Source: Syntrophales bacterium
Lineage (GTDB): Bacteria > Desulfobacterota > Syntrophia > Syntrophales > UBA2192
Assembly: GCA_035450185.1 (NCBI GenBank)
Contig: DAOTMG010000005.1
Location: 7,597-71,596 of the forward strand
Length of the DNA stretch: 64,000 nt
Direction of reading: 5' to 3'
The notes below the pieces were generated by a model. It was not told where the DNA came from. It was given only the letters and a program-made list of their open reading frames with translations, and did no database searches. Positions within the stretch are counted from its first letter, which is position 1. The number at the start of each line of letters is the position of its first letter. Positions 1 through 64,000 of this stretch are shown here, one piece after another. The position numbers were made by a program, and so were the translations under genes.

Positions 1-1
1 C

Positions 2-841
2 TCGGGGGACCGCTTCGACGTCGACCTCACCGAACGGCTCCTCGTCCAGCTCTACGGCCTCATCGAAAAGGGCTACCCCGTCTTTTCGACCGATATCGAT
101 TTCGCCCTCCGGATTCTGACGGAAAACAGATCCACCCACCTCGAGGATATCTTCCTCGACCGGGTCTTCATCTCCTCGAAGAAACGGATCATCACCCCCA
201 AGAGCATCGCCCAGAAACAGTACATCGACGCCATCCGGAAGCACGACATGGTGTTCGGGATCGGCCCGGCGGGCACGGGAAAGACCTACCTCGCCATGGC
301 GATGGCGGTGGCCTACCTCATCGACAAGAAAGTGAACCGCATCGTCCTGACGAGGCCGGCGCTGGAGGCCGGCGAAAAACTGGGCTTCCTCCCCGGCGAT
401 CTGGCCGACAAGATCAACCCCTATCTCCGGCCGCTCTACGACGCCCTGTACGACATGATGGATTTCGACAAGGCCATGGATCTCACGGCCAAAGGCGTCA
501 TCGAGGTCGCTCCGCTCGCCTTCATGAGAGGGCGCACGCTCAATGACTCGATCGTAATCCTCGACGAAGCGCAGAACACCACCTCCGAGCAGATGAAGAT
601 GTTTCTCACGAGACTCGGGTTCGGCTCGAAGGCGATCATCACGGGGGACGTGACCCAGACCGACCTGCCCTCCGACAGGACCTCGGGCCTGATCGAGGTG
701 GAGGGCATCCTGGGACAGACACCGGGTATCAGCTTCATCTATTTCACCGAGATCGACGTGGTACGGCATCCCCTGGTTCAGGACATCATCCGCGCCTACA
801 ACCACATCGACCGGAAAAAGGCGCGGCCCAGGGAAACCTGA
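2..841 (+). CDS. ybeZ: PhoH-like ATPase (YbeZ type), 5' end outside the window
   Basis: Frame is open from base 2. Walker A GPAGTGKTYLAMA, ILDEAQN and the typical PhoH C-terminus are present. It sits directly upstream of ybeY, as in the ybeZ-ybeY arrangement. Confidence 0.9.
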   Translation, partial: SGDRFDVDLTERLLVQLYGLIEKGYPVFSTDIDFALRILTENRSTHLEDIFLDRVFISSKKRIITPKSIAQKQYIDAIRKHDMVFGIGPAGTGKTYLAMAMAVAYLIDKKVNRIVLTRPALEAGEKLGFLPGDLADKINPYLRPLYDALYDMMDFDKAMDLTAKGVIEVAPLAFMRGRTLNDSIVILDEAQNTTSEQMKMFLTRLGFGSKAIITGDVTQTDLPSDRTSGLIEVEGILGQTPGISFIYFTEIDVVRHPLVQDIIRAYNHIDRKKARPRET

Positions 842-880
842 CCTGCCGTCGCTTTCCACGAAAAAAATCCGGGATCATCC

Positions 881-1330
881 ATGGCCGTCATCATTCAGAA
901 CAGGCAGGCGTCCCCAAAAGTCGATATCCCGGCCCTTCGTCGTTCCGCCCGGACGGTCCTGAGATACCTGGGCCGCCCCCGGGACGAAGTCAGCATCCTG
1001 CTCGTGGACGACCGGGAGATCCGGGACATGAACAGGACCTACCTCAAGCGGGACCGTCCGACCAATGTCATCGCCTTCCCCATGCACGAGGGCCCCTTCC
1101 GGGATCTTCACCCGCGGTTGCTGGGCGACGTCGTTATTTCCATAGAGACCGCCGCCCGTGACGCGGCAAAGGAAGGGGTGACCCTCGAGGATGAAATTCT
1201 ATTTCTTATGATCCACGGCGTGCTCCATCTCCTCGGCTACGACCACGAGGGAACCGGGGCCGACGGCCGACGCATGAGGGACCAGGAGCGGAGGGTCTTC
1301 GACGCCGTGAAAAACACCGCCGGGAAATAA
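881..1330 (+). CDS. ybeY: Endoribonuclease YbeY (16S rRNA maturation)
   Basis: 149 aa with the zinc motif HGVLHLLGYDH; follows the phoH-like gene. Confidence 0.93.
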   Translation: MAVIIQNRQASPKVDIPALRRSARTVLRYLGRPRDEVSILLVDDREIRDMNRTYLKRDRPTNVIAFPMHEGPFRDLHPRLLGDVVISIETAARDAAKEGVTLEDEILFLMIHGVLHLLGYDHEGTGADGRRMRDQERRVFDAVKNTAGK

Positions 1331-1358
1331 AAAAAGCGACGCCGGTTCCCGGCGTCGC
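1329..1358 (-). terminator. Intrinsic terminator after the mltD-like gene (hairpin shared with the end of ybeY)
   Basis: 10-bp stem GCGACGCCGG/CCGGCGTCGC with a 3-nt loop. An A7 run on the plus strand gives a T-run on the minus strand. Lies between convergent gene ends. Confidence 0.7.
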
Positions 1359-1384
1359 CCGATCGTGCGATCTTCAGGATCGGA

Positions 1385-3166
1385 TCACCCCCCCGCATCG
1401 ATCTTGGCGGTCTTGATCCTGATGACCTGCCCTGCTTTCAGTTGATCGCTTTTCAACTGGTTCAGCTTACGGATCTCCGACGTCGTCGTGTTGTACCGCG
1501 ATGCAAGCGCGTAGAGCGTGTCGCCTTTCTTCACCGTATAGGTGACAACGCCCTGACCGGCCGCAGGGGCCTGCCCCGTCTTCCTGGCCTGCACCTTCTT
1601 GGGCGCCTTCGTTTTCTTCGGCGACGCGGCCAGAGGCACCCGGATGACCTTGCCCGATTTCAGCTTCGCATCGGCACCCAAGCCGTTGTAGGCGAGAATG
1701 GTCCTCGCCGGCACGCCGTACTGCTTCGAGATCGTCTGGGCCGTCTCGCCCGGTCGGACACGGTGCTTGACATATCTTTTCCCCTTCACCCGCTCGTAAA
1801 GGGGCGGCTTGGCCTCCGCGATCTGATTCTCCACCATGGCATACTGTCTGCCGAGTCCGACGGGAATCTTCAGGCTGTACTCCTTGTCGGGGGTCTGCTG
1901 GTGGCGCAGCTCCGGGTTGAGAAGCGTCAGGGTCTCTTTCGGAATGTTGAGGTTCACCGCGACATCCTGAAGGCGCATGCTCTTGCCGGTCTTGACGGTT
2001 TCATATTCGATCGGGCAGGCCATGTCCCCCTCGAGGTCCATGCCGTATTTCTTGGGGTTCCTGATGATGTGCAGGGTGGCGAGGAAGCGCGGGACGTACC
2101 GTGCCGTCTCATAGGGAAGCATGTGATAGAGGTCCCAGAACCGGTCGAGATAGTTGATCTGCTGCGTCGAGATAACCTTCAGCACCCTCCCCTCCCCGCA
2201 GTTGTAGGCGGCCAGAACGGTGAGCCAGTCCCCGAAGATGCCGTGGAGATCCTTCATGTAAGCGATGGCCGCCCGGGTGGATTTCTCAACGCTCATCCGC
2301 TCATCCACCCAGAGGTCACGATTCAGCCCGTACTTGTACCCCGTCGAGGGAATGAACTGCCACAGGCCGAGGGCTCTCGCCCTCGAAAGGGCGTGGACCT
2401 GGAAGCCGCTTTCCACCAGAGGAAGCCAGGCCAGCTCCTGGGGCAACCCCGCGTCCTTGAGATAGCCCTTGACGGTGGGCAGATAAAAGCCGGAGCGCTG
2501 GTAAGACCGGATGAAGAAACTCCTCTCGATCGTCTGAAAGGACCGGATCTCCTTTTCCACGTCCTCATTCATCAGGAGGGGTATTTCGCTGCGCCGGCCG
2601 TTCGTGAGACCGCTCTTGGAGGTGTAGATCTGCACGATGCGCATGGAGATCATCAGGCGGAGGTCATCCTTCTGGCGGGCCAGGGTCGATTCCCCGTTGA
2701 CATCCAGAAGAAGCCCGTAAGCCTGGTCGAGGGTTTTGAGCGCCCGCTCGATATCCCCCTTCCGGCGGTACTCCTCCGCCTGCTTGAGAAGGATGAGGGC
2801 ATCGTCCGTCTCGTCGTCCGGTTCGTCCGTTGCGACGTCCGCCGAATCGACCTGGTGGTCCCGTCCCGTCTCCGTTCTGACCTGGGAAAGACCGTTTCGA
2901 TGATCCGCCTCGCCAAGCACCTTTTTGATCGCTTCTTCAGGGGGACAGTCTGCTCTGTTCCCGGCCGCCGGTGCCGGGACGCCGCCAGACGTGGAGAGCT
3001 GAACGGGCTTCTCGGACGAACCCTCTCTCACCAGCCGGCTTTTCTTTTTCGTCTGGACGGTCTTCGAGTCCGGACTCCCGGACGCCGTGACGGGGGGCGT
3101 GGTATGGGCACAGGAGATCAGGAATAGAAGGAGGATCGGGAAAATCAACCGCTTCGCAAACGACAT
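1385..3166 (-). CDS. mltD: Lipoprotein lytic murein transglycosylase (MltD-like: SLT domain plus two C-terminal LysM domains)
   Basis: Start moved to the ATG at 3166, which has an AAGGAG RBS and the lipobox signal MSFAKRLIFPILLLFLISC. SLT motif ESGF...LGLWQF. Two LysM repeats (HRVRPGETAQTISKQYGV.., YTVKKGDTLYALASRYN..). Confidence 0.85.
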   Translation of the reverse strand: MSFAKRLIFPILLLFLISCAHTTPPVTASGSPDSKTVQTKKKSRLVREGSSEKPVQLSTSGGVPAPAAGNRADCPPEEAIKKVLGEADHRNGLSQVRTETGRDHQVDSADVATDEPDDETDDALILLKQAEEYRRKGDIERALKTLDQAYGLLLDVNGESTLARQKDDLRLMISMRIVQIYTSKSGLTNGRRSEIPLLMNEDVEKEIRSFQTIERSFFIRSYQRSGFYLPTVKGYLKDAGLPQELAWLPLVESGFQVHALSRARALGLWQFIPSTGYKYGLNRDLWVDERMSVEKSTRAAIAYMKDLHGIFGDWLTVLAAYNCGEGRVLKVISTQQINYLDRFWDLYHMLPYETARYVPRFLATLHIIRNPKKYGMDLEGDMACPIEYETVKTGKSMRLQDVAVNLNIPKETLTLLNPELRHQQTPDKEYSLKIPVGLGRQYAMVENQIAEAKPPLYERVKGKRYVKHRVRPGETAQTISKQYGVPARTILAYNGLGADAKLKSGKVIRVPLAASPKKTKAPKKVQARKTGQAPAAGQGVVTYTVKKGDTLYALASRYNTTTSEIRKLNQLKSDQLKAGQVIRIKTAKIDAGG

Positions 3167-3471
3167 CAGGGAAAACTCCTTGAGATGAATTCTATGGTTT
3201 GCTGGCGGGACTCGCGCGGATCCCGCAATCCTCATACCGGCGGCAAGGCCGGCCGCGGCCCCAAGCCCTTTCTTTTCTTCTCCGCTTCCGATGTTCTCGG
3301 TGCATCTACCAGACCTCCGCGCGGAATGTCAAAGATTATTTGCCTTTTACCGGCGGGTCGGCAGCGCAAGACCGCGATTTTATTACCCGGCGCCTATTCT
3401 ATGCAAAAAAAGAGCCTTTCGGGGGCTTCCGGCGGTTAAATGAACCCCGCCAATGAAAAAACAAGAGGATT

Positions 3472-4579
3472 TCAACCCGATGCCGCCGCTTCACTCAAAA
3501 GGTAAGCCTCGATGAAGCCGTCGATATCCCCGTCGAGCACCCGCTGGACGTTTCCGACCTCAAGGTTGGTGCGGTGATCCTTGATCAGTTTGTAGGGGTG
3601 GAGCACGTAGGATCGGATCTGGCTTCCCCAGGCGATGTCTTTCTTCGACGAGTGCAGCGTATCCATCTTTTCTTCCTGCTCTTTTTTCTTGAGCTCGAAA
3701 AGTCTGGACCGGAGCACCTTCAGGGCCATCGCCTTGTTTTTGTGCTGTGAGCGTTCGTTCTGGCACTGCACGACGAGACCCGTGGGGAGATGGGTGATCC
3801 GGACGGCCGAATCGGTCTTGTTCACATGCTGTCCCCCCTTGCCGCCAGCCCGGTAGGTGTCGATCTTCAGGTCTTTTTCATCGATATCGACGACGATTTC
3901 CTCATCGACCTCGGGATAGACGAAAACAGAAGCGAAGGATGTGTGCCGGCGGCTGCCGGCATCGAAGGGAGAAATGCGGACGAGCCGGTGGATGCCCGAC
4001 TCGGCCTTGCTGTACCCGAATGCGTATTCCCCCTCGATGTGGAGGGTGACACTCTTCACCCCGGCTTCCTCACCGGACTGGTAATCCAGAATCCGGGTCT
4101 TGAAGCCCTTCTTTTCCGCCCACCGCAGGTACATCCGCAGGAGCATCTCCGCCCAGTCCTGCGCCTCCGTGCCGCCGGCGCCGGCATGGACGGTCATGAT
4201 GGCGTTCTTCCCGTCTTCGGCCTGTCCCAGGATGGCCTTGATCTCTTCGTCCCTGACCGCCTCCAGCAGCCTGTCGCCGTCGTCGTCCATCTCCGCCAGG
4301 GCCTTTTCATCGTCCTCCTCCCGGGCGATCTCGAAAAGCTCCTCGAGGTCCCGCGCGTCTCCTTCGAGTCCGGCAAACCGTGCGAGGGTGGCCTCCAGCC
4401 GGTTCTTTTCCTTCAAGAGTTCTCTGGCCTTTTCAGGCTGATCCCAGAGATCCTGCCTCGCGGTGACCTTTTCCAGTTCCCCCAGCCTCTTCCGCCGGTT
4501 TTCTATTTCAAAGATAGCCTCGAAGGGTTTCCAGTTTTTTTCGGATCTCTTTGATTTTGCCCGGTAGATCTTCAAACAT
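3472..4579 (-). CDS. prfB: Peptide chain release factor 2, requires a programmed +1 frameshift (join 4579..4511, 4509..3472)
   Basis: Frame 0 is ATG(4579) MFEDLPGKIKEIRKKLETLRGYL, then TGA at 4510..4508. The +1 frame continues EIENRRKRL.. through the SPF and GGQ motifs to 3472. The slippery CTT TGA is preceded by an SD-like GAGG. Confidence 0.95.
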
Positions 4580-6088
4580 TTATGCGCTCCTCCCTCTTTT
4601 CATAATGCCTATCATAACGAAAAAAGCCATGCAGAGATAGACAAAAAGATCCCCGAATCGGGAATAAAAGGTTCGAACATCCATGACACCAAAGACGCCA
4701 TCCAGGGTCGTCGTTTCAAAAAGGCCGGTCTGAGAGAGGATCTCTCCCGTCGGCGCGATGAAGGCACTGATCCCGGTATTGGCCGCCCGGATCACGAAGA
4801 GCCGGTTCTCCACCGCCCGGAACGTGGTGATCGCCAGATGCTGGTATGGGGCTGATGACGTCCCGAACCAGGCATCATTCGTCAGGTTGACCAGCAGAGA
4901 GGCACCCTTCTGCCGGTAGGTCCGGCTGATCTCCGGGAAAATCGCCTCGTAGCATATCAGAATCCCGGCCCTGGCACCGTCCAGGGCAAGGGGCTCGAGG
5001 TTCTCACCGGGCAGAAAGTCCCCGATACCGACGGCCAGTTTCTCGATAAAGGGGAAAAAGGGCCTCAGGGGCACGTATTCGCCGTAGGGGACCAGGTGGA
5101 CCTTGTCATACCTGCCGAGCACCTCCCCCCCCGGCGACAGGAGATAGGCGCTGTTCTGATAGTGCAACCGTCCGTCGACCTGCCGGTGGCTGGGGCTCCC
5201 GAAGATGAGAAAAGCCTGCGTGCTTTCGGCCACGGAAAGGACTTCCCTCTGTTTGTCATCGGTCTGCTGGAAGAAGAAAGGCGTGGCCGTCTCCGGCCAG
5301 ACGATCAGGTAAGGACTTCTCGCGGCGGCTTTCCCGGAATACTCCACATATCTGCGAATCGTTTCCTCCTGGAAACGGGGATCCCACTTGACGCTCTGAT
5401 CGATGTTTCCCTGCACGATCGAGGCGGCTTTCGCCGGGGTGTTCTTCACTTGGGCGTCCGTGTCGGCGAGGCGGTACACCCCGTAACCGTAGACGGCCGA
5501 AACAAGGAGGCCGCCGAGAGCGAGCTCCGCGATGGTGAAAAACCGGCTTTCTCTTCTCGTGACCAGGTCGTAGAGCACGGCGTTCACGAAGACGATGAGG
5601 AAGGAGATCCCGTAGGTGCCGGTGAGGTCGGCGATCTGGATCATGGGAAGGTTCAGATACTGGCTCTGGGCGAGGGCTCCCCAGGGAAAGCCCGTCAGGA
5701 GGTTCGCCTTCCCGTACTCCAGAAGGACCCAGAGGACGGGCGCCGCGACGGCGAGGGGGACCTGCTTTCTCCCGAAATAGGTGACACCGGCGGCAAAGAG
5801 AGAGACGTAGAGGCTCATGTAAAGAGCCAGGAGAAGCATGACGACCACACCGAGAAGAAAAGGGAGATGGCCGTACCGGACGACAACACCGGAGACCCAG
5901 TAAAGGAGCCCGACATGGAAGACAAGGCCGCCGGCAAGACCCAGCATCAGGGCGCCGGCGATATCCCGCCCCCGCAGGGAAGCGAAGAGGGGGACCAGGC
6001 AGACCCACGCCAGGGCCCCCTGCCCGAATTTCGGGAAGGAGAGGAAAAGGAGAAGCCCGGATACTGCGGCAAGGAGCAGCGCCTTCAG
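4580..6088 (-). CDS. lnt: Apolipoprotein N-acyltransferase; start codon uncertain (non-canonical)
   Basis: CN-hydrolase domain (ICYEAIFPE) and multi-TM N-terminal half. The conserved first TM region KALLLAAVSGLLLFLSFPKFGQGALAWVCLVPLF lies upstream of the first ATG (5947). That stretch has no in-frame ATG/GTG/TTG. CTG at 6088 or ATA at 6146 are candidate starts. Confidence 0.85.
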   Translation of the reverse strand: MKALLLAAVSGLLLFLSFPKFGQGALAWVCLVPLFASLRGRDIAGALMLGLAGGLVFHVGLLYWVSGVVVRYGHLPFLLGVVVMLLLALYMSLYVSLFAAGVTYFGRKQVPLAVAAPVLWVLLEYGKANLLTGFPWGALAQSQYLNLPMIQIADLTGTYGISFLIVFVNAVLYDLVTRRESRFFTIAELALGGLLVSAVYGYGVYRLADTDAQVKNTPAKAASIVQGNIDQSVKWDPRFQEETIRRYVEYSGKAAARSPYLIVWPETATPFFFQQTDDKQREVLSVAESTQAFLIFGSPSHRQVDGRLHYQNSAYLLSPGGEVLGRYDKVHLVPYGEYVPLRPFFPFIEKLAVGIGDFLPGENLEPLALDGARAGILICYEAIFPEISRTYRQKGASLLVNLTNDAWFGTSSAPYQHLAITTFRAVENRLFVIRAANTGISAFIAPTGEILSQTGLFETTTLDGVFGVMDVRTFYSRFGDLFVYLCMAFFVMIGIMKRGRSA

Positions 6089-6147
6089 CGGACGGCCCCT
6101 TTCTCCGGCCGATGCGCGGCGGGATTCCCGGGTCTTCGATGCCCTTT

Positions 6148-6987
<840 letters not shown>

Positions 6988-6993
6988 CGACTC

Positions 6994-7869
6994 TCACAAT
7001 CCCCGCATGAATTCCGGTCTCAAATAGTCCGGGCGCCGTTTCGCGATCACGGCATCGAGAACCTGAAGGAGGCTCTCCCGGTCGGCCGGCAGCCTCGCCC
7101 GGACGGGCAGGTAGTTCGAGGCGTGATTGGAGGTGAAGAAGCAGTCCGTGAAGTTCGAGGCCTCGACGATGGTGCGGAGTTCCCCCAGAAGGGCAAACAC
7201 ATCCGGCAGGACGAAGGTCCCGCTGCGCCAGGCCTCGTAAAGAGGTGTGCCGGCAATGAGCATGACCGTGAGGATGCCGGCGTATTCCGGGTCGATGTCC
7301 GTCAGGATCCGGGCGGTCTCCCTTGCGTGCTTCGCGCTCAGCTCGACTCCCCCGATGCCCAGGAGGGCCGTGACCGAAAGCGTGATGCCGGCCTCCTTCA
7401 CCCGCCGGCCGGCCTCGACCATCTGATCATAGGTGACCCCCTTCCGAACCCTCCGGAGAACCTCCTCGCTCCCGGTCTCCACGCCCAGGTAAACGATCTT
7501 GAGCCCTTCCTCCCTCAGGGCGGCAAGTTCTTCCCTGTTTTTTCGGAGGATGCTCTTCGCATTGGCGTACGTTCCGACTCGTTCCACCCCGCCGATGTTC
7601 TCACCGATGGACTTCAGGATCCCCAGAAGCCTCTTCTGGGGGATGATGAGGGCATCCCCGTCGCAGAGGAAGACCCGCTTCGCCGATCGCAGCCTCGTTC
7701 CGGCTTCCCGAAGATCCTCCTCGATCTCACCCTGCGAGCGGATCCTGAATCTCTTCTGCTTGTAGGCGGAGCAGAAGGTGCACCGGTTGTGGGAACAACC
7801 GACGGTCGCCTGCAGGAGCAGGCTCCGTGCCTCGCTGGGAGGACGGATGATCGTGCCTTCGTACCTCAT
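6994..7869 (-). CDS. Radical SAM domain protein (Elp3-like core, no SPASM or B12 domain)
   Basis: N-terminal cluster motif GCSHNRCTFCSAY (CX4CX2C) and a TIM-barrel-like core (VYLGVETGS). RBS AGGA lies 5 nt upstream of the start. Starts 6 nt after the preceding small gene. Confidence 0.8.
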   Translation of the reverse strand: MRYEGTIIRPPSEARSLLLQATVGCSHNRCTFCSAYKQKRFRIRSQGEIEEDLREAGTRLRSAKRVFLCDGDALIIPQKRLLGILKSIGENIGGVERVGTYANAKSILRKNREELAALREEGLKIVYLGVETGSEEVLRRVRKGVTYDQMVEAGRRVKEAGITLSVTALLGIGGVELSAKHARETARILTDIDPEYAGILTVMLIAGTPLYEAWRSGTFVLPDVFALLGELRTIVEASNFTDCFFTSNHASNYLPVRARLPADRESLLQVLDAVIAKRRPDYLRPEFMRGL

Positions 7870-7875
7870 GCCGTC

Positions 7876-8085
7876 CTAATCCAGGTTGCCGCTGTACGGG
7901 TTGATCCTGCCATCGTGAAAACACTTGCGGCAGAAGGCTTTCGGGTCCACGTGCCCGCAGCCGTAACCCCAGAGATCGATGGTCCGGCATCCCGAGCACA
8001 GCGGGATGGCGCATCCATCACAGAGAACAACCGAGTTTTTTGTCTTGCAGACTCCGCAGAGCTCCGTTCCGTCTGTCACGATCAT
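7876..8085 (-). CDS. Cysteine-rich 69-aa protein (four CxxC pairs plus one Cys; zinc-ribbon or Fe-S-like)
   Basis: Strong RBS AAAGGAG 9 nt upstream of the ATG at 8085. Pattern is CGVC-x8-CDGC-x4-CSGC-x9-C-x8-CRKC. Tightly coupled to the radical SAM gene. Confidence 0.65.
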   Translation of the reverse strand: MIVTDGTELCGVCKTKNSVVLCDGCAIPLCSGCRTIDLWGYGCGHVDPKAFCRKCFHDGRINPYSGNLD

Positions 8086-8195
8086 CGTCGCATCTCCTTT
8101 CCCGACCGTCGCGGGTAATTTATATCATGCTCCGGTAAAACGCAAGCTGCCCGCGTGGAGTTTTAAAAAGGTTTTTCAAGCGTAAAAAACGAGAA

Positions 8196-8211
8196 TGGCA
8201 GACATCTTGCA
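8196..8211 (+). promoter_or_regulatory. Sigma-54 (-24/-12) promoter candidate facing kamA
   Basis: TGGCAGACATCTTGCA matches TGGCAC-N5-TTGCA, with the GG and GC elements at exact consensus spacing. It lies in an AT-rich divergent intergenic region about 205 nt upstream of the kamA ATG. Confidence 0.6.
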
Positions 8212-8281
8212 AAAAAATTTCTCGCTTCGATGTGCTCGAAAAAAATTTTTTCTCTTTTTCGACGTTTTTTACAAATATCAC

Positions 8282-8309
8282 TTGACATTATGCAAACATT
8301 CTTTATAAC
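8282..8309 (+). promoter_or_regulatory. Sigma-70-like promoter candidate for kamA
   Basis: TTGACA, 16-nt spacer, TATAAC. About 105 nt upstream of the kamA ATG. Confidence 0.5.
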
Positions 8310-8415
8310 GGTTCTCAACTCGAAGGAATTTTTTTCATCGATCACGGATCGAAAGAGATCGTCGTCGCAAAGATGGACACAGGGCGACCGATAAAGCAGA
8401 AAAGGAGAGCGTTGA

Positions 8416-9756
8416 ATGGAAGACAATGTCTGTCTAACCCAGGAGGCGGAGCCTCCCGGTAGACACGCCGGCCCCGCCGGTTCGGCTCTGGATGAGCTGA
8501 AGGAACAACACACCTCCCCTTCCGTGGCAATCACCACGACCAGGAAGAACAGATCCCTGTTTCTCTTTCCCACCCGCGGCATCAGCACCTGCAAACCCAG
8601 CGCACGGTCCAAGGCTTTTCAGAAACGCTTTTACCCCGGCATCTCGTCCGTCGAATGGAATGACTGGCAATGGCAGCTGAAGAACCGCATCACAGGCCTG
8701 GAAACGCTCTCGCGGATGATCTGGCTCTCCGATGACGAGACCAGCACCATCATCCGACGGGGAGGCAGCATCCCCCTGAGCATCACTCCCTATTACGCCA
8801 GTCTCCTGGACGCGATGGATCCCGAACAACCCGTCCGCAGGACCGTGATCCCCCGGAGCCTCGAATTCCATCACTCCTGGGAGGAATCCGACGACCCTCT
8901 CGGCGAAGAAAGCGACAGCCCCGTTCCGGGCCTGGTCCACCGATACCCGGACCGTGTCCTCTTCCTCGTGACGAATTTCTGCTCGACCTACTGCCGGTAC
9001 TGCACCCGCTCCCGCATCCTCGACCACGGCAACGGAATCCCGCCCGGCAAGGAGAGATGGGAGCAGGCCATCGATTACATCGCATCGACGCCCCAGGTCC
9101 GCGACGTCCTCCTGTCCGGCGGTGACCCCCTGACCATGAGCGACGAGAGCATCGACTGGCTCCTCCAGAAACTGCGGGCCATCCCCCATGTGGAGCTTTT
9201 GCGGATCGGGACCAAGGCGCCCGTCGTGCTCCCCCAGCGCATCACGGCGAAGCTGACTTCCGTTCTGAAGCGTTACCATCCTCTGTGGATGAGCATCCAC
9301 TTTACCCACCCCGAAGAGCTCACCCCCGAGGTGGGGCAGGCCTGTGCCCGGCTCGCCGACGCCGGCATCCCCCTGGGCAGCCAGACGGTTCTCCTCGCGG
9401 GCATCAACGACGACGTGGAGGTGATGACCCGGCTGGTCCACGGCTTGATCAAGATCCGGGTGAAGCCCTATTACCTTTACCAGTGCGATCCCATCTCGGG
9501 ATCCTCGCACTTCCGGACATCGATCGAAAAAGGACTCGAGATCATCCGCGGCCTCCGCGGGCACACGACGGGTTACGCCGTCCCGACCTACGTGATCGAC
9601 GCGCCGGGCGGGGGCGGGAAGATTCCCCTGCTGCCGGAGTACGTTGTCGGTCGGGACGATCATCACCTGCTCCTCCGGAACTACCAGGGGCAGCTATACC
9701 GCTACCCGGACGTGCGACAGTCGAACGATCCCGGACCGTTCTCCCCGTGTATCTGA
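8416..9756 (+). CDS. kamA: L-lysine 2,3-aminomutase (KamA/AblA-type radical SAM, PLP enzyme)
   Basis: RBS AAGGAGAG. Motifs WNDWQWQL, HRYPDRVLFLVTNFCSTYCRYCTRS (CX3CX2C), SGGDPL and DAPGGGGK. Collinear by eye with Bacillus KamA but lacks its long C-terminal tail. Confidence 0.9.
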   Translation: MEDNVCLTQEAEPPGRHAGPAGSALDELKEQHTSPSVAITTTRKNRSLFLFPTRGISTCKPSARSKAFQKRFYPGISSVEWNDWQWQLKNRITGLETLSRMIWLSDDETSTIIRRGGSIPLSITPYYASLLDAMDPEQPVRRTVIPRSLEFHHSWEESDDPLGEESDSPVPGLVHRYPDRVLFLVTNFCSTYCRYCTRSRILDHGNGIPPGKERWEQAIDYIASTPQVRDVLLSGGDPLTMSDESIDWLLQKLRAIPHVELLRIGTKAPVVLPQRITAKLTSVLKRYHPLWMSIHFTHPEELTPEVGQACARLADAGIPLGSQTVLLAGINDDVEVMTRLVHGLIKIRVKPYYLYQCDPISGSSHFRTSIEKGLEIIRGLRGHTTGYAVPTYVIDAPGGGGKIPLLPEYVVGRDDHHLLLRNYQGQLYRYPDVRQSNDPGPFSPCI

Positions 9757-9783
9757 GGATTCAGGACGCCGGGGTGCCGAGCA

Positions 9784-10899
9784 GTGCCGGAATCGACGTG
9801 CGTGAACCCTTATCCATCAGAGAGCGTCTCTTTGCACAACCCGGCCCCCCCCGCCCGAAGACCTCGTCGTGACTCGAGGAACAGGGGCAAGACGATTGTC
9901 GGTATCACCTACGATCTCCGGGAGGACTACCTCCGGGAGGGTTACAGTGAAGAGGAAACGGCGGAGTTCGATCAACCTTCCACGATCGACGCCATTGATC
10001 AGACCCTGCGGTCTCTCGGATTCCGGACGGACCGCATCGGCCATGTCCGGAACCTGACGCGGCGCCTCGCGCGTGGAGAGCGCTGGGACATCGTCTTCAA
10101 CATCGCCGAAGGCATGTACGGTCTCGGGAGAGAGGCGCAGGTCCCGGCCCTGCTGGACGCCTACGGCATCCCCTACACCTTCTCGGACGCGCTCGTCCTT
10201 GCCCTGACCCTCCACAAAGGGCTGACCAAGCACGTGCTGCGGGATCTCGGCATCCCGACGGCGGACTTCGCCGTCGTCACCCGTGACGCCGACGTCGAGC
10301 GTGTCCGCCTCCCCTTGCCGCTCTTCGTCAAGCCTGTCGCCGAAGGGACGGGGAAGGGCGTCACCGTGGCATCGAAGGTCCGCCACCGGCGCGAGCTGCG
10401 ACGGCTGTGCCGGGAGCTGATAAAGCGTTACAGCCAACCCGTCATCGTGGAGACCTTCCTCCCCGGCCGCGAGTTTACCGTGGGGATCATCGGAACGGGA
10501 AAGGATGCCAGGGCCGTCGCAGTGCTCGAAATCGCTCTCCGGGCCGAGGCGGAACGGGGGGTCTATTCGTACCTCAACAAGGAACACTGCGAAACCCTCG
10601 TGGATTACTTCCTGGCCCATGATGCCGAGGCCCGGCGGGCCGCGGACGTGGCCCTCGCCGCATGGCGTGCGCTGGGTTGCCGGGATGCCGGCCGGGTGGA
10701 TCTGCGATCGGACGGCAGGGGTGAACCGAACTTCATCGAGGTCAATCCCCTGGCGGGGCTCCATCCCACACACTCGGACCTGCCCATTCTGTGCAACCTG
10801 GCCGGTCTGAGCTATCGGAAGCTCATCCGCGCGATCATGGACTCGGCACTGAAGAGGATTCCCCGGACGCCGACGGGCGGTGCCGCCGGGAACATATGA
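9784..10899 (+). CDS. ATP-grasp ligase, D-Ala-D-Ala ligase-like family (paralogue 1)
   Basis: GTG start 27 nt after kamA. Ddl-like central and C-terminal ATP-grasp motifs (LFVKPVAEGTGKGV, EFTVGIIG, GRVDLRSD..NFIEVNPLAG). Confidence 0.8.
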   Translation: MPESTCVNPYPSESVSLHNPAPPARRPRRDSRNRGKTIVGITYDLREDYLREGYSEEETAEFDQPSTIDAIDQTLRSLGFRTDRIGHVRNLTRRLARGERWDIVFNIAEGMYGLGREAQVPALLDAYGIPYTFSDALVLALTLHKGLTKHVLRDLGIPTADFAVVTRDADVERVRLPLPLFVKPVAEGTGKGVTVASKVRHRRELRRLCRELIKRYSQPVIVETFLPGREFTVGIIGTGKDARAVAVLEIALRAEAERGVYSYLNKEHCETLVDYFLAHDAEARRAADVALAAWRALGCRDAGRVDLRSDGRGEPNFIEVNPLAGLHPTHSDLPILCNLAGLSYRKLIRAIMDSALKRIPRTPTGGAAGNI

Positions 10900-10945
10900 C
10901 TTTCCGGTCCTTTCTCCGGATGGACCGGCCGATGATCACCGGATT

Positions 10946-11932
10946 ATGAGAATCGCCGTTCTCCACAATGACGTTCCGGACACAGCCCCCCCGGACGAAA
11001 AAGACGCCCTTCTGCAGGCGGAGGCTGTCCGTTCCGCCCTGCTGACACTCGGTCACGAGACCGTCCTGATCCCCTTTCCGATGGATATCCGGGAGGTCGT
11101 CGAAAGATTCTCCCGGCAGAGGCCCGACGGGGTCTTCAACCTCGTCGAGTCCGTCGGCGGCCAGGGACGGTTCATCCACCTGGCACCGGCGGTGCTGGAC
11201 GCCCTATCGACACCCTATACGGGATCGCCGACATCAGCCGTTTTTCTGACTTCCCACAAACTCGAAACCAAAAAGCGTCTCCGATCGGCCGGTCTGCCCA
11301 CCCCTCCGTGGCACTCGACAGACGATGCTTCGGCCGACACCCCTGTTTCCGGCGTTCCCTTCATCATCAAATCGGTCTGGGAACACGCCTCCATCGGGCT
11401 GGGTGACGATTCCATCATCGTACCCGCGGACGCAGGGGAGTTGCAGGTTGAACTGGAAAAAAGGAAGGAACAGCTGGGCGGCGAGGCCTTTGCGGAACGC
11501 TATATCGACGGCCGCGAGTTCAATCTCTCCCTCCTCGAAAGAAAGGAGGGGGTTTCGGTCCTGCCGCCGGCGGAGATCCTGTTCAGGGATTTCCCGGCCG
11601 ACAAGCCCCGGATCGTCGGATACCGTGCGAAATGGGACGAGGGGGCGCACGAATACCACAACACCCCCCGCAGTTTCGACTTCCCCGCGGGGGACCGGGA
11701 GCTGCTCGAGAGGCTCAAGACCCTTTCGAGATCCTGCTGGGATCTCTTCGGACTCAGGGGGTATGCCCGTGTGGATTTCCGGGTGGATCGCAAAGGCGTT
11801 CCCTGGATTCTGGAAATCAACACCAATCCCTGCCTGACGCCGGACAGCGGCTTCGTGGCGGCCGCGGCGGAAAGCGGTCTTGATTATACCGATCTCATCG
11901 CCGAGATTGTTGCCGGGGCTTTTCGTCGGTGA
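10946..11932 (+). CDS. ATP-grasp ligase, D-Ala-D-Ala ligase-like family (paralogue 2)
   Basis: ATG at 10946 (MRIAVLHNDV) is preferred over the overlapping upstream start. ATP-grasp motifs present (FIIKSVWEHASIG, GREFNLSLL, ARVDFRVD..WILEINTNP). Confidence 0.8.
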   Translation: MRIAVLHNDVPDTAPPDEKDALLQAEAVRSALLTLGHETVLIPFPMDIREVVERFSRQRPDGVFNLVESVGGQGRFIHLAPAVLDALSTPYTGSPTSAVFLTSHKLETKKRLRSAGLPTPPWHSTDDASADTPVSGVPFIIKSVWEHASIGLGDDSIIVPADAGELQVELEKRKEQLGGEAFAERYIDGREFNLSLLERKEGVSVLPPAEILFRDFPADKPRIVGYRAKWDEGAHEYHNTPRSFDFPAGDRELLERLKTLSRSCWDLFGLRGYARVDFRVDRKGVPWILEINTNPCLTPDSGFVAAAAESGLDYTDLIAEIVAGAFRR

Positions 11933-12080
11933 AATGCCGGTTTCAAAAAAGGCGGTCGCTTCACATTCACGATCAGGAAACAGGGGGAGACTGCGTCGGG
12001 TGGGACGACGGTCGGGGTTGACGTCCCGAAAGGGTATTTCGAGGTCTTTCTCTTCGATGGCGCAGACGCCTGTGACACCC

Positions 12081-12272
12081 TCAGGGGCCGGTGTACTTCA
12101 GTTCGTTGCCGAGATCGTTTTTTTCAGTGATCACGCCATCGGGACTGTCGATCTCGAAATGATACGCCGTGATGAATCCGTCCGATCTCAATTTTTTGCC
12201 GATCGCCAGAAGAATACGCTGGGCATCCGTGGGGGTCGCCGCCAGCACATCCAGCTGCATTGTCGCTTTCAT
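12081..12272 (-). CDS. Hypothetical 63-aa protein
   Basis: ATG at 12272 with GGGGGAA 8 nt upstream and GC3-rich codon usage. No recognisable motif. Confidence 0.4.
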   Translation of the reverse strand: MKATMQLDVLAATPTDAQRILLAIGKKLRSDGFITAYHFEIDSPDGVITEKNDLGNELKYTGP

Positions 12273-12323
12273 GAAAAGGTTCCCCCGTAAATGATTCGCC
12301 GGGCCGACAACGGGCAAAGCGCA

Positions 12324-12355
12324 AAAGGGTTTCGGTCCGCGGACCGAAACCCTTT
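12324..12355. terminator. Bidirectional intrinsic terminator
   Basis: Perfect 15-bp inverted repeat AAAGGGTTTCGGTCC-GC-GGACCGAAACCCTTT with T-rich tracts on both strands. Immediately downstream of tRNA-Asp on the minus strand. Confidence 0.75.
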
Positions 12356-12364
12356 GTTATTTTC

Positions 12365-12444
12365 TGGCGGGGCCGATGGGATTTGAACCCACGCCCTCCG
12401 ACGTGACAGGCCGGCGTTATAACCAAGCTTAACTACGACCCCGC
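12365..12444 (-). tRNA. tRNA-Asp (anticodon GTC), CCA encoded
   Basis: Reverse complement is GCGGGGTCGTAGTT..CCTGTCACG..GGTTCAAATCCCATCGGCCCCGCCA. Cloverleaf and anticodon loop CT-GTC-AC were read by eye. Confidence 0.93.
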
Positions 12445-12457
12445 ATTTCAAGCCATA

Positions 12458-12533
12458 TGGTAGGCGGAACAGGACTTGAACCTGTGACATCCACGGTGTA
12501 AGCGTGGCGCTCTCCCAGCTGAGCTATCCGCCC
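12458..12533 (-). tRNA. tRNA-Val (anticodon TAC), CCA encoded
   Basis: Reverse complement is GGGCGGATAGCTCAGCTGGGAGAGCGCCACGCTTACACCGTGG..GGTTCAAGTCCTGTTCCGCCTACCA. Confidence 0.93.
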
Positions 12534-12568
12534 CTGTGAATGCATTCGCCTGAGAAAAAGTGTGGACT

Positions 12569-12597
12569 CTTTAACCATTCCGGCGGTGAATTGTCAA
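12569..12597 (-). promoter_or_regulatory. Sigma-70-like promoter for the tRNA-Val/tRNA-Asp unit
   Basis: On the minus strand: TTGACA, 17 nt, TTAAAG. About 36 nt upstream of tRNA-Val. Confidence 0.55.
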
Positions 12598-12675
12598 GCC
12601 GTAAATGCTTCGCGGCACCGGCAGGCAAATCCATCGGACGCTGTTTTGCGCTCCGGCACGACGACAGGGACCCCC

Positions 12676-15093
12676 TCAGGCGTGGATCGGGACCCGTTTC
12701 GCCACCGGCTCCCGCTCCGGTCTGTCTTCCTGAGGCTCAGGGGCCGGTTTCTCCATGAAGGCCACCTTCAGCACCTCGTCTACATTTTCCACATACACGA
12801 TTTCAAGAGCTTTCAGCACGTTGCCGGGAATGTCCACCATGTCTTTTTCATTCTCCCGCGGGATAATGACGGTCTTGATGTTCCCCCGGTGGGCCGCCAG
12901 GAGTTTTTCCTTGACGCCGCCGATGGGCAGGACGCGACCCCTCAGGGTGATCTCGCCGGTCATGGCAAGGTCTCCCCGGACCTTGCGCTTGAGAAGCGCC
13001 GAGGCGATGGATGTGGCGATGGCGATCCCGGCCGAGGGTCCGTCCTTCTGAATGGCCCCTTCGGGCACATGAACATGGATGTCCCTTTCTTTGTATGAGC
13101 TCTCGTCAATGCCGAGCACGTCGGCTCTCGAGCGGACATAGGTGAGGGCCGCCTGCGCCGATTCCTGCATCACGTCGCCCAGCTTGCCCGTCAGGGTCAG
13201 TTTCCCCGACCCGGGCATCGTGGTGGCCTCCACCGTCAGGAGTTCCCCGCCCACCTCGGTCCAGGCCAGTCCGATCGTCAACCCCACGGAATCCTTCCCC
13301 TCGGTTTCGCCAAAACGGAATTTCGGAACCCCCAGATATTTTTCAACGGATTTCGACGAGATCTTGATCGTCCCCTTGTGACCGTTGGTGACGATCTCGC
13401 GTGCCACCTTCCGGCAGATGGAAGCGATCTCTCTCTCGAGGTTGCGGACACCCGCTTCCCGCGTGTAGCGCCGGATGACCTCCAGAATGGACCCGTCGGT
13501 GAAGAGGATGTCGTTGGACGTCAGCCCGTTGGCCTCCAGCTGTTTGGGAACGAGAAACTTCTTGGCGATGTTGAGCTTCTCGGGCTCCGTGTACCCGGCG
13601 ATCCGGATCACCTCCATCCGGTCCTGAAGGGCCGCCGGGATGGTCTGGAGGATGTTGGCTGTCGTGATGAACATCACGTCGGACAGGTCATAGTCGACCT
13701 CCAGGTAGTTGTCGTTGAAGGCCGTGTTCTGCTCGGGATCCAGAACCTCCAGGAGCGCCGCCGAGGGGTCCCCCCGGAAATCGGAGCTCAGCTTGTCGAT
13801 TTCGTCGAGGCAGAAGACGGGATTGCTCGTCCCGGCCTTCTTCAGAAGCTGGATGATCTTGCCGGGCAGGGCGCCGATGTAAGTTCGCCGGTGACCCCGG
13901 ATCTCCGCCTCGTCCCTCAATCCACCCAGGGACAAACGGACGAAACGCCGGTTGGTGGCCCGGGCAATGGACTTGGCGACGGAGGTCTTGCCGACACCGG
14001 GAGGTCCGACAAGGCAGAGGATCGACGCCTTGTTCTTCTTGACCAGCGACTGCACCGCCAGGTACTCGAGGATCCTCTCCTTGACCTTCTTCAGACCGTA
14101 GTGATCCTCTTCCAGGATCTGCTCCGACTCTTTCAGGGTGTGCTTGTTCTCCGTTTTCTCCGCCCAGGGCATGTCGAGCAGCCAGTCGATGTAATTCCTC
14201 ACGACCGTGGCTTCGGCCGACATGGGGGACATCATCTTGAGTTTCTTGATTTCGTGCCTGACTTTCTTGTGCGCCTCCTCGGAGAGCTTCTTCTGCTTGA
14301 GGCGCTTCTCGAGCTCCTCGATCTCGCTGCTCAGGTCGTCCTTGTCGCCGATCTCCTTCTGGATGGCCCTCATCTGCTCGTTGAGGTAATAATCCTTCTG
14401 GGTCTTCTCCATCTGCTTCTTGACCCTGCGCTTGATCCGTTCCTCCAGCTCGAGGATTTCCGTCTCCGAGAGGATCTGGGCGTAGATCTTCTCCAGTCGC
14501 TCGGCCACGTCGACGATCTCCAGGATGTTCTGCTTCTGGTCGAGCTTGACGTTGAGATGGGAGGCGACGACATCGGAGAGCTTGCCGGGCTGATCGATGC
14601 CGGCGATGGTGTCCAGCATTTCCGGCTGAATCTTCTTGCTGAGTTTCGCGTAGGCCTTGAAGGCGTCGACGACCAGGCGGATCAGGGCCTGCAGGTCCGA
14701 AAGGGACTTGCTGGAGGACTCCTCCACCTCCGATACGTTCACCAGAAAGTGGGTGTCATGCGCCAGATATTCGCGGATGACCCCGCGCTTCTTCCCCTCC
14801 ACCAGGGCCTTCACGGTCCCGTCGGGCAGGCGGAGGAGCTGGATGATCACCCCGATGGTCCCGATGCGGTAGATGTCGCCCTCGTCCGGGTCGTCCTTCT
14901 GGGCGCTTCTCTGCGCGACGAGAAATATCTCGTTTTCGTGTTTCATGGCCGACTCGAGGGCGCTGATGGACTTCTCTCGGCCCACAAAGAGGGGGACGAT
15001 CATGTAGGGGAAGACCACCACATCCCTCAGCGGCAGGAGCGGCACCTTGTATATCTTGTCCGTTTTCTTTCCGTCTTTCATAAAATCGAACAT
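12676..15093 (-). CDS. lon: ATP-dependent Lon protease
   Basis: 805 aa with LON N-domain, Walker [10 protein letters not shown] and the protease site KDGPSAGIA. Confidence 0.97.
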
Positions 15094-15117
15094 GAGTATC
15101 TTTCTTCTCCGTTCAGC

Positions 15118-16374
15118 TTACGCCGTTTCCGACTTGGACTCGAATAAGAGGATGGGTTTCCCCTTGGAGACGACCACATCTTCGTTGATCACACATTCCT
15201 TCACATCCGTCCGCGAGGGGATATCGTACATGATGTCCAGCATGGTGTTCTCCAGTATGGCCCGCAGACCCCGCGCGCCGGACTTTCGCTCGACGGCGAG
15301 CCGGGCGATGGCCCGGACGGCCCCGTCGGTCAGTTTCAGTTTGACGTTTTCCATTTCAAAGATCTTCTGGTACTGCTTGACGATCGAGTCCTTGGGTTCC
15401 ACCAGCACGCGCATGAGGCTCTCCTCATCGAGCTCGTCCAGCGTGCTGATGACGGGAAGACGGCCCACGAATTCCGGGATGAGTCCGTATTTCAGGAGAT
15501 CTTCCGGCTGAACCTCCTTCAGGATCTCGCCGATCCTTTTTTCCTTCTTGCTCTTGATGTCGGCTCCAAACCCCATGAGACTGGAGCCGATCCTTTTCTG
15601 GATGATGTCCTCGAGGCCGACAAAGGCGCCGCCGCAGATAAACAGGATGTTGGTCGTGTCGACCTGGATGAACTCCTGCTGCGGGTGCTTTCGCCCGCCC
15701 TTCGGCGGGATGTTGGCGAGGGTCCCCTCGATGATCTTCAGAAGGGCCTGCTGAACGCCCTCCCCCGACACATCTCTCGTTATCGACGGGCTGCCTGATT
15801 TTCTTGAGATCTTGTCGATCTCGTCAATGTAAACGATGCCCTTGGACGCCTTTTCCACGTCATAGTCGGCGTTCTGCAGCAGACTGAGGATGATATTTTC
15901 CACGTCCTCTCCGACGTAACCGGCTTCCGTCAGGGAGGTCGCATCGGCGATCGCGAAAGGCACATTCAGGATTTTTGCCAGCGTCCTGGCGAGGAGCGTT
16001 TTTCCCGATCCCGTCGGGCCGATCAGGAGAATATTACTCTTCTGGAGCTCGACGCCGCCCAGGTCGATGTCCGTGAAAAGACGCTTGTAATGGTTGTAGA
16101 CGGCGACGGACAGAACCTTCTTCGTCCTCTCCTGAGCGATGACGTACTGGGCCAGGAACTTCTTGATGTCCCTCGGTTCGGGGATTCTCTTCTTGCCCTC
16201 CTCGATGCCCGCAATCTCTGTCTCTTCCTGGATGATGCAACGGCACAGTTCGATGCACTCATCGCAGATATACGCCGACGGGCCGGCAACGAGCTTTTTC
16301 ACCTCATTCTGCGTCTTGCCGCAGAATGAGCAGAAAAGGATCCCCCCTTCGCCGTCCTTGTTCTTCTTGGCCAT
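15118..16374 (-). CDS. clpX: ATP-dependent Clp protease ATP-binding subunit ClpX
   Basis: N-terminal zinc finger CSFCGK..CDEC, Walker A GPTGSGKT, and classical clpP-clpX-lon order. Confidence 0.97.
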
Positions 16375-16386
16375 GACTGCTCCCTT

Positions 16387-16983
16387 CTATTTCTTGACCA
16401 TTTGCCGTTTGGAAATGACCTCGTCGATGATGCCGTAGGACCTCGCCTGTTCTCCGCTCATATAATAATCACGTTCCGTGTCTTTTTCAATCTTCTCGAT
16501 CGACTGTTTTGTATGCAACGCCAGGATATGATTCAGTTCCTGACGGAGCCGCAAAATTTCTTTCGCCTGGATCTCCACATCCGTCGCCTGTCCCTCGAAC
16601 CCGCCGAGAGGCTGGTGGATCAAGATCCTCGAATGTGGCAGGGCATATCTCTTGCCGGCCTCTCCCGCCGCAAGGATAAGCGCTCCCATGCTCGCGGCCT
16701 GGCCCATGCAAACGGTGCAAACGGCCGGTTTGATGTACTGCATGGTGTCATAGATGGCGAGCCCCGCGCTTACGATCCCCCCGGGGGAATTGATATAAAA
16801 ATAGATGTCCTTGTCGGGGTCCTCCGATTCGAGGTACAGCATCTGGGCAATGATGAGATTCGCCACATCATCGTTGATCGGTACACCCAGGAAAATGATA
16901 CGGTCCTTGAGCAGCCTCGAGTAAATATCGAAGGCTCTTTCACCCCGTCCATCCTGTTCTATGACGATCGGTATCAGCGGCAT
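16387..16983 (-). CDS. clpP: ATP-dependent Clp protease proteolytic subunit
   Basis: 198 aa with the catalytic-Ser context GQAASMGA and the His context ILIHQP. Confidence 0.97.
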
Positions 16984-16989
16984 GTCCCC

Positions 16990-18297
16990 TCAAGCTTCCT
17001 TTTTCATGATAATATTAGCCCTGCTCTCGATAAAATCAAGGGTTTTTTCTTCCAATAATTTCAACTTGAAAGACTCCAACAAATTTTGTTGTTCGTACGA
17101 TTGTCGGATGGATTCATAGTTTTGTCTGTATCTCTGTCCAATTTCCTTTAACTTTTCTTCAACCTCTGCGTCATCTACCTGAATAGACTCTTTTTCGGCT
17201 ATTTTATGCAGCAGGAGGGTCGATTTGACGATTCGAACGGCATCCTCCTTGAACCGATCATGCAAATTCACCGCCATGCTTGCTGCCTGCTCGGGGTCCA
17301 TGCCCCCATAGACCATCCTCTTCTGGGCATCGACCATCATGTTCAGGATCTGTCGCTCCACATAGGCGGAAGGGACTTCAAAAAGATTGTTCTCCAGGAG
17401 TTTGTCCACGAGGCTTTTCCTCAACCCCGAACGGGCTTCCGACTCCTTCTGCTCCTGAGTCGACTTGCGAATGTCCTCTCTCAGGGCCGCCAGCGAGTCG
17501 TACTGATCAAAATTTTTGATGAAATCCTCATTCAGTTCCGGAAGAACCCTCACCTTGATGTCCTTGAGCAAGACCCGGAAGGTTGCCTCGCTGCCGGCCA
17601 GTTCCTTCGTGGGATAGTCCGACGGGAAGGGAATCGTAAATTCCCTGGAGTCTCCTTTCTTCATGCCGATCAGATGCTCCTCGAAACCGGGCATCAGCTT
17701 CCCGGCTCCGACCGTCAAACCATAGTTGTCTTCCGTCAATTCCTTCCGGAGTTCCCCGCCGATCCTCCCCTCGAAATCGACAAGAACATAATCCCCGCTG
17801 ATCACGCCCCTTTCCTCTTCCAGATCCTTCACCGAGCTGTACATGGACCTGAGATCCTGAAGCCTCAAATCCACGTCCTCGTCGGTTACGGACACGGCTC
17901 TTTTCTCGAGCGTGAGTTCCGTGTAGCCCCGGGGGTCAATGATCGGTTCGATTTCCACGGTGGCTTCGAAGCTGAAGCTCTTGTTCTCCTCGATCCCGTG
18001 CTGATCGATCTCGGGGTCCGCAACGGCGGTGATGCCGTTCTCCCGCAGCGCCTCCACGTAGGTATCATTCACCAGTTTTGTGATGGCCTCCCCTTCGGCC
18101 TGGTCTTTGAAGTAGGTTTCGAGAATCCTCCTCGGGGTTTTGCCCGGTCTGAACCCCTTGACCCTCGCTTTCCTGCCGACCGATTCATAGGCCCTGTCGA
18201 GCGCTTTTTTTACTTCCTCCCAGGGGATCTCAAAGGACAGTTTCTTCCTGACAGAACTGATCTCTTCAATTCTCACTTCAGCGGTTTTCACGACCAC
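16990..18297 (-). CDS. tig: Trigger factor
   Basis: About 433 aa with the GFRPGK ribosome-binding motif and a central FKBP domain. The start may be the GTG at 18291, which has a GAGGG RBS. Confidence 0.93.
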   Translation of the reverse strand: MVVKTAEVRIEEISSVRKKLSFEIPWEEVKKALDRAYESVGRKARVKGFRPGKTPRRILETYFKDQAEGEAITKLVNDTYVEALRENGITAVADPEIDQHGIEENKSFSFEATVEIEPIIDPRGYTELTLEKRAVSVTDEDVDLRLQDLRSMYSSVKDLEEERGVISGDYVLVDFEGRIGGELRKELTEDNYGLTVGAGKLMPGFEEHLIGMKKGDSREFTIPFPSDYPTKELAGSEATFRVLLKDIKVRVLPELNEDFIKNFDQYDSLAALREDIRKSTQEQKESEARSGLRKSLVDKLLENNLFEVPSAYVERQILNMMVDAQKRMVYGGMDPEQAASMAVNLHDRFKEDAVRIVKSTLLLHKIAEKESIQVDDAEVEEKLKEIGQRYRQNYESIRQSYEQQNLLESFKLKLLEEKTLDFIESRANIIMKKEA

Positions 18298-18325
18298 CCT
18301 CTTTTTCTTGAGTTATGTCCTGACC

Positions 18326-18412
18326 TGGTGCGAGAGAGGGGAGTCGAACCCCTACCCGCGCAAGCGGGCTGGATCCTAAGTCCAGTGCGTCTTCCAGTTC
18401 CGCCACTCTCGC
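18326..18412 (-). tRNA. tRNA-Leu (anticodon TAG), long variable arm, CCA encoded
   Basis: Reverse complement is GCGAGAGTGGCGGAACTGG..CTGGACTTAGGATCCAG..GGTTCGACTCCCCTCTCTCGCACCA, 87 nt. Confidence 0.92.
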
Positions 18413-18431
18413 CGCCGTCAGTCCTGGCGTT

Positions 18432-18460
18432 TATATAGTAACAACCCCTTCCGATGTCAA
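18432..18460 (-). promoter_or_regulatory. Sigma-70-like promoter for tRNA-Leu
   Basis: On the minus strand: TTGACA, 17 nt, TATATA. About 20 nt upstream of the tRNA. Confidence 0.6.
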
Positions 18461-18486
18461 CATGGATTCTGATGGCAGTATGATAT

Positions 18487-18509
18487 AAAAAAACCGCCAT
18501 TCCGGCGGT
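18487..18509 (-). terminator. Intrinsic terminator after tRNA-Pro
   Basis: Stem ACCGCC/GGCGGT with a 5-nt loop, followed by T7 on the minus strand. Confidence 0.75.
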
Positions 18510-18520
18510 TTAGAGCAAAA

Positions 18521-18597
<77 letters not shown>

Positions 18598-18605
18598 ACG
18601 GGGAG

Positions 18606-18634
18606 TTTGTACCATTCAATAAAAGCGCTGTCAA
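18606..18634 (-). promoter_or_regulatory. Sigma-70-like promoter for tRNA-Pro
   Basis: On the minus strand: TTGACA, 17 nt, TACAAA. 8 nt upstream of the tRNA 5' end. Confidence 0.6.
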
Positions 18635-18781
18635 GGGCTATCCGCCCGCTTACACCTGTAAAAGGCTGAAAAAAGCGCGGAAAACCCCGGGAGCGGCTCG
18701 GGCTGGGAAAGGGATGTCCGGCGATGTCTGAATGGTAACCTCTGACAGACCGTGCGGAGCCCTGATCGAGCTCCCTTGCTC

Positions 18782-19240
18782 TCAGGTCAGGTAGTCACCC
18801 CGGTTGAACTTGATCGACTCCACGGAGACCGTGACGAGAATCCGGTTGATCAGATCCCGTGCGGCGTCGCTTTCCGGGAGTGATTCCATGAGGGGAAGAA
18901 GTCGGTCTTTTTCGGTTTCCATCCCGACGACGAGCTCGTGAATATCCCTGAGGGAGTATCGCGGGTCGGCCAGCTTCGACGAGTAGTCATCGAGGACGGC
19001 GAGTAGTTTCTCGGCACGGCCGATGGTTTCCATCCGGCTGACCGCGCCGGGGTGCAGGATTCCCGAGACGGCGGGAAAGATCGTGTTATTCAAGGCCTTT
19101 GCGGGTACATCGGCGCCGGTTTCGCCAACGGCCTTCCTCAATAGCGTCTCAAAAGCGCTCTCTGACGACGACCCGGAATCTTTCCTCTTTTCCGCGGCGA
19201 TTTCAGCTGTGACGATGGAACCCGTCGGTGATACTTTCAT
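18782..19240 (-). CDS. Hypothetical protein (152 aa)
   Basis: Good RBS GGAGG 9 nt upstream and coding-like codon usage. No family could be assigned with confidence. Confidence 0.55.
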   Translation of the reverse strand: MKVSPTGSIVTAEIAAEKRKDSGSSSESAFETLLRKAVGETGADVPAKALNNTIFPAVSGILHPGAVSRMETIGRAEKLLAVLDDYSSKLADPRYSLRDIHELVVGMETEKDRLLPLMESLPESDAARDLINRILVTVSVESIKFNRGDYLT

Positions 19241-19301
19241 CGCTCTTTCCTCCCTGTCCCGGGGTCTCTGACCATACTATCGGACGAAGGGCCTTCGCGG
19301 T

Positions 19302-19478
19302 TTAGTCGTCCTGACCGGTAGTGCTCCCCTCGGGGCCCGTTGCTGCGATCGGTTTTTCCGGCTCCTTCTTGTATTTAATGCAATCTCTGCACCAGATTTC
19401 GTATCCGCATGCACCCCGGCAAGTATCGAAATCATCAGGGATATCGGGTTTTTGCTGCGTCTTTTTTTCTTCGTCCAT
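19302..19478 (-). CDS. Possible small ORF (58 aa, four Cys), below the ORF-track cutoff
   Basis: Minus-strand ATG at 19478 to TAA at 19302. Translation is MDEEKKTQQKPDIPDDFDTCRGACGYEIWCRDCIKYKKEPEKPIAATGPEGSTTGQDD. The RBS is weak. Confidence 0.3.
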   Translation of the reverse strand: MDEEKKTQQKPDIPDDFDTCRGACGYEIWCRDCIKYKKEPEKPIAATGPEGSTTGQDD

Positions 19479-19567
19479 CGGTCAGAGACCCCGTTCCGGG
19501 GTCCGCAGGTCTTCTCTTCAGTGTGATCCTGTTTCCCGTCGGCGGCGAGACCCTGAAGGCCCTTCGC

Positions 19568-22771
<3,204 letters not shown>

Positions 22772-22845
22772 AGACGGACCCTTGATCGTTTCTGTCGGTT
22801 GAACGGCGAATGGATTACAGACCACACCGCCTTAAAAGCTGCTGG

Positions 22846-22874
22846 AATATAAGGGAGCGCCGGGGGATTGTCAA
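22846..22874 (-). promoter_or_regulatory. Sigma-70-like promoter for carB
   Basis: On the minus strand: TTGACA, 17 nt, TATATT. About 75 nt upstream of the carB ATG. Confidence 0.6.
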
Positions 22875-23104
22875 GGCGAATTGTCTCTGTTTTTGCCGAT
22901 CGATGCAGCCCCTCACCGGTACCGAACGCAACCAGGTATTGCCGGGGATGTCTCGAAACACGAAATTACAATCGTCTTCCCATACAGCAAGATGCACGAA
23001 TGGCCTGAAGCATCGGATTCCACTTCCGGGAAGCCTGCGGGCCTTGCGCATAGAGGTCGTTAGAAGGGAAGGTCCGGGCATCCCGGCAGAGGCAAAAGGT
23101 TCTT

Positions 23105-23683
23105 TCATTCAACGCAGAAATAACGTCGGAGAGCATCGTATTTCTTTTCCTTGATCCCCTTGACGTTCCGGAGATCGGAAACGGTCCTAAAAGGGCCGTT
23201 TCCCCGCCGGTAGTCGATGATCCGCAGCGCCGTCTTTTCGCCGATTCCGGGCACGACTTCGAGATCGGCCTGTGACGCTGAATTCAGGTCGATCGGAAGA
23301 CCCAGTGCATACCGCATCGAACCGGTCATTCCGCCGACGGTGACCGACGATGCCCCTGCGGGGCCGGCGGCCCGGACGGTCACCACGGATGCATTCTTCA
23401 GACGTTCTTTCGATACGGCTGCCGCCGGCATCCGGTCCGCGTCGACGCCGGCCACGGCCAAGAAATCCCGCAGACTCGACCCGCGGGGGATGAAGTAAAC
23501 GCCCCGGTGCCCCGCCTCCCCCGCGAGCGCGACGACCCAGTCGCCGCTTTTTCCGTTGCTGTGAGGCGGCCGCTCGCCCGTCGCGCCGGGGGACAGCACA
23601 GGGGCCGCCAACCTGAAAAAACAGAAGGCGACCGCTATCATGACGATAACCGCCGCCCCGCGTATTGGATCCCGATTTTTCAT
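23105..23683 (-). CDS. comEA: ComEA-family helix-hairpin-helix DNA-binding protein
   Basis: N-terminal TM segment and a SLBB-like middle region. C-terminal HhH motif LNSASQADLEVVPGIGEKTALRIIDYR..GPF. Confidence 0.85.
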   Translation of the reverse strand: MKNRDPIRGAAVIVMIAVAFCFFRLAAPVLSPGATGERPPHSNGKSGDWVVALAGEAGHRGVYFIPRGSSLRDFLAVAGVDADRMPAAAVSKERLKNASVVTVRAAGPAGASSVTVGGMTGSMRYALGLPIDLNSASQADLEVVPGIGEKTALRIIDYRRGNGPFRTVSDLRNVKGIKEKKYDALRRYFCVE

Positions 23684-23715
23684 GGCGCGATGAGAGTGTC
23701 CCCCGCTGCAGCCGA

Positions 23716-24936
23716 TTACTTCAAATTTTCGAGCCCGAAAGCGTCATGAAGAACCATGACGGCCAGTTCCGTGTATTTCGCCTCGATGACGCAGGAGATC
23801 TTGATCTCCGATGTGCTGATCATGAGGATGTTGATGCCCTCGCTTGCCAGGGCGGAGAACATCCTCGAAGCCACACCGGCATGACTTCTCATCCCCACCC
23901 CGACGATCGACACCTTGGAAATGTTCTCGTCGTATTCGACGCCCTGGGCCCCGACCTCCTTGGCCGCAACCTCGATCATCTGCCTCACCTCCCGGATATC
24001 CTTCCTCGAAACCGTGAAGGAAAGGTCCGTGTAGGCATCGATGCTGGCGTTCTGGATGATCATATCCACGGGGATGTTCTTGTCGGAAATCGGGGTGAAC
24101 AACCGCGCGGCGATGCCGGGTCTGTCCGGAACCCGGACCACCGTCACCTTGGCCTGGTCCCTGTCATAACTCACACCCGAAACGACGACCTTTTCCATTT
24201 CGCTATCCTCCTTTGTCACCAGTGTTCCCGCATTATCATTGAAGGACGATCTCACGAAGACGGGGACGTTGTATTTCTTGGCCAGTTCCACCGATCTGGG
24301 GTGAAGGACCTTCGCCCCCGCGCTCGTCATCTCGAGCATCTCATCGTAGGAGATCCTGGAGAGTTTGACCGCCTTGCTGCAGAGATTGGGATCGGTGGTA
24401 TAGACACCCTCGACGTCGGTGTAGATCTCACAGATATCGGCTTTCAGTACCGCCGCAATGGCGACGGCGCTGGTGTCCGACCCGCCCCTGCCGAGGGTCG
24501 TGATGTTGTTGTTTTCGTCGACGCCCTGGAAACCGGCGACAACGACGATCCCCCCGTTCTTCAACTCCTCCCCGATGACCTTCGTGTCGACCTTCAGGAT
24601 CCTGGCCCGTCCGTGGGCCGAGTCCGTCCGGATTTTCACCTGGTGGGCCAGGAAGGACTTCGCCCGGTGCCCCATCCTGTTCAGCATGCTGGCCAGAAGC
24701 GCCACCGTCACCATTTCGCCCGTTGCGATCAGGGCGTCGTGTTCCCTCTCGTCGGGTCTGTCCGAGGCCCCGTGGGACAGGGCGATGAGCCGGTCTGTTT
24801 CGCCGGCCATGGCCGACAGCACCACCACCAGCTGATTCCCCGCCTCTTTTGTCTGGATCACCCGTTGCGCCACGCTCCTGATCTTATCCAGATTGGCGAC
24901 CGATGTCCCCCCGTATTTTTGAACAATGAGACCCAT
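23716..24936 (-). CDS. lysC: Aspartate kinase
   Basis: N-terminus is MGLIVQKYGGTSV, followed by the kinase fold and two C-terminal ACT domains. Confidence 0.95.
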   Translation of the reverse strand: MGLIVQKYGGTSVANLDKIRSVAQRVIQTKEAGNQLVVVLSAMAGETDRLIALSHGASDRPDEREHDALIATGEMVTVALLASMLNRMGHRAKSFLAHQVKIRTDSAHGRARILKVDTKVIGEELKNGGIVVVAGFQGVDENNNITTLGRGGSDTSAVAIAAVLKADICEIYTDVEGVYTTDPNLCSKAVKLSRISYDEMLEMTSAGAKVLHPRSVELAKKYNVPVFVRSSFNDNAGTLVTKEDSEMEKVVVSGVSYDRDQAKVTVVRVPDRPGIAARLFTPISDKNIPVDMIIQNASIDAYTDLSFTVSRKDIREVRQMIEVAAKEVGAQGVEYDENISKVSIVGVGMRSHAGVASRMFSALASEGINILMISTSEIKISCVIEAKYTELAVMVLHDAFGLENLK

Positions 24937-25482
24937 CTATATGAAACCTCCTTCGGTTAACGCTTTCGCGACCCTCGTCATCCTGTCTTTCGGCCCGGAT
25001 AGTCTGATTTCCCGGGTGTTTTCATCGACGTACCGGAGGCGGATCCAATGGCTCTTGTCCCTCGGCAGAAGACTTTCGATCTTCTCCGCCCATTCGACGA
25101 CGACAACGCCGTCCCCGTAAAAGTACTCCTCATAGCCGAGGTCCTCGAGATCGACCGGACCGGACAGACGGTAGATATCGAGGTGGTAGAGCGTGACATC
25201 CCCAGGGTATTCGTTGATGAGCGTGAACGTGGGGCTCGTCACGGGATTATTCGGCGAAACGCCCAACCCCCGGGCGATCCCCTGGGTGATGCAGGTCTTG
25301 CCCGACCCCAGTTCCCCCACGAGGGCGACGACGTCCCCCGGGGCAAGGCATCTGCCGAGAATCTCCCCGAGGCGAAGGGTGTCCTCGGCGGAGTTCGACA
25401 GGATCTTCAGGGTCCCGGCACCTTCCCTCATGAAGGAGTCCCTTACATGTCCTTTCGATGAAAGAAAAGAAAAATTTTTCAC
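24937..25482 (-). CDS. tsaE: tRNA t6A biosynthesis ATPase TsaE
   Basis: P-loop GELGSGKT and the motif TSPTFTLINEY. The start could be the downstream ATG at 25431. Confidence 0.88.
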   Translation of the reverse strand: MKNFSFLSSKGHVRDSFMREGAGTLKILSNSAEDTLRLGEILGRCLAPGDVVALVGELGSGKTCITQGIARGLGVSPNNPVTSPTFTLINEYPGDVTLYHLDIYRLSGPVDLEDLGYEEYFYGDGVVVVEWAEKIESLLPRDKSHWIRLRYVDENTREIRLSGPKDRMTRVAKALTEGGFI

Positions 25483-25494
25483 TTCCGGCGGGTC

Positions 25495-25866
25495 TCAGGC
25501 CTCCATGACGACCAGGGCCGAAGCCTGGTGATCCGTGTGGGTCAGGCTCAGGCAGACACGCAGAACGCCGCGTTCCTCCAGTGCCCTCCGGACGGTCCCA
25601 CTCAGATCGAATCCGGGTTTTCCGTCGGCGTCGTTCAGGATCTCGATGTCCCTCATCGCGAGTCCGCGGGAACCGCCGAGGGCTTTGATGAAGGCCTCTT
25701 TCGCGGCAAACCGTCCGGCGTAGTGGACATGAGGCCGGGCGTGCCTCCGGCAGTAGACGATCTCCCGCTCGGAGAAGACCCTCTTTTCGAAGCGCTCGCC
25801 CCAGCGTCGGAGCGCCCGCTCCAGCCGCGGAATCTCCACCAGATCAATCCCGATGCCGTAAATCAT
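25495..25866 (-). CDS. acpS: Holo-[acyl-carrier-protein] synthase
   Basis: 123 aa, beginning MIYGIGIDLVEI, with the motif FAAKEAF. Confidence 0.93.
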   Translation of the reverse strand: MIYGIGIDLVEIPRLERALRRWGERFEKRVFSEREIVYCRRHARPHVHYAGRFAAKEAFIKALGGSRGLAMRDIEILNDADGKPGFDLSGTVRRALEERGVLRVCLSLTHTDHQASALVVMEA

Positions 25867-27118
25867 TTCCGTCCCTCGCGAGGGCGTCGGCCGTGGCGGA
25901 TACCCTCTTCATGAACCGGACGTCGTGGACTCTCAGGATGTTCGCCCCGTTCATAATGGCGGCTGTCACGGCGGCGGCCGTCCCTTCCACCCGTTCGGCG
26001 GGCACCTTGACGCCCGTGGAAACCCCGAGGAAGGCTTTCCTGGAGGGACCGAGCGCAATGGGGCGGCCCAGCGTCTTCAATTCCCGCAGATGCCGGATGA
26101 GTGTGAAATTGTCCTCCATCCGCTTGCCGAAACCGATCCCCGGGTCGACGATGATATTTTCCCTGGCCACGCCCGCGGCAACGGCCTTTTCGATGCGCAT
26201 ACCCAGAAACCGGATGATCTCCCCCGTCAGGGAGCGGTAACGGAGATCCCCCTCCTGCATGGTCCGGGGGGTGCCCCTCATGTGCATCAGAATGACGGCG
26301 ACGCGACTGGCCGCCATCACCCCCGCCATTTTCCTGTCGTAACGCATGGCACTGACGTCATTGATGATCTCGGCACCGGCATCGACGGCGGCCCGAGCGA
26401 CTTCGGCTTTCATGGTGTCCGCCGAAAGAGGCGTGCCGATCCTGCGGGCGAGCCGGTCGATCAGGGGAATGACGCGCTTGATCTCCTCCCTGTAACTCAA
26501 CCGCCTCGAACCGGGCCGCGTCGACTCCCCGCCGATGTCAATCAGGTCGGCTCCTTCCTCCTCGAGCCTCACACCGTAGTCCACGGCGTCATCGATGTTC
26601 CCGAACCGGCCGCCGTCGGAAAAGGAATCCGGCGTCATATTGATGATTCCCATGATCAGGGTCCGGCCGCCAATGGCGATCCGCCTTCTCGGCGTCGTCA
26701 GCACAAAGCTGTCCCTTCGAAGGTTGGACAGAAGGTCGCCGAGACCCGCGGAGATATCTCTCAAACCGAGGGGCTGACGGGAGATCTTTTCGATGAAGCG
26801 CTCGATCTGCTTCTCCGTTCCCATGACAATGACGTCGGTCCGTCGGACCGTGCAGTCGATCGTCCCTCTGGAAACCGCTGCGTCTCCGCCCAGAGCCAGC
26901 ATCTCCTGTTTGATGATGTTCGCCACCGCGGGCCGGAGTCCGTCGATCCGGATGTTGACGCCGGACATTTTCGGCGCCATCGCCGCGATGCCGTAGGGGT
27001 CCACACCGATTTCCTTCAGGCACCGCACGGCCTCGACCGGAGATGAGATCTGGAGGTACCTCACATGCCGCCTCGCATCTCGCTTAAAAAAAGGGTGCGT
27101 GAAAACGCACCTTTTCAC
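25844..27118 (-). CDS. folP: Dihydropteroate synthase with an N-terminal extension of about 140 aa
   Basis: Pterin-binding core (GIINMTPDSFSDGG, DIGGEST). The N-terminal 140 aa has no counterpart in E. coli FolP. Confidence 0.9.
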   Translation of the reverse strand: MKRCVFTHPFFKRDARRHVRYLQISSPVEAVRCLKEIGVDPYGIAAMAPKMSGVNIRIDGLRPAVANIIKQEMLALGGDAAVSRGTIDCTVRRTDVIVMGTEKQIERFIEKISRQPLGLRDISAGLGDLLSNLRRDSFVLTTPRRRIAIGGRTLIMGIINMTPDSFSDGGRFGNIDDAVDYGVRLEEEGADLIDIGGESTRPGSRRLSYREEIKRVIPLIDRLARRIGTPLSADTMKAEVARAAVDAGAEIINDVSAMRYDRKMAGVMAASRVAVILMHMRGTPRTMQEGDLRYRSLTGEIIRFLGMRIEKAVAAGVARENIIVDPGIGFGKRMEDNFTLIRHLRELKTLGRPIALGPSRKAFLGVSTGVKVPAERVEGTAAAVTAAIMNGANILRVHDVRFMKRVSATADALARDGNDLRHRD

Positions 27119-27166
27119 ACAACCTCGAGCGACGTCGATTCGGAAAGACCCGCGGAAAGACCGCTT

Positions 27167-28990
<1,824 letters not shown>

Positions 28991-29084
28991 CAGATCGACT
29001 CCTTCCTGCTAATCCATGGACGTAGATCCCGGCGGGAGCGCATCCCTCCAGTGGACATTGAATTACAACAGAAATCCTTGAATT

Positions 29085-30503
29085 TCAATTAATTTCTATT
29101 TTTAAAACCGTCTCCGTCCCCGGCCGGATCCTCACTCGTTCCGACATCCTCAGGCCGGGAACCCAGAGGACGGATTTTCTGTCCGCGACAACGGGAAGCC
29201 TGTCCCTCTCGTCCCTTGCGATCTTCTCGTCGATGAAGAGAGACTTGACCTTCTTGCGACCCTTCATGCCGAGGGGCTGGATCCGGTCCCCGGGGCGGAC
29301 ATTCCTCACCACAACCGGAAGGACGATCCGGTCGTAATCCATGTAGACCCTCTTTCCGCAATCGAAGCGCGCATCCCCGGCGCCGACGAAATCAAAGGAC
29401 AGTCTCCGGCCGGCTTCCGCGACCCCGACGGCGCCCGGCACACGGACATCGTAGGAATAGTCCCCCTGCGGTCGAGAGGCCCGCCCGTTCTTTCGCGGCG
29501 AAGACCCCGTCCTTCTGCCCCTCGCCATGACCAGCATCCCGTACTCGCGGCAGACCCTGATTTCTCCCGGCAAGTCCAGGGCCTTTCCCGTTCTGCCCGC
29601 GGTGATCAGCCCCTGAACGGCCTCGACATGGACATGGCCGATCTCCGCCCCTTTCCGGGCGAGACGCTGGAGAAGCCCGAGAATCACCCTTTTGCGCAGG
29701 GCCGGATGGAGCCCTTCGAGTTTTTCGATCTTCACGCGGCAGGCGGTTCGATCGCCCCCGAGGCCCCATGCTTCGATCAGGCCGTCCACCACGGAGTTTA
29801 TATAGTCATTTTCATCGGCGATGATGCGGGCGAGTTGAGCGATATTTTCCTCCACCCGGGGGTTGTACGTCACGAGAATCTCTCCGATGAGATGGTGCCG
29901 GATCCTGTTGCGATGAAAGGCCTCCGATGCATTGGTGCTGTCCAGGACATAATCGAGTTTTTCCTCCTGGAGAAACAGGAGGATCTCCTTCCGGGTCGCC
30001 TCCAGAATCGGACGGATATAGACACCGTCCCGGATGGGAAGCATCCCCTTCATCCCCTCGAGACCGCTTCCCCTCAAAAGGTGCATGAGGACCGTCTCGG
30101 CCTGATCGCTTCGATTGTGTCCCAGCGCGATTTTGTCATACCCGAGTTTCTCCCGGGCCGCCGCGAGGAACCGGTACCGTTCCTCCCGGCAGAACGCTTC
30201 GAGATTCGTCTCCGTCCCTTTCTTCAGCCGTCGGGGGTCCATGCGTTTCGTTGACAGGGGAACGCCGAGACTCCGGCACAGACCCCCGACAAAGGCTTCC
30301 TCCTCCCGCGATTCCGGACCCCGGAGCCGGTGGTTGAAATAGGCCGCACCGATTTCGATGCGCCACTTTCCGGCCAGACGCTGAAGGCAGCGCAGGCACG
30401 CGACGGAGTCGGGACCGCCGGAAAGGGCCACGAGGACCCGCTCCCCGGGGCGAATCATGTCGTGCTCCCTGATCGTTTTTTCGACTTTCAGCAACAGTTT
30501 CAT
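29085..30503 (-). CDS. tilS: tRNA(Ile)-lysidine synthase
   Basis: PP-loop SGGPDS and a TilS C-terminal domain. Confidence 0.92.
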   Translation of the reverse strand: MKLLLKVEKTIREHDMIRPGERVLVALSGGPDSVACLRCLQRLAGKWRIEIGAAYFNHRLRGPESREEEAFVGGLCRSLGVPLSTKRMDPRRLKKGTETNLEAFCREERYRFLAAAREKLGYDKIALGHNRSDQAETVLMHLLRGSGLEGMKGMLPIRDGVYIRPILEATRKEILLFLQEEKLDYVLDSTNASEAFHRNRIRHHLIGEILVTYNPRVEENIAQLARIIADENDYINSVVDGLIEAWGLGGDRTACRVKIEKLEGLHPALRKRVILGLLQRLARKGAEIGHVHVEAVQGLITAGRTGKALDLPGEIRVCREYGMLVMARGRRTGSSPRKNGRASRPQGDYSYDVRVPGAVGVAEAGRRLSFDFVGAGDARFDCGKRVYMDYDRIVLPVVVRNVRPGDRIQPLGMKGRKKVKSLFIDEKIARDERDRLPVVADRKSVLWVPGLRMSERVRIRPGTETVLKIEIN

Positions 30504-31144
30504 GCGAAAAAGGTCTTCAGCTCATCGAGGCGTTCGCAGGTGAGGTCCGGTTCAAGCGCCAGCAGGTCGGTACGGGGCGCCAGACCGTTCAGAAACGCGC
30601 AGGAGAGCGCGCCGGCGCTTCTGGCGAGGAGGACGTCCTGGGGGCCGTCCCCGATCACGGCCGTGCGGTCCGGATTCGCCCGGAAACGCTCCATGAGCGG
30701 CCGGATCAACCGCGGATCCGGTTTGACGTAGGGCGTCGAGTCACCGGCGATGATGTCGTCGAAGTGCCCTTTCAGGTCCAGGGCTTCCGCAATTCTCATC
30801 GTGAAGACGTGACTCTTGTTCGTCAGGATGACCTTCCGTTTTTCCCGAAAATGCTCCAGGACCTCCCGGACCCCGGGGTAGAGCCCCGTCGAATCCAGCA
30901 GGTGCTTCCCGTAGACGTCCCTGAACATCGAAAGGGCCCTGTCGAAGAGATCCCGGTGAGCCGCACCGAGGGACCGTTCGATCAGTTTGTTCACACCGTC
31001 CCCCACAAAACGGATGATCCTTTCCCGCTCCAGCGGCTGAAGACCGAGGCCCCGCAACGTTCGGTTCACGGAGCTTGCAATATCCTCTCCGGATTGGACC
31101 AGGGTCCCGTCAAAATCAAAGACCATGAGATCGATCGGCTTCAT
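30500..31144 (-). CDS. HAD-superfamily hydrolase (phosphoglycolate phosphatase-like)
   Basis: DFDGTL motif I and the GDG..D motif. The stop overlaps the tilS start (ATGA). Confidence 0.8.
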   Translation of the reverse strand: MKPIDLMVFDFDGTLVQSGEDIASSVNRTLRGLGLQPLERERIIRFVGDGVNKLIERSLGAAHRDLFDRALSMFRDVYGKHLLDSTGLYPGVREVLEHFREKRKVILTNKSHVFTMRIAEALDLKGHFDDIIAGDSTPYVKPDPRLIRPLMERFRANPDRTAVIGDGPQDVLLARSAGALSCAFLNGLAPRTDLLALEPDLTCERLDELKTFFA

Positions 31145-31258
31145 TGGCCATCCCTGCGGTGTAAAAATATAATTTCCTTGTGAAAATATATATAATCTCC
31201 TGCGGGATTACAAGGGTCAAACGGGGCAAGACCGTTCGTGTCCCGGTACTTATTTTGA

Positions 31259-31287
31259 TTGACGCCCCCGGCCATCTATGGTAGGGC
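31259..31287 (+). promoter_or_regulatory. Sigma-70-like promoter of the panB leader
   Basis: TTGACG, 17 nt, TAGGGC (weak -10). The geometry relative to the conserved leader block matches the panC leader promoter. Confidence 0.45.
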
Positions 31288-31292
31288 ACAAT

Positions 31293-31336
31293 CACCCGCT
31301 TGGATCCGTGAATTCAGGACTGAGACGGAAGGTTGG
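31293..31336 (+). promoter_or_regulatory. Conserved pan-operon leader element, copy 1 (candidate cis-regulatory RNA)
   Basis: CACCCGCTTGGATCCG-[variable hairpin]-GACGGAAGGTTG. The same two blocks occur upstream of panC on the other strand (55133..55173). Confidence 0.6.
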
Positions 31337-31368
31337 AAGAACATAGGATGTCCCCATCGCTTTGACAA

Positions 31369-31401
31369 GGCCTTCCCCTGCCGTCCGGAAGGCCTTTTTT
31401 T
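31369..31401 (+). terminator. Intrinsic terminator/attenuator in the panB-operon leader
   Basis: Stem GGCCTTCC/GGAAGGCC with a 10-nt loop, followed by T7. It ends 5 nt before the ATG at 31407. Confidence 0.7.
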
Positions 31402-31406
31402 CGATC

Positions 31407-32318
31407 ATGAAAGACCCCGCGGTAAGAAAGGAAATGGAAAAGGACGCCGTCGCCATTCTCGGTCTCGGCAAGGTCGGCACCGCCGTCGGCTTTTTCCTTC
31501 GCCGTGCCGGATACCCCGTCTCCGCCGTGGCCGCTCGTTCGACGGCGTCGGCATCCAGAGGAGTGGAATTCACCGGCGGCACGATCTTCGAGGATTACAC
31601 GGAAGCGGCGCGGAGGGGATCCTTCATCCTGATCACGACGGTCGATGACGCCATTGCCCCCGTCTGCGAAAGGATCGCCCGGGGAGGCGCCGTCGGCCCC
31701 GGGAAAAAGGTCGTGCACATGAGCGGCGCCTGCGGACTCGACGTTCTTCGATCCGCGAAGGAGACGGGAGCCTCTGTGGCCTGCATACACCCGATCCAGT
31801 CCTTTGCCGATGTCCGAAACGCCATCGAAAACATCCCGGGCAGTTCTTTCGGTGTCACCGCCGAAGGGGAGATCGAGCCCTGGGCCCTGCAGGTCGTCCA
31901 GGACCTCGGCGGCCGATCGTTCATCATCGCCGATGCCGACAAACCTCTGTACCACGCGGCGGCATGCATGGCCTCCAATTACCTGGTCACCCTGATGCAC
32001 CTCGTCGAGAGGATCTATCGGAGGATCGGCCTCGAAGGCGACGATGCCCTGCGGGCGTTCTGGCCTCTCGTCCGCGGGACCATCCGGAATATCGAAGCGA
32101 AGGGAACGGTCCAGTCTCTCACGGGACCCATCTCCCGTGGAGACGTCGGCACCGTGAAGAAGCACGTGGAGGCCTTTGAGAAGGAAATCCCGGAACTGGA
32201 CGGCCTCTACAGGGCCCTGGGTCTCCAGGCCGCAGCCGTGGGGTTTGAAAAAGGGACGCTTTCTGCGGAGAAGGTTCAGGAAATCAAAACGCTTCTCATG
32301 GAGGGGAGATTGAAATGA
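31407..32318 (+). CDS. Rossmann-fold DUF2520-type oxidoreductase (candidate ketopantoate reductase)
   Basis: [10 protein letters not shown] dinucleotide-binding motif and a DUF2520-like C-terminal half. The stop overlaps the panB start. The start is uncertain (31407 or 31434). Confidence 0.7.
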
Positions 32319-33130
32319 GCACACAGAGCAAGATCACCACCGTCACCACCGCCGTCGTCCGGCAGATGAAACAGAAAAAAGAGAAAATCACCATGTTGAC
32401 CGCCTACGATTACCCGACGGCGGCGGCCGTGGACGAGGCCGGCATCGACATCATCCTCGTCGGGGATTCGCTGGGCATGGTGGTCCTCGGGTATGACAGC
32501 ACGCTGCCCGTGACGATGGAGGACATGATTCGCCACACCAAGGCGGTCACGCGGGCGGCGAAGCGCGCCATGGTGATCGGCGACATGCCGTTCATGTCCT
32601 ACCAGGTTTCCGTCGAGGAGGCCCTGCGCAATGCCGGCCGATTCATGCAGGAGGCCGGGGCCCACGGAATCAAACTTGAAGGGGGCCGGGAGGTTGCAGA
32701 GGTGACGCGCCGGATCGTCCAGGCGGGCATCCCCGTCATGGCCCATATCGGCCTCACGCCGCAGTCGGTGCACCAGCTCGGCGGATACAAAGTGCAGGGC
32801 AAGGATCACCCCTCGGCGATGAGGCTCATGGAAGATGCGAAGATCCTCGAGGAGGCGGGCGCTTTTTCCATCGTCCTGGAGTGCGTGCCGGCGGCGCTGG
32901 CGGAAAAGATCACGACATCGCTCTCGATGGTGACAATCGGCATCGGCGCCGGGGTTCACTGCGACGGGCAGGTTCTCGTCGTCAACGACATGCTGGGGCT
33001 CTTTGAACGATTCACACCCAAGTTCGTCAAAAAATACGCGAATCTGAACGTCGAGATCAAGGCTGCCGTCGGGCAGTACATCCGGGAGGTCCGGGAAGGT
33101 CAGTTCCCCGGCCCGGAACACTCCTTTTAG
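32315..33130 (+). CDS. panB: 3-methyl-2-oxobutanoate hydroxymethyltransferase
   Basis: 271 aa. Motifs include [19 protein letters not shown] and KLEGG. Confidence 0.95.
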
Positions 33131-33159
33131 CGGCCTGAAGGCCTCAGGCAGAGACAGGA

Positions 33160-33200
33160 AGACCTCGTACATCCCTGCGAACGGGCGAGGTCTTTCATTC
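33160..33200 (+). terminator. Probable terminator after panB
   Basis: 8-bp stem AGACCTCG/CGAGGTCT with an 18-nt loop, followed by TTCATTC. The T-tract is weak. Confidence 0.4.
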
Positions 33201-33206
33201 GAGATA

Positions 33207-33542
33207 TCAGGGTTTTTCTTCGAGCTTGCCGGCCTTGAAGGCCTCGAGGGCGGATTGGACCGTCCCCGAGGCGCCGATGTAGATCCTGACGTCGGCCGTC
33301 CTCAGGGCCGCCGTGGCCTTGCGACCGATGTGCCCCGTGAGGACCGCATCCACCCGCTGTCCGGCTACGAGATTCCCGGTAGCCGTTCCCCGGGTCACTC
33401 ACTGGGCCCGTGCGCCTGTGTTTTCAACGGCCCGGTGCTCGTTGGTTTCCATGTCCCAGAAGACAAAGAAGGGGCAACGACCGAAGCGCGGGTCCACCAG
33501 ATCCGTCAAATCCGGACCCGTCGACGAAATGGCGATCTTCAT
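33207..33542 (-). CDS. NifB/NifX-family (FeMo-cofactor-binding-like domain) protein interrupted by one in-frame TGA (33401..33399): selenocysteine candidate or disrupted gene
   Basis: Strong RBS AAAGGAG before the ATG at 33542. The two 63-codon track ORFs are contiguous in the same frame. Together they make a typical 111-aa family member (MKIAISS..DPRFGRCPFF..VENT..[TGA]..VDAVLTGHIG..VRIYIG..EAFKAGKLEE). Confidence 0.6.
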
Positions 33543-33668
33543 TTCTTCTCCTTTCCATGGACCTGTTGGATCCCGAAGGAACGCTTTCAATCCTTTGAAT
33601 CGCGAACCCGGTGGATCCTCGCGGTTTTCCGGAGGGGCCCGCCGGCGGTGTCTTTTCCATGCCGGCCC

Positions 33669-34943
33669 TCAGGGCTGCCGGCTCTTTCCGCCCTCGAGCT
33701 CATCGACGAGTTCGTCGGTCCTTTTCACCCGCTCCGCCATCTCCTTCAGAATCCCGTGGACGATCTTGGGATTCTCCCGGAGGATGGTCTCGAAATTGTC
33801 CTCCCGGATCCTGATCAGGCGTGTGTCGTCCTCGACGGCAATGACCGTTGCCGTCCTCGGCGACCGAAGCAGCATGGCCATTTCCCCGAAATAGTCCCCT
33901 TCCTTCAGAACCCGCAGCGTCTTGTCCTTCCGGCGGATCTCCACGGCCCCGTTGAGGATATAGAACATGTCCGTCCCTTCCTCCCCTTCCCTGCAGACCA
34001 CTTCCCCGCGGCTGTAGGGTGTCGCAAACCGGTCCATGATTCTTCGCGGCCCCTTTCTCGACGGCAGGGACTTCTGCTGCAGGAGGCCGGAGAGGAGAAG
34101 GGCCTCCCGCCTGCGGATATTGGCCATGATCTCCATCCCGAAGAGGATGACGACGAACTGGTAGTACACCCAGATGATCAGGATGAAAATCGCCTTCAGG
34201 GAACCGAAGGTGACGCCGTAGTTCGGGTTGAACTTCAGAAAGAGGAGAAAAACCGGTTTCGCAACCAGCCAAAGGGTGGCGGTGATGAACGATCCGACCG
34301 CGAGGTTCGCGGCCTTCAGCTGGACGGGGCAGAAGATGAGATAAAAAAGGGCGATGACCAGCGTCGCCAGAAGCGGGGCGGAGATGACGTTGAAAACACG
34401 CATGAGGACACCCGGGCTCCCGGCATAGGGCGTCATGACGGAGGCGTAGAGGATTTCGCCGAGGATCACGCCGATGAACAGAACCAGGAGGATGAAAACG
34501 GCAACGGCATTGATGAGTTTGTTTTTCCAGTAGGGAGCATCCCTCTCTTCCTTGAAAATCCGCAGAAAAGCAAAACGCAGAGACGACGCCAGCGGGGTGA
34601 CCGACCAGAAGAGCACGATCAGGCTCAAAAGGCCCCATGTCCTCTGCTTCGCCACGGCGTAGACTTCCTTGAGCAACACCTTGTGATAGGCGGGAAAGAT
34701 CTGCTCTGCGAGATTCTCGATCCCTCTGACGGCCGCCTGGGAGGTCAGAATGACGTTGCTGAGAATATAAACGATCAGGATGAAGAGCGGGATCAGAGAA
34801 AAAAATCCGAAAAAGGCGAGGGTCGCCGATGTCTCCAGTCCGTTGTTGCGCCCGAAGGACCTGAGGGACCCCCGGAGAATCAGGTAGGGGTACCCGAATC
34901 GCTCTTCGGGGTCATCGATGAAATGTCTAATTTTTTCACGCAT
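33669..34943 (-). CDS. YihY/BrkB-family membrane protein fused to a C-terminal cyclic-nucleotide-binding domain
   Basis: Start taken at MREKIRHFIDDPE. The N-terminal two-thirds is multi-TM YihY-like (ATLAFFGFFSLIPLF). The C-terminal domain has the CAP_ED signature GDYFGEMAMLLRSPRTATVIA. Confidence 0.8.
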   Translation of the reverse strand: MREKIRHFIDDPEERFGYPYLILRGSLRSFGRNNGLETSATLAFFGFFSLIPLFILIVYILSNVILTSQAAVRGIENLAEQIFPAYHKVLLKEVYAVAKQRTWGLLSLIVLFWSVTPLASSLRFAFLRIFKEERDAPYWKNKLINAVAVFILLVLFIGVILGEILYASVMTPYAGSPGVLMRVFNVISAPLLATLVIALFYLIFCPVQLKAANLAVGSFITATLWLVAKPVFLLFLKFNPNYGVTFGSLKAIFILIIWVYYQFVVILFGMEIMANIRRREALLLSGLLQQKSLPSRKGPRRIMDRFATPYSRGEVVCREGEEGTDMFYILNGAVEIRRKDKTLRVLKEGDYFGEMAMLLRSPRTATVIAVEDDTRLIRIREDNFETILRENPKIVHGILKEMAERVKRTDELVDELEGGKSRQP

Positions 34944-35252
34944 GGCCCATTCCGTTCTGCGGCATGAGAGGAGAGAGGCCCTTTCGTCGGCCGCTCCGGG
35001 CACCCGGAGCCGGTGGGGGATTATAGTGAAAGGGTTTACGCCGTGTCAAACACTGAAAATGGCGCGATCCGCCGCGACAGGCCGGGACCGAAACCGTCCC
35101 GACGGACCCGGCTGAGTCACGGGTCCGGTCAAAACCCGCTGCGATCTTCGCCTCCCCAGGGTTCATGCCGGAATTGACAGCCTCCCCGTTTGGTGCTAAA
35201 GAAGCTCGACACTCTCATTTATTCGGGTACTTTCATCCCAGAGCTCCCGTTT

Positions 35253-36683
35253 ATGTTCAGAAATTTGTTCCTGAATCTGTCGCTGAACAAGAAGCTCGTT
35301 TTCATGATGCTCGGCCTGAGTTTCCTGCTCCTTTCCCTCCTCTTCATCATCTATTTGCAGTCCGAGCGGGTCCTGGAGAAACAGCTGGAAACGCAGATCG
35401 TCGAGCTCACCCAGGCCATTCAGGTCGGCGTCGAGGAGGTCACCGGCACCGGCGGGACCGACGAGATGCGGCTGAGACAGTATCTCAAATCCCTCAAGTC
35501 CAGGGGGATCAAGGAGATTTCCATCATCAGCAACAAGGAAGAAATCATCGCAAGCACCAATCCCAAAAGCGTCGGCACCCCCGTCGGCCCCAAGAAGAAG
35601 GAATTGATCATCAAGGCCGAACTCGGTGAAAGGGCCGTCGATGAGGAGGGCAAGACCTACAACGTCATCATCCCCGTCATCGCCGGGGAGGCTCATTACG
35701 GCTATGTCCATCTCCAGATCAACGCGGACAATTTTTCCGAGCAGCTCAAGCTGAACACGTTGAAGCGTATCGCAGCCACCCTTCTCGTCTTCTCTCTGGG
35801 TATCGCCATTTCCATTTTCCTGGCCCTGAGATACACGGAACCCATACACAACGTCGTCGAGGCGGCAAAGAAAGTCGCTGCCGGTGATCTCAACCAGAGC
35901 CTGCCGATGGACCGGAAAGACGAGATCGGGGAACTCACCGAAAGCTTCAATTACATGGTGCAGAAGCTCAAGGAGGAGAAAAAGCTCGAGGAGCGCCTCC
36001 GTGAAGCCGAGCATCTCTCCGCCGTGGGACAGCTCGCCCGGGGCATCGCCCATGAAATCCGCAACCCGCTGAACTACATCAGTCTTTCCATCGATCATCT
36101 CAAGGAAAAGTACCGCCCGGCCGATGAGGCCCGGGAGAATAAATTCGACAGCCTGATTTCGTCCATGAAACAGGAGGTGCACCGTCTCGACAAGCTGGTC
36201 GGCGACTTCCTGGACTACGGCAAACCGCTCCGCCTGAATCTGCAGCCCGTCGATACGAAAAAGCTTCTCTCCCACATCGTGGAGATCATCAAGGCCAAGG
36301 CCGACACCGAGCACGTGGCGATTATTGAGAGTTACGACTTCCTGCCGGAACTGATGCTCGACTACGACCTGATGAAGACCTGCCTGTTCAACATCGTATC
36401 CAATGCCTTCCAGGCCATGCCGGAGGGCGGCACCATCACCTTCAGGACGGAACGGAGCGACGGCAAGTTCAACCTGCACATTCTCGACACGGGTGCCGGA
36501 GTTCCCAGGGAAAACCTCGAAAGAATCTTTGAACCGTTCTTCACCACGAAGAGCGGCGGGCTCGGGCTGGGCCTTGCGATCACCCGGCGGGTGATCGAAG
36601 AGCACGGCGGGAAAATCGACTTTCTCAGTTCCGAGGGCAGGGGCAGCGAGGTGTCGATCACCCTGCCCCTGGCGAGCCTCTGA
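35253..36683 (+). CDS. Sensor histidine kinase (2 TM, HAMP, HisKA, HATPase)
   Basis: H-box HEIRNPLN, N-box NAFQAM, G-boxes DTGAGV and GGLGLGLA. The ATG at 35253 is preferred over the upstream TTG. Confidence 0.88.
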   Translation: MFRNLFLNLSLNKKLVFMMLGLSFLLLSLLFIIYLQSERVLEKQLETQIVELTQAIQVGVEEVTGTGGTDEMRLRQYLKSLKSRGIKEISIISNKEEIIASTNPKSVGTPVGPKKKELIIKAELGERAVDEEGKTYNVIIPVIAGEAHYGYVHLQINADNFSEQLKLNTLKRIAATLLVFSLGIAISIFLALRYTEPIHNVVEAAKKVAAGDLNQSLPMDRKDEIGELTESFNYMVQKLKEEKKLEERLREAEHLSAVGQLARGIAHEIRNPLNYISLSIDHLKEKYRPADEARENKFDSLISSMKQEVHRLDKLVGDFLDYGKPLRLNLQPVDTKKLLSHIVEIIKAKADTEHVAIIESYDFLPELMLDYDLMKTCLFNIVSNAFQAMPEGGTITFRTERSDGKFNLHILDTGAGVPRENLERIFEPFFTTKSGGLGLGLAITRRVIEEHGGKIDFLSSEGRGSEVSITLPLASL

Positions 36684-36721
36684 GGCGACAGCCCCTATTC
36701 ACCAGGAGTCAACAGACAGCC

Positions 36722-38281
36722 ATGGCCGTGATCCTCGTCGTCGATGACGAACCCCTCCAGCGGGACATCCTGAAAACCATTCTGACGGACGCCGGTTACG
36801 AAACCCTCACCGCGGCGTCCGGCGAGGAAGCCCTCAGGCTGACCCGGACCTACAGCCCCGATGTCGTCCTGACCGACCTAAGGATGAAGGGGATGGACGG
36901 CATCGAACTCCTGGAGCGACTGATGGCCCGGGGGGAGTCGCCGACGGTACTCATCATGACGGCCTTCGGCACCATCGACTCGGCCGTGGAGGCCATGAAG
37001 AAGGGGGCCTTCGATTACATGACGAAGCCCCTCGATAAGGACGTGGTCATCATGACCGTCCGGCGGGCCCTGGAACGGTCGGAACTCCTGCGGAAAAACC
37101 TGGAACTCCAGCAGGCCCTGATGGACAAATTCAAGATCGAGGGCATCGTCGGCAAGTCCAAATCGGTCCAGGACGTCATCCACATCATCAAGAAGGTGTC
37201 GGACAGCCCCGCCACGGTCCTCATCCTCGGCGAGAGCGGAACGGGGAAGGAGCTCATTGCCCGCGCGATCCATTTCAACAGCCGGCGGGCCCCCAAATCC
37301 TTCACCGCCATCAACTGTGCCGCCATACCGGAGACCCTCCTCGAAAGCGAACTCTTCGGCTACGAGCCGGGCGCCTTCACCGGCGCCGTCGCCCGCAAGA
37401 TCGGTCTTTTCGAGGCGACCAACGGCGGCACCGTCCTTCTCGACGAGGTGGGAGACCTCCCTGCCATGACCCAGTCCAAGATTCTCCGGGTCCTCCAGGA
37501 AAGGGAAATCCGCAGACTGGGAGGCCGGGACTCCATCAAGATCGACGTCCGCATCATCGCCGCGACCAACAAGGACCTCGAACGGGAGATGAAGGAAAAC
37601 AAGTTCCGGGAAGACCTTTTTTACCGCCTGAAGGTCGTCACGATCGAGCTGCCGCCCCTGCGGGAACGGCGGGAGGATATTCCCGACCTCATTCAGTACT
37701 TCCTGCAGAAATACAACCAAGAATTCGACAAGAGAATCCGGAGGGTCGATGAGCCGGCCCTGAAGGCCCTGACGGACTTCCACTGGCCCGGCAACATCCG
37801 GCAGCTCCAGTCGGTGATCGAAAAGGCCGTTCTTTTGTGTGATTCCGACACGATCTCGCTCCGGGATATTCGGGACGAACTGACGTCGGGGTCCCCGTCG
37901 AAAGACATCCTCGATTTCGATTTGCCCGACGAGGGCATTTCCCTCGACGATTTTGAAAAGGCCGTTCTGAAAAAGGCCATGCAAAAAACCGATCACGTTG
38001 CCGCCCGTGCGGCCAAATTGCTCGGCCTCACCTACAAGACCTTCTGGTACCGCTGGGAGAAGTTCGACCTGGACGCGACAGCGGATCGCATCCCCGGCGA
38101 GGATCTCTTCCGCTTTGAAATCCCCGGCGGCGGCGTCAACTACGAAGACCTCGAAAAGGCGCTGATCCGCAAGGCCATGGTGAAAGCGCATTACGTCGTT
38201 TCAAAGGCCTCTCGCCTTCTCGGCATCAGTGAAAAGGCTTTTCGTTCGAGGTGGGAGAAATACGGGCCGAACCAGGGCTGA
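36722..38281 (+). CDS. Sigma-54-dependent response regulator (REC-AAA+), with two tandem Fis-type HTH modules
   Basis: REC domain (VVDDEP..D), AAA+ domain with GESGTGKE and the sigma-54 contact loop GAFTGA. The C-terminal HTH region is duplicated (37904..38068 and 38099..38266). Confidence 0.92.
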   Translation: MAVILVVDDEPLQRDILKTILTDAGYETLTAASGEEALRLTRTYSPDVVLTDLRMKGMDGIELLERLMARGESPTVLIMTAFGTIDSAVEAMKKGAFDYMTKPLDKDVVIMTVRRALERSELLRKNLELQQALMDKFKIEGIVGKSKSVQDVIHIIKKVSDSPATVLILGESGTGKELIARAIHFNSRRAPKSFTAINCAAIPETLLESELFGYEPGAFTGAVARKIGLFEATNGGTVLLDEVGDLPAMTQSKILRVLQEREIRRLGGRDSIKIDVRIIAATNKDLEREMKENKFREDLFYRLKVVTIELPPLRERREDIPDLIQYFLQKYNQEFDKRIRRVDEPALKALTDFHWPGNIRQLQSVIEKAVLLCDSDTISLRDIRDELTSGSPSKDILDFDLPDEGISLDDFEKAVLKKAMQKTDHVAARAAKLLGLTYKTFWYRWEKFDLDATADRIPGEDLFRFEIPGGGVNYEDLEKALIRKAMVKAHYVVSKASRLLGISEKAFRSRWEKYGPNQG

Positions 38282-38512
38282 GTCCGGCTCCCTCCCCTGC
38301 TTCCGCCTGACGGACCAAAAAACTCCTTTCAAGGACAACCCCTTTGTATTATATTGGTGCTGCGTTTTTCGCGAGGGTCAAGAGCCGCCGGCAGCCCCGG
38401 ATGCAGCCGATGCCGGCCGTTGTGTTTTTTTCGCCGTGGATTTCGTTGTGAAAACGAACCGCACGCCGTCCATGGCCGTTCAGACCGGATCGTCATCACA
38501 GAGGACAGAAGA

Positions 38513-39331
38513 ATGAAAAACAAAACGGAGTTTGTGTTCCGGACCGTCGTCATCCTCTCCCTTTTTCTTTTCTTCGCCGCCTGCGCCACCGTGCCCGTCA
38601 CCGGCAGGAGACAACTGGACCTCGTGCCGGACTCCGAACTTGTGGCGATGAGCTATTCGGAGTACGCAACGGTGATGAAGAAATCCAAACTCTCAACGGA
38701 TCAGGACAAGGTCGACATGGTCCGTCGCGTGGGCAAACGGATTGCCGCTGCCGCAGAAGAATTTCTCGTCGAGGAAGGTCTGGGATCGGAAGTCAAAAAC
38801 TACAAATGGGAGTTCAATCTCATCGAGGACGACAAGACGGTGAACGCGTGGTGTATGCCCGGCGGCAAGGTGGCCGTTTACACGGGTCTCCTCCCCATCA
38901 CGCGAGACGAGACGGGCCTCGCCGTCGTTGTGGGCCATGAGGTCGCCCACGCCATCGCCAGACACGGCGGCGAGCGAATGAGCCAGGGCCTTCTCGCCCA
39001 GCTCGGCGGGGTCGGCCTTGCCGTCGCTCTGTCGACGCAGCCGGCGGCGACGCAGAGCATATTCATGCAGGCCTACGGCGTGGGGACTCAGGTGGGTGTT
39101 CTCCTTCCGTACAGCCGCCTTCACGAGTCTGAGGCCGATCACATCGGCCTTATTCTCATGGCCAAAGCAGGGTACGACCCCCGGGCTGCCGTTGCGCTGT
39201 GGCAGCGGATGAACCAGCACGGGGGAGCCAGACCCCCGGAGTTTCTCTCGACGCACCCCGCGCCGGAATCTCGGATCAGGGACATTCAGGCACGGATCCC
39301 CGAGGCCCTGCGGTACTACAAGCCGAAATAA
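38513..39331 (+). CDS. M48-family zinc metallopeptidase lipoprotein
   Basis: Start at MKNKTEF.. with lipobox LFFAAC and RBS GAGGA. Zinc motif is HEVAHAIARHG. Confidence 0.88.
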   Translation: MKNKTEFVFRTVVILSLFLFFAACATVPVTGRRQLDLVPDSELVAMSYSEYATVMKKSKLSTDQDKVDMVRRVGKRIAAAAEEFLVEEGLGSEVKNYKWEFNLIEDDKTVNAWCMPGGKVAVYTGLLPITRDETGLAVVVGHEVAHAIARHGGERMSQGLLAQLGGVGLAVALSTQPAATQSIFMQAYGVGTQVGVLLPYSRLHESEADHIGLILMAKAGYDPRAAVALWQRMNQHGGARPPEFLSTHPAPESRIRDIQARIPEALRYYKPK

Positions 39332-39403
39332 ACGGGGAAGCCCGATTTCCTCCGGGATATCCATGCCGTGCCGTTAAAACCGACGTAAAAGAAGGAGGAT
39401 GAC

Positions 39404-39850
39404 ATGTTGAAGGAGTTCAAAGAATTCGCGATGCGAGGCAATGTCGTGGACATGGCCGTCGGCATCATCATCGGCGGTGCCTTCGGGACCATCGTCAAGT
39501 CCCTCGTGGACGACATCCTCATGCCGCCCATCGGACTGCTTCTCGGCAATGTCGATTTTTCGAATATCTTCATGGTGATCAAGGCGGGGAAAACCGCCGG
39601 CCCGTACGCGACGCTCGCCGAAGCCAAGGCGGCGGGGGCCGTGACGGTCAATATGGGCGTCTTCGCGAACTCGGTGATCAGCTTCCTGATCGTGGCCTTG
39701 GCCGTGTTCCTCCTGATCCGGCAGATCAATGCCCTGAAAAGGGCCGAGGTGCCGGCGGCCCCGACGACCAAGGATTGCCCCTACTGCTTCTCCGTCATCC
39801 CCGTCAAGGCCACACGCTGCCCGAACTGCACATCGGAACTCAAAGGTTAA
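39404..39850 (+). CDS. mscL: Large-conductance mechanosensitive channel MscL with a C-terminal CxxC..CxxC tail
   Basis: N-terminus is [28 protein letters not shown].., with two TM helices. The tail is [23 protein letters not shown]. Confidence 0.93.
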
Positions 39851-39900
39851 TCTCCCTGCCATCCCCCTCGCCGGATCCGGCGGGGTCTTCACGCGAACAG

Positions 39901-39932
39901 ACAGCCGGCCGCTCAAAGGCCGGCTGTTCTCG
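39901..39932 (+). terminator. Probable terminator after mscL
   Basis: 10-bp stem ACAGCCGGCC/GGCCGGCTGT with a 7-nt loop, then TCTCG. The T-tract is poor. Confidence 0.45.
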
Positions 39933-40148
39933 TAACATCCCGCAAGGGCGGACGGTAACCCGATACCGCCGGGCGGTCCCATTGTCCGCGTCTTCCCGGG
40001 AATGTCATTGCAACGGCCTGAGAAATATGCCATGATCCCCCCTAAAATTCCATGACCCTCCGACATCGCCCGAGGAGGAACCTGTGCCCCGTCGACCCGA
40101 CGGAGCCTGTCGGCAACGCAATGAGGGGTTCCGTGCAACCTGAAGCTC

Positions 40149-41528
40149 ATGCAGCGTAAAAACGATCCCCGACAGAAAGGCCTTTTCTTTCACCAACTTG
40201 CTCCGGGGCAAATCTTCATCCTCAGTTTCGCCGGCCTGATCCTCACGGGCGCTTTCTTTCTCTGGTTTCCCTTCTCCTCTTCGGGTGAACCCCTTGATTT
40301 CATCGACGCGCTCTTCACGGCCACGTCGGCGGTCTGCGTCACGGGTCTCGCCGTTTTAGACATCGGTAAAGACCTCTCCTTCGCCGGGCAGGTCATCACC
40401 CTTATCCTTTTCCAGATCGGCGGTCTCGGCATCATCACCTTTTCCGTGTTCCTCTTCGGCATTATGGGTCGCGGCATATCGTTCAAAGAGAGGGAGATCG
40501 TCCAGACGACTTTTCTCCACACGCCGAAGCGGGACTTTATCATCATCCTCAAGGCCGTGCTCGTCTCGACCTTTGCGATCGAGTCCGTCGGCGTCCTGGT
40601 TCTTTTCATCCGGTTTTCACAGGAATTTCCCTCCGGCACCGCCTTCTATTACGCCCTTTACCACGCCGTCTCCGCCTTCAACAACTGCGGTTACTCCCTC
40701 TTCACGGACAACCTGATCCGCTACCAAGGGGACTGGATCGTCAATCTGGCCGTCATGGCCCTCATCATCCTGGGGGGGCTCGGATTCGTCGTCCATCACG
40801 AGGTTTATTCCCGGTTTCGCAGCCGGCAGGAACACCTCTCCGTTCACAGCAGGATCGTCATTTATACCACGGCGATCCTGGTCCTCTCGGGTGCCCTGCT
40901 GTTTTATTTTTTCGAGCGGAATCACATCATCCGGGACATGCCTTTCCACGCGCAGGTCCTCGTTTCCTTCTTTCAGTCCGTGACCCCCAGAACCGCCGGA
41001 TTCAACACCGTGGATATCGGGAGCCTGACCAACGCGACCATCCTCGTGATGATCGTCCTGATGTTCATCGGCGCCTCCCCGGGATCCACGGGGGGCGGGA
41101 TCAAAACGACCAGCGCAACCCTGCTTCTGCTTCTGATCTGGAACCGCTGGAAGGGATACGAAGAGGTGAACGTCTTCAACCGGACCATCCCCAAAGAGCA
41201 GATCACCAAGACGATCTCGATCATTTTCGCCGCGGCGATGTCCGTGTTTCTCATCACGTCCATTCTGCTTCTGGCGGGCGGCGGAGACCTGACGCCCCTC
41301 AAGAGCCGTCACCTGTTCGTGGAGTATCTTTTTGAAACGGTCTCGGCCTTCGGGACCGTCGGCCTGTCCATGGGGGTTACGCCGAACATGAACGACCTTC
41401 AGAAACTCGCGATCGTCCTCATGATGTTTGCCGGAAGAGTGGGTCCCCTCACCCTGGCCTTCTCGCTCGCACTTCGGCAGTCCAGGAAGGGAATTACCTA
41501 CGCGGAAGAAACCGTGATGGTCGGATAA
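40149..41528 (+). CDS. trkH: K+ uptake membrane subunit, TrkH/KtrB family
   Basis: 459 aa, multi-TM. Repeated selectivity-filter-like segments are present (TGLAV, NCGYS, TAGFNT, STGGGIK). Confidence 0.9.
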   Translation: MQRKNDPRQKGLFFHQLAPGQIFILSFAGLILTGAFFLWFPFSSSGEPLDFIDALFTATSAVCVTGLAVLDIGKDLSFAGQVITLILFQIGGLGIITFSVFLFGIMGRGISFKEREIVQTTFLHTPKRDFIIILKAVLVSTFAIESVGVLVLFIRFSQEFPSGTAFYYALYHAVSAFNNCGYSLFTDNLIRYQGDWIVNLAVMALIILGGLGFVVHHEVYSRFRSRQEHLSVHSRIVIYTTAILVLSGALLFYFFERNHIIRDMPFHAQVLVSFFQSVTPRTAGFNTVDIGSLTNATILVMIVLMFIGASPGSTGGGIKTTSATLLLLLIWNRWKGYEEVNVFNRTIPKEQITKTISIIFAAAMSVFLITSILLLAGGGDLTPLKSRHLFVEYLFETVSAFGTVGLSMGVTPNMNDLQKLAIVLMMFAGRVGPLTLAFSLALRQSRKGITYAEETVMVG

Positions 41529-41533
41529 GGGGG

Positions 41534-42187
41534 ATGCAGATGAAAAGAGTCATCGTCATCGGACTGGGGATTTTCGGTTACAACGTCGTCAGGGAACTCC
41601 ACGAAAACAACGTCGAGGTGTTCGCCATCGACAAGAAGAAAGAGGCCGTCCAGGCCGTCCGGGACTTCGCCGCCAGGGCCATTGTTGCCGACGGCACGGA
41701 CAAGGATTTGATGGACAGTATCGGGATCCGGGAGGACGACATGGTCATCGTCTCCTTCGGGGAAGACCTGGCGGCCAGCACCCTCATCACCCTGCACCTC
41801 CGCCAGATGAAGGTCAAAGACATCATCGTCAAGGCTCCCAACGAAGAGCACAAACTCATCCTCGAAAAGGTCGGCGCCACGGAGGTGATCATCCCGGAAA
41901 AGGAAATGGCGGACAAGATCGTCAAGGGGATCGTCAGCCCGAACGTGCTGGATTACATTCCCCTGTCGGAAGATTACATGATCTGTGAAATCGCGACACC
42001 CAAGAGCTTTATCGGCAAGACGCTGGGCGGTCTGAAGGTCCGAAGCAACTACAACATCGGGGTGATCGCGATCCGCGACACACTGACAGACCGCGTCGAG
42101 ATGGTGCCTTCGGCGGATTTCGTCTTCAAGGACAGTGATGTCATCGTTGTGGTCGGCAAAGAGGCCGATATTGACAAAATCAGGTGA
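41534..42187 (+). CDS. trkA: K+ uptake regulatory subunit, TrkA-N/TrkA-C (KtrA-sized RCK protein)
   Basis: 217 aa with Rossmann motif VIGLGIFG and a C-terminal RCK_C domain. Starts 5 nt after trkH. Confidence 0.9.
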   Translation: MQMKRVIVIGLGIFGYNVVRELHENNVEVFAIDKKKEAVQAVRDFAARAIVADGTDKDLMDSIGIREDDMVIVSFGEDLAASTLITLHLRQMKVKDIIVKAPNEEHKLILEKVGATEVIIPEKEMADKIVKGIVSPNVLDYIPLSEDYMICEIATPKSFIGKTLGGLKVRSNYNIGVIAIRDTLTDRVEMVPSADFVFKDSDVIVVVGKEADIDKIR

Positions 42188-42317
42188 GAAACCGGAAAGG
42201 GCCATTTCGTCGAAGCGTCCGCCGCCATCGACAAACCGGGAGGCGGACGGTTAAAGGAGCGGACCTGTCGGGGGGCCTGCCGGAATTCGTCTGCCCGGCG
42301 GGGAAGCGAACCCGGAG

Positions 42318-42755
42318 TCATACGGGGGGGATTCCTTCCTGAACCATGATGTTCTGCTGGGCTTCATCGAATTCGACGGCGAAGCCCCCTGGCTCGGTAC
42401 GAACCACCGTCCCGGAGAATCTGACTCTGAATATTTTCTTCTCTTTCTCCCGGCCGATTTCCAGATGCAGATACACCTGGACGGGTGTGCCGACGGCCAG
42501 TTGTATTTCCGTGACGAACATCGCGCCTGCGGTGGAGATGTTCGCGATCCGGAGCAAATAGATTTTCTTCTCCCGGGAGCCCGGGTGAACGGTGACGATG
42601 GCGGAGCAGTTGAGTTTGAGCCGTTTATACCTTCTTTTCCTGTTCAACGCTCTCCCTGCCTGTCCTGCAATTTTTTTTCGGGGATCCGCCGTTTTCCTGA
42701 AACGGAGATCTCGTCCCGTGTCATCGGTCCTGCCTATCCGATGACGGCCGGGCAA
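42318..42755 (-). CDS. PilZ-domain protein (putative c-di-GMP receptor)
   Basis: RKRRYKR (RxxxR-like) followed by NISTAGA (D/NxSxxG). The start codon is uncertain. Confidence 0.65.
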   Translation of the reverse strand: MPGRHRIGRTDDTGRDLRFRKTADPRKKIAGQAGRALNRKRRYKRLKLNCSAIVTVHPGSREKKIYLLRIANISTAGAMFVTEIQLAVGTPVQVYLHLEIGREKEKKIFRVRFSGTVVRTEPGGFAVEFDEAQQNIMVQEGIPPV

Positions 42756-42805
42756 ACCCTGTCAGGACTCGTCCCTGACCCCCGGGAAGCCCCTTCGATG
42801 CCGAT

Positions 42806-43066
42806 TCACCGAAGATCCCTTCCGCCGCCGCCTCGGCCGGAGGATTTTTCCCCGACCCGGCCGTTCATCATCTCCCCATAGGCCATTCGACAGCGGTAAT
42901 AGTTCTCCTGCGTGATGCCCAGCTCGCGGCAGATCTGCCCCAGATTTTTGCCTTGTGCGAGCCTTGCATCGGCTTCACGAACCAACCCGACAATCTGCTC
43001 AAGCGTAAACTGTTTCCCCGTCATACGACTTTTCCCGACTTCCGCTTTTGCGTCCCGGCGTGACAC
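42806..43066 (-). pseudogene. Truncated and decayed IS3-family transposase OrfA (HTH) remnant
   Basis: FTLEQIVGLVREADARLAQGKNLGQICRELGITQENYYRCRMAYGEM resembles the IS3 OrfA pattern ..EQI..L.EAE..L.QGK.V..VCR.LG.S..TYYRWRK.YGG. The leucine-zipper part, OrfB and inverted repeats are all missing. Confidence 0.6.
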
Positions 43067-43640
43067 GGGTCAACCGCATCACCTTCCCGGTTCTGAACAA
43101 TCCATGCCTTGCATCCGTACTGCGATGACCCCATCAGGACCAACCCTCCCTTTTGAAATAATTCTTCAGTGCCCTGATGATCAATTTCTCGCCGGGGTTG
43201 ACAAAATGGCCGTCGCCCCCGTGGGCGGGCTGATCAAAATATCTGCGGAGAGCCTGCACGAGGGCATCCCCCTCCGTGTCACTCCCCAGGGCCTTTTGCT
43301 TGGCCGGTCTGTCCCTGTCGCCCGCGTCCGTCTCTTGTGTCCTCCACGGAATTTATCACCATATTCGCCAAAAAAAACCGCAAAAACAATACGCTGAAGA
43401 TATGATTTTGAATCAGAAAAAAGTATTAGGCCCACGGTAAGAACCCCGTATCCGGGACGAAAGAAACGGGCAGCGAGTTCCTCTTGGTTACCCGCGGCCA
43501 TCCCAATGGTGTTGAAATGCCCAAGAGAAAAGAGGTTGCCCTCCATGGGCCCTTGCTTCGATCCGTCAAACTCCGCTTCGAAATTCCCCCGGAAACGGAA
43601 AAAAGGGGTCACGCACACTTCGCAACCCCTTGAATTTGTT

Positions 43641-43717
<77 letters not shown>

Positions 43718-43729
43718 TCCTGATAAAAC

Positions 43730-43759
43730 ATATTAATTTCATTAAACTTCCATTGTCAA
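43730..43759 (-). promoter_or_regulatory. Sigma-70-like promoter for the initiator-like tRNA-Met
   Basis: On the minus strand: TTGACA, 18 nt, TAATAT. 12 nt upstream of the tRNA. Confidence 0.6.
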
Positions 43760-43820
43760 GGACATTTTGATAAATGCCCTTCCCGACCCTGTATCGACGC
43801 CTGGTTCGGCGATGTCTCTC

Positions 43821-44891
43821 TCAGGGCGTCTCGTGCGAAAAGACAACCTGGTCCTTCCCCTTTTCCTTGGCCCTGTACATGTTCAGATCAGCCCTCCGGA
43901 TAAAGGTCACCAGGTCCTCGTTATGGTTGAACTGGGAGACACCCGTGCTGACGGTCACCCGCACCGTTTTCCCGGGTTTCGGGGTAAAGACCTCCTTCTT
44001 GAACTCCTGCCGGATACGTTCGGCCGTCACCATCCCCTGCTCCCCGTCGGTGTCGGGCAGAATGACAACGAACTCCTCGCCCCCGTAACGGTAAGCCGAG
44101 TCCGTTCGCCTCAGGCAATTCCGAATGACGTCGGCAAACCGCAGAAGGACATTGTCGCCCTCGAGATGGCCGTAGGCGTCGTTGTATTGCTTGAAATTGT
44201 CGATATCCATCATGAGCAGGGTCAAGTTGTGGTTGTAGCGGTTCGTTCGCTCGATCTCCGCCGTGATCTGGTTGTAGAATTGCCTCGAGTTGTAGAGTTT
44301 GGTCAGGTTGTCGGTGATGCTCAGCTCCTGGTAGCGCCGTTCACTTTCCCGGAGCAAGGCCTCCGCCCGATTCCTCTCCGACAGCATCGCCCTCTCCCTC
44401 AGGACGCGCTTCAACCGGATCAGGAGCTCCTTGATGCCGACCGGTTTCAGCATGAAATCGCTGGCACCCTTCTCGATGATCTGCTCATAGGTGAAATCCT
44501 CGGCAAAACCCGTCATCACGATGACGTCGGCGCCGTGGTTCGCCTTGATGAGGGTGGTGAGCTCGATGCCGTTCATGCCCCCGGGCATCTTGATGTCGGT
44601 GATGACGATGTCCACCTTGTGTTTTTCGAGGATCTTGAGGGCCTCTTCCCCGCTCAGAGCGGAAAGGCAGTGATAGCCGAAATGCTGCAGGGCCTCCTGG
44701 ATGATGTCGCAGATCGGCTTTTCATCGTCGACGACGAGGATCTGGACGGTCCCGGCCTTTTCGCTTTCCACTTTGTCCATGTCAAGAATCGCGAGTTCGG
44801 CCGGAGGCGTCCTCCGGCCCCTGCGTTGTATCGCCATCGGGCCCGGCCGGTCGGTCATCGGTAAAACCGGCATCGACACCCCGCGCTGCAC
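43821..44891 (-). CDS. Response regulator receiver plus GGDEF diguanylate cyclase
   Basis: REC domain (ILVVDDEK..DIKMP) and a GGDEF domain with active site GGEEF. The start is uncertain; several in-frame starts lie between 44780 and 44891. Confidence 0.88.
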   Translation of the reverse strand: MQRGVSMPVLPMTDRPGPMAIQRRGRRTPPAELAILDMDKVESEKAGTVQILVVDDEKPICDIIQEALQHFGYHCLSALSGEEALKILEKHKVDIVITDIKMPGGMNGIELTTLIKANHGADVIVMTGFAEDFTYEQIIEKGASDFMLKPVGIKELLIRLKRVLRERAMLSERNRAEALLRESERRYQELSITDNLTKLYNSRQFYNQITAEIERTNRYNHNLTLLMMDIDNFKQYNDAYGHLEGDNVLLRFADVIRNCLRRTDSAYRYGGEEFVVILPDTDGEQGMVTAERIRQEFKKEVFTPKPGKTVRVTVSTGVSQFNHNEDLVTFIRRADLNMYRAKEKGKDQVVFSHETP

Positions 44892-44944
44892 ACGGAAAGA
44901 ACGACCCGACGCTGTTTTTTCGTCCCGCTGCGTCTGACGGCCCT

Positions 44945-45523
44945 TCAGAAAACGAAAACGGCCGCCGCAATCACCGTTGTGTAGGGACCCTTCTTGGGAA
45001 CGATGAAGGACTGGGTGACGTTGCGCGTCCGGACGATTTTGCCGCTGATCTTGAAGACCTCTTTCTTTTCGTCCCAGCTCTTGTCCACGTCAAAATCGAT
45101 GCCGAGGGTGGAGGCGAGCATGGCGGCGGCCAGGTCTTCCGCGTAATCCCCCGCCTGTTTTTCCGTCTGCCCGAAGGCATGATGCTCGCTGATATAGCCG
45201 TACTGGGTGAGATCCGCCGGAACGGCGCAGCCGACCGATGCCGCGAGCAACCGGTTGGGTTCGTTGCTGCCGCAACGGCTCATCACCGTGTACGTTATGC
45301 CTCCCGGGATCAACTCCTTCAGCCCCCTTCCCCTGGAAATCATCCTGCAGCCCGGCGGGAAGATGCTGGAGACGTAAACCAGGTTGAATTTCTCGATTCC
45401 CGCATCCCGGAGGGCCAGCTCGAAGGAGTGAAGCTCCTCCTTGTGGACCCCGACTCCCTTCGTGAAGAAAATCATCTTGGGAACGAATACCTGCACCCTG
45501 CCCTCTCCTCTTCTTCCATTCAT
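44945..45523 (-). CDS. pdaD: Pyruvoyl-dependent arginine decarboxylase
   Basis: [23 protein letters not shown] is PdaD-like and includes the Ser-Ser self-cleavage context. The start overlaps the speB stop (ATGA). Confidence 0.85.
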
Positions 45524-46368
45524 TTTACGGCATATCCCATCATCCGGTAGGCGAGTTTCGCCGCCAGGAACTCCGGCGCCACCATCCCGGGGATGGGCGA
45601 CAGTTCGACGACGTCGAACCCCCTGATACGACTTGTCCCGGCTACTTCCCGGACAAGAGAAATCACATCGTGCCAGTCGAGCCCTCCCGGTTCCGGCGTG
45701 CCCGTCGCCGGCATCAGGGAAGGGTCAAAGACATCCAGGTCGACGGATATATAAACATCTTCCGTCAAATTTTCGCAAACCTTTTTTTCCCACTCCGGTG
45801 TCTTCCGCAGAACGTCCGGGGGAAACACCCGGATGCCCTTCTTCCCGATGAAGAGGGCCTCTTCCCGGCTCATGCTGCGTATCCCGACGTGGACCACGGG
45901 ACAGATCTCCAGGATCCTGCGGGCCACGCAGGCGTGACTGAAGGGCGATCCCTGGTAACGATCCCTCATGTCCGCGTGGGCATCCAGGTGGAGCACGGAC
46001 AGACGGGGGTACTTTTTCTTCAATGCCCGCACGCAGCCCGTGGAGATGCTGTGCTCCCCGCCGAGGACCACCGGGATCTTGCCGTGCCGGACGATCCCGT
46101 CTACAACCTCTTCGACCTTCCGGATCATCTCCCGCGGCCCCCGGGCATCGGGTTCCAGGAAGGGAAGCGTGTGGATTCCCGCCCGGTAGGTTTCCCTGCG
46201 GAGTTCCTCGTCATAGAGTTCCATGTTGCAGGAGGCGTCGAGGATGGCGGCGGGCCCGCGGCGTGATCCCGACTGGTAGGTGGAGGTCAGATCATAAGGA
46301 ACCGGCAGGACGACGAAGGAAGCCTTCCTGAAACCCGAAAACGCCTTCTCGATCCCGCCGAAATTCAT
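45520..46368 (-). CDS. speB: Agmatinase (ureohydrolase family)
   Basis: Mn-binding motifs GGEHS, DAHADM and SVDLDVFDP. The start is set at MNFGG, which has an AGGGGG RBS. Confidence 0.9.
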
Positions 46369-46548
46369 CGCAGACCCCCTGGAATCGGTTTGACGACCTA
46401 ACACATTCTACAGACCCTGTCCAGTCTTTTTCGGCCTCCTTTTCGCAGAGTCCGCGCGCCGTCCCCCGCGCCGCGGGCCGCCCCCGTCCGCAGGGGTTTG
46501 CCGGAGATGTTGGACGGCCTCACCGGAGCGTGGTCCGGGGTTCCCGGA

Positions 46549-47277
46549 TCAGAAGGAGGGCCTGTAGAAGAGCAGGTTGAACTGCCCCCCTTCAAAAACG
46601 AGATAGGAAAAGTGCTCGATCCAGTCCCCCAGGGTCACGAATACCCGCTCCCGGCCATTCACCTCCGTCTTTCTGAGCAGGGGGTCGTGGCAATGGGCCA
46701 GGATCACGGCGTCGAATCCCTCCTCGAACTTTCGGAGAGAAAAATCATACATTTTCCCCGCCAGTCTCTCCCGGGTTTCGCCGAGCCACTTCTTGCTCGC
46801 CGTCGAACTGCCCTTGGCGACTTTCCACCAGAACGTCGATGGAAGCCATGCCCTGAGCCGGCCGAATGTTTTGCTCCGCAGGATTCTCCGGAGAAACAGG
46901 TACGAGGTGTCCCCCGTGTCCACCAGGTCTCCGTGGGCCAGGTACAGTTTTTTGCCTTCCAGCGTCACCACGGTCCAGTCCGGGATCACCTCCATGCCGA
47001 GTCTGTCACTGAAGTACGCTCTCAGGGCGAAGTCGTGGTTTCCCTCCAGGAGATGGACGGAAACCCCGCTTTCCTTCACCTCGACCAGCTTCCCGATCAT
47101 ATCCTGAAAGTCGGGATAGACCAGACCGTCGTCGGAGAACCAGAAGTCGAAAAAATCGCCGAGGATGTAGAGGTGATCGGCCTGTCCCTTCAGCGAACCG
47201 AGGAACCGGATCAGGCGGTCATAACCGATGTCGTCTCGGTGACGGAGATGGGCGTCGGCAATGAAGACTGTTTTCAT
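46549..47277 (-). CDS. lpxH: UDP-2,3-diacylglucosamine hydrolase
   Basis: Metallophosphoesterase motifs (FIADAHL, ILGDFFDFW, GNHD), at LpxH size. Confidence 0.85.
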   Translation of the reverse strand: MKTVFIADAHLRHRDDIGYDRLIRFLGSLKGQADHLYILGDFFDFWFSDDGLVYPDFQDMIGKLVEVKESGVSVHLLEGNHDFALRAYFSDRLGMEVIPDWTVVTLEGKKLYLAHGDLVDTGDTSYLFLRRILRSKTFGRLRAWLPSTFWWKVAKGSSTASKKWLGETRERLAGKMYDFSLRKFEEGFDAVILAHCHDPLLRKTEVNGRERVFVTLGDWIEHFSYLVFEGGQFNLLFYRPSF

Positions 47278-47323
47278 CTTACTCGAGGACCCGCGGCGGC
47301 GGAAACCACACCGGCGTGCCGCC

Positions 47324-47971
47324 TTAGAGGCTTCCTCTGACCAGCTTTTCGGAATTTCGGAACATGTCTTTTATCTCAGCGGGCCTGAGGCCGGCCCCGG
47401 CGGCGATTCGACGCGCCATCTCCGGGCCGACCAGATCCCGTGGCGCGTGACTGTCGGTGTTCAGGACAAGAGGGGCCTTGAACTCCCGGGCAAGTCTCGC
47501 GACGTGTCCGTTGGTGTAACCGTGCCCGTGACGGGTGGTGATCTCGAGGCAAACCCCGTTTTTTGCCGCTTTCTTCACGCAGTCGGGCGTGATGAGGCCG
47601 GGGTGCGCCAGAATATCCACACGGGATTCGATGGCCGCCCGGTTGGTCCCCGGGGCGACGGGCTCAACAATCGTCTCCCCGTGAACAACGACGATTTTCG
47701 CACCGAGCCGGCGGGCCTCCTTGACGAGCCCCGGGATGAGAACGGGGGGCACATGGGTGATTTCGATCCCGGCGATGGCCTGGATGGGACAAACCGCGGA
47801 GATCTCGCGGCAGGCCTGACGGACGCGGGGCAGAATAAAATCCAGATTGGAGTGATCGGCGTGATCCGTGATGGCGATGGCCCGGTATCCCGTCGCCACG
47901 GCCCTGCGGATGAGCTCCGACGGGATGAGCTCCCCGTCGCTGAAGATGGAGTGCGTGTGCAGATCAATCAT
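47324..47971 (-). CDS. PHP-domain phosphoesterase (histidinol-phosphatase-like)
   Basis: Start at MIDLHTHSIFSDG with an AAGGAG RBS. PHP His/Asp motifs are present (ITDHAD, VVHGE, DSH). Confidence 0.8.
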   Translation of the reverse strand: MIDLHTHSIFSDGELIPSELIRRAVATGYRAIAITDHADHSNLDFILPRVRQACREISAVCPIQAIAGIEITHVPPVLIPGLVKEARRLGAKIVVVHGETIVEPVAPGTNRAAIESRVDILAHPGLITPDCVKKAAKNGVCLEITTRHGHGYTNGHVARLAREFKAPLVLNTDSHAPRDLVGPEMARRIAAGAGLRPAEIKDMFRNSEKLVRGSL

Positions 47972-48217
47972 GTGGGGCTCCTTCCCCCTTCGTTGAGATG
48001 GGTTTCCGGCCGATCTCCCCGGGGCGTCCCGGAGGTTTCCCGGCGATCCACCTTCCGGGTTTTGAATCATCCAACCGCACGACATCTAACAGATTTTCAT
48101 CGGCCCGTCAAACAAGTTATCCATTGATTTCGCGCTGCCAGTTGTATATGAATGTAACCGGGCCGGAGAGAGGAAAGTCCGGTCCGGCTACCGGGGGGCA
48201 AACAGCAGAGGCCGCCG

Positions 48218-49393
48218 ATGACGAAAATCCTGTACCGCTACATCCTGCGGGAGATCACCTACCCGTTCATCCTTGCCCTTTTCGTGGCGACCTTCGCCCT
48301 CATGATGGGCAAGATCATCCAGCTGATGGAACTCGTCATCAACAAGGGCGTGGGGTTCTGGAACATATCGAAGCTGATCCTCTTCATGATGCCGGGGCTC
48401 CTTCTGTTCACCATCCCGCTCGCTTTTCTCATCGCCATCCTGATGGGTATCGGGCGACTCTCCAGGGATAACGAGTGGACCGTCATGAAGAACGCCGGAC
48501 TCAGCCTCTACCAGCTCTCGCGGCCTGTCTTTGCCCTCGCCGTTGTCGCCTTTGTCATGACGACCGTGACCTCCCTCTTTCTCTTCCCCGAGGGCAACCA
48601 GGCTTCGAGAAATCTGATCATCGAGATCGCCCGGCAGAAGGCCAGCGCGGGCATCAAGGAGAAAGTCTTCAACGACGACTTCAGCGGCATCGTCCTCTAT
48701 GCCGACGAGATCCCCGTCGACGGCGAATCCATGGAGGGCCTGCTGCTCTTTGACGACCGCATCCAGTCGGAACCGAGCACCATCATCGCCCGGAAAGGCT
48801 ACCTGGTCGCATCGCCGGACTCGCCGGCCGTGACCCTGCGATTGGAGAACGGGAGCATCCACTCCGTGAATCCGAATCTCAGGAGTTACAAAAAAATCGA
48901 CTTCAGCAGCTATGACGTCAGTCTGGAGCTGCAGACGAGCGTCGCCGACGCCGGCAAATTCGCCGTGAAAAGAATCCAGGAGATGACCTTTCCGGAAATG
49001 GTCCGCCACCTCGGCAGTCTCGAACCGTCGCTGCCGGTCTCGAGACTCCGGGAAATGAAAATCGAACTCCACAAGCGTTTCGCCATTCCTCTTTCCTGCC
49101 TGATCTTCGCCGTCGTCGGGATGCCCCTGGGCATCACGCCGGGCCGTTCCGCCCGTCTGAGGGGTTTCACCACGGCCCTGGCCGTCGTCGTCGCCTATTA
49201 CCTGCTCACGCTGAGCGGCACGGCTCTCGGGGAAACGGGCCGCATCCCCCCCGCCGTCGGTGCCTGGGTGCCCAATGCCGTTTTCGCCGCGGCGGGCGCG
49301 GTCCTCTTCGTCCGTAAAGCCGAGGAGAAATCCCTGGACTGGGACCTCCGCCAGAAGGTACGGTCGTTTCTCAAGCGGGGGGGGACACCGTGA
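48218..49393 (+). CDS. lptF: LPS export ABC permease LptF
   Basis: YjgP/YjgQ family, beginning MTKILYRYILREI. Paired with a downstream paralogue that it overlaps. Confidence 0.88.
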   Translation: MTKILYRYILREITYPFILALFVATFALMMGKIIQLMELVINKGVGFWNISKLILFMMPGLLLFTIPLAFLIAILMGIGRLSRDNEWTVMKNAGLSLYQLSRPVFALAVVAFVMTTVTSLFLFPEGNQASRNLIIEIARQKASAGIKEKVFNDDFSGIVLYADEIPVDGESMEGLLLFDDRIQSEPSTIIARKGYLVASPDSPAVTLRLENGSIHSVNPNLRSYKKIDFSSYDVSLELQTSVADAGKFAVKRIQEMTFPEMVRHLGSLEPSLPVSRLREMKIELHKRFAIPLSCLIFAVVGMPLGITPGRSARLRGFTTALAVVVAYYLLTLSGTALGETGRIPPAVGAWVPNAVFAAAGAVLFVRKAEEKSLDWDLRQKVRSFLKRGGTP

Positions 49394-50469
49394 CGATTGT
49401 CCGTCGATACATCACGAGGGAGTTTCTGAAGCTCTTCGGGCTGGTCCTCCTGTCCTTTCTTTCGATCTACCTGATTGTCGATTTCTTCGAGCGGATCCGC
49501 ATGTTTCTAAGCAACCAGGCCTCCATCGGCCAGATGGCCTCCTACTTTCTCTACACGCTGCCGATGATCGCCGCCCAGGCCGTCCCGGTCTCGGTCCTCC
49601 TTGCGACCCTGCTCACCTTCGGCATGCTGTCGAGGAATCACGAACTGGTCGCCCTGAAAGCCGGAGGGATCAGCATGCACCGGGCCTCTCTGCCGATCCT
49701 CTACCTGGCCGCCGCCGCCTGTCTTCTGGTCTTCTTTCTCAACGAATTCGTGACCCCCCACACCAACCAGCGGGCACGTCACATCAAGCTGGTGGAGATC
49801 CAGAAGCAGAAAAAAACGGGTGTCTTCAAGAAGAACCAGGTCTGGTTCAGGGCGAAGAACAGCATCTACAACTTCACGATCTTCGACCCCGAGAAGAACA
49901 CCCTCCAGGGCATCAGCATCCATTACTTCGACCCGGACTTCAACCTGATCAAGCGGATCGACGCCCGGAGCGCCGCCTGGGTCGACGATCACTGGGTGTT
50001 CTCCGATGTCCTGGTGACCCGTTTCCCCGCCGGCTCCGTTCCAACCTTCGAACGATTCGACACCATGGCCATCGACATCCCGGAGAAACCTTCCGATTTT
50101 CAGGTGGTTCAGAAAAGCGCCGACGAGATGGGCTATCTGGAGTTACGGGGGTACATCCGGAAAATTCAGGAGGAAGGTTACGACGTGACCCGCTATGAAG
50201 CGGATCTGCAGGGGAAAATCGCCTTTTCGCTGGTGAGTGTCTTCGTGGTCATGGTCGGCATCGCCTTTTCCATGCGGCCCGAGAGAAGCGGCGGGGTTGC
50301 GCAGGGCATCGGCATCGGCCTCATCATCGGCTTTTCCTACTGGATCCTTTTCGCCTTCTGCCTGTCCCTGGGACGCTCCGGAACGCTCCCGCCGATGCTC
50401 GCCGCCTGGACGCCCAACCTCCTCTTCGGTTCACTCTCAGCCTACCTCTTCAAGGGCATCCACACCTGA
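49390..50469 (+). CDS. lptG: LPS export ABC permease LptG
   Basis: YjgP/YjgQ family, beginning IVRRYITREFLKLF. Overlaps the lptF stop. Confidence 0.88.
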   Translation: MTIVRRYITREFLKLFGLVLLSFLSIYLIVDFFERIRMFLSNQASIGQMASYFLYTLPMIAAQAVPVSVLLATLLTFGMLSRNHELVALKAGGISMHRASLPILYLAAAACLLVFFLNEFVTPHTNQRARHIKLVEIQKQKKTGVFKKNQVWFRAKNSIYNFTIFDPEKNTLQGISIHYFDPDFNLIKRIDARSAAWVDDHWVFSDVLVTRFPAGSVPTFERFDTMAIDIPEKPSDFQVVQKSADEMGYLELRGYIRKIQEEGYDVTRYEADLQGKIAFSLVSVFVVMVGIAFSMRPERSGGVAQGIGIGLIIGFSYWILFAFCLSLGRSGTLPPMLAAWTPNLLFGSLSAYLFKGIHT

Positions 50470-50482
50470 ACCGGTCCCGGAA

Positions 50483-51739
50483 TCAGGTGCCCAGCTCCCA
50501 GGACCGCAGGTACTTTTTCTGTTCCGCCGTCAGCCCGTCGATCCGCACACCCATGCTCTTGAGCTTGAGGCGCGCAATTTCACGGTCTATGGCATCCGGC
50601 ACGGCGTAAACGATGTTCTGAAGCGTCTTCCCCTTCTTCACCAGGTATTCCGCCGACAGGGCCTGATTGGCGAAACTCATGTCCATGACGCCGGGCGGAT
50701 GCCCCTCCGCCGCCGTCAGATTGATGAGCCGTCCCTCCCCGAGAACATAGACGCGCCTGCCGTTCGTCAGACGGTATTCCTGGATGTAATCCCTGACTCT
50801 CCGCTTGCCCCGGGAGACGGCCTCGAGACCCTCCAGATCCAGTTCGACGTTGAAATGACCGGAATTGGCTACGATGGCGCCGTCTTTCATTTTCAGGAAA
50901 TGCTCCCTTCGGATGACATTCACATCGCCCGTGAGGGTGCAGAACACATCCCCTTCCCTCGCGGCCTGCGAAAGGGGGATCACACGGTGACCGTCCATGA
51001 CGGCCTCGAGGGCCCGGAGCGGGTCGACCTCGGTCACAATGACGTTCGCTCCCATCCCCGCAGCCCGCAGCGCAACACCCTTTCCGCACCACCCGTAGCC
51101 GCAGACCACGAAATTCGTTCCCGCTATGAGCCGGTTCGTCGCCCGGATGATCCCGTCGAGAGTGCTCTGACCGGTTCCGTAGCGGTTGTCGAACATGAAC
51201 TTGGTCCGGGCGTCATTGACCGCGATCAGGGGGAACCGCAGAATCCCTTTTTCCGCCATGGCCCTCAGGCGAATGACGCCCGTCGTCGTTTCCTCCGTTC
51301 CGCCCAGAATGTTCCGGATCAGTTCCCGGCGCTTGGCGTGGATCGTGGAAACGAGATCGGCCCCGTCATCCATGGTCAGGGACGGCCGGGCATCGAGCAC
51401 GGCGTTGATGTGCCCGTAGTAGGTCCGGGTGTCTTCCCCCTTGACGGCGTACACGGCCATCTTCTTGAACCGGACGAGGTAGGCGGCCACGGGGTCCTGC
51501 GTGCTCAGGGGATTGGAGGCGCAGAGATGAACCTCGGCACCGCCGGCCTGTAGGGTTTCCGCAAGATTCGCCGTCTCCGCCGTCACATGCAGGCAGGCGC
51601 CGACCCGCACGCCCCGGAGAGGCTTTTCTTTCCGGAACCTCTCCCGGATGATGTTCAGCACGGGCATGCTCATCGCCGCCCATTCGACGCTCGACTTGCC
51701 CTGGTCGGCGAGTCTCAGATCCTTGACGTCGTATTTCAT
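50483..51739 (-). CDS. ahcY: Adenosylhomocysteinase
   Basis: 418 aa. NAD site [12 protein letters not shown] and conserved N- and C-terminal regions. Confidence 0.95.
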
Positions 51740-51769
51740 CCCTTCCTCGCTCTTCCTCCGGATCCGGCG

Positions 51770-52954
51770 CTACCGCAGACCCGCCGCCTTCCGGAGACGC
51801 GCGGCCTTGTCCGTCTTCTCCCAGCGGAATCCATCGAGGAAAAAGCTCCTGGGGATCCGGCGGTAGACATCACCGTTGAGCAGATCGAATTGCCGGATCA
51901 TGCCGGCGGGGGTGAAATCAAAGACCCGCGTGATGATTTCGGAGAGCTTCCGGTCGGGCAGTTTGCCCGTCCCGAAGGTGTCCACAAAGACGTTGAAGGG
52001 CCGGGCGATGCCGATCGCGTAGGCCAGCTGGATGGAAATCTTCCGGGCAAGGCCGGCGGCCACCACATTCTTCGCCGCGTACCGGGCGCCGAAGGCGGCC
52101 GAACAATCGACCTTCTCGGGCGATTTGTTGACGACCGAGCCGCCGCCCACCTGGGCACCGGGGTAGCCGCCGTAGAACTGGACAACGAGCTTGCGCCCCG
52201 TGACACCGGAATCGGCCGCGCTGCAGGAGTTGACGGCGCTCCACTCCCCCGTCGGATTGAAGAAAAACTCCGTCTTGCCGTCCGCCCATTTCCCCAGGGA
52301 ACGAAAGGCCAACTGCCGGGCCATCGATTTCACCTTGTCTCTTTGCCCCTTTTTCACCTTCCGGTAGTCCACCGCATTGGAAACCAGCACCTTGGCGACC
52401 CGCAGCGGCTTTCCCGTATCGTCATCGTACTCCACCGTCACCTGTCCCTTGCCGTCGGGCGCGAAGACGGGGTTTCCGCAATTCTCGAGAACCCTCATGA
52501 GACGATTGACGAGTACATAGGGCAGAGGGAGCAGTTCGGGCGTCTCATCGACGGCAAATCCGTACATGATGCCCTGGTCACCGGCCCCGATCTCCTTGTG
52601 AGCGCTCAGGTGCGCCCTTGTCCCGATATTGATATCCGGGGACTGCGGGATGATCGCGTTCAGGATGCCCATGTTGTTGCCGTTCAGACCGACGGCCGCA
52701 TCGTTGTAACCCAGGGAAAGGACCGTTTCCCGGACGATCCTTTCCACATCGATATGGGCCCGGGTCGTCACCTCGCCGCCGACGAGACAGAAGGCCTTCC
52801 CGAGAAAGACCTCGATGCCGCAGTGGGGCATATTGTGAACATGGAGCCCCATCTTCCGTTCCTTGTCGAGAATGTCGGCGATGATGTTGGCGGAAATCTG
52901 GTCCGCAACCAGATCGGGGTGTCCTACTTTGATGCTTTCCGCTGATACGAGCAT
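51770..52954 (-). CDS. metK: S-adenosylmethionine synthetase
   Basis: GHPDLVADQIS, GAGDQG and GGGSVVNKSP motifs. The ATG at 52954 with a GGAGG RBS is preferred over the TTG at 52975. Confidence 0.93.
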   Translation of the reverse strand: MLVSAESIKVGHPDLVADQISANIIADILDKERKMGLHVHNMPHCGIEVFLGKAFCLVGGEVTTRAHIDVERIVRETVLSLGYNDAAVGLNGNNMGILNAIIPQSPDINIGTRAHLSAHKEIGAGDQGIMYGFAVDETPELLPLPYVLVNRLMRVLENCGNPVFAPDGKGQVTVEYDDDTGKPLRVAKVLVSNAVDYRKVKKGQRDKVKSMARQLAFRSLGKWADGKTEFFFNPTGEWSAVNSCSAADSGVTGRKLVVQFYGGYPGAQVGGGSVVNKSPEKVDCSAAFGARYAAKNVVAAGLARKISIQLAYAIGIARPFNVFVDTFGTGKLPDRKLSEIITRVFDFTPAGMIRQFDLLNGDVYRRIPRSFFLDGFRWEKTDKAARLRKAAGLR

Positions 52955-52971
52955 AAAACCTACCTCCGTTA

Positions 52972-53727
52972 TCAATGGTTCGCGTTTTTTTCCGTTATCC
53001 GATGTACGTCATAGGGAATGACAGCCGCCTGCGGGTTTTCGGAAGACCCGCCGGCACGGCCCGTCCGCGGATGCGGCGGTGCGACGATCCCCCCGGACAT
53101 GATCAGCTTGAAGGCCTCCTCGACCGTCATGTCAAGACGGGTGGTCTCACGTTCAGGGACCATCATGTAGAACCCGGACGTGGGGTTGGGGGTCGTCGGG
53201 ATGAATATGTTGATGCATTTCTCTTCTGTTTTTTCCTGGACCTCCCCCGACGCCATTCCTGTGACAAAGGCCACCGTGTACAGACCTTTTCTGGGAAACT
53301 CCACCAGAACAACCCGCTTGAAACTCTCACCCTTCGCGCTCACCATGGCGTCGACGATCTGTTTCAGGGCCTGGTAGATCCCCCGGACCAGCGGGACCCT
53401 GTAGACCAGCGACTCCCCCCAGAGCAGCAGACGCCGGCCCAGAAGGCTGCGGGTCGCCAGTCCCACGGCGAAGATGAGAATCAGGGTGAAGATGATGCCC
53501 AACCCCGGAATGTGGAACCCAAGGACCTGGTCCGGATGATGGCGGCTCGGGATGATATGGAGCAGTCCGTCCATCAGGCTGATCAGAAAAAAGAGGATAT
53601 AAATGGTCAACCCGATCGGAATGGTGACAGCCAGTCCCGTCAGGAATATGGGCTTGATCTTTTTTCTCATTTTTTCGCGGGCTTTGCTGGGCCTTCCCAT
53701 AACAGAAGTGCCCGGTACTTTCAACAA
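52972..53727 (-). CDS. DUF502-family membrane protein
   Basis: Two N-terminal TM helices and the pattern ..IPGLGIIFTLILIF..VLVEFPRKG... The start may be at 53670. Confidence 0.75.
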   Translation of the reverse strand: MLKVPGTSVMGRPSKAREKMRKKIKPIFLTGLAVTIPIGLTIYILFFLISLMDGLLHIIPSRHHPDQVLGFHIPGLGIIFTLILIFAVGLATRSLLGRRLLLWGESLVYRVPLVRGIYQALKQIVDAMVSAKGESFKRVVLVEFPRKGLYTVAFVTGMASGEVQEKTEEKCINIFIPTTPNPTSGFYMMVPERETTRLDMTVEEAFKLIMSGGIVAPPHPRTGRAGGSSENPQAAVIPYDVHRITEKNANH

Positions 53728-53791
53728 CTATTTATTCAAAAAAAAAGGCAAAGTCCGGCGACTTTGCCTTCCCGTCCGCGACGGCAGACCG

Positions 53792-54145
53792 TCAGGGCCG
53801 CTTGATCCTGTTTTTTTCATCCACGTAGACACACTTCGGCGCCCACTTTTTAATGGAATCGTCATCCACCATGACATAACTGGCAACGATGATGACGTCG
53901 CCCCTGGAGGCCTTCCGAGCCGCCGCCCCGTTGAGGCAAATGACGCCGCTTCCCTTCCTGCCCTTGATCACGTAGGTGGAAAACCGCTCCCCGTTGGAGA
54001 CATTGTAGATGCTTACCTTTTCGAAGGGCACCAGGTCCGCCTTCTGCATCAGCGCTTCGTCAATGGTGATGCTCCCCTCATAGTTGAGGTTGGCATCGGT
54101 GACCGTCACCCTGTGCAGCTTCGATTTCAGCATGAATCTCTGCAT
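53792..54145 (-). CDS. panD: Aspartate 1-decarboxylase (pyruvoyl)
   Basis: [25 protein letters not shown], including the Gly-Ser self-processing site. Confidence 0.95.
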
Positions 54146-54155
54146 GGTCCCGTCC

Positions 54156-55049
54156 TCACACCCGCTTTTCAGGGTGAGCCCTCTGTCCCTTTGGCAATTC
54201 CAGAGGATCGCCGAAAACGTAGTTGTCGATCAGCCTCGCGACACCGACCCTCACGGCCAGCGCGATGACTTCCTTCCCCTGAAGGCGATTTACGTCCTTC
54301 ATCGTCGTGGTGTCACAGATCTTCACGTAATCGATCTTGCCCTCGGGATGCCGGCCGATGAACCGGGTGACCTCTTCAATGATCTTTCCGGCATCCCTTT
54401 CCCCCTTCTCGTAGAGCGTCTTCGCCATGAGGAGCGACCGGCTCAGGCTCAGCGCGGCCTTCCGTTCATCGGGCTTCAGGTAGGTGTTCCGGGAACTCAT
54501 GGCCAGCCCGTCCGGCTCGCGCACGGTTGGAAGGCCGATGATCTCGAGGTCCATGTTGAGGTCCTCGACCATCCGCCGGATGACCACCAGCTGCTGAAAG
54601 TCCTTCTTACCGAAGACGGCGACATGGGGTTTCACGATGTTGAAAAGTTTCGCGCAGACCGTGGCGACCCCCCGGAAGTGACCCGGTCTGGACAACCCGC
54701 AGAGGTTTTCCGTCACCCCCTCGACATGGACATAGGTCTGGTAGTGTTCCGGGTACATGTCGCGGTCCCCGGGGTAGAAGATGACGTCCACACCGACCTC
54801 CCGGCAGAGCGTCTCATCCCGCTGGAAGTCCCTGGGGTACTTCGCGAGGTCTTCCGTGGGGCCGAATTGCGTGGGGTTGACATAGATGCTCGTCACCAGG
54901 CAGTCCCCCATCTTCCGGCCCGCCTCCATGAGGCTCAGATGGCCCCGGTGGAGGTACCCCATGGTGGGCACAAAGGCTATCTTCTTCCCCGAGTTCCTGA
55001 GCGTTTCGGCGTACCGCTGCATGTCCGCCGCGCCTTCGATGACCTTCAT
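54156..55049 (-). CDS. panC: Pantoate--beta-alanine ligase
   Basis: [14 protein letters not shown] (HIGH-like motif), 297 aa. RBS GAGGG. Confidence 0.95.
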
Positions 55050-55063
55050 CGACCCTCACCCGC

Positions 55064-55096
55064 AAAAAAAAAGCCCCCCGCCGGAGGACGGGAGGC
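55064..55096 (-). terminator. Intrinsic terminator/attenuator in the panC leader
   Basis: On the minus strand: stem GCCTCCCG/CGGGGGGC (one G-U pair) with an 8-nt loop, followed by T9. It ends 14 nt before the panC ATG. Confidence 0.7.
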
Positions 55097-55132
55097 TTTG
55101 CATTTCGCGGCTTCCTCAATCGATCGTCGAAA

Positions 55133-55173
55133 CAACCTTCCGTCCCGGTCCGTCACCGGATCCAAGCGGTGTG
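55133..55173 (-). promoter_or_regulatory. Conserved pan-operon leader element, copy 2 (candidate cis-regulatory RNA)
   Basis: The minus strand reads CACCGCTTGGATCCG-GTGACGGACCGG-GACGGAAGGTTG. It shares both flanking blocks with 31293..31336. Confidence 0.6.
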
Positions 55174-55176
55174 CCC

Positions 55177-55205
55177 GATCTAACAAAAGACGCTCTTTTT
55201 GTCAA
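55177..55205 (-). promoter_or_regulatory. Sigma-70-like promoter of the panC leader
   Basis: On the minus strand: TTGACA, 17 nt, TAGATC. It begins right after the rsmA stop. Confidence 0.5.
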
Positions 55206-55210
55206 GGAAA

Positions 55211-56053
55211 TTATGACCTCCTGAGGGCGCTGCTCAGTCGCACAAAGTCCTCCGGCGAGAGCGTCTCGGCCCTGCTGGTGAGATCGATGCCGAGGTCCTC
55301 CAGGATAACCGGAAGGGTTTCCCGTCGGGTTTCGAACAGGGACGAGGCCTTCAAATTGTTCAAAAGCGTCTTCCTCCGTTTCGAGAAAGCCGCCCGGACG
55401 ACAGCCCGCAAAAAAGTATCGTCATCCACGTCCGCCGGCGGACGCTTCGGGACGACCATCCGGACCACCGCCGATTCCACCCGGGGCCTGGGATAAAAAC
55501 ACTGGGGGGGGACCTTCAGGACGACCGCCGGCTCCGTGTAGAGCCGGACGAGGACGGAAAGGATGCCGTAGACTTTCGACCCCGGCCCGGCAACAAGCCG
55601 TTCGGCCACTTCCCTTTGAAACATGAGGACCATGGACGAAATGCATCTTCTCGCCTCCAGCAGCCGGAAAAGGATCGGTGAAGACAGGTTGTAGGGGATG
55701 TTCCCCACGACCTTGATGTTCACCCGGCCGCGGGACTCCCAGAGGGAATGGAAATCGAACTTCAACACGTCGCCGTGGACGATCTCCACGTTGGGGTATG
55801 GCTTCAGTTCCTCCCGGAGAACGGGGATCAATGCCCGGTCGATCTCAACGGCCACGACCCATCCGGCTTTCCGGGCCATCCGGGCGGTCATGAGGCCCAG
55901 CCCGGCCCCGATCTCGACCACACAGTCATCGTGACGGAGACCGGAAACCTCAACGATCTTCCGGGTGACGTTCGGGTCGGAGAGGAAGGACTGGCCCAGC
56001 CTCTTAAGCGGACGGATCTGATGCTTCGCCAGGATCGTCCGTGGGTTCGACAT
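55211..56053 (-). CDS. rsmA: 16S rRNA (adenine1518/1519-N6)-dimethyltransferase
   Basis: N-terminus KRLGQSFL, SAM motif VEIGAGLG and NIPYN. Confidence 0.93.
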   Translation of the reverse strand: MSNPRTILAKHQIRPLKRLGQSFLSDPNVTRKIVEVSGLRHDDCVVEIGAGLGLMTARMARKAGWVVAVEIDRALIPVLREELKPYPNVEIVHGDVLKFDFHSLWESRGRVNIKVVGNIPYNLSSPILFRLLEARRCISSMVLMFQREVAERLVAGPGSKVYGILSVLVRLYTEPAVVLKVPPQCFYPRPRVESAVVRMVVPKRPPADVDDDTFLRAVVRAAFSKRRKTLLNNLKASSLFETRRETLPVILEDLGIDLTSRAETLSPEDFVRLSSALRRS

Positions 56054-56492
56054 GCTTGCTCCTCAGGGCTGAAACGGCACGGTACGTGAGAAAATAGGCA
56101 GGAACCGTGAAAACAACGGCCATCAGAAACCCGCCGACCTGGAGCGGATACAGGATGTGCCATCCCAGTTCAAGGATCGATCTCAGGCTGTAGTCGCTGA
56201 AGGCGACGGTCAAGGGATCGTGATTGAGCAGTGACCGGCCGAGTTCGTACTGCGCGACGTAGAACAGGGGGATCGTCACGGGATTGGAGATACAGGTCGC
56301 CCCCAGGAGGGCCGCTGTCAGGTTCTGCCGGAAGAGGAGACACAAGAAAATGATCGCGACGGTATGGAACGGGATCGTCGGCGTAACGCCGATGAAGACA
56401 CCGATGGCCATGCCGGCGGCGATATTCCCCGGCTCTCCTTTCAGACTGATGAACCGCCGATAGAATTCCCCGATCTTTTCTCTGAAAAACAT
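56004..56492 (-). CDS. DUF2062-family membrane protein
   Basis: GEPGNIAAGMAIGVFIGVTPTIPFHT.. is typical of DUF2062. It overlaps the rsmA start by 50 nt. Confidence 0.7.
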   Translation of the reverse strand: MFFREKIGEFYRRFISLKGEPGNIAAGMAIGVFIGVTPTIPFHTVAIIFLCLLFRQNLTAALLGATCISNPVTIPLFYVAQYELGRSLLNHDPLTVAFSDYSLRSILELGWHILYPLQVGGFLMAVVFTVPAYFLTYRAVSALRSKHVEPTDDPGEASDPSA

Positions 56493-56562
56493 GAACCCTT
56501 TTTTCAGAACTCAACGCCGCGCTCTCACTGACGGCTTCTTCCCCGCAACCGCCATGCAGCGG

Positions 56563-57573
56563 CTATTTTTCAATCTGATTGAGGGGCCAGCGGGAGACGG
56601 CGTTCAAGTCATAGCCGTCCCGCCTCCCTCTCGCGAGCAGGTGCTCGCCCACGACGGCGATCATGGCCGCATTGTCCGTGCAGAGAACCGGCGGCGGGAT
56701 GAAGACCTCGACGGACCGCCTCTGCGCTTCCTCCATGAACCTGTGCCGCAGCCGGCTGTTGGCCGCGACACCGCCGACCACCGCCACCCGGGTCATGCCC
56801 TTTGATTCCGCAGCCCGCAGGGTCTTATCGACGAGCACGTCGACAATGGCCTCCTGGTAACTCGCGACGATATCCGGGATCTCGCCTTCCTCGATGGGCC
56901 GCTCCCGCTTCCGGATATAGGTCAGCAGGGCCGTCTTGACCCCGCTGAAGCTGAAATCCAGGCTGTCCCGCATGGCACGGGGAAAGTTCAGGGCCCGGGG
57001 GTTACCCGACTTTGCGAGCCTGTCGATGACCACACCGCCCGGGTATCCGATATCGAGGAGCTTCGCCGCCTTGTCGAAGGCCTCACCGGCCGCATCGTCC
57101 CGCGTCTGGCCCAGGAGGACGAAATCCTGGAAATCCCTGGCCAGGTAGACCATGGTGTGCCCCCCCGACACCACGAGAGCCACGAAGGGAAACGCCGGGG
57201 TTCGATCACTCAGGAAGACCGCGGCCACGTGCCCCTCGAGATGGTTCACGCCGACCATGGGTTTCCTGTTCGTGAATGCGACGGCCTTGGCGACGGACAG
57301 GCCGACGAGAAGGGAACCCACGAGCCCCGGCCCCCGCGTCACGGCGATGCCGTCCACGTCACCCAGTTCCAGCCGGGCGTTTTCAAGGGCCTGCAGGATC
57401 ACGGGAACAATGGATTCCACGTGTTTCCTCGAGGCGATTTCGGGGACGACCCCGCCGTATCTGCTGTGAATGTCCACCTGGGATGAAACGACGCTCGAGA
57501 GCACTTCCCGGCCGTCTCTCACGACGGCGGCCGCCGTTTCGTCACAGGAGGTTTCGATCGCGAGCACCTTCAT
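56563..57573 (-). CDS. tsaD: tRNA N6-adenosine threonylcarbamoyltransferase
   Basis: Only the last 337 codons of the 893-aa track ORF are genuine. The real gene begins MKVLAIETSCDETAAAVV and has the HLEGH motif. The upstream part of the ORF is antisense to nadB. Confidence 0.93.
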   Translation of the reverse strand: MKVLAIETSCDETAAAVVRDGREVLSSVVSSQVDIHSRYGGVVPEIASRKHVESIVPVILQALENARLELGDVDGIAVTRGPGLVGSLLVGLSVAKAVAFTNRKPMVGVNHLEGHVAAVFLSDRTPAFPFVALVVSGGHTMVYLARDFQDFVLLGQTRDDAAGEAFDKAAKLLDIGYPGGVVIDRLAKSGNPRALNFPRAMRDSLDFSFSGVKTALLTYIRKRERPIEEGEIPDIVASYQEAIVDVLVDKTLRAAESKGMTRVAVVGGVAANSRLRHRFMEEAQRRSVEVFIPPPVLCTDNAAMIAVVGEHLLARGRRDGYDLNAVSRWPLNQIEK

Positions 57574-57696
57574 GTGCGCCGACGAACATTTCCCTTTCCA
57601 TAAAATTCGGAAAGGTATATACAGGAACGACCGCCGATTGTAAACGGCCATTTTTTTTGAGCTTCCGGGTTGTTCCCGGCGCCCCGGGGTTTTCCC

Positions 57697-59346
57697 ATGG
57701 AAATCAGAACCGATTTTCTCGTCATCGGAAGCGGCATCGCAGGGCTCTGCTTCGCCATCAAGGCGGCGGACCTCGGTTCCGTGGCCATCGTGACCAAGAA
57801 AGAAAAGATAGAGTCGACGACCAACATGGCCCAGGGCGGGATCGCGGCCGTCATGGACGCCTCGGACAGTTTCGAGGACCACGTCCGCGACACCCTGACC
57901 GCCGGGGCCGGGATGTGCCATGAACCCGTCGCCCGCTTCGTTGTGCAGGAAGGCCCCGAGAGAGTCCGGGAACTCATCCGCTGGGGCGTGGAGTTCTCCA
58001 GGAGCAGCGAGGGTCCTCCCCCTGCTTATGATCTCGGGAAAGAGGGCGGCCATTCCCACAGGCGGGTCCTCCATGCCGCCGACCTGACGGGCCGTGAGAT
58101 CGAACGGGCCCTTATCGAAAAGGCGGGGACGAAGAAAAACATCTCCTTTTTCGAGAACTGCATTTCCGTCGATCTGATCCTGGCCTCGGGCGTCCGGGGC
58201 GATGGAGAACCGGCCCCGGCCGGGGAAGACAGATGCCTCGGGGCCTATGTCCTCGACGTGCAGAACAACAGGATCCGCGTTTTTCGCGCCTCCTTCGTTC
58301 TCCTGGCGACGGGCGGTGCGGGCAAGGTCTACCTGATCACATCGAACCCGGATATCGCGACCGGTGACGGCATCGCCATGGCCTACCGGGCCGGCGCCGA
58401 GGTCGCCAACCTGGAGTTCATCCAGTTCCACCCCACCTGCCTGTATCATCCCGATGCGAAGTCCTTCCTGATCAGCGAGGCGGTCCGCGGCGAAGGCGGG
58501 ATCCTCCGGCTGAGAAACGGTTCGAGCTTCATGGAGCGCTACCACCCGATGAAGAGTCTCGCCCCGCGGGACGTCGTCGCCCAGGCCATCGACCGGGAGC
58601 TGAAGAAATCGGGGGAAGAGTACGTCCTTCTGGACATCACCCATCGGGATCCCCGTTTCGTGATGGAGCGGTTCCCCAACATTTACAGAAACTGCCTGAC
58701 CTTCGGCATCGACATCACGAAAGACCCGATTCCCGTCGTTCCCGCGGCCCATTACATCTGCGGCGGTGTCGTGGTGAACGAATACGGAGAGACGAGCATC
58801 GAGAGGCTCTTCGCGGCGGGTGAAGTGGCCTGCACGGGCCTGCACGGGGCGAACCGTCTGGCAAGCAATTCGCTCCTCGAGGCCGTGGTGTTCGCCCACC
58901 GTGCCTTCGAAAGGATCGCCGGGACGTTCCCGCACGTCCGGGATGAGGAGTTGACCGTCCCGGGATGGGACCTGACGGGCGTGACCGAAAGCGACGAATC
59001 GGTCGTCATCACCCAGAACTGGGATGAAGTCCGGAGATCCATGTGGAATTACGTGGGGATCGTCCGGTCCGACAAGCGGCTGGAGCGGGCCAGGAAAAGG
59101 GTGGAGCTCATCCGGCAGGAGATACACGAATATTACAGGAAGTTCACCGTCACCAGGGACCTTCTGGAACTTCGGAACATCACCATCGTGGCGAAACTCA
59201 TCATCGAGTGCGCCATGTCGCGAAAAGAGAGCCGGGGTCTCCACTACAACATCGACTACCCCGACCGGGATGACCGGAACTGGCTCCGGGACACCGTCCT
59301 CAAAAGGCCGACCGGAAACCCCCGAAAGCCCCGGGCCTTCTCCTGA
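57697..59346 (+). CDS. nadB: L-aspartate oxidase
   Basis: FAD motif DFLVIGSGIAGL, a succinate dehydrogenase/fumarate reductase-like flavoprotein fold, and HGANRLASNSLLE. Confidence 0.93.
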   Translation: MEIRTDFLVIGSGIAGLCFAIKAADLGSVAIVTKKEKIESTTNMAQGGIAAVMDASDSFEDHVRDTLTAGAGMCHEPVARFVVQEGPERVRELIRWGVEFSRSSEGPPPAYDLGKEGGHSHRRVLHAADLTGREIERALIEKAGTKKNISFFENCISVDLILASGVRGDGEPAPAGEDRCLGAYVLDVQNNRIRVFRASFVLLATGGAGKVYLITSNPDIATGDGIAMAYRAGAEVANLEFIQFHPTCLYHPDAKSFLISEAVRGEGGILRLRNGSSFMERYHPMKSLAPRDVVAQAIDRELKKSGEEYVLLDITHRDPRFVMERFPNIYRNCLTFGIDITKDPIPVVPAAHYICGGVVVNEYGETSIERLFAAGEVACTGLHGANRLASNSLLEAVVFAHRAFERIAGTFPHVRDEELTVPGWDLTGVTESDESVVITQNWDEVRRSMWNYVGIVRSDKRLERARKRVELIRQEIHEYYRKFTVTRDLLELRNITIVAKLIIECAMSRKESRGLHYNIDYPDRDDRNWLRDTVLKRPTGNPRKPRAFS

Positions 59347-59397
59347 TGGCCGGACCCGGTCCCGGGAAGATCCCCTCGTCCCCCGGAACGGCCGCCG

Positions 59398-60699
59398 TCA
59401 TGCCCCCCGCCCGAAGACCCGCCGGAATATGTCATCGAGGTGCTTGAGAAAGTTCCGGAGATCGAATATTTTTTCGATCTCCCCGGCGTTCAGGTACCGC
59501 CGGATCTCGTGGTCCCCCGAGATGAGACCCTCGAACTCCAGCCCCTCCCGCCAGGACCGCATGGCATTTCTCTGAACCACCGCGTAGGCCGCCTCCCGGG
59601 ACATCCCCTTGTCGATCAGCCTGAGAAGGACCATCTGCGAGAAGATGACGCCGCGGGTCATGCCGATGTTGGCCATCATTTTCTCCGGGTGGACGGCCAG
59701 GTTTTTCAGCAAACCGCAAAAACGGTTCAGCATGAAATCCAGGAGGACGGTCGCATCGGGCCCGATCACCCGTTCCACCGACGAGTGGCTGATATCCCGT
59801 TCGTGCCACAGGGCCACGTCCTCCAGCGACGCCAGGGCGTAGCCTCTCATGAGTCGCGCGAGGCCCGAGAGATTTTCCGAAAGAACGGGGTTTCGCTTGT
59901 GGGGCATTGCGGAAGAGCCCTTCTGCCCCTCGGTGAACTCCTCCTCGGTCTCCCGGACCTCCGTCCTCTGGAGAAGACGGATCTCCGTCGCAAACTTTTC
60001 GATCGATGACGCAATGATCGCCAGCGTGGAGAAATACTCGGCATGGCGGTCGCGCTGGACGATCTGGGTGGAAACAGGAGCGGGCCGTAGCCCCAGTTTT
60101 CTGCAGACGTAGGCCTCCACCCCGGGGTCCACAAAGGAAAATGTCCCCACGGCCCCTGAGACCTTGCCGACGCTGACGGTTTCCCGGGCCCGGACGAGCC
60201 GCTGACGGTTCCTCTCCATCTCCTGGTACCAGAGGGCCATCTTCAGGCCGAAGGTGATGGGCTCGGCGTGGACGCCGTGGGTCCGGCCGATCATCAACGT
60301 TTTTTTGTAACGAAAAGCCTTCTGCCGCGTGATCTTCAGCAGCCGGTCGATATCCGCGATCAGGAGGTCCGCCGCCTCCCGGAGCAAAAGGGCAAAAGAG
60401 GTGTCGAGAATATCCGAGGAGGTCAGGCCCATGTGAATGAAACGGGCATCGGGTCCCACCTTTTCGCCGACGCTGGTCAGGAAGGCGATCACATCGTGCT
60501 TGACGACCTTCTCCACCTCGTCGATGCGGGCCACGTCGAACCCGGCCTTTGCCTTGATCTTCGCAAGGGCTTTTTTCGGGATGAGCCCCTTACCGGCCAG
60601 GGCCTCGCAAACCAGGATCTCTATGTCGAGCCATTTCCTGAACCTGTTCTCAGGGCTCCATACGGACGCCATCTCCTCTCTCGAATACCTCGGTATCAT
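59398..60699 (-). CDS. purB: Adenylosuccinate lyase
   Basis: N-terminus MIPRYSREEM and the fumarate-lyase signature GSSAMPHKRNP. Confidence 0.95.
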   Translation of the reverse strand: MIPRYSREEMASVWSPENRFRKWLDIEILVCEALAGKGLIPKKALAKIKAKAGFDVARIDEVEKVVKHDVIAFLTSVGEKVGPDARFIHMGLTSSDILDTSFALLLREAADLLIADIDRLLKITRQKAFRYKKTLMIGRTHGVHAEPITFGLKMALWYQEMERNRQRLVRARETVSVGKVSGAVGTFSFVDPGVEAYVCRKLGLRPAPVSTQIVQRDRHAEYFSTLAIIASSIEKFATEIRLLQRTEVRETEEEFTEGQKGSSAMPHKRNPVLSENLSGLARLMRGYALASLEDVALWHERDISHSSVERVIGPDATVLLDFMLNRFCGLLKNLAVHPEKMMANIGMTRGVIFSQMVLLRLIDKGMSREAAYAVVQRNAMRSWREGLEFEGLISGDHEIRRYLNAGEIEKIFDLRNFLKHLDDIFRRVFGRGA

Positions 60700-60848
60700 C
60701 GGACTCCCCCGGCCTTTTCTGTCGCTGACCGTTCTTAATATATCTCCTGAAAATCCGTCAAGGCATTTCAGCCTCGGACGCAGTCGCCACCGGGCGGTTC
60801 CACCTGCCGCAGTTCAAAAGACAACGACCGGGAACCCTGATATTGATT

Positions 60849-61523
60849 CTAGATATAACTACAAAACACCTTGATGTCATTCATGAATTGCTTGCGATTT
60901 CTGTACAGTATGGTATGCCAGCCCTTCCGTTTTGCCCGGCCGATGTGCCCTTCATTGTCATCGACGAAAAGGACAGACCCGGCTTTCAGATGAAGCGTTT
61001 CGAGGATATCGTCAAAATGGGTGGGGTCCATCTTGCTCTTTCCCAGATGATAGCTGTTGAAGACATAATCGAAGTCGCTGAAAAATCCCTGCTCCCCGTT
61101 CAGCTCGTCCAGCCAGAGGGTCTGGTCACTCAATATGCCGACCCGGGTTCCCCTCTGCCGGATCGCCTTCACGATTCGGAAAAGCCAGGGCCGAAGCCTG
61201 AACCGCGACAGGATCTCCTTCCGGAGATCCTCGTCACGCCCCCGGATGCCCGCCGCCCGGCGGAGGGCGTCCCAGTACGTTGCCTCGTCGGAGCGGCCCG
61301 TCACAAAACCCGTCTCGTGCACCAGTTCGTGGCCGAGGGCCACAAAGGCTTTTTCATCGATCCCGTTCTTCCTCGCGATGGCCGCAAGACCGCCCGCAAA
61401 CCCCTCCGCGGCCAGGACCCCTCCGAAATCGAATAAAACGGTATCGACAAAGCATGTCTCCGGCCTTCCCGGCAGGTCACCGGCCGGACGGCATCGCCCA
61501 TCCCTCTTAACCCTTTTGTCCAT
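60849..61523 (-). CDS. HAD-superfamily hydrolase
   Basis: Motif I LFDFGGVL and motif IV FVDDN. The N-terminal start is uncertain. Confidence 0.7.
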   Translation of the reverse strand: MDKRVKRDGRCRPAGDLPGRPETCFVDTVLFDFGGVLAAEGFAGGLAAIARKNGIDEKAFVALGHELVHETGFVTGRSDEATYWDALRRAAGIRGRDEDLRKEILSRFRLRPWLFRIVKAIRQRGTRVGILSDQTLWLDELNGEQGFFSDFDYVFNSYHLGKSKMDPTHFDDILETLHLKAGSVLFVDDNEGHIGRAKRKGWHTILYRNRKQFMNDIKVFCSYI

Positions 61524-61742
61524 GGCGTTACCTTCCTGTTTTCACTTGACGGGCCCGTCAAGGTTTTTATCGCACGGCTTTCACCCGCGCGCAATTCCGA
61601 AAAAGCCCCCCGCGCACGCCGGGGGTTTTCGCGGGTTGCCGCGGGAAAAACGCGCTGTCCTTCAAACCGACTTCAGTGATAGGATGATTCCACGGCTCCC
61701 CGGAAGCCGCGACGAACATTCTTTCCTCGGGCAGGTGACCTC

Positions 61743-62522
61743 ATGTTCATGATAAAAAAGATCATAACCCCCTTCTTCTACCCGCTGACGATCACCGCTC
61801 TTTTTCTCGTCGCGGGGCTCATCCTTCTTCTCTTCACGAAGAGGCAGCGGCTCGCCAAAAGCCTGGTCCTCTCCGGAACGATCGCGCTTCTTTTTTTCAG
61901 TTCCGGCGCCGGATCAAACCTGCTCCTCGGGCCCCTCGAACACCCGTACCGATCCACCGCCGCTTCGCCGCAGTCATCGCCGGAGCCATGGATCGTCGTC
62001 CTCGGAGCCGGGCTTTCCGGGGACGAGCGGACTCCCCTCACGGCCCGGCTATCGAGCACCTCCATGGTGCACCTGGCCGAGGGGATCGTCTGTTACAGGC
62101 AAAGACCGGGAAGCAGGCTCCTCCTCTCCGGCGGCAAGGGCTTTGAACGGGAATCGGAGGCGAACGTGATGACCCGCGTCGCCGTCGCCCTCGGCGTCCC
62201 CCCGTCGGACATCGTCAGGGAGGACCGGTCGCGGGACACGGAGGAGCAGGTGCGGCTGATCCGGGAGCACGTGGGGGAGCGGGATTTTGTGCTCGTGACG
62301 TCGGCTTCGCACATGCAGCGTGCCCTGTTCCTCTTCAGGCGTCTCGGCATGCATCCCGTGCCCGCGGCGACGGCCCACCGCGCAGGGACCGCCGAAATCC
62401 GGAGTCCCCGCGATGTCTTTCCAAGACCCCTGGCCCTGAGAAATGCCGAGACGGCCGTCCATGAGTACCTGGGCATCGCCTGGATTCGGCTGACTCGCTT
62501 CCCTGGAATGGGCCCATCCTGA
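61743..62522 (+). CDS. DUF218 (YdcF/ElyC-like) membrane-anchored protein
   Basis: N-terminal TM helices followed by a DUF218-like core (IVVLGAG..LLLSGG..EA..M..LVTSASHMQRA). Confidence 0.75.
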   Translation: MFMIKKIITPFFYPLTITALFLVAGLILLLFTKRQRLAKSLVLSGTIALLFFSSGAGSNLLLGPLEHPYRSTAASPQSSPEPWIVVLGAGLSGDERTPLTARLSSTSMVHLAEGIVCYRQRPGSRLLLSGGKGFERESEANVMTRVAVALGVPPSDIVREDRSRDTEEQVRLIREHVGERDFVLVTSASHMQRALFLFRRLGMHPVPAATAHRAGTAEIRSPRDVFPRPLALRNAETAVHEYLGIAWIRLTRFPGMGPS

Positions 62523-62579
62523 TGCCCTGTCTGCGGTCAAGCCGCCCGGGCCGGTCATCGAGACCCGGATCGCCAACCA

Positions 62580-62607
62580 AAAAAAAAGCCCGTCGTTCAC
62601 GACGGGC
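62580..62607 (-). terminator. Intrinsic terminator after tRNA(CAT)
   Basis: On the minus strand: stem AGCCCGTCG/CGACGGGCT with a 4-nt loop, followed by T8. Confidence 0.8.
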
Positions 62608-62621
62608 TTCGTGAATGTCCA

Positions 62622-62698
62622 TGGTGGCGGTGCAGGGACTTGAACCCCGGACACTGCGGATATGAGCCGCATGCTCTAACCAACTGAGCTACACCGCC
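62622..62698 (-). tRNA. tRNA with CAT anticodon (elongator Met or lysidine-dependent Ile2), CCA encoded
   Basis: Reverse complement is GGCGGTGTAGCTCAGTTGGTTAGAGCATGCGGCTCATATCCGCA..GGTTCAAGTCCCTGCACCGCCACCA. The acceptor stem is fully paired, so it is not an initiator. Confidence 0.88.
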
Positions 62699-62732
62699 CA
62701 GGGCATTTTTCTATAATATCTTGCGGGACCTG

Positions 62733-64000
62733 TCAAGGCTTCTGGGCGGTGAGTTTGTACGCCACGACAACGCTGTTCGTCTTGAGTGTCGCACCGACGG
62801 AGAGAACAATCGCCATGACGATCTCATCCTGCCCGTCATTGTCGATATCCTTGATCTGATAATCCGCAACATAGCCGTTGATCTTCCTCGTCTTCCAGTT
62901 TTCGAGAAGACCGATCCCGTCCCACTCGACATTGTATACTTCGCTCGACACGAAGAGCTTTATTCTCGACATGGTTCCCCCGATGGGGGATATGTTTTTG
63001 ACGAGAATCAGCTCCTTCTTCCCGTCCCCGTTCGTATCATAAGAGACAATCCGGAGATTGATCCACTGGGGAGGGTAATCCCTGTCGAGGGACATCGCCT
63101 TCACGGGCATTTCGATGTAATTGTTGCTCCCGCCGAAGGTGCTGTCGCTCTTGAAAAGAAACTCCGGGGCCCCGCCGAAGATGCTCAACTTGTCGAGAGA
63201 CTTCTCCGTTTTTTCATAGATGCGCAGGTAATCCAGATCATCCAGGCAGATCACCCTTTCGGGCCTTCCCGGTTCGACCACATCCAGGGTCAGTCCGTAA
63301 ACGGGGAGTCCTTCCGGTATTTTCATCCGGCGCCCTTCTTTGTATTTGCCGTTGGACCAGACGGCTTCGTGAATGGGGTTGCGGAACATGAACTGCGAGT
63401 TGAACATGCTTCCCGTGTACCCGGTCATGTCGATCTGCATCTCCTGGCACAGCAGAACCGGGCCGTCGGCCGTGTGAACGACCCGCATGAACCACCGGAG
63501 ACCCGAGGCGATCTTCTCGTATTTCCCGTCCCGGTATTCCAGAACGAAGGACTCCAGGTGGTCGAAGTTCCAGTTCGTCACAAAGATCTCGGGGATGCCG
63601 TTTCCGTTGATGTCGGCCACGTCGACGGAGATGTACTTTTCCGTCTTGGTCCCCGTGATCTTGTTGAGCAGGAGCAGCTCATTCCCCTTCCTTTGATAGA
63701 TCATCACGCTGTTGATATCGATAATGACCACTTCGTTGAGTCCGTCGTTATTGACGTCGCCGATATCCATCCCCCGGAACTCCGTGCCGTACTTCGGGCT
63801 CATCCAGAAGCCCCTTCTGTCGTCCGGTTTACCGGAGTGAATGAAGTCCGGGTTGATGGCGGCCGTATAAGTCCCCCGTCCCCTCTGCATTCCCGTGATG
63901 ACTTCGGTCTCGCTTTTCGGGACGCCGGCCATGCCGGGTGCCGCCGCAGCGGTTCCCGCCGCGGCCGGAGCGGCGGCGGGAACGCCCGCCGGTGCGGCCG
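62733..64000 (-). CDS. FG-GAP/VCBS-repeat protein, 5' end outside the window
   Basis: Repeated D.N.DG motifs (DIGDVNNDGLNEV, DVADINGNGIPEI, YDTNGDGKKEL, KDIDNDGQDEI). The frame stays open through an Ala/Pro-rich stretch to the window edge. Confidence 0.75.
   Translation of the reverse strand, partial: AAPAGVPAAAPAAAGTAAAAPGMAGVPKSETEVITGMQRGRGTYTAAINPDFIHSGKPDDRRGFWMSPKYGTEFRGMDIGDVNNDGLNEVVIIDINSVMIYQRKGNELLLLNKITGTKTEKYISVDVADINGNGIPEIFVTNWNFDHLESFVLEYRDGKYEKIASGLRWFMRVVHTADGPVLLCQEMQIDMTGYTGSMFNSQFMFRNPIHEAVWSNGKYKEGRRMKIPEGLPVYGLTLDVVEPGRPERVICLDDLDYLRIYEKTEKSLDKLSIFGGAPEFLFKSDSTFGGSNNYIEMPVKAMSLDRDYPPQWINLRIVSYDTNGDGKKELILVKNISPIGGTMSRIKLFVSSEVYNVEWDGIGLLENWKTRKINGYVADYQIKDIDNDGQDEIVMAIVLSVGATLKTNSVVVAYKLTAQKP

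Follow-up and report, generated by a model that had tools for sequence, protein, structure and literature searches.

The window analysed here, a stretch of Syntrophales DNA 64,000 nucleotides in length, contains a gene for a lysine 2,3-aminomutase of the KamA family followed by genes for two ATP-grasp ligases (AG1 and AG2), an arrangement which raises the question of what becomes of the beta-lysine that the first enzyme would generate. Of the fates of beta-lysine in bacteria, the best known is beta-lysyl-lysine on EF-P (PMC12856214), and the AblA/AblB pathway to N-epsilon-acetyl-beta-lysine is known from methanogens and has been predicted in Pelobacter carbinolicus (PMC3543383).

Organisation and putative regulation of the locus

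The three open reading frames (Table 1), the intergenic gaps of 27 nt (KamA-AG1) and 46 nt (AG1-AG2), and the KamA motifs CSTYCRYCTRS (residues 189-199) and DAPGGGGK (residues 395-402) were found exactly as an initial sequence-only reading of the window had described them, and the three genes read as one co-transcribed operon. The open frame of AG2 starts earlier than its assigned ATG, at 10880. Downstream, the terminator-like hairpin abuts a tRNA-Asp gene on the opposite strand, and no relic of a GNAT acetyltransferase gene was found in the gap between AG2 and the hairpin (11933-12323).

Table 1. Features of the KamA-AG1-AG2 locus, in window coordinates.
Feature	Position	Strand	Length or start	Description
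Sigma-54-type promoter-like element TGGCAGACATCTTGCA (GG-N10-GC)	8196..8211	+		205 nt 5' of KamA start
KamA gene	8416-9756	+	446 aa	KamA-family radical SAM/PLP lysine 2,3-aminomutase, C-terminally truncated type
AG1 gene	9784-10899	+	GTG start, 371 aa as ORF	Ddl-fold ATP-grasp ligase
AG2 gene	10946-11932	+	ATG start, 328 aa	Second, divergent Ddl-fold ATP-grasp ligase
Intrinsic-terminator-like hairpin	12324..12355	+		Strong, 14-bp stem; operon end

When both strands of the window were scanned, TGGCAGACATCTTGCA was the sole strict GG-N10-GC match, and it is retained at the same offset in two close relatives (L006 and L007). The strict-pattern element is limited to this clade; loci of the Desulfobacula type carry a looser element, TGGTATGATGTTTGCT, some 110 nt upstream of KamA, and in other genomes a gene for a sigma-54 enhancer-binding protein lies directly upstream of KamA. 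On the motif match, the operon is probably sigma-54-dependent, a form of control common in nitrogen metabolism.

Searches by tblastn, together with Pfam-annotated gene maps of matching contigs, detected no GNAT, EF-P, EpmA or KamDE gene in window positions 1-61739. The osmotic theme which the sequence-only reading had drawn from the presence of mscL and a Ktr/Trk system did not survive inspection of the map: the mscL and Trk genes lie at ~39.3-42.2 kb, 27-30 kb from the cassette with housekeeping genes between, and are unlinked to it.

Properties predicted for KamA, AG1 and AG2

Family scans matched KamA to Radical_SAM and LAM_C, and the only model that it passed was TIGR00238, that of the KamA family as a whole. 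The best NCBIfam model, TIGR03820 (AblA), returned 498.4 bits, below its cutoff of 525.4, and the EpmB model 256 against a cutoff of 369. A weak match to TIGR03910 (PylB) occurred solely on an unrelated radical SAM gene upstream. Alignment with the clostridial enzyme 2A5H (E=4e-140) covered residues 8-367 of that 416-residue protein, and KamA ends 14 residues further on; the prior description of it as full length was therefore inaccurate, the C-terminal zinc/tetramerisation domain of the clostridial aminomutase being missing and the zinc ligand Cys268 of 2A5H being replaced by Asp333. At the other terminus, ~65 extra residues are poorly conserved. Retained are C189/C193/C196, R198, D358, D395 and K402, the last four being equivalent to R134, D293, D330 and K337 of 2A5H, and by these four the pocket is assigned to the lysine type. 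Because KamA falls short of the AblA equivalog cutoff and lacks the C-terminal domain, it may nevertheless use a related basic substrate or yield a different stereochemistry.

Both ligases match Pfam Dala_Dala_lig_C, as expected from the earlier description of two D-Ala-D-Ala-ligase-like genes after kamA, and comparison with Ddl by profile and structure bore out the likeness in fold while placing both enzymes below every curated Ddl cutoff (AG1 157.6 and AG2 123.7, against 243). The two are 29-30% identical to one another and 22-29% identical to Ddl, and in both sequence and fold they come closest to the D-Ala-D-Ala, D-Ala-D-Lac and D-Ala-D-Ser ligases. The start of AG1 is uncertain, the conserved protein commencing at around residue 38 (GITYDL) and residues 1-34 having pLDDT values below 50 in an AF2 model with an overall pLDDT of 82. 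The AG1 model shows all three domains of the Ddl fold and a flexible lid, which supports a small-molecule substrate; the top 50 Foldseek matches were all Ddl enzymes, with TM scores of ~0.8 to Ddl structures. Among more distant ATP-grasp enzymes, the AG1 profile also matched cyanophycin synthase (CphA), and searches of NCBIfam and PDB sequences gave no match to PylC for either ligase.

Residues with ATP, Mg or catalytic roles (K97, K144, E180, E187, K215, R255, D257, E270 and N272) are invariant in AG1 and AG2, and the transition-state Arg/Lys of Ddl and VanA are kept; both ligases are thus predicted to be catalytically competent, presumably through the acyl-phosphate mechanism of Ddl. By way of contrast, the triad that binds the first D-Ala (E15/S150/Y216) and L282 are replaced in both, and an Arg at the position of M259 is a new invariant residue in each. 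AG1 has gained an invariant acidic residue, D332, and AG2 has a distinct pocket (D17, A148, W230, R279, C296, D300 and G302), in which W230, C296 and D300 likewise count as newly invariant; the new invariant acidic residues D332, D17 and D300 would suit cationic substrates. Since the ATP/Mg residues are kept but the substrate pockets rebuilt, assignment of either protein as a D-Ala-D-Ala ligase was rejected. Unlike those of Ddl, moreover, their genes are linked to KamA and not to mur/dcw genes.

Distribution of the cassette and its partner genes

A survey of neighbourhoods, as advocated in the sequence-only reading, was conducted from both sides. Among 80 species-level genomes fetched with KamA, AG1 followed KamA in 71 of the 72 loci that could be tested, and AG2 was present in 65 of 69; starting from AG2, 53 of 57 loci had an adjoining AG1, and 28 of 34 from metagenomes had KamA upstream. 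The same gene order was recorded in Desulfobacterota, Alphaproteobacteria, Planctomycetota, Bacteroidota, Fibrobacterota and Myxococcota, with conservation across phyla of 55-69% for AG1 and 56-70% for KamA, and with an extreme abundance in metagenomes, at 8000 or more clusters each. Carriers include isolates such as Desulforhabdus amnigena and Rhodovulum marinum DSM 18063. Single-polypeptide fusions include KamA::AG1, with AG1 joined to KamA in 39 protein clusters, AG1::AG2 (P0241 and others), and a reversed AG1-like::KamA that represents an independent architecture. With order kept across phyla and such fusions, the linkage is far above chance. Loci with AG1-AG2-GNAT but no KamA within ~5 kb (L142, L151 and L167), with AG2-GNAT alone (L114 and L118), or with KamA-AG2 but no AG1 (L143 and L148) indicate that the modules can separate. 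The distribution is patchy and resembles that left by horizontal transfer, and the hosts include freshwater as well as marine organisms.

The proposal that no known beta-lysine partner accompanies the operon stood for window positions 1-61739, yet in relatives a GNAT gene directly follows AG2 in 43 of 57 loci from genomes and 52 of 60 from metagenomes, and the window locus is a GNAT-less variant of the cassette. This GNAT (~160 aa) does not match the AblB model, has RimI as its best NCBIfam match, below cutoff, and is represented at orthologue level by structure 2R7H. In 14 of the 57 loci there is also a deacetylase of the acetylpolyamine-amidohydrolase (APAH) type (E=2e-72 to that group). A sister architecture, found on three independent contigs, combines the AG1-like::KamA fusion with a second, adenylate-forming ligase and a cyanophycinase-like S51 peptidase (45 bits, against a cyanophycinase cutoff of 126.6), a peptidase absent from the AG1-AG2-GNAT cassette. 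In eight Desulfobacteraceae loci, and in that family only, an mpl/murC-like gene follows the GNAT; no carrier, membrane or transferase gene was conserved with the cassette in the neighbourhoods of relatives.

Proposed pathway and alternative products

Searches of the literature and of family databases found no published description of, or curated family for, the KamA-AG1-AG2 cassette. Taken with that result, the two-sided synteny, the fusions, the lysine-type KamA pocket and the intact non-Ddl ligases strongly back the view, already advanced in the sequence-only reading as a novel fate for beta-lysine, that the three genes act together to send it into an amide made by ATP-grasp enzymes. As to the nature of that amide, we consider it reasonably probable (about 0.6) that the operon uses L-lysine to make a small beta-lysine-containing peptide or polyamine-like amide, soluble and cationic, by two ATP-dependent ligations. 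KamA would convert free L-lysine to beta-lysine, a step with good support from homology; AG1 would then use ATP to form an acyl-phosphate and a first amide bond involving beta-lysine, and AG2 would add a second to give a tripeptide-like or short oligomeric product. AG1 is the ligase with the tighter coupling to KamA, and the strength of linkage and the fusion patterns are the grounds on which direct action on beta-lysine is provisionally assigned to it and the end of the molecule provisionally chosen. In most other genomes the GNAT, with the deacetylase in some, would reversibly acetylate an aminoalkyl group left free in the product. The most plausible such group is the epsilon-amine of beta-lysine, in which case the two ligases would act on the carboxylate and beta-amino ends of that residue; for the window locus, the product would remain without acetylation unless the genome has a GNAT gene at another site.

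Several established systems offer partial parallels. As with AblA/AblB, a KamA-family aminomutase is co-transcribed with enzymes that would derivatise beta-lysine, including a GNAT in most relatives, but two ligases intervene, the GNAT is not of the AblB type and is missing from the window locus, and KamA has neither the C-terminal domain nor an AblA-level score; the methanogen-type route, like a role in D-Ala-D-Ala supply, was set aside. In pyrrolysine synthesis, the radical SAM mutase PylB isomerises L-lysine and the ATP-grasp enzyme PylC links the isomer to another lysine by way of the latter's epsilon-amine, a logic of isomerisation followed by amide formation by a neighbouring ligase that the cassette shares, although its mutase is of the PLP-dependent KamA type, its ligases are two and unmatched by PylC, and it has neither PylD nor pylTS. 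ATP-grasp ligases, in some cases together with a GNAT, likewise make small cytoplasmic (N-acetyl)peptides: bacterial NAGGN arises through Ngg/AsnO (a GNAT and an ATP-grasp enzyme), mammalian NAAG is an N-acetylated dipeptide, and carnosine synthase is an ATP-grasp enzyme able to activate a beta-amino acid. These systems nevertheless involve other ATP-grasp subfamilies and substrates, and none has beta-lysine or linkage to a radical SAM aminomutase.

Were the ligases instead to make longer chains, whether oligomer or polymer, from beta-lysine or a dipeptide containing it, one making the building block and the other elongating it, the product could resemble cyanophycin as a nitrogen reserve or poly-beta-lysine as a polycation, its charge or toxicity set by (de)acetylation. 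Two paralogous tandem ligases, fused in some genomes, the S51 peptidase of the sister architecture, the remote cyanophycin synthase match, the acetylpolyamine type of the deacetylase and the putative sigma-54 control all accord with this, as does the neutralisation of the beta-lysine chain of streptothricin by GNAT acetylation of its beta-lysine amines. The reading is nonetheless doubtful, given that AG1 and AG2 share the closed Ddl architecture with a lid that is typical of dipeptide ligases and not the multi-domain one of CphA, that the peptidase scores poorly and is confined to the sister loci, and that primer or granule-associated genes are not conserved. GNATs are also the classic self-resistance enzymes for beta-lysine antibiotics, and a secreted negamycin- or streptothricin-like compound, with GNAT and deacetylase serving self-resistance or pro-drug handling, would fit the patchy spread across phyla. 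In the negamycin cluster of Kitasatospora purpeofusca, kamA supplies the beta-lysine building block and ATP-grasp genes are present, a precedent for this combination that also favours the two-ligation pathway proposed above (bioRxiv 10.1101/2025.05.27.656397); that actinomycete secondary-metabolite cluster, however, carries a hydroxylase, an N-methylase and the heme N-N-forming NegJ, whereas no conserved exporter, tailoring enzyme or cluster-type regulator adjoins the present cassette, the window keeps the biosynthetic genes without the putative resistance GNAT, and the unusual conservation across phyla and extreme metagenome abundance better fit core physiology, so that an antibiotic appears improbable.

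The sequence-only reading had left open a small solute or oligomer as against a protein or envelope acceptor, and of these the small molecule is favoured by the APAH-type deacetylase, the sister S51 peptidase and the lack of a conserved carrier or membrane partner, protein and envelope acceptors appearing less likely. Attachment to protein, whether to an EF-P-like target independently of EpmA or by RimK/LysX-like C-terminal addition, with the GNAT and an HDAC-type enzyme acting on protein lysines, would be in keeping with the leading bacterial fate of beta-lysine, with the modification of proteins by some ATP-grasp enzymes such as RimK, and with the sub-cutoff RimI match. EpmB and EpmA similarly pair a KamA-family aminomutase with formation of a beta-lysyl amide; EpmB is, however, shorter, its model is far from matched by KamA, and EpmA is a LysRS paralogue and not an ATP-grasp enzyme. 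With neither efp nor another candidate target gene conserved nearby, lid-bearing ligases of the Ddl small-molecule type, a deacetylase that groups apart from protein deacetylases, a spread and putative sigma-54 control that would be odd for a modifier of a core translation factor, and no ATP-grasp route to EF-P modification in a 2026 review, this is less probable still. Least probable of all is the supply of a beta-lysine dipeptide to peptidoglycan or another envelope polymer, after the manner of Ddl, VanA or D-aspartate ligase: the kinship with D-Ala ligases and the mpl/murC-like neighbour point towards it, but the neighbour is restricted to one family, the residues that bind D-Ala have been replaced, the cassette has no conserved partner of a MurF-like, Fem-like or membrane transferase kind, and the GNAT, deacetylase and S51 peptidase suggest a soluble metabolite.

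If the product is indeed a small soluble peptide or amide, its physiological role is the weakest step of the scheme and our suggestion is a guess, namely that it may serve inside the cell as a nitrogen-rich solute or a cation resembling polyamines, with a part in the physiology of stress or of nitrogen. The cassette itself is widespread in bacteria, and the fate proposed here for its beta-lysine would be one not described before.

Organisation and conservation of the cassette

The three open reading frames placed by the sequence-only reading, comprising a lysine 2,3-aminomutase-family gene (KamA) followed by two Ddl-like ATP-grasp ligase genes (AG1 and AG2), were confirmed with respect to coordinates, to the 27-nt KamA-AG1 and 46-nt AG1-AG2 gaps, and to both KamA motifs, CSTYCRYCTRS and DAPGGGGK, which occupy residues 189-199 and 395-402, respectively. 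The only strict sigma-54 match in the window is located in an AT-rich intergenic stretch of 300 nt that precedes KamA, and a scan for sigma-70 promoters found none; transcription of the operon would, on this motif evidence, be sigma-54-dependent. Across the window, Rfam models matched tRNAs only, and the 205-nt leader contained no lysine riboswitch.

Coordinates of the cassette, its surroundings and related architectures
Feature	Locus	Coordinates	Strand	Remarks
KamA	window	8416-9756	+	446 aa; Pfam Radical_SAM and LAM_C
AG1	window	9784-10899	+	GTG start, 371 aa; Pfam Dala_Dala_lig_C
AG2	window	10946-11932	+	ATG start, 328 aa; Pfam Dala_Dala_lig_C
Sigma-54-type element TGGCAGACATCTTGCA	window	8196-8211	+	GG-N10-GC, near-consensus; motif match
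Terminator hairpin	window	12324-12355		14-bp stem; closes operon; tRNA-Asp and tRNA-Val follow on opposite strand
Post-AG2 slot	window	11933-12364		polymorphic
Segment within slot	window	12081-12349		~270 nt
ORF within segment	window	12081-12272	-	63 aa, conserved; no family match
Radical SAM protein	window	6994-7869	-	291 aa; weak B12-rSAM/HpnJ-like matches only
Zinc-ribbon-like ORF	window	7876-8085	-	69 aa, Cys-rich
Homologue of 291-aa protein	L004 (Desulforhabdus amnigena)	19076-19954		52% identity
lon-clpX-clpP-tig	window	12676-18297		adjoin cassette
HAMP histidine kinase	window	~35190-36683
Sigma-54 regulator	window	36722-38281
mscL, TrkH/TrkA	window	roughly 39.3-42.2 kb
Pyruvoyl-dependent arginine decarboxylase and agmatinase-family gene	window	~44945-46404	-	putrescine synthesis
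YkgJ-type CxxCxxCC protein	L033	6934-7452		between KamA and AG1
250-aa domain/HDAC/GNAT fusion	L023	13298-15562
250-aa domain/HDAC/GNAT fusion	L088	10054-12287
Sister system	L172	1024-5196		L172, L173 and L175 are unrelated contigs
Sister system	L173	4912-9193
Sister system	L175	3048-7199

The only sigma-54 activator gene of the window lies 27 kb from the operon beside a HAMP histidine kinase gene, and was rejected as the cognate activator because its 33% identity to cassette-linked enhancer-binding proteins is of a generic level. The osmotic theme previously read into the presence of mscL and TrkH/TrkA was likewise abandoned, since these genes are 27-30 kb away. Two other ORFs, coding for a radical SAM protein and a zinc-ribbon-like protein, diverge from KamA, and in D. 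amnigena a homologue of the former is found ~9 kb away from the cassette. In 12 Desulfobacterota loci a lon gene is no more than ~5 kb distant from the cassette, in differing orientations, a proximity that probably reflects ancestral synteny rather than function. The genes for putrescine synthesis would be relevant only if the ligases were to use a diamine co-substrate. The remainder of the window consists of housekeeping genes.

A genome scan anchored on KamA yielded 80 species-level loci (56-93% identity) from Desulfobacterota, Alphaproteobacteria (including Rhodovulum marinum DSM 18063), Planctomycetota, Verrucomicrobiota, Bacteroidota, Fibrobacterota and Myxococcota. Counting only those loci with enough flank, AG1 was directly downstream of KamA in 71 of 72, followed by AG2 in 65 of 69 and then by a ~160-aa acetyltransferase (GNAT) in 43 of 57; an HDAC-family domain was present at 14 of 57, and a sigma-54 enhancer-binding protein was coded for directly upstream at 8 of 64. 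Both ATP-grasp genes are therefore syntenic with KamA in related genomes, as the sequence-only reading had required, and the order found in the window, KamA, AG1 (recognised by an AEFD ... SDLP signature) and AG2 (W230/C296) on one strand, is that of at least 65 species-level loci. A metagenome scan anchored on AG2 placed AG1 adjacent in 53/57 cases, KamA upstream in 28/34 and GNAT downstream in 52/60. Partial sets also occur: AG1-AG2-GNAT with no KamA within ~5 kb (L142, L151, L167), AG2-GNAT alone (L114, L118), KamA-AG2 without AG1 (L143, L148) and KamA-AG1 without AG2 (L012, L024, L078). At L118 the AG2-GNAT pair adjoins a putative RimK-related ligase, as judged from sequence motifs.

The strongest evidence of linkage is provided by gene fusions. 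An exhaustive HMMER search with AG1 over 1.8 billion representatives found AG1::AG2 (e.g., P0241), KamA::AG1 (P0250) and CxxCxxCC(YkgJ)::AG1 (P0247) proteins, and the best 120 matches to a P0250 query included 39 fusion clusters with lengths of 640 aa or more. Syntrophobacteraceae bacterium DRH4 carries a sigma-54 activator, an 819-aa KamA::AG1 fusion, then AG2 and GNAT, and the order in Desulfocarbo indianensis is activator-KamA-AG1-AG2-HDAC-GNAT. Comparative genomics thus shows the three genes, usually together with GNAT, to be one functional unit (the cassette) in which KamA is coupled most tightly to AG1. Highly conserved and present in at least six phyla, mostly in anaerobic bacteria, the cassette is also very abundant: KamA and AG1 each account for 8000 or more protein clusters at 90% identity.

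The aminomutase and its two ligases

A PDB search matched KamA to the lysine 2,3-aminomutase of Clostridium subterminale (2A5H) with E = 4e-140. The radical SAM motif C189-x3-C193-x2-C196 (CSTYCRYC) aligns to C125/C129/C132 of that enzyme, and K402, R198, D358 and D395 correspond to its K337, R134, D293 and D330, all of them conserved; in 2A5H, K337 binds PLP, Arg134 the carboxylate, and Asp293 with Asp330 the epsilon-ammonium group. In glutamate 2,3-aminomutase both lysine-binding Asp residues are replaced; such replacements are absent from KamA, and free L-lysine is therefore its likely substrate.

Assignment within the family was less straightforward than the earlier designation of a full-length enzyme of KamA/AblA rather than EpmB type. 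KamA does fall far short of the EpmB model (TIGR03821, 256.1 bits against a cutoff of 369.3), but its best NCBIfam model, AblA (TIGR03820), gave only 498.4 bits against an equivalog cutoff of 525.4. The models for glutamate and arginine 2,3-aminomutases (TIGR04368/TIGR04468) were also failed, at 435 against 650 and 402 against 600 bits, and the only model passed was the broad KamA family TIGR00238 (379.9 against 199.2). Nor can the protein be described as full length: its alignment spans residues 8-367 of the 416 in 2A5H and it stops 14 residues further on, the LAM_C match covers positions 1-57 of 127, Asp333 takes the place of the zinc ligand Cys268, and the C-terminal inter-subunit zinc domain (Cys268 plus a CxCxxC near residue 375) is missing. 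The ~65 additional N-terminal residues are conserved within Desulfobacterota only, and homologues from other phyla align from residue ~62. At several loci (L033, L045, L132, L134, L150) a YkgJ-type CxxCxxCC protein is interposed between KamA and AG1, and might speculatively serve as a dedicated redox partner of the radical SAM enzyme.

AG1 and AG2, distant relatives of Ddl that are 29-30% identical to each other, gave PDB matches with E-values of 1e-26 and 5e-21, respectively. When E. coli DdlB, the sequence of which was checked to be that of 1IOV, was aligned with orthologues of AG1 (73 sequences) and AG2 (68 sequences), the equivalents of K97, K144, E180, E187, K215, R255, D257, E270 and N272 proved invariant throughout; because all residues concerned with ATP, Mg and the transition state are thereby retained, both proteins are predicted to be catalytically active.

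The substrate pockets depart from that of Ddl. AG1 has A60/E61 for E15, T189 for S150, and Glu (E267 in the window) or Lys for Y216, and while S281 is retained as S331, L282 is replaced by an invariant D332. In AG2 the Ddl triad Glu15-Ser150-Tyr216 gives way to D17, A148 and W230, and W230, C296 and D300 are invariant, with Ala or Gly at the S281 position (S301 in the window, Ala in most members) and G302 for L282. In both ligases the M259 position of DdlB is an invariant Arg. A housekeeping Ddl identity was rejected because the residues binding D-Ala are replaced and the NCBIfam Ddl scores (AG1 157.6, AG2 123.7) lie below the cutoff of 243.

An AlphaFold model of AG1 (pLDDT 82; N-terminal 34 residues and lid loop 259-265 disordered) was sought to be placed beside a structural neighbour other than Ddl, but the best 50 Foldseek matches in the PDB were all Ddl, with TM values of ~0.8 on target. 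A profile search of the PDB with AG1 similarly ranked Ddl/Van first, the L-amino-acid ligase BL00235, glutathione synthase and cyanophycin synthase far lower, and did not find PylC. Taken with the replaced pocket residues, these matches identify AG1, in part from its predicted structure, and AG2, from its alignment, as putative small-molecule ligases that carry a lid, belong to the Ddl lineage and have new substrate pockets of a more acidic character. A separate 980-aa protein, P0338, carries a C-terminal AG1-like ATP-grasp domain (41% identity) and no KamA part; its N-terminal ~600 residues resemble leucine-rich repeats by eye, and it is possibly eukaryotic.

Acetyltransferase, deacetylase and a sister architecture

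The sequence-only reading had emphasised that no GNAT accompanies KamA. This holds for the window, all 64 kb of which lack a homologue, and a search of the ~390-nt gap between AG2 and the tRNAs found no relic of one, but it does not extend to the related loci, about three quarters of which carry a GNAT that is not of AblB type: sub-threshold RimI-like matches alone were obtained, and none to AblB (TIGR03827) at E<0.01. The best PDB match is at orthologue level to 2R7H (E=1e-44), deposited as a 'putative D-alanine N-acetyltransferase', a name that seems to derive from neighbouring mis-annotated 'D-Ala-D-Ala ligases'. GNAT is missing as well from L007 and L092, close relatives with a KamA identity of 89-91%, which share the ~270-nt segment of the window, with its minus-strand ORF, whereas L006 and L093 (90% identity) have GNAT in that slot instead. 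This polymorphism suggests that the acetyltransferase after AG2 was gained or lost recently.

At ~15 loci the GNAT forms the C-terminus of a ~750-aa protein that also comprises an uncharacterised 250-aa domain and an HDAC domain; acetyltransferase and deacetylase within one polypeptide is an unusual combination, and in D. indianensis the parts are separate genes. The best PDB matches of the HDAC domain were acetylpolyamine amidohydrolases (APAHs; 6PHR, 2e-72; 3Q9B, 4.5e-64), with protein deacetylases lower. APAHs strip acetyl groups from terminal aminoalkyl chains, a specificity that would fit the epsilon-amine of a beta-lysine residue.

A sister system was recognised on three contigs. This independent architecture comprises an adenylating enzyme that resembles PaaK/F390 synthetase, an S51 peptidase that resembles cyanophycinase and scored 45 bits against the cyanophycinase cutoff of 126.6, and an AG1-like::KamA fusion that shares the AEYD ... 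SDLP signature and has 37% and 51% identity to the window proteins; AG2 and GNAT are absent from these contigs. An aminomutase and an AG1-type ligase are thus common to cassette and sister system, and each adds another enzyme that forms amides and one for modifying or breaking down a small amide.

Candidate products and wider meaning

Homology shows a lysine-type active site in KamA and two Ddl-fold ligases that are catalytically intact and are not Ddl. From this basis it is proposed that KamA would make beta-lysine, that AG1 would form a first amide involving it and AG2 a second, and that the epsilon-amine would be left free, to be reversibly acetylated wherever GNAT and APAH-type enzymes occur. 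The operon, probably sigma-54-dependent, would then yield an amide that is soluble, cationic and either like a di- or tripeptide or a short oligomer. This reading as a whole is given a probability of roughly 0.6, its least secure element being the role of the product as a solute, polyamine surrogate or nitrogen reserve.

Four rival readings were weighed. A true polymer, cyanophycin- or poly-beta-lysine-like and made by the ATP-grasp enzymes independently of the ribosome, would act as a nitrogen store akin to cyanophycin or as an endogenous polycation, its charge tuned by GNAT and APAH and its degradation undertaken, in the sister system, by the S51 peptidase; it is considered unlikely. When all ORFs of the 80 loci were clustered, no transporter, carrier protein, peptidase, membrane transferase, efp or target gene proved universal beside the cassette, and the NUDIX, pyridoxal kinase, Mpl, YitT and Lon neighbours were lineage-specific. 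A secreted antibiotic is judged improbable, and beta-lysylation of a protein marginally more so. With regard to the latter, the earlier statement that epmA and EF-P are missing was borne out by the annotated window maps, which contain no EF-P or class II tRNA-synthetase-like gene, and a 2026 review of EF-P includes no ATP-grasp route among its modifications. A cell-wall precursor is the most improbable of all.

Comparison with known systems is instructive. AblA/AblB is the closest by components, but no AblB-type GNAT (TIGR03827) lies beside the KamA of the window; PylB/PylC, in which a radical SAM lysine isomerase is followed by an ATP-grasp ligase, is the closest by logic; and the negamycin cluster likewise pairs kamA with ATP-grasp genes. 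In gene content and family membership the cassette matches none of them. To our knowledge, the fates of beta-lysine comprise fermentation, N-epsilon-acetyl-beta-lysine as an osmolyte, modification of EF-P and a few actinomycete antibiotics. NCBIfam (June 2026) holds no specific model for AG1, AG2 or GNAT, source annotations read only 'KamA family radical SAM protein', 'D-alanine--D-alanine ligase' or 'ATP-grasp domain-containing protein', and the cassette is described nowhere in the full-text literature searched, which did not extend to the amidoligase survey of Iyer and Aravind (2009). It is therefore rated a variant, albeit a very widespread one, of pathways that build small peptides without the ribosome from an amino acid supplied by a mutase.

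Once identified, the product would add a new beta-lysine metabolite, possibly one that serves sulfate reducers and syntrophs as a compatible solute, polyamine surrogate or nitrogen reserve, or, should the polymer reading prove true, a polymer that thousands of anaerobic bacteria from many phyla would share. Its identification would also correct thousands of Ddl mis-annotations and yield two new ligases accepting a beta-amino acid, of use in biocatalysis.

Follow-up and report, generated by a model that had tools for sequence, protein, structure and literature searches.

Two operons for pantothenate synthesis lie on opposite strands of a 64,000-nt stretch of DNA from a Syntrophales bacterium (GCA_035450185.1 DAOTMG010000005.1:7597-71596; hereafter, the window), each behind an untranslated leader, and the question they raise is whether the two leaders carry one regulatory RNA, to which family it belongs, and how it would control transcription. 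To our knowledge, vitamin B5/CoA synthesis in these bacteria has neither a known riboswitch nor a known regulator, and no regulator gene was found linked to either operon within the window. The operons and their genes are the following.

31407..33130, + strand: operon 1, DUF2520 gene and panB
31407-32318, + strand: DUF2520 gene, Rossmann-like plus DUF2520 (Pfam, 2.3e-36), candidate ketopantoate reductase of the PanG type
32315-33130, + strand: panB (Pfam Pantoate_transf, 3e-122)
53792..55049, - strand: operon 2, panC and panD
55049-54156, - strand: panC (Pfam Pantoate_ligase, 1.1e-105)
54145-53792, - strand: panD (Pfam Asp_decarbox, 3.3e-52)

According to PMC4572677, which cites Miller 2013, DUF2520 oxidoreductases are homologous to PanG, the alternative ketopantoate reductase of Francisella, so that between them the two operons would encode every one of the four steps to pantothenate. 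The DUF2520 protein received no name from NCBIfam. It is not the sole reductase candidate, as three genes of the ApbA/PanE family lie elsewhere in the genome.

The two leaders of the window share a common layout, in which a promoter of the form TTGAC-17-TA is followed by a hairpin at the mRNA 5' end, a spacer of variable length, an intrinsic terminator, and the start codon. The promoters listed below were read from the sequence.

31259-31406, + strand: leader copy 1, before DUF2520/PanG-panB
55205-55064, - strand: leader copy 2, before panC-panD
31259-31264 and 31282-31287, + strand: promoter of copy 1, TTGACG, 17-nt spacer, TAGGGC
55205-55200 and 55182-55177, - strand: promoter of copy 2, TTGACA, 17 nt, TAGATC
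31293-31336, + strand: conserved element, copy 1
55173-55130, - strand: conserved element, copy 2
31407, + strand: ATG start codon behind copy 1
55049, - strand: ATG start codon behind copy 2

The original prediction for copy 1 (TTGACG-17-TAGGGC, an element at 31293..31336, and a terminator with an 8-bp stem and T7 lying 5 nt from the ATG) was recovered in full at those coordinates, as was the predicted recurrence before panC on the opposite strand, where the copy 2 element at 55173-55130 sits in the same architecture. The idea that two conserved blocks flank a variable hairpin proved wrong: the blocks are the two strands of one hairpin, in which only the loop varies. In both copies this hairpin reads CCGCUUGG-A-UCC / loop / GGACYGRG-A-CGG and carries two bulged adenines, and the minimum-energy fold of both copies is the same hairpin.

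31296-31328, + strand: pan hairpin copy 1, CCGCUUGG-A-UCC, loop GUGAAUUCA, 3' strand GGACUGAG-A-CGG; tail AAGG at 31329-31332
55169-55140, - strand: pan hairpin copy 2, CCGCUUGG-A-UCC, loop GGUGAC, 3' strand GGACCGGG-A-CGG; tail AAGG at 55139-55136

Each strand of the hairpin, which is 33 nt long in copy 1, consists of 8 nt, the bulged A, and 3 nt, giving a pseudo-two-fold layout as read from the sequence, and the palindrome GGATCC lies inside the element.

A search of the window with Rfam at gathering thresholds returned tRNAs only. With E-value thresholds, the best match at both sites was the pan motif (RF01749; Weinberg et al. 2010, Genome Biol 11:R31, PMC2864571), and the alignment covered its second hairpin and the 3' tail GAAGG nearly position by position, with the bulged adenines (A31304/A31325 in copy 1, A55161/A55143 in copy 2) at the pan bulge positions of the cmscan alignment. 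The expectation that the Rfam pan model would recognize both leaders was thus borne out as to the identity of the best match but not as to score, since copy 1 obtained 22.3-23.4 bits and copy 2 26.3 bits, below the gathering cut-off of 36.2. These scores fall short because the Rfam model describes a tandem of two hairpins, of which the first is missing here, and the cut-off characterizes the model rather than anything biological. Other Rfam matches on the leaders (PyrR, Phe/His leader, ctRNA, and several sRNAs) were far under their cut-offs and fitted only the generic terminator hairpin.

We therefore compared the sites with a single-hairpin covariance model (R1), built from an alignment of 30 related hairpins (A1), which scored copy 1 at 48.7 bits (31292-31338) and copy 2 at 56.5 bits (55173-55130). 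Across the organism's own 2.54-Mb genome this model matched the two window sites only, the next match reaching 12.9 bits (E = 9). The terminator was also considered as a degenerate second pan hairpin and rejected, there being no match to the model at that place and the next match in the genome being only the one at 12.9 bits. Both copies match the primary-sequence consensus of the pan family (CuGCCUgGAUCc ... gGACcGGGACaGAaGG) and resemble, letter for letter, the delta-proteobacterial rows of the original pan alignment. In the available part of that source these include rows from Geobacter and Pelobacter such as CCGCGCGGAUUC...GAACCGGGACGGAAGG (Weinberg 2010, PMC2864571), and the same material describes delta-proteobacterial pan RNAs as typically single, with those of other phyla being tandem and distant from the promoter in the alignment. 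Neither window leader has the tandem of two hairpins that typifies the family without being required for membership. The locus falls within the taxonomic range of the pan motif (Firmicutes, Chloroflexi, and delta-proteobacteria); the closest PanC loci are those of Syntrophales/Syntrophaceae metagenome-assembled genomes and of Syntrophus buswellii, whose strain DM-2 has the same leaders. The earlier suggestion that the element is a pan motif is upheld by the correspondence to the second hairpin and tail of RF01749, by the pantothenate gene context, and by the match to delta-proteobacterial alignment rows. Judged by sequence, both elements are members of the known pan family in its known single-hairpin form, and they do not constitute a new class of element.

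The single-hairpin model found the element in 287 of 301 genomes, representing 70 of the 72 genera of the order, usually with one or two occurrences per genome, while the RF01749 cut-off was passed in only 3 of 61 related genomes. In the alignment of 30 relatives all 11 pairs of the hairpin are standard pairs in every sequence. The base pair of the hairpin is C-G in 24, U-G in three, U-A in two, and A-U in one, and an inner stem pair is U-A in 19, U-G in nine, and C-G in two; a U.G pair at one position never changes, and 21 of the 30 sequences have G.U at another. Most stem letters never vary, and the loop ranges in length from about 4 to 13 nt. For a comparison of whole leaders we gathered 119 from relatives. 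The gene that follows is panC in 87 and the DUF2520 gene in 32, with no other gene represented, and the element is on the sense strand in every one of them. Membership in the pan regulon supports the DUF2520 protein as the ketopantoate reductase of the pathway in this order. As a separate observation, one relative has a tandem pan motif before a CoA-dependent pyruvate:ferredoxin oxidoreductase.

Neither window promoter was called by a simple consensus scanner because both -10 hexamers lack the final T, and support for the promoters therefore comes from conservation in the related leaders. TTGAC is present upstream in 119/119 and starts 35-38 nt before the base of the stem in 99 of them; a hexamer beginning with TA follows at 17-nt spacing in 89. 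The end of the TA hexamer lies 6-9 nt before the stem in 99 of the 119 leaders and 8 nt before it for the -10 hexamer of the window. From this distance, the pan hairpin is predicted to begin at the transcription start or within ~2 nt of it, and with the -10 hexamer so close to the stem the transcript would have no room for the first hairpin of a tandem. The copy 2 promoter begins 6 nt past the stop codon of rsmA/ksgA.

At the other end of each leader stands an intrinsic terminator.

31369-31376 / 31387-31394, + strand: terminator copy 1, stem GGCCUUCC / GGAAGGCC, loop CCUGCCGUCC at 31377-31386 (10 nt), seven U at 31395-31401, dG -13.3
55096-55073, - strand: terminator copy 2, stem-loop GCCUCCCGUCCUCCGGCGGGGGGC, nine U at 55072-55064, dG -18.8

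The copy 1 terminator is separated from the end of the tail AAGG (31332) by a spacer of 36 nt and ends 5 nt before the ATG at 31407. It was missed by the consensus scanner because its 10-nt loop exceeds the scanner's limit of 8; the copy 2 terminator was called with 13 pairs at 55099-55070. The gene upstream of copy 1 is divergent, so the copy 1 terminator does not belong to it, and the gene after panB is convergent. In 115 of the 119 related leaders, a hairpin with a T-run lies 14-63 nt past the pan hairpin and directly ahead of the start codon. The upstream TTG at 31362, a start that would make the terminator hairpin of copy 1 coding, had been named as a threat to the attenuator reading; its use in translation appears unlikely: the in-frame TAG at 31344 leaves this TTG as the only possible start, it has no Shine-Dalgarno sequence, and PanG homologues of the same genus align from residue 1. 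A coding terminator was likewise rejected on comparative grounds, as an in-frame stop occurs inside or after the terminator in 9 of 30 panG-type and 36 of 85 panC-type leaders; with the frame closed in so many relatives, a coding terminator is not conserved.

The terminator 5' arm is stereotyped, reading GCCUC(C/U)CGUC before panC and GCCUUCCG(G) before the DUF2520 gene, and the spacer is unconserved. Mean column identity is 0.89 for the 5' arm vs 0.755 for the 3' arm, a difference that fits a second constraint on the 5' arm. In an alignment of 83 panC-type pairs of hairpin strand and terminator (A2), the terminator helix is paired in 85.4% of cells, and six of its pairs are altered on both sides, giving a covariation score that was reached by 0 of 500 shuffles.

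A candidate for the second constraint is the pan hairpin itself, since its 3' strand and tail (GACGGAAGG) are complementary to both types of terminator 5' arm. The repetition of the GGAAGG block in the terminator 3' arm of copy 1, from which the original prediction started, is confirmed (CGGAAGG at 31326-31332 and 31386-31392), and the antiterminator with the 5' arm that it proposed is supported, in models and comparison, by conserved complementarity, by the conserved 5' arm, and by folds of the nascent transcript. The proposed antiterminator strands are as follows.

31324..31339, + strand: antiterminator strand copy 1, GACGGAAGGUUGGAAG, overlapping the hairpin base stem and one bulged A; partner at 31372-31385
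55134..55146, - strand: antiterminator strand copy 2, GGGACGGAAGGUU, pairing with 55097-55085

The duplex of strand and arm has a predicted energy of -14.9 kcal/mol in copy 2, vs -6.7 for shuffled arms. Across the leaders the mean is -13.1 kcal/mol for panC and -10.3 for panG, compared with -7.2 and -6.0 when the arms are shuffled, and in 86 of 115 leaders the observed energy was reached by at most 5% of shuffled arms. When all 194 predicted terminators of the genome were ranked by complementarity to GACGGAAGG, that of copy 2 (panC) came first and that of copy 1 (panG) eleventh. Cognate pairs of strand and arm are also stabler than non-cognate ones, the observed value being reached by 95 of 5000 permutations in the panC class and by 1 of 5000 in the panG class. 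Pairing in a fixed register is found in 88.2% of cells, compared with 35-57% for slid registers. The antiterminator covaries weakly, with two-sided changes at a single pair (G-C 39, G-U 30, A-U 7); the seven A-U cases come from few lineages in which the U was already present, and 55 of 500 column shuffles attained the observed paired fraction. The support for this helix is therefore conserved complementarity, not independent compensatory changes.

To represent the nascent RNA, transcripts were cut just before the terminator 3' arm, and the antiterminator was counted as present if the minimum-energy fold held at least five strand/arm pairs. By this measure it formed in 65 of 85 panC and 16 of 30 panG leaders (81/115), and it was absent from the cut-transcript fold in the other 34 of 115. 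In 0 of the 81 antiterminator folds was the pan base stem fully formed, and full-length leaders refold to the pan hairpin plus the terminator. The copy 2 antiterminator has 12 pairs and one A.C mismatch in this fold. In copy 1, GACGG at 31324-31328 pairs with CCGUC at 31381-31385 in the terminator loop, AGG at 31330-31332 with CCU at 31377-31379, and GGAAG at 31335-31339 with CUUCC at 31372-31376; the presence of antiterminator partners in the terminator loop explains why that loop is oddly long. The GGAAG just named is a second one, outside the hairpin, which can pair with the terminator arm even when the hairpin is intact, and this blurs the switch for copy 1. The antiterminated fold is favoured over the fold with an intact hairpin by a median of 2.7 (panC) or 0.9 (panG) kcal/mol, and forcing the complete pan hairpin costs 4.8 kcal/mol in window copy 2 and 1.3 in copy 1. 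With so small a gap, a modest binding energy of a few kcal/mol could tip the choice to termination. All of these energies rest on nearest-neighbour models and related sequences. In the energy model the antiterminator and the complete hairpin are mutually exclusive, and computation accordingly predicts the two features that define an attenuator, a mutually exclusive alternative pairing and a terminator before the start codon.

We propose that the single-hairpin pan elements are probably transcription attenuators that are off when bound by their effector, which we slightly favour being a dimeric protein over its being a metabolite of the CoA pathway. One pan hairpin would stand at the extreme 5' end of each of two mRNAs encoding the four pantothenate enzymes (PanG-type reductase and PanB; PanC and PanD). 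During transcription, the 3' strand and tail of the hairpin (GACGGAAGG) would leave the 3-bp base stem, and the freed strand would pair with the terminator 5' arm, which offers GCCUCCCGUC in the panC leader and, in the panG leader, CUUCC in the arm and CCU/CCGUC in the loop. Once this antiterminator had formed, polymerase would read through. An effector that clamped the complete hairpin, including the bulged adenine and the base stem, would instead allow the terminator to form, and termination ~100-108 nt from the start would result in feedback repression. The antiterminator uses up the base stem and one conserved bulged A, so binding of the conserved structure should favour termination, and on this ground we infer that the effector-bound state is the off state.

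The nature of the effector is where the most serious alternative arises. The same architecture and antiterminator would serve equally if the hairpin were the aptamer of a riboswitch for a metabolite of the pantothenate/CoA pathway, a reading that we regard as unlikely and yet the best placed of the alternatives. The genes under the element are precisely those of the biosynthesis, the two states of the switch lie within ~1-5 kcal/mol of each other, and the conserved core is compact, with two bulged adenines around a 5-bp helix that holds an invariant U.G; the window contains no operon-linked regulator gene, and the tandem pan motif of one relative precedes an oxidoreductase that is CoA-dependent. 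Against this, a hairpin of 33 nt is very small for an aptamer, and its stems are conserved in sequence while its loop is variable, the opposite of most aptamers. Stem letters conserved beyond the needs of pairing, together with a free loop, resemble a protein site more closely than they do a typical aptamer. The discoverers of the motif likewise favoured a dimeric protein as the binder, in the available part of their paper (PMC2864571), and their supplement reports in-line probing of a Geobacter pan RNA unchanged by 1 mM pantothenate, CoA, or beta-alanine (Weinberg 2010). A literature search for functional work on the pan motif later than 2010 found none. A bolder form of the metabolite reading, that one pan hairpin of 33 nt makes up the complete sensor and is the missing pantothenate/CoA riboswitch, with a pseudo-two-fold pocket and the helix with the invariant U.G, seems to us slightly less likely still. 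If it were true, 4'-phosphopantetheine, dephospho-CoA, acyl-CoA, pantoate, and ketopantoate would be candidate ligands, and the Syntrophales leaders, with a 5' hairpin and an antiterminator poised within 1-5 kcal/mol, would be a minimal construct for finding the ligand.

Hairpin and terminator could instead be uncoupled, the former acting as an mRNA stabiliser or as the site of some other protein and the latter as a constitutive leaky damper or under separate control. In nearly every leader the hairpin coincides with the predicted 5' end, as mRNA-stabilising hairpins do, which would suit such an arrangement, as would the weak covariation of the antiterminator and its lack in 34 of 115 cut-transcript folds. 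We nevertheless judge it improbable, because it leaves four results unexplained: the greater conservation of the terminator 5' arm relative to the 3' arm, the complementarity between that 5' arm and the hairpin 3' strand in two leader classes whose arms differ, the higher stability of cognate over non-cognate pairs, and the first and eleventh places of the pan terminators among the 194 in the genome.

If hairpin and terminator are coupled, sequence alone, with stem letters that are almost invariant, leaves the polarity of the switch unfixed, and an effector might promote read-through by binding the hairpin together with its tail, for example if it held the antiterminator in place or kept the terminator from nucleating, in which case the operons would be induced. 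The tail AAGG, conserved and external to the hairpin, could belong to such a bound surface. The defining conserved structure, however, is the complete hairpin, whose base stem and bulged A the antiterminator consumes, and feedback repression is the usual logic of biosynthetic operons; induction by the effector therefore appears very improbable. Scarcely credible is a DNA operator with no RNA element, an inverted repeat for a dimeric transcription factor overlapping the transcription start: the element does start within ~2 nt of the predicted start site and holds the palindrome GGATCC, but its invariant U.G, its G.U in 21/30 relatives, and its changes via wobble intermediates would be mismatches in DNA, a loop of about 4-13 nt makes the distance between half-sites variable, only the sense strand ever carries the element, and in other phyla, in the available part of the original alignment, it is tandem and distant from the promoter.

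Attenuation in which the bound hairpin permits termination remains our preferred reading, and its link between hairpin and terminator provides a concrete, mutable model as well as a short RNA bait for the effector. Since 2010 the pan motif has counted among the orphan regulatory RNAs, and the window displays its simplest form on both operons of the whole pathway. This single-hairpin form is order-wide, occurring in 287 of the 301 Syntrophales genomes searched, yet the Rfam threshold misses nearly all of it (3/61 pass).

Compared with the pan motif as described (RF01749), the window elements have the same stem broken by two bulged adenines on opposite strands, the same conserved letters (GCYUGGAUCC ... 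GGACYGRGACGGAAGG), and the same place in the 5' leader of panB, panC, and panD operons, in the single form found in delta-proteobacteria. They differ in scoring 22.3 and 26.3 bits, under the 36.2 of the tandem Rfam model, and in belonging to two separately controlled operons per genome. One of these operons starts with a DUF2520/PanG-type reductase, which is unlisted in the available part of the 2010 text, and the link between the terminator 5' arm and the hairpin 3' strand is not described in that part either. What our models and comparisons would add to the known family are its order-wide single-hairpin form, a two-operon regulon that includes the DUF2520/PanG gene, and the antiterminator model. 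The predicted switch resembles the terminator/antiterminator platforms of riboswitches, of PyrR at pyr, and of TRAP at trp, in that the 3' strand of the sensor is shared with an antiterminator that competes with a terminator before the start codon and in that the full leader is thermodynamically most stable in its off state. The PyrR model itself matched the window leaders only at chance level (15.5 and 18.7 bits, against a cut-off of 54), and unlike the sensors of those platforms, the one here consists of just one 33-nt hairpin placed at the 5' terminus of the transcript.

The DUF2520 protein encoded behind the first pan leader (copy 1) is one of several candidate ketopantoate reductases, because three ApbA/PanE-family genes occur elsewhere in the same genome, on contigs outside the window, all of them without a pan leader:

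C12:24288-24662, ApbA/PanE-family gene (ApbA_C)
C3:87031-87414, ApbA/PanE-family gene (ApbA_C)
C43:19865-20221, ApbA/PanE-family gene (ApbA_C)

No Shine-Dalgarno sequence at normal spacing was found for the panG-type (DUF2520) gene within window positions 31385-31409. Its sole SD-like stretch, GGAAGG at 31387-31392, lies within the 3' arm of the terminator, 14 nt 5' of the ATG, and would be exposed in the antiterminated fold only. Within the copy 1 hairpin, and in that copy only, CUUGGAU is able to pair with AUUCAGG (31299-31318), a pairing that spans two restriction-site palindromes, GGATCC and GAATTC. When the leader transcript is cut before the terminator 3' arm, its predicted fold adopts this pairing as an alternative upper hairpin, which was not observed in relatives.

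Two further reading frames of the window lie on the minus strand:

33669-35003, minus strand, BrkB/YihY-type membrane protein fused to a cyclic-nucleotide-binding domain, convergent with panB
56563-59244, minus strand, 893-aa open frame with a TsaD domain only at residues 580-863

On the plus strand a longer frame spans 33255-34967; it matches no family and probably does not represent a gene. The first ~580 residues of the TsaD-domain frame have no Pfam match, and the frame is either over-extended or carries an unusual N-terminal extension.

A true tandem pan motif (43 bits, above the Rfam cut-off) occurs in L003, a sequence from a Syntrophales relative (1501-1586, minus strand), and is followed by a terminator. 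The gene behind this terminator is not a pan gene but encodes a pyruvate:ferredoxin oxidoreductase (PFOR; POR_N, 3.5e-71). The tandem is present in one of ten genomes of that family. PFOR is a CoA user, and this may be a clue to the signal. The first hairpin of the L003 tandem is Firmicutes-like in appearance.

Follow-up and report, generated by a model that had tools for sequence, protein, structure and literature searches.

A putative selenocysteine-containing member of the NifX/ORP-like PF02579 family in Syntrophales

The DNA analyzed here is a 64-kb contig segment (64,000 nucleotides, referred to below as the window) from a Syntrophales bacterium. On its minus strand, the frame 33542..33207 is broken solely by a TGA at 33401..33399 (Table 1). 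The initial annotation described two ORFs in the same frame that are split only by this codon, and these were found at 33399..33590 and 33207..33398. When joined, they give a product of 47 residues, the TGA and 63 residues, and the C-terminal half includes the peptide GTATGNLVAGQR. The suggestion that the joined product is a 111-residue NifB/NifX-family protein held as well. With Cys substituted for the UGA, it matched PF02579 end to end with 76 bits (gathering cut-off 26.3; profile positions 3-93 of 94), and the separate halves covered profile positions 3-31 and 44-93. The 111-residue protein has one domain and belongs to PF02579, whose fold is shared by NifX, NafY and orange protein (ORP) of Desulfovibrio. 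A ribosome-binding site is present only for the first half, again in agreement with the earlier reading, and the second half lacks an upstream Shine-Dalgarno-like motif.

Table 1. Features of the Sec-PF02579 gene and its surroundings (window coordinates)
Feature	Position	Strand	Basis or remark
Complete gene, 111 residues, predicted Sec-containing PF02579 (NifX/ORP-like) protein	33207..33542	-	Sequence, ORFs, Pfam, orthologues
Shine-Dalgarno motif AAAGGAG of the whole gene	33548..33554	-	6 nt upstream of ATG
Start codon ATG	33542..33540	-	
Cys23 codon, motif D-P-R-F-G-R-C	33474..33476	-	Invariant in subfamily; proposed partner of Sec48
In-frame UGA, predicted to be read as selenocysteine (residue 48)	33399..33401	-	TGA/Cys column in relatives
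Extended hairpin with lower stem ACCCG (33395..33391) / CGGGU (33356..33352)	33352..33395	-	Fold
Putative SECIS upper stem-loop, stem CGGCUAC (33385..33379) / GUAGCCG (33368..33362)	33362..33385	-	Fold and covariation
Loop of hairpin, CGGGAAUCUC	33378..33369	-	
True stop codon TGA	33209..33207	-	
Inverted repeat AAGACCTCG-N18-CGAGGTCTT, between gene stop and convergent panB	33159..33194	.	Read from sequence

Neighboring genes in the window code for a BrkB/cNMP-binding membrane protein, PanB and, divergently, a histidine kinase and a sigma54 response regulator. The first two say little about function. The position beside panB was kept across deep clades. In three related loci (L019, L030 and L132), the gene forms a tight operon with upstream genes for MoaE-like and IscU-like proteins, and FeoA/FeoB are located upstream of it in approximately 14 loci. 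No gene for an Mrp/NBP35 or MrpORP-type ATPase was detected within ±10 kb, and no nif genes were detected in the window, its flanks or the related loci examined. A GC3-based gene map of the window contained only ordinary adjacent genes (acpS/tsaE, radical-SAM/CorC, phoH/ybeY). Around the gene, a scan for sigma-70 promoters found none, and a terminator scan gave nothing convincing on the gene's strand. The inverted repeat downstream of the stop codon is a possible, if weakly indicated, bidirectional terminator; it was not called in the scan because its loop exceeds 8 nt and a clear T-run is missing. A sigma54 promoter like those of the orp operons was also considered, but inspection of 33543..33668 by eye revealed nothing resembling TGGCAC-N5-TTGC.

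The initial annotation proposed that homologues be aligned to see what occupies the position of the in-frame TGA. In related loci, this column holds TGA in 118 cases (87 distinct sequences of 105 nt, protein identity down to 55%) and TGT or TGC in six (L007-9, L032, L154 and L173). Full-length homologues P0001, P0004-8 and P0010 likewise have Cys at the position of residue 48, and these Cys forms are continuous single chains. Cys codons are the only sense codons in the column, a pattern that is the signature of Sec/Cys exchange. Outgroup PF02579 proteins have neither TGA nor Cys at this position. All named sources of the TGA form were Syntrophales or "Deltaproteobacteria" metagenome-assembled genomes (MAGs). 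Examples of the TGA form come from DAIMEJ01, CAZJPV01, JAPLJU01, the bin that includes Ga0255344_1000057 and a 1-Mb Syntrophaceae contig encoding NPV03391.1, and OY764159.1 is an example of a genome with the Cys form. Within the subfamily, Sec appears to be ancestral, with Cys as its rare secondary replacement.

A 7-bp stem (CGGCUAC/GUAGCCG) starting 13 nt past the UGA and closed by a 10-nt loop had also been described, and we could read and fold it as claimed. The minimum free energy (MFE) was -11.5 kcal/mol for the upper stem-loop and -22.7 kcal/mol for the 44-nt extended element. The lower stem of the latter is present in the clade of the window and was predicted in only some clades, family-wide conservation being absent. 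Consensus limits for the bacterial SECIS (bSECIS) element are an upper stem of 4-16 bp, a loop of 3-9 nt with G in one of its first two positions, a UGA-to-loop distance of 16-37 nt and an MFE of ≤ -7.5 kcal/mol. The hairpin has a stem of 7 bp (8 bp with a C bulge), a UGA-to-loop distance of 20-22 nt and a loop that opens with C-G-G-G. The loop length is borderline: it is 10 nt if the invariant stem alone is considered, and including the G25-C33 pair, which some relatives lack, shortens it to 7 nt. Apart from this borderline loop, the published constraints agree with the earlier impression of a bacterial-SECIS-like position and style. A search of Rfam at the hairpin returned only chance-level matches.

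If the UGA is translated, the inserted residue might still not be Sec. The hairpin could stimulate near-cognate reading by Trp, Cys or Arg tRNA, or UGA could be reassigned, and some metagenome gene callers did assign Trp under code 4. The Sec machinery is also absent from the sequence searched: searches of the 64-kb window and approximately 20 kb of additional flanks did not reveal selA, selB, selC or selD (the genome being several Mb), and tRNA-Sec was not found in the window by Rfam or ARAGORN, which detected six ordinary tRNAs, or by ARAGORN in any related locus examined. A tblastn search with E. coli SelD gave no match in any of the loci examined. However, the genetic code is standard, because most genes of the window end in TGA and prfB keeps a UGA-dependent +1 frameshift site (CTT TGA, followed by A; the canonical CTTTGAC is absent). 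The restriction of sense codons in the column to Cys, together with the agreement of hairpin position and G-containing loop with bacterial SECIS elements, also argues against non-Sec decoding. Furthermore, the lineage is rich in selenoproteins: Syntrophus aciditrophicus has 19, including SelD, and it also has a HesB-like selenoprotein (PMC1794560). The window is collinear with MAGs of Syntrophaceae/Syntrophales at 78-79% nucleotide identity, and presence of the Sec machinery in the host genome is assumed from this lineage. We regard read-through without Sec as very unlikely, and decoding of UGA48 as Sec remains the preferred reading.

In a single sequence, the hairpin is within chance. The 71-nt fold had a z-score of -1.5, 14 of 200 shuffled sequences folded equally well, and approximately 1.7% of the window's TGA triplets are followed by a perfect 7-bp hairpin at a similar distance. 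Given this modest score, the stem might simply follow from conservation of the peptide T-A-T-G-N-L-V-A, with no function of the RNA; indeed, both Sec and Cys forms retain this peptide. The significance of the hairpin derives instead from near-complete pairing, compensatory changes and lost synonymous variation among relatives. Over 82 distinct sequences, 99.8% of 574 stem cells were paired, and the variants observed replaced U-A by C-G, G-U or U-G (for example, pair 21-36 is UA in 71 sequences, UG in 7, CG in 3 and GU in 1). Synonymous entropy in the stem codons (ACG GCU ACC GGG / GUA GCC) was 0-0.6 bit, compared with 1.2-1.9 in comparable codons elsewhere. GCT and GTA, which are rare otherwise, are fixed in the stem, and its four-fold degenerate third positions are near-frozen (ACG in 94/94, GCT in 86/90, GGG in 93/94 and GCC in 92/94), whereas outside the stem the same amino acids in the same gene use 3-4 codons freely. 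In addition, the stem is disrupted by 1-3 mismatches in the three old Cys forms (L009, L032 and L154), although they encode a similar peptide (T-[AT]-T-G-N-L-V-A). The hairpin is still intact in L173, a TGT form, which therefore appears to have switched from Sec to Cys recently. Judged from these alignments, the hairpin behaves as an RNA element under selection; an origin as a mere consequence of the peptide is highly improbable.

Alternatively, translation could stop at the TGA and restart at the adjacent codon, so that chains of 47 and 63 residues would assemble the NifX-like fold. In the window, the codon after the TGA is GTG (TGAGTG), a possible start, and gene callers do begin a protein there (P0009). 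However, GTG occurs at this position in just 31 of 112 orthologues, the most frequent codon being ATC (51), with GTC in 13 and ATA, ATT, ACC and ACG among the remainder. A Shine-Dalgarno-like motif was located upstream of the gene start in 104 of 106 orthologues, but its combination with a start codon after the TGA was seen in none of 59 distinct contexts. The cut would also fall inside a loop-helix element of the domain, and the Cys forms are unbroken. There is only a very slim chance that the gene is split in this way.

The initial annotation left two readings of the locus: it could encode a selenoprotein, or the gene could have been inactivated recently. Inactivation would mean that a NifX-like gene was cut short by a nonsense mutation and that its downstream ORF is now decaying, and a lone sequence with an in-frame TGA, no annotated read-through and two 63-aa ORFs from gene callers does have this appearance. 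However, the identical TGA column recurs in sequences that differ in up to 45% of residues, no further in-frame stops were found in 112 orthologous sequences, and the locus beside panB has been retained. The dN/dS values (0.16-0.19 upstream of the TGA and approximately 0.26 downstream) indicate that both halves are under purifying selection. The conserved TGA, the purifying selection and the selected hairpin favor the selenoprotein, and we consider a pseudogene extremely improbable. An error of sequencing or assembly at 33399..33401, named earlier as something that would undo the proposal and conceivable a priori, has a negligible chance, as separate assemblies of this organism have the same TGA on at least 23 contigs (99% identity), and the distinct orthologous sequences of the related loci have it too. 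On the comparative evidence, it is well supported that 33542..33207 encodes a genuine selenoprotein in which UGA codon 48 is recoded to Sec.

The subfamily is narrow and, as sampled, consists only of Syntrophales and related unclassified "Deltaproteobacteria" MAGs. In place of the usual GGAGIQ loop, it has the motif U-[VI]-T-R-G-T-A-T-G-N-L-V-A-G, and its columns C23 and C48 are invariant. A profile search with the Cys forms against 1.84 billion representatives retrieved only P0010 from the subfamily, and the motif was found in none of the other top matches. The top match of a profile that included the Cys forms was the ORP structure 2WFB (E 1.4e-31). An AF2 model of the Cys form P0001, which is 64% identical to the window protein, had a pLDDT of 85 (the Sec-loop region was the least confident, at approximately 65) and matched 2WFB in Foldseek with a TM score of 0.90 and an rmsd of 1.5 Å; 1RDU, 1O13, 1P90 and 9IAN were matched as well.

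ORP of Desulfovibrio gigas and D. vulgaris (2WFB; DVU2108) is thus the best match in both sequence and fold. It also has the same size, a single PF02579 domain, strictly anaerobic hosts and a D-P-R-F-G-R motif, in which Arg takes the place of the His that binds the cofactor in NifX and NafY. However, ORP contains no Sec; it has Ser-His-Gly-Ala-Gly-Ile where the window protein has Sec-Val-Thr-Arg-Gly-Thr, and Ala in place of Cys23. ORP genes occur in orp operons with MrpORP-type ATPases and are under OrpR/sigma54 control (PMC6345978, PMC8359166), and this context (MrpORP-type ATPases, further PF02579 genes and OrpR) is absent from the window locus. A further hallmark of the ORP system is its bound Mo-Cu-S heterometallic cluster. 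NifX, NafY and the C-terminal domain of NifB share the Pfam family and the fold (1P90 and 9IAN being among the Foldseek matches). These nitrogenase cofactor carriers bind complex inorganic clusters through the (H/R)-F-G loop together with the helical lobe next to it, and the His of the His-Phe-Gly motif (H35 in NifX, H121 in NafY) is required as cofactor ligand. In contrast, this ligand is replaced throughout the subfamily by Arg19 (Arg19-Phe-Gly), the nif/vnf neighborhood is missing here, and sequence similarity is far below that to ORP.

With regard to decoding, the gene resembles E. coli fdhF-type genes in its in-ORF UGA, downstream intragenic SECIS-like hairpin, loop G and Cys homologues. 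It differs from most bacterial selenoprotein families in that Sec forms outnumber Cys forms (118 versus 6 loci) rather than the reverse. The occurrence of Sec in small metal-cluster proteins has precedents outside thioredoxin-fold redox enzymes in HesB-like, 2Fe-2S CopZ-like and nitrogenase component I alpha subunit RxU selenoproteins (Table 1 of PMC13188914), but these have unrelated folds and motifs (UxGP, GxUC), and none belongs to PF02579.

Taken together, we consider it very likely that UGA48 is recoded to Sec with the aid of a SECIS element in a PF02579 protein, which may serve as a small cluster carrier. The SECIS would lie inside the coding sequence, with its stem from 13 nt past the UGA and a G-rich apical loop, and would bring SelB and its Sec-tRNA(Sec) to the ribosome, where they would compete with RF2. 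Sec48 would then be placed in the loop that opens the helical lobe lining the cofactor site of the fold. Because this position allows only Sec or Cys, it marks a functional site, and it suggests covalent chemistry, as ligand or in redox, at a loop facing the cofactor pocket. We infer a role for Sec48 and the invariant Cys23 (R-F-G-R-C) in binding or handling a cluster; the pair might ligate an inorganic Fe-S or Mo/W-S cluster or handle it by redox chemistry. The Cys23 motif appears to be in register with H121-F-G-S-C125 of NafY and HFGHC of the MrpORP Di-Nase domain. NafY can bind its cofactor without the Cys at the corresponding position. Since the FeMo-co-binding His of NifX and NafY is Arg here, the protein would act as such a carrier rather than as a nitrogenase chaperone.

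A more specific proposal, which we regard as possible but somewhat doubtful, is that an inorganic Fe-S or Mo/W-S cluster is directly ligated by Sec48, in a carrier of the NifX/ORP fold that was born as a Syntrophales selenoprotein and is functionally tied to the IscU-like, MoaE-like and FeoAB genes. If true, this protein would be the first selenocysteine-ligated metallocluster chaperone and would offer the first functional handle on the stand-alone PF02579 proteins, a large uncharacterized group in anaerobes. Such NifX/ORP-like proteins occur widely among anaerobes, and to our knowledge there is no agreement on their function. The hosts are syntrophic oxidizers of fatty acids and aromatic compounds in digesters, sludge and sediments, whose energy metabolism already relies on Se, W/Mo and Fe-S enzymes.

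The initial annotation did not recognize an established selenoprotein family here, and the Sec-PF02579 family is indeed not among the 119 prokaryotic selenoprotein families and subfamilies inventoried in May 2026 (PMC13188914). A literature search linking selenoproteins with NifX, dinitrogenase iron-molybdenum cofactor, COG1433, PF02579 or Nitro_FeMo-Co found nothing relevant, and the deep-Sep supplements have no NifX entry. The prokaryotic selenoproteome would thereby gain one family that is nearly all Sec and is not a thioredoxin-fold redox enzyme. In GenBank and IMG, the gene is entered as a C-terminal fragment of 44-70 aa (e.g., NPV03391.1), as an N-terminal fragment of 47 aa or as a full-length protein with Trp (code 4), so that all database entries examined are misannotated. 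A rule that combines a PF02579 match, the TGA and U-[VI]-T-R-G-T would correct more than 100 of these entries.

The product obtained by reading the internal TGA (codon 48) of the two abutting ORFs as Cys has 111 residues and matched Pfam family PF02579 (Nitro_FeMo-Co) with 76 bits (cut-off, 26.3 bits), from position 3 to position 93 of the 94-position profile; the separate halves cover positions 3-31 and 44-93. The initial annotation had assigned the joined protein to the NifB/NifX-type family, which this result confirms, and its coordinates for the ORFs, TGA, ribosome-binding site and hairpin were all correct when re-read from the window sequence. As it also stated, only the first half is preceded by such a site: AAAGGAG lies 6 nt upstream of the ATG, and no similar sequence was seen in the window ahead of the second half.

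Coordinates of the candidate selenocysteine (Sec) gene, its hairpin and other features (window positions unless a related locus, L, is named)
Feature	Coordinates	Strand	Remarks
Sec gene, first half	ATG 33542, 47 codons to TGA 33401..33399	(-)	from sequence and ORFs
Sec gene, second half	63 further codons, same frame, to TGA 33209..33207	(-)	from sequence and ORFs
Hairpin stem CGGCUAC/GUAGCCG	33385..33379 and 33368..33362	(-)	loop CGGGAAUCUC; begins 13 nt past UGA
Inverted repeat AAGACCTCG-N18-CGAGGTCTT	33159..33194		between Sec gene and convergent panB
YihY/BrkB-family membrane protein fused to cyclic-nucleotide-binding domain	33669..35003	(-)	126 nt upstream of Sec gene
HAMP histidine kinase and sigma54-dependent response regulator	35190..38281	(+)	divergent from YihY/BrkB gene
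MoaE-like, IscU/NifU_N-like Fe-S scaffold, Sec gene	L030:9127-10330 (also L019, L132)		tight same-strand cluster
feoA/feoB (ferrous iron uptake)	L037, L165, L143, L025, L028, L039, L027, L157		divergent just upstream of Sec gene; another clade; sometimes a 76-aa 2x[4Fe-4S] ferredoxin
TGT at the Sec column	L173:523-525		hairpin CGGCTAC-N10-GTAGCCG perfect
TGA rendered as Trp	L003:247-579, L004:140-490, L005:376-630, L006:49-408		short contigs
prfB (RF2)	3472..4578	(-)	ATG 4578; PCRF and RF-1 domains
prfB +1 frameshift context	~4512..4506	(-)	GGC TAT CTT TGA AAT
Radical-SAM protein	6994..7869	(-)
69-aa Cys-rich ORF	7876..8085	(-)
Lysine-2,3-aminomutase-like radical-SAM protein	8416..9756	(+)
Two D-Ala-D-Ala-ligase-like ATP-grasp proteins	9784..11932	(+)	end of cluster 6994..11932
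893-aa ORF	56563..59244	(-)	artefact

In the nearest full-length database homologues (P0001, P0004-8 and P0010; 55-64% identical), Cys occurs precisely at the TGA column. Four other proteins (P0002, P0003, P0014 and P0028) show Trp there, and the remaining relatives include 63-aa C-terminal halves. At the DNA level, the Trp forms are TGA read under genetic code 4, and the C-terminal halves have the N-terminal half and TGA upstream in the same frame. The spurious Trp of the four full-length entries came from metagenome gene callers, apparently using code 4. Unbiased peptide patterns, applied to one-genome-per-species contigs and JGI metagenome contigs, gave 160 loci. Using tblastn over all collected sequences, TGA was found at the column in 118 loci and TGT or TGC in five; with L173, a TGT locus retrieved afterwards, the alignment proposed in the initial annotation thus yielded six Cys codons. 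In the remaining PF02579 sequences, this region is a GGAGIQ loop unrelated to that of the Sec and Cys forms.

Among the Sec forms, 87 sequences are distinct, with protein identity down to 55%. A sequencing error at 33399..33401, which had been considered, is excluded because the window version occurs as 99% identical copies on at least 23 contigs from separate assemblies. No further in-frame stop was present in 112 sequences, and dN/dS was ~0.26 3' of the TGA versus 0.16-0.19 5' of it; therefore, both halves are kept as in-frame coding sequence. These observations show that the TGA is a conserved codon rather than damage, and the earlier alternative of a recently inactivated gene is not compatible with them.

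Taken by itself, the hairpin is not remarkable: its single-sequence fold had a z-score of -1.5, and a perfect 7-bp hairpin follows ~1.7% of all TGA triplets in the window (59.5% G+C) at a similar distance. In an ungapped alignment of 87 segments from the TGA onward, however, the seven stem pairs were formed in 99.8% of 574 scored cells, compared with 5-58% when the 3' arm was shifted by 1-3 nt. Pairs were exchanged at positions 21-36 (U-A 71, U-G 7, C-G 3, G-U 1), 22-35 (A-U 66, G-U 16) and 20-37 (C-G 79, U-G 3). Stem codons were nearly fixed (ACG 94/94, GCU 86/90, ACC 75/76, GGG 93/94, GUA 82/94 and GCC 92/94), with a synonymous entropy of 0-0.6 bit; outside the stem, the Thr, Ala, Gly and Val codons of the gene have 1.1-1.9 bits. 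In the stem, the third base of GCU pairs with that of GUA, and both codons are scarce in the rest of the gene. The old Cys forms, three in number (L009, L032 and L154), have a like peptide, T-[AT]-T-G-N-L-V-A, yet carry 1-3 stem mismatches. L173, a TGT form within a Sec clade, retains the intact hairpin, as if Cys had replaced Sec there very recently; its locus is different and adjoins an HU-like gene. Together, these patterns show that the hairpin is an RNA element under selection.

The resemblance to a bacterial SECIS element in position and style, noted initially, held for most features of the published bSECIS consensus: 7 bp in the stem (8 bp when a C bulge is allowed), G residues at loop positions 2 to 4, a UGA-to-loop spacing of 20-22 nt and an MFE of -11.5 kcal/mol (-22.7 with a clade-specific lower stem). 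The loop, 10 nt if the invariant stem alone is counted, is one above the limit of the consensus model.

Sequence comparison thus shows a selected UGA, a selected SECIS-type hairpin, coding on both sides and exchange with Cys only, in agreement with the selenoprotein reading first proposed. From what is established for bacterial Sec insertion, SelB-GTP-Sec-tRNA(Sec) would bind the hairpin and decode the UGA. Read-through of the UGA without Sec is formally admissible, but it leaves unexplained why Cys is the sole sense alternative observed at the column. Re-initiation at the codon after the TGA, with separate translation of the second half, fails: this codon is ATC (51), GTG (31), GTC (13) or others, and no start codon accompanied by an SD-like motif was present in any of 59 distinct contexts; by contrast, SD precedes the true start in 104 of 106 genes. 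A reassigned code also fails, as TGA terminates most window genes and the RF2 gene retains its CTT TGA A +1 frameshift site. This site is of the classic programmed type (TGA A in the window, TGA C in E. coli). With it the window has two cases of UGA-dependent recoding, and this one affects the competitor of Sec insertion, the release factor. No Sec machinery was found in the ~84 kb readable from this organism, a result that carries no weight for or against the Sec reading.

Neither the fold nor the mechanism of recoding is novel; the novelty lies in the place of the family in the selenoproteome and its near-exclusive use of Sec. A May 2026 review of 119 prokaryotic selenoprotein families and subfamilies (PMC13188914) has no PF02579 or NifX-like entry, in agreement with the initial remark that this is not an established selenoprotein family. 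The 2006 S. aciditrophicus selenoproteome (PMC1794560) does not list it, and no paper linking "selenoprotein" with "NifX" was found in the literature collection searched. The family is not modeled in NCBIfam release 20, the sole match being MrpORP (28.8 bits; cut-off, 450). In GenBank, a 48-aa fragment is named "NifB/NifX family molybdenum-iron cluster-binding protein".

The best match of the homologue profile was the apo orange protein (ORP) of D. gigas (2WFB, E 1.4e-31), followed by TM1290, MTH1175, TM1816 and PH0822. The AlphaFold model of the Cys form P0001 (mean pLDDT 85; ~65 at residues 41-60, including the Sec position) superposed on 2WFB with a TM of 0.90, and NafY (1P90) and NifX in the NifEN complex (9IAN) were lower in the list. 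The Sec protein shares an Arg-Phe-Gly motif with ORP, in place of the His-Phe-Gly motif whose His ligates the cofactor in NifX (H35) and NafY (H121), and no nif genes were found near its gene; therefore, it is not a nitrogenase cofactor carrier. Invariant or nearly so in the subfamily are C23, U/C48, R51, T53, G56 and the T-G-H-I-G motif, with His71 substituted in a few members. By motif register, Cys23 (R-F-G-R-C) would match C125 of NafY and the HFGHC Cys of the MrpORP PF02579 domain, proposed to bind a [3Fe-4S] cluster; by offset, Sec48 would fall at the start of the helical lobe, the part of NafY (residues 149-162) in which binding of FeMo-co broadens the NMR signals. These correspondences come from motif and offset, not superposition. 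From fold, motif position and context, the protein would most likely be a small carrier of an Fe-S or Mo/W-S cluster, with Sec48 and Cys23 as its reactive or ligand pair. This model depends on a loop predicted with low confidence and on the neighborhoods of relatives, not of the window.

At nearly every locus the Sec gene and panB converge, whereas the gene upstream of the Sec gene is clade-dependent. In ~68 loci, the window among them, this upstream gene is co-oriented and encodes a BrkB/YihY membrane protein carrying a cNMP-binding domain. A co-oriented MoaE-like gene lies upstream in nine loci; in three of these, an IscU/NifU_N-like gene intervenes, whose stop lies 13-19 nt ahead of the Sec gene start in L030 (ORF coordinates checked), and the other six have no IscU-like gene. 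In ~14 loci feoA/feoB are divergent upstream, sometimes with the ferredoxin. Such neighbors suggest a link with the handling of iron, Fe-S clusters and molybdenum cofactor, but the association is limited to certain clades and inheritance of gene order may account for part of it.

Every named genome in which the subfamily occurs is classed as Syntrophales, Syntrophaceae, Syntrophus or an unclassified "Deltaproteobacteria" MAG, and no isolate carrying the gene is known. Two of these genomes are collinear with the window (78-79% nucleotide identity over ~18 of 21 kb). In a neighbor-joining tree (110 columns, without bootstrap), the subfamily was monophyletic on a long branch and the old Cys forms, which occupy a different locus, grouped in a single small clade that arose from within the Sec forms.

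The inverted repeat between the Sec gene and panB is a possible bidirectional terminator; a consensus terminator scan made no call there. The 893-aa ORF reflects long open frames in G+C-rich DNA: on the identical contig L174, a 336-aa TsaD is called on the same strand and a 549-aa FAD-binding protein (Succ_DH/aspartate-oxidase-like) on the opposite strand. The radical-SAM/ATP-grasp cluster is conserved on other contigs of the same organism (L175).
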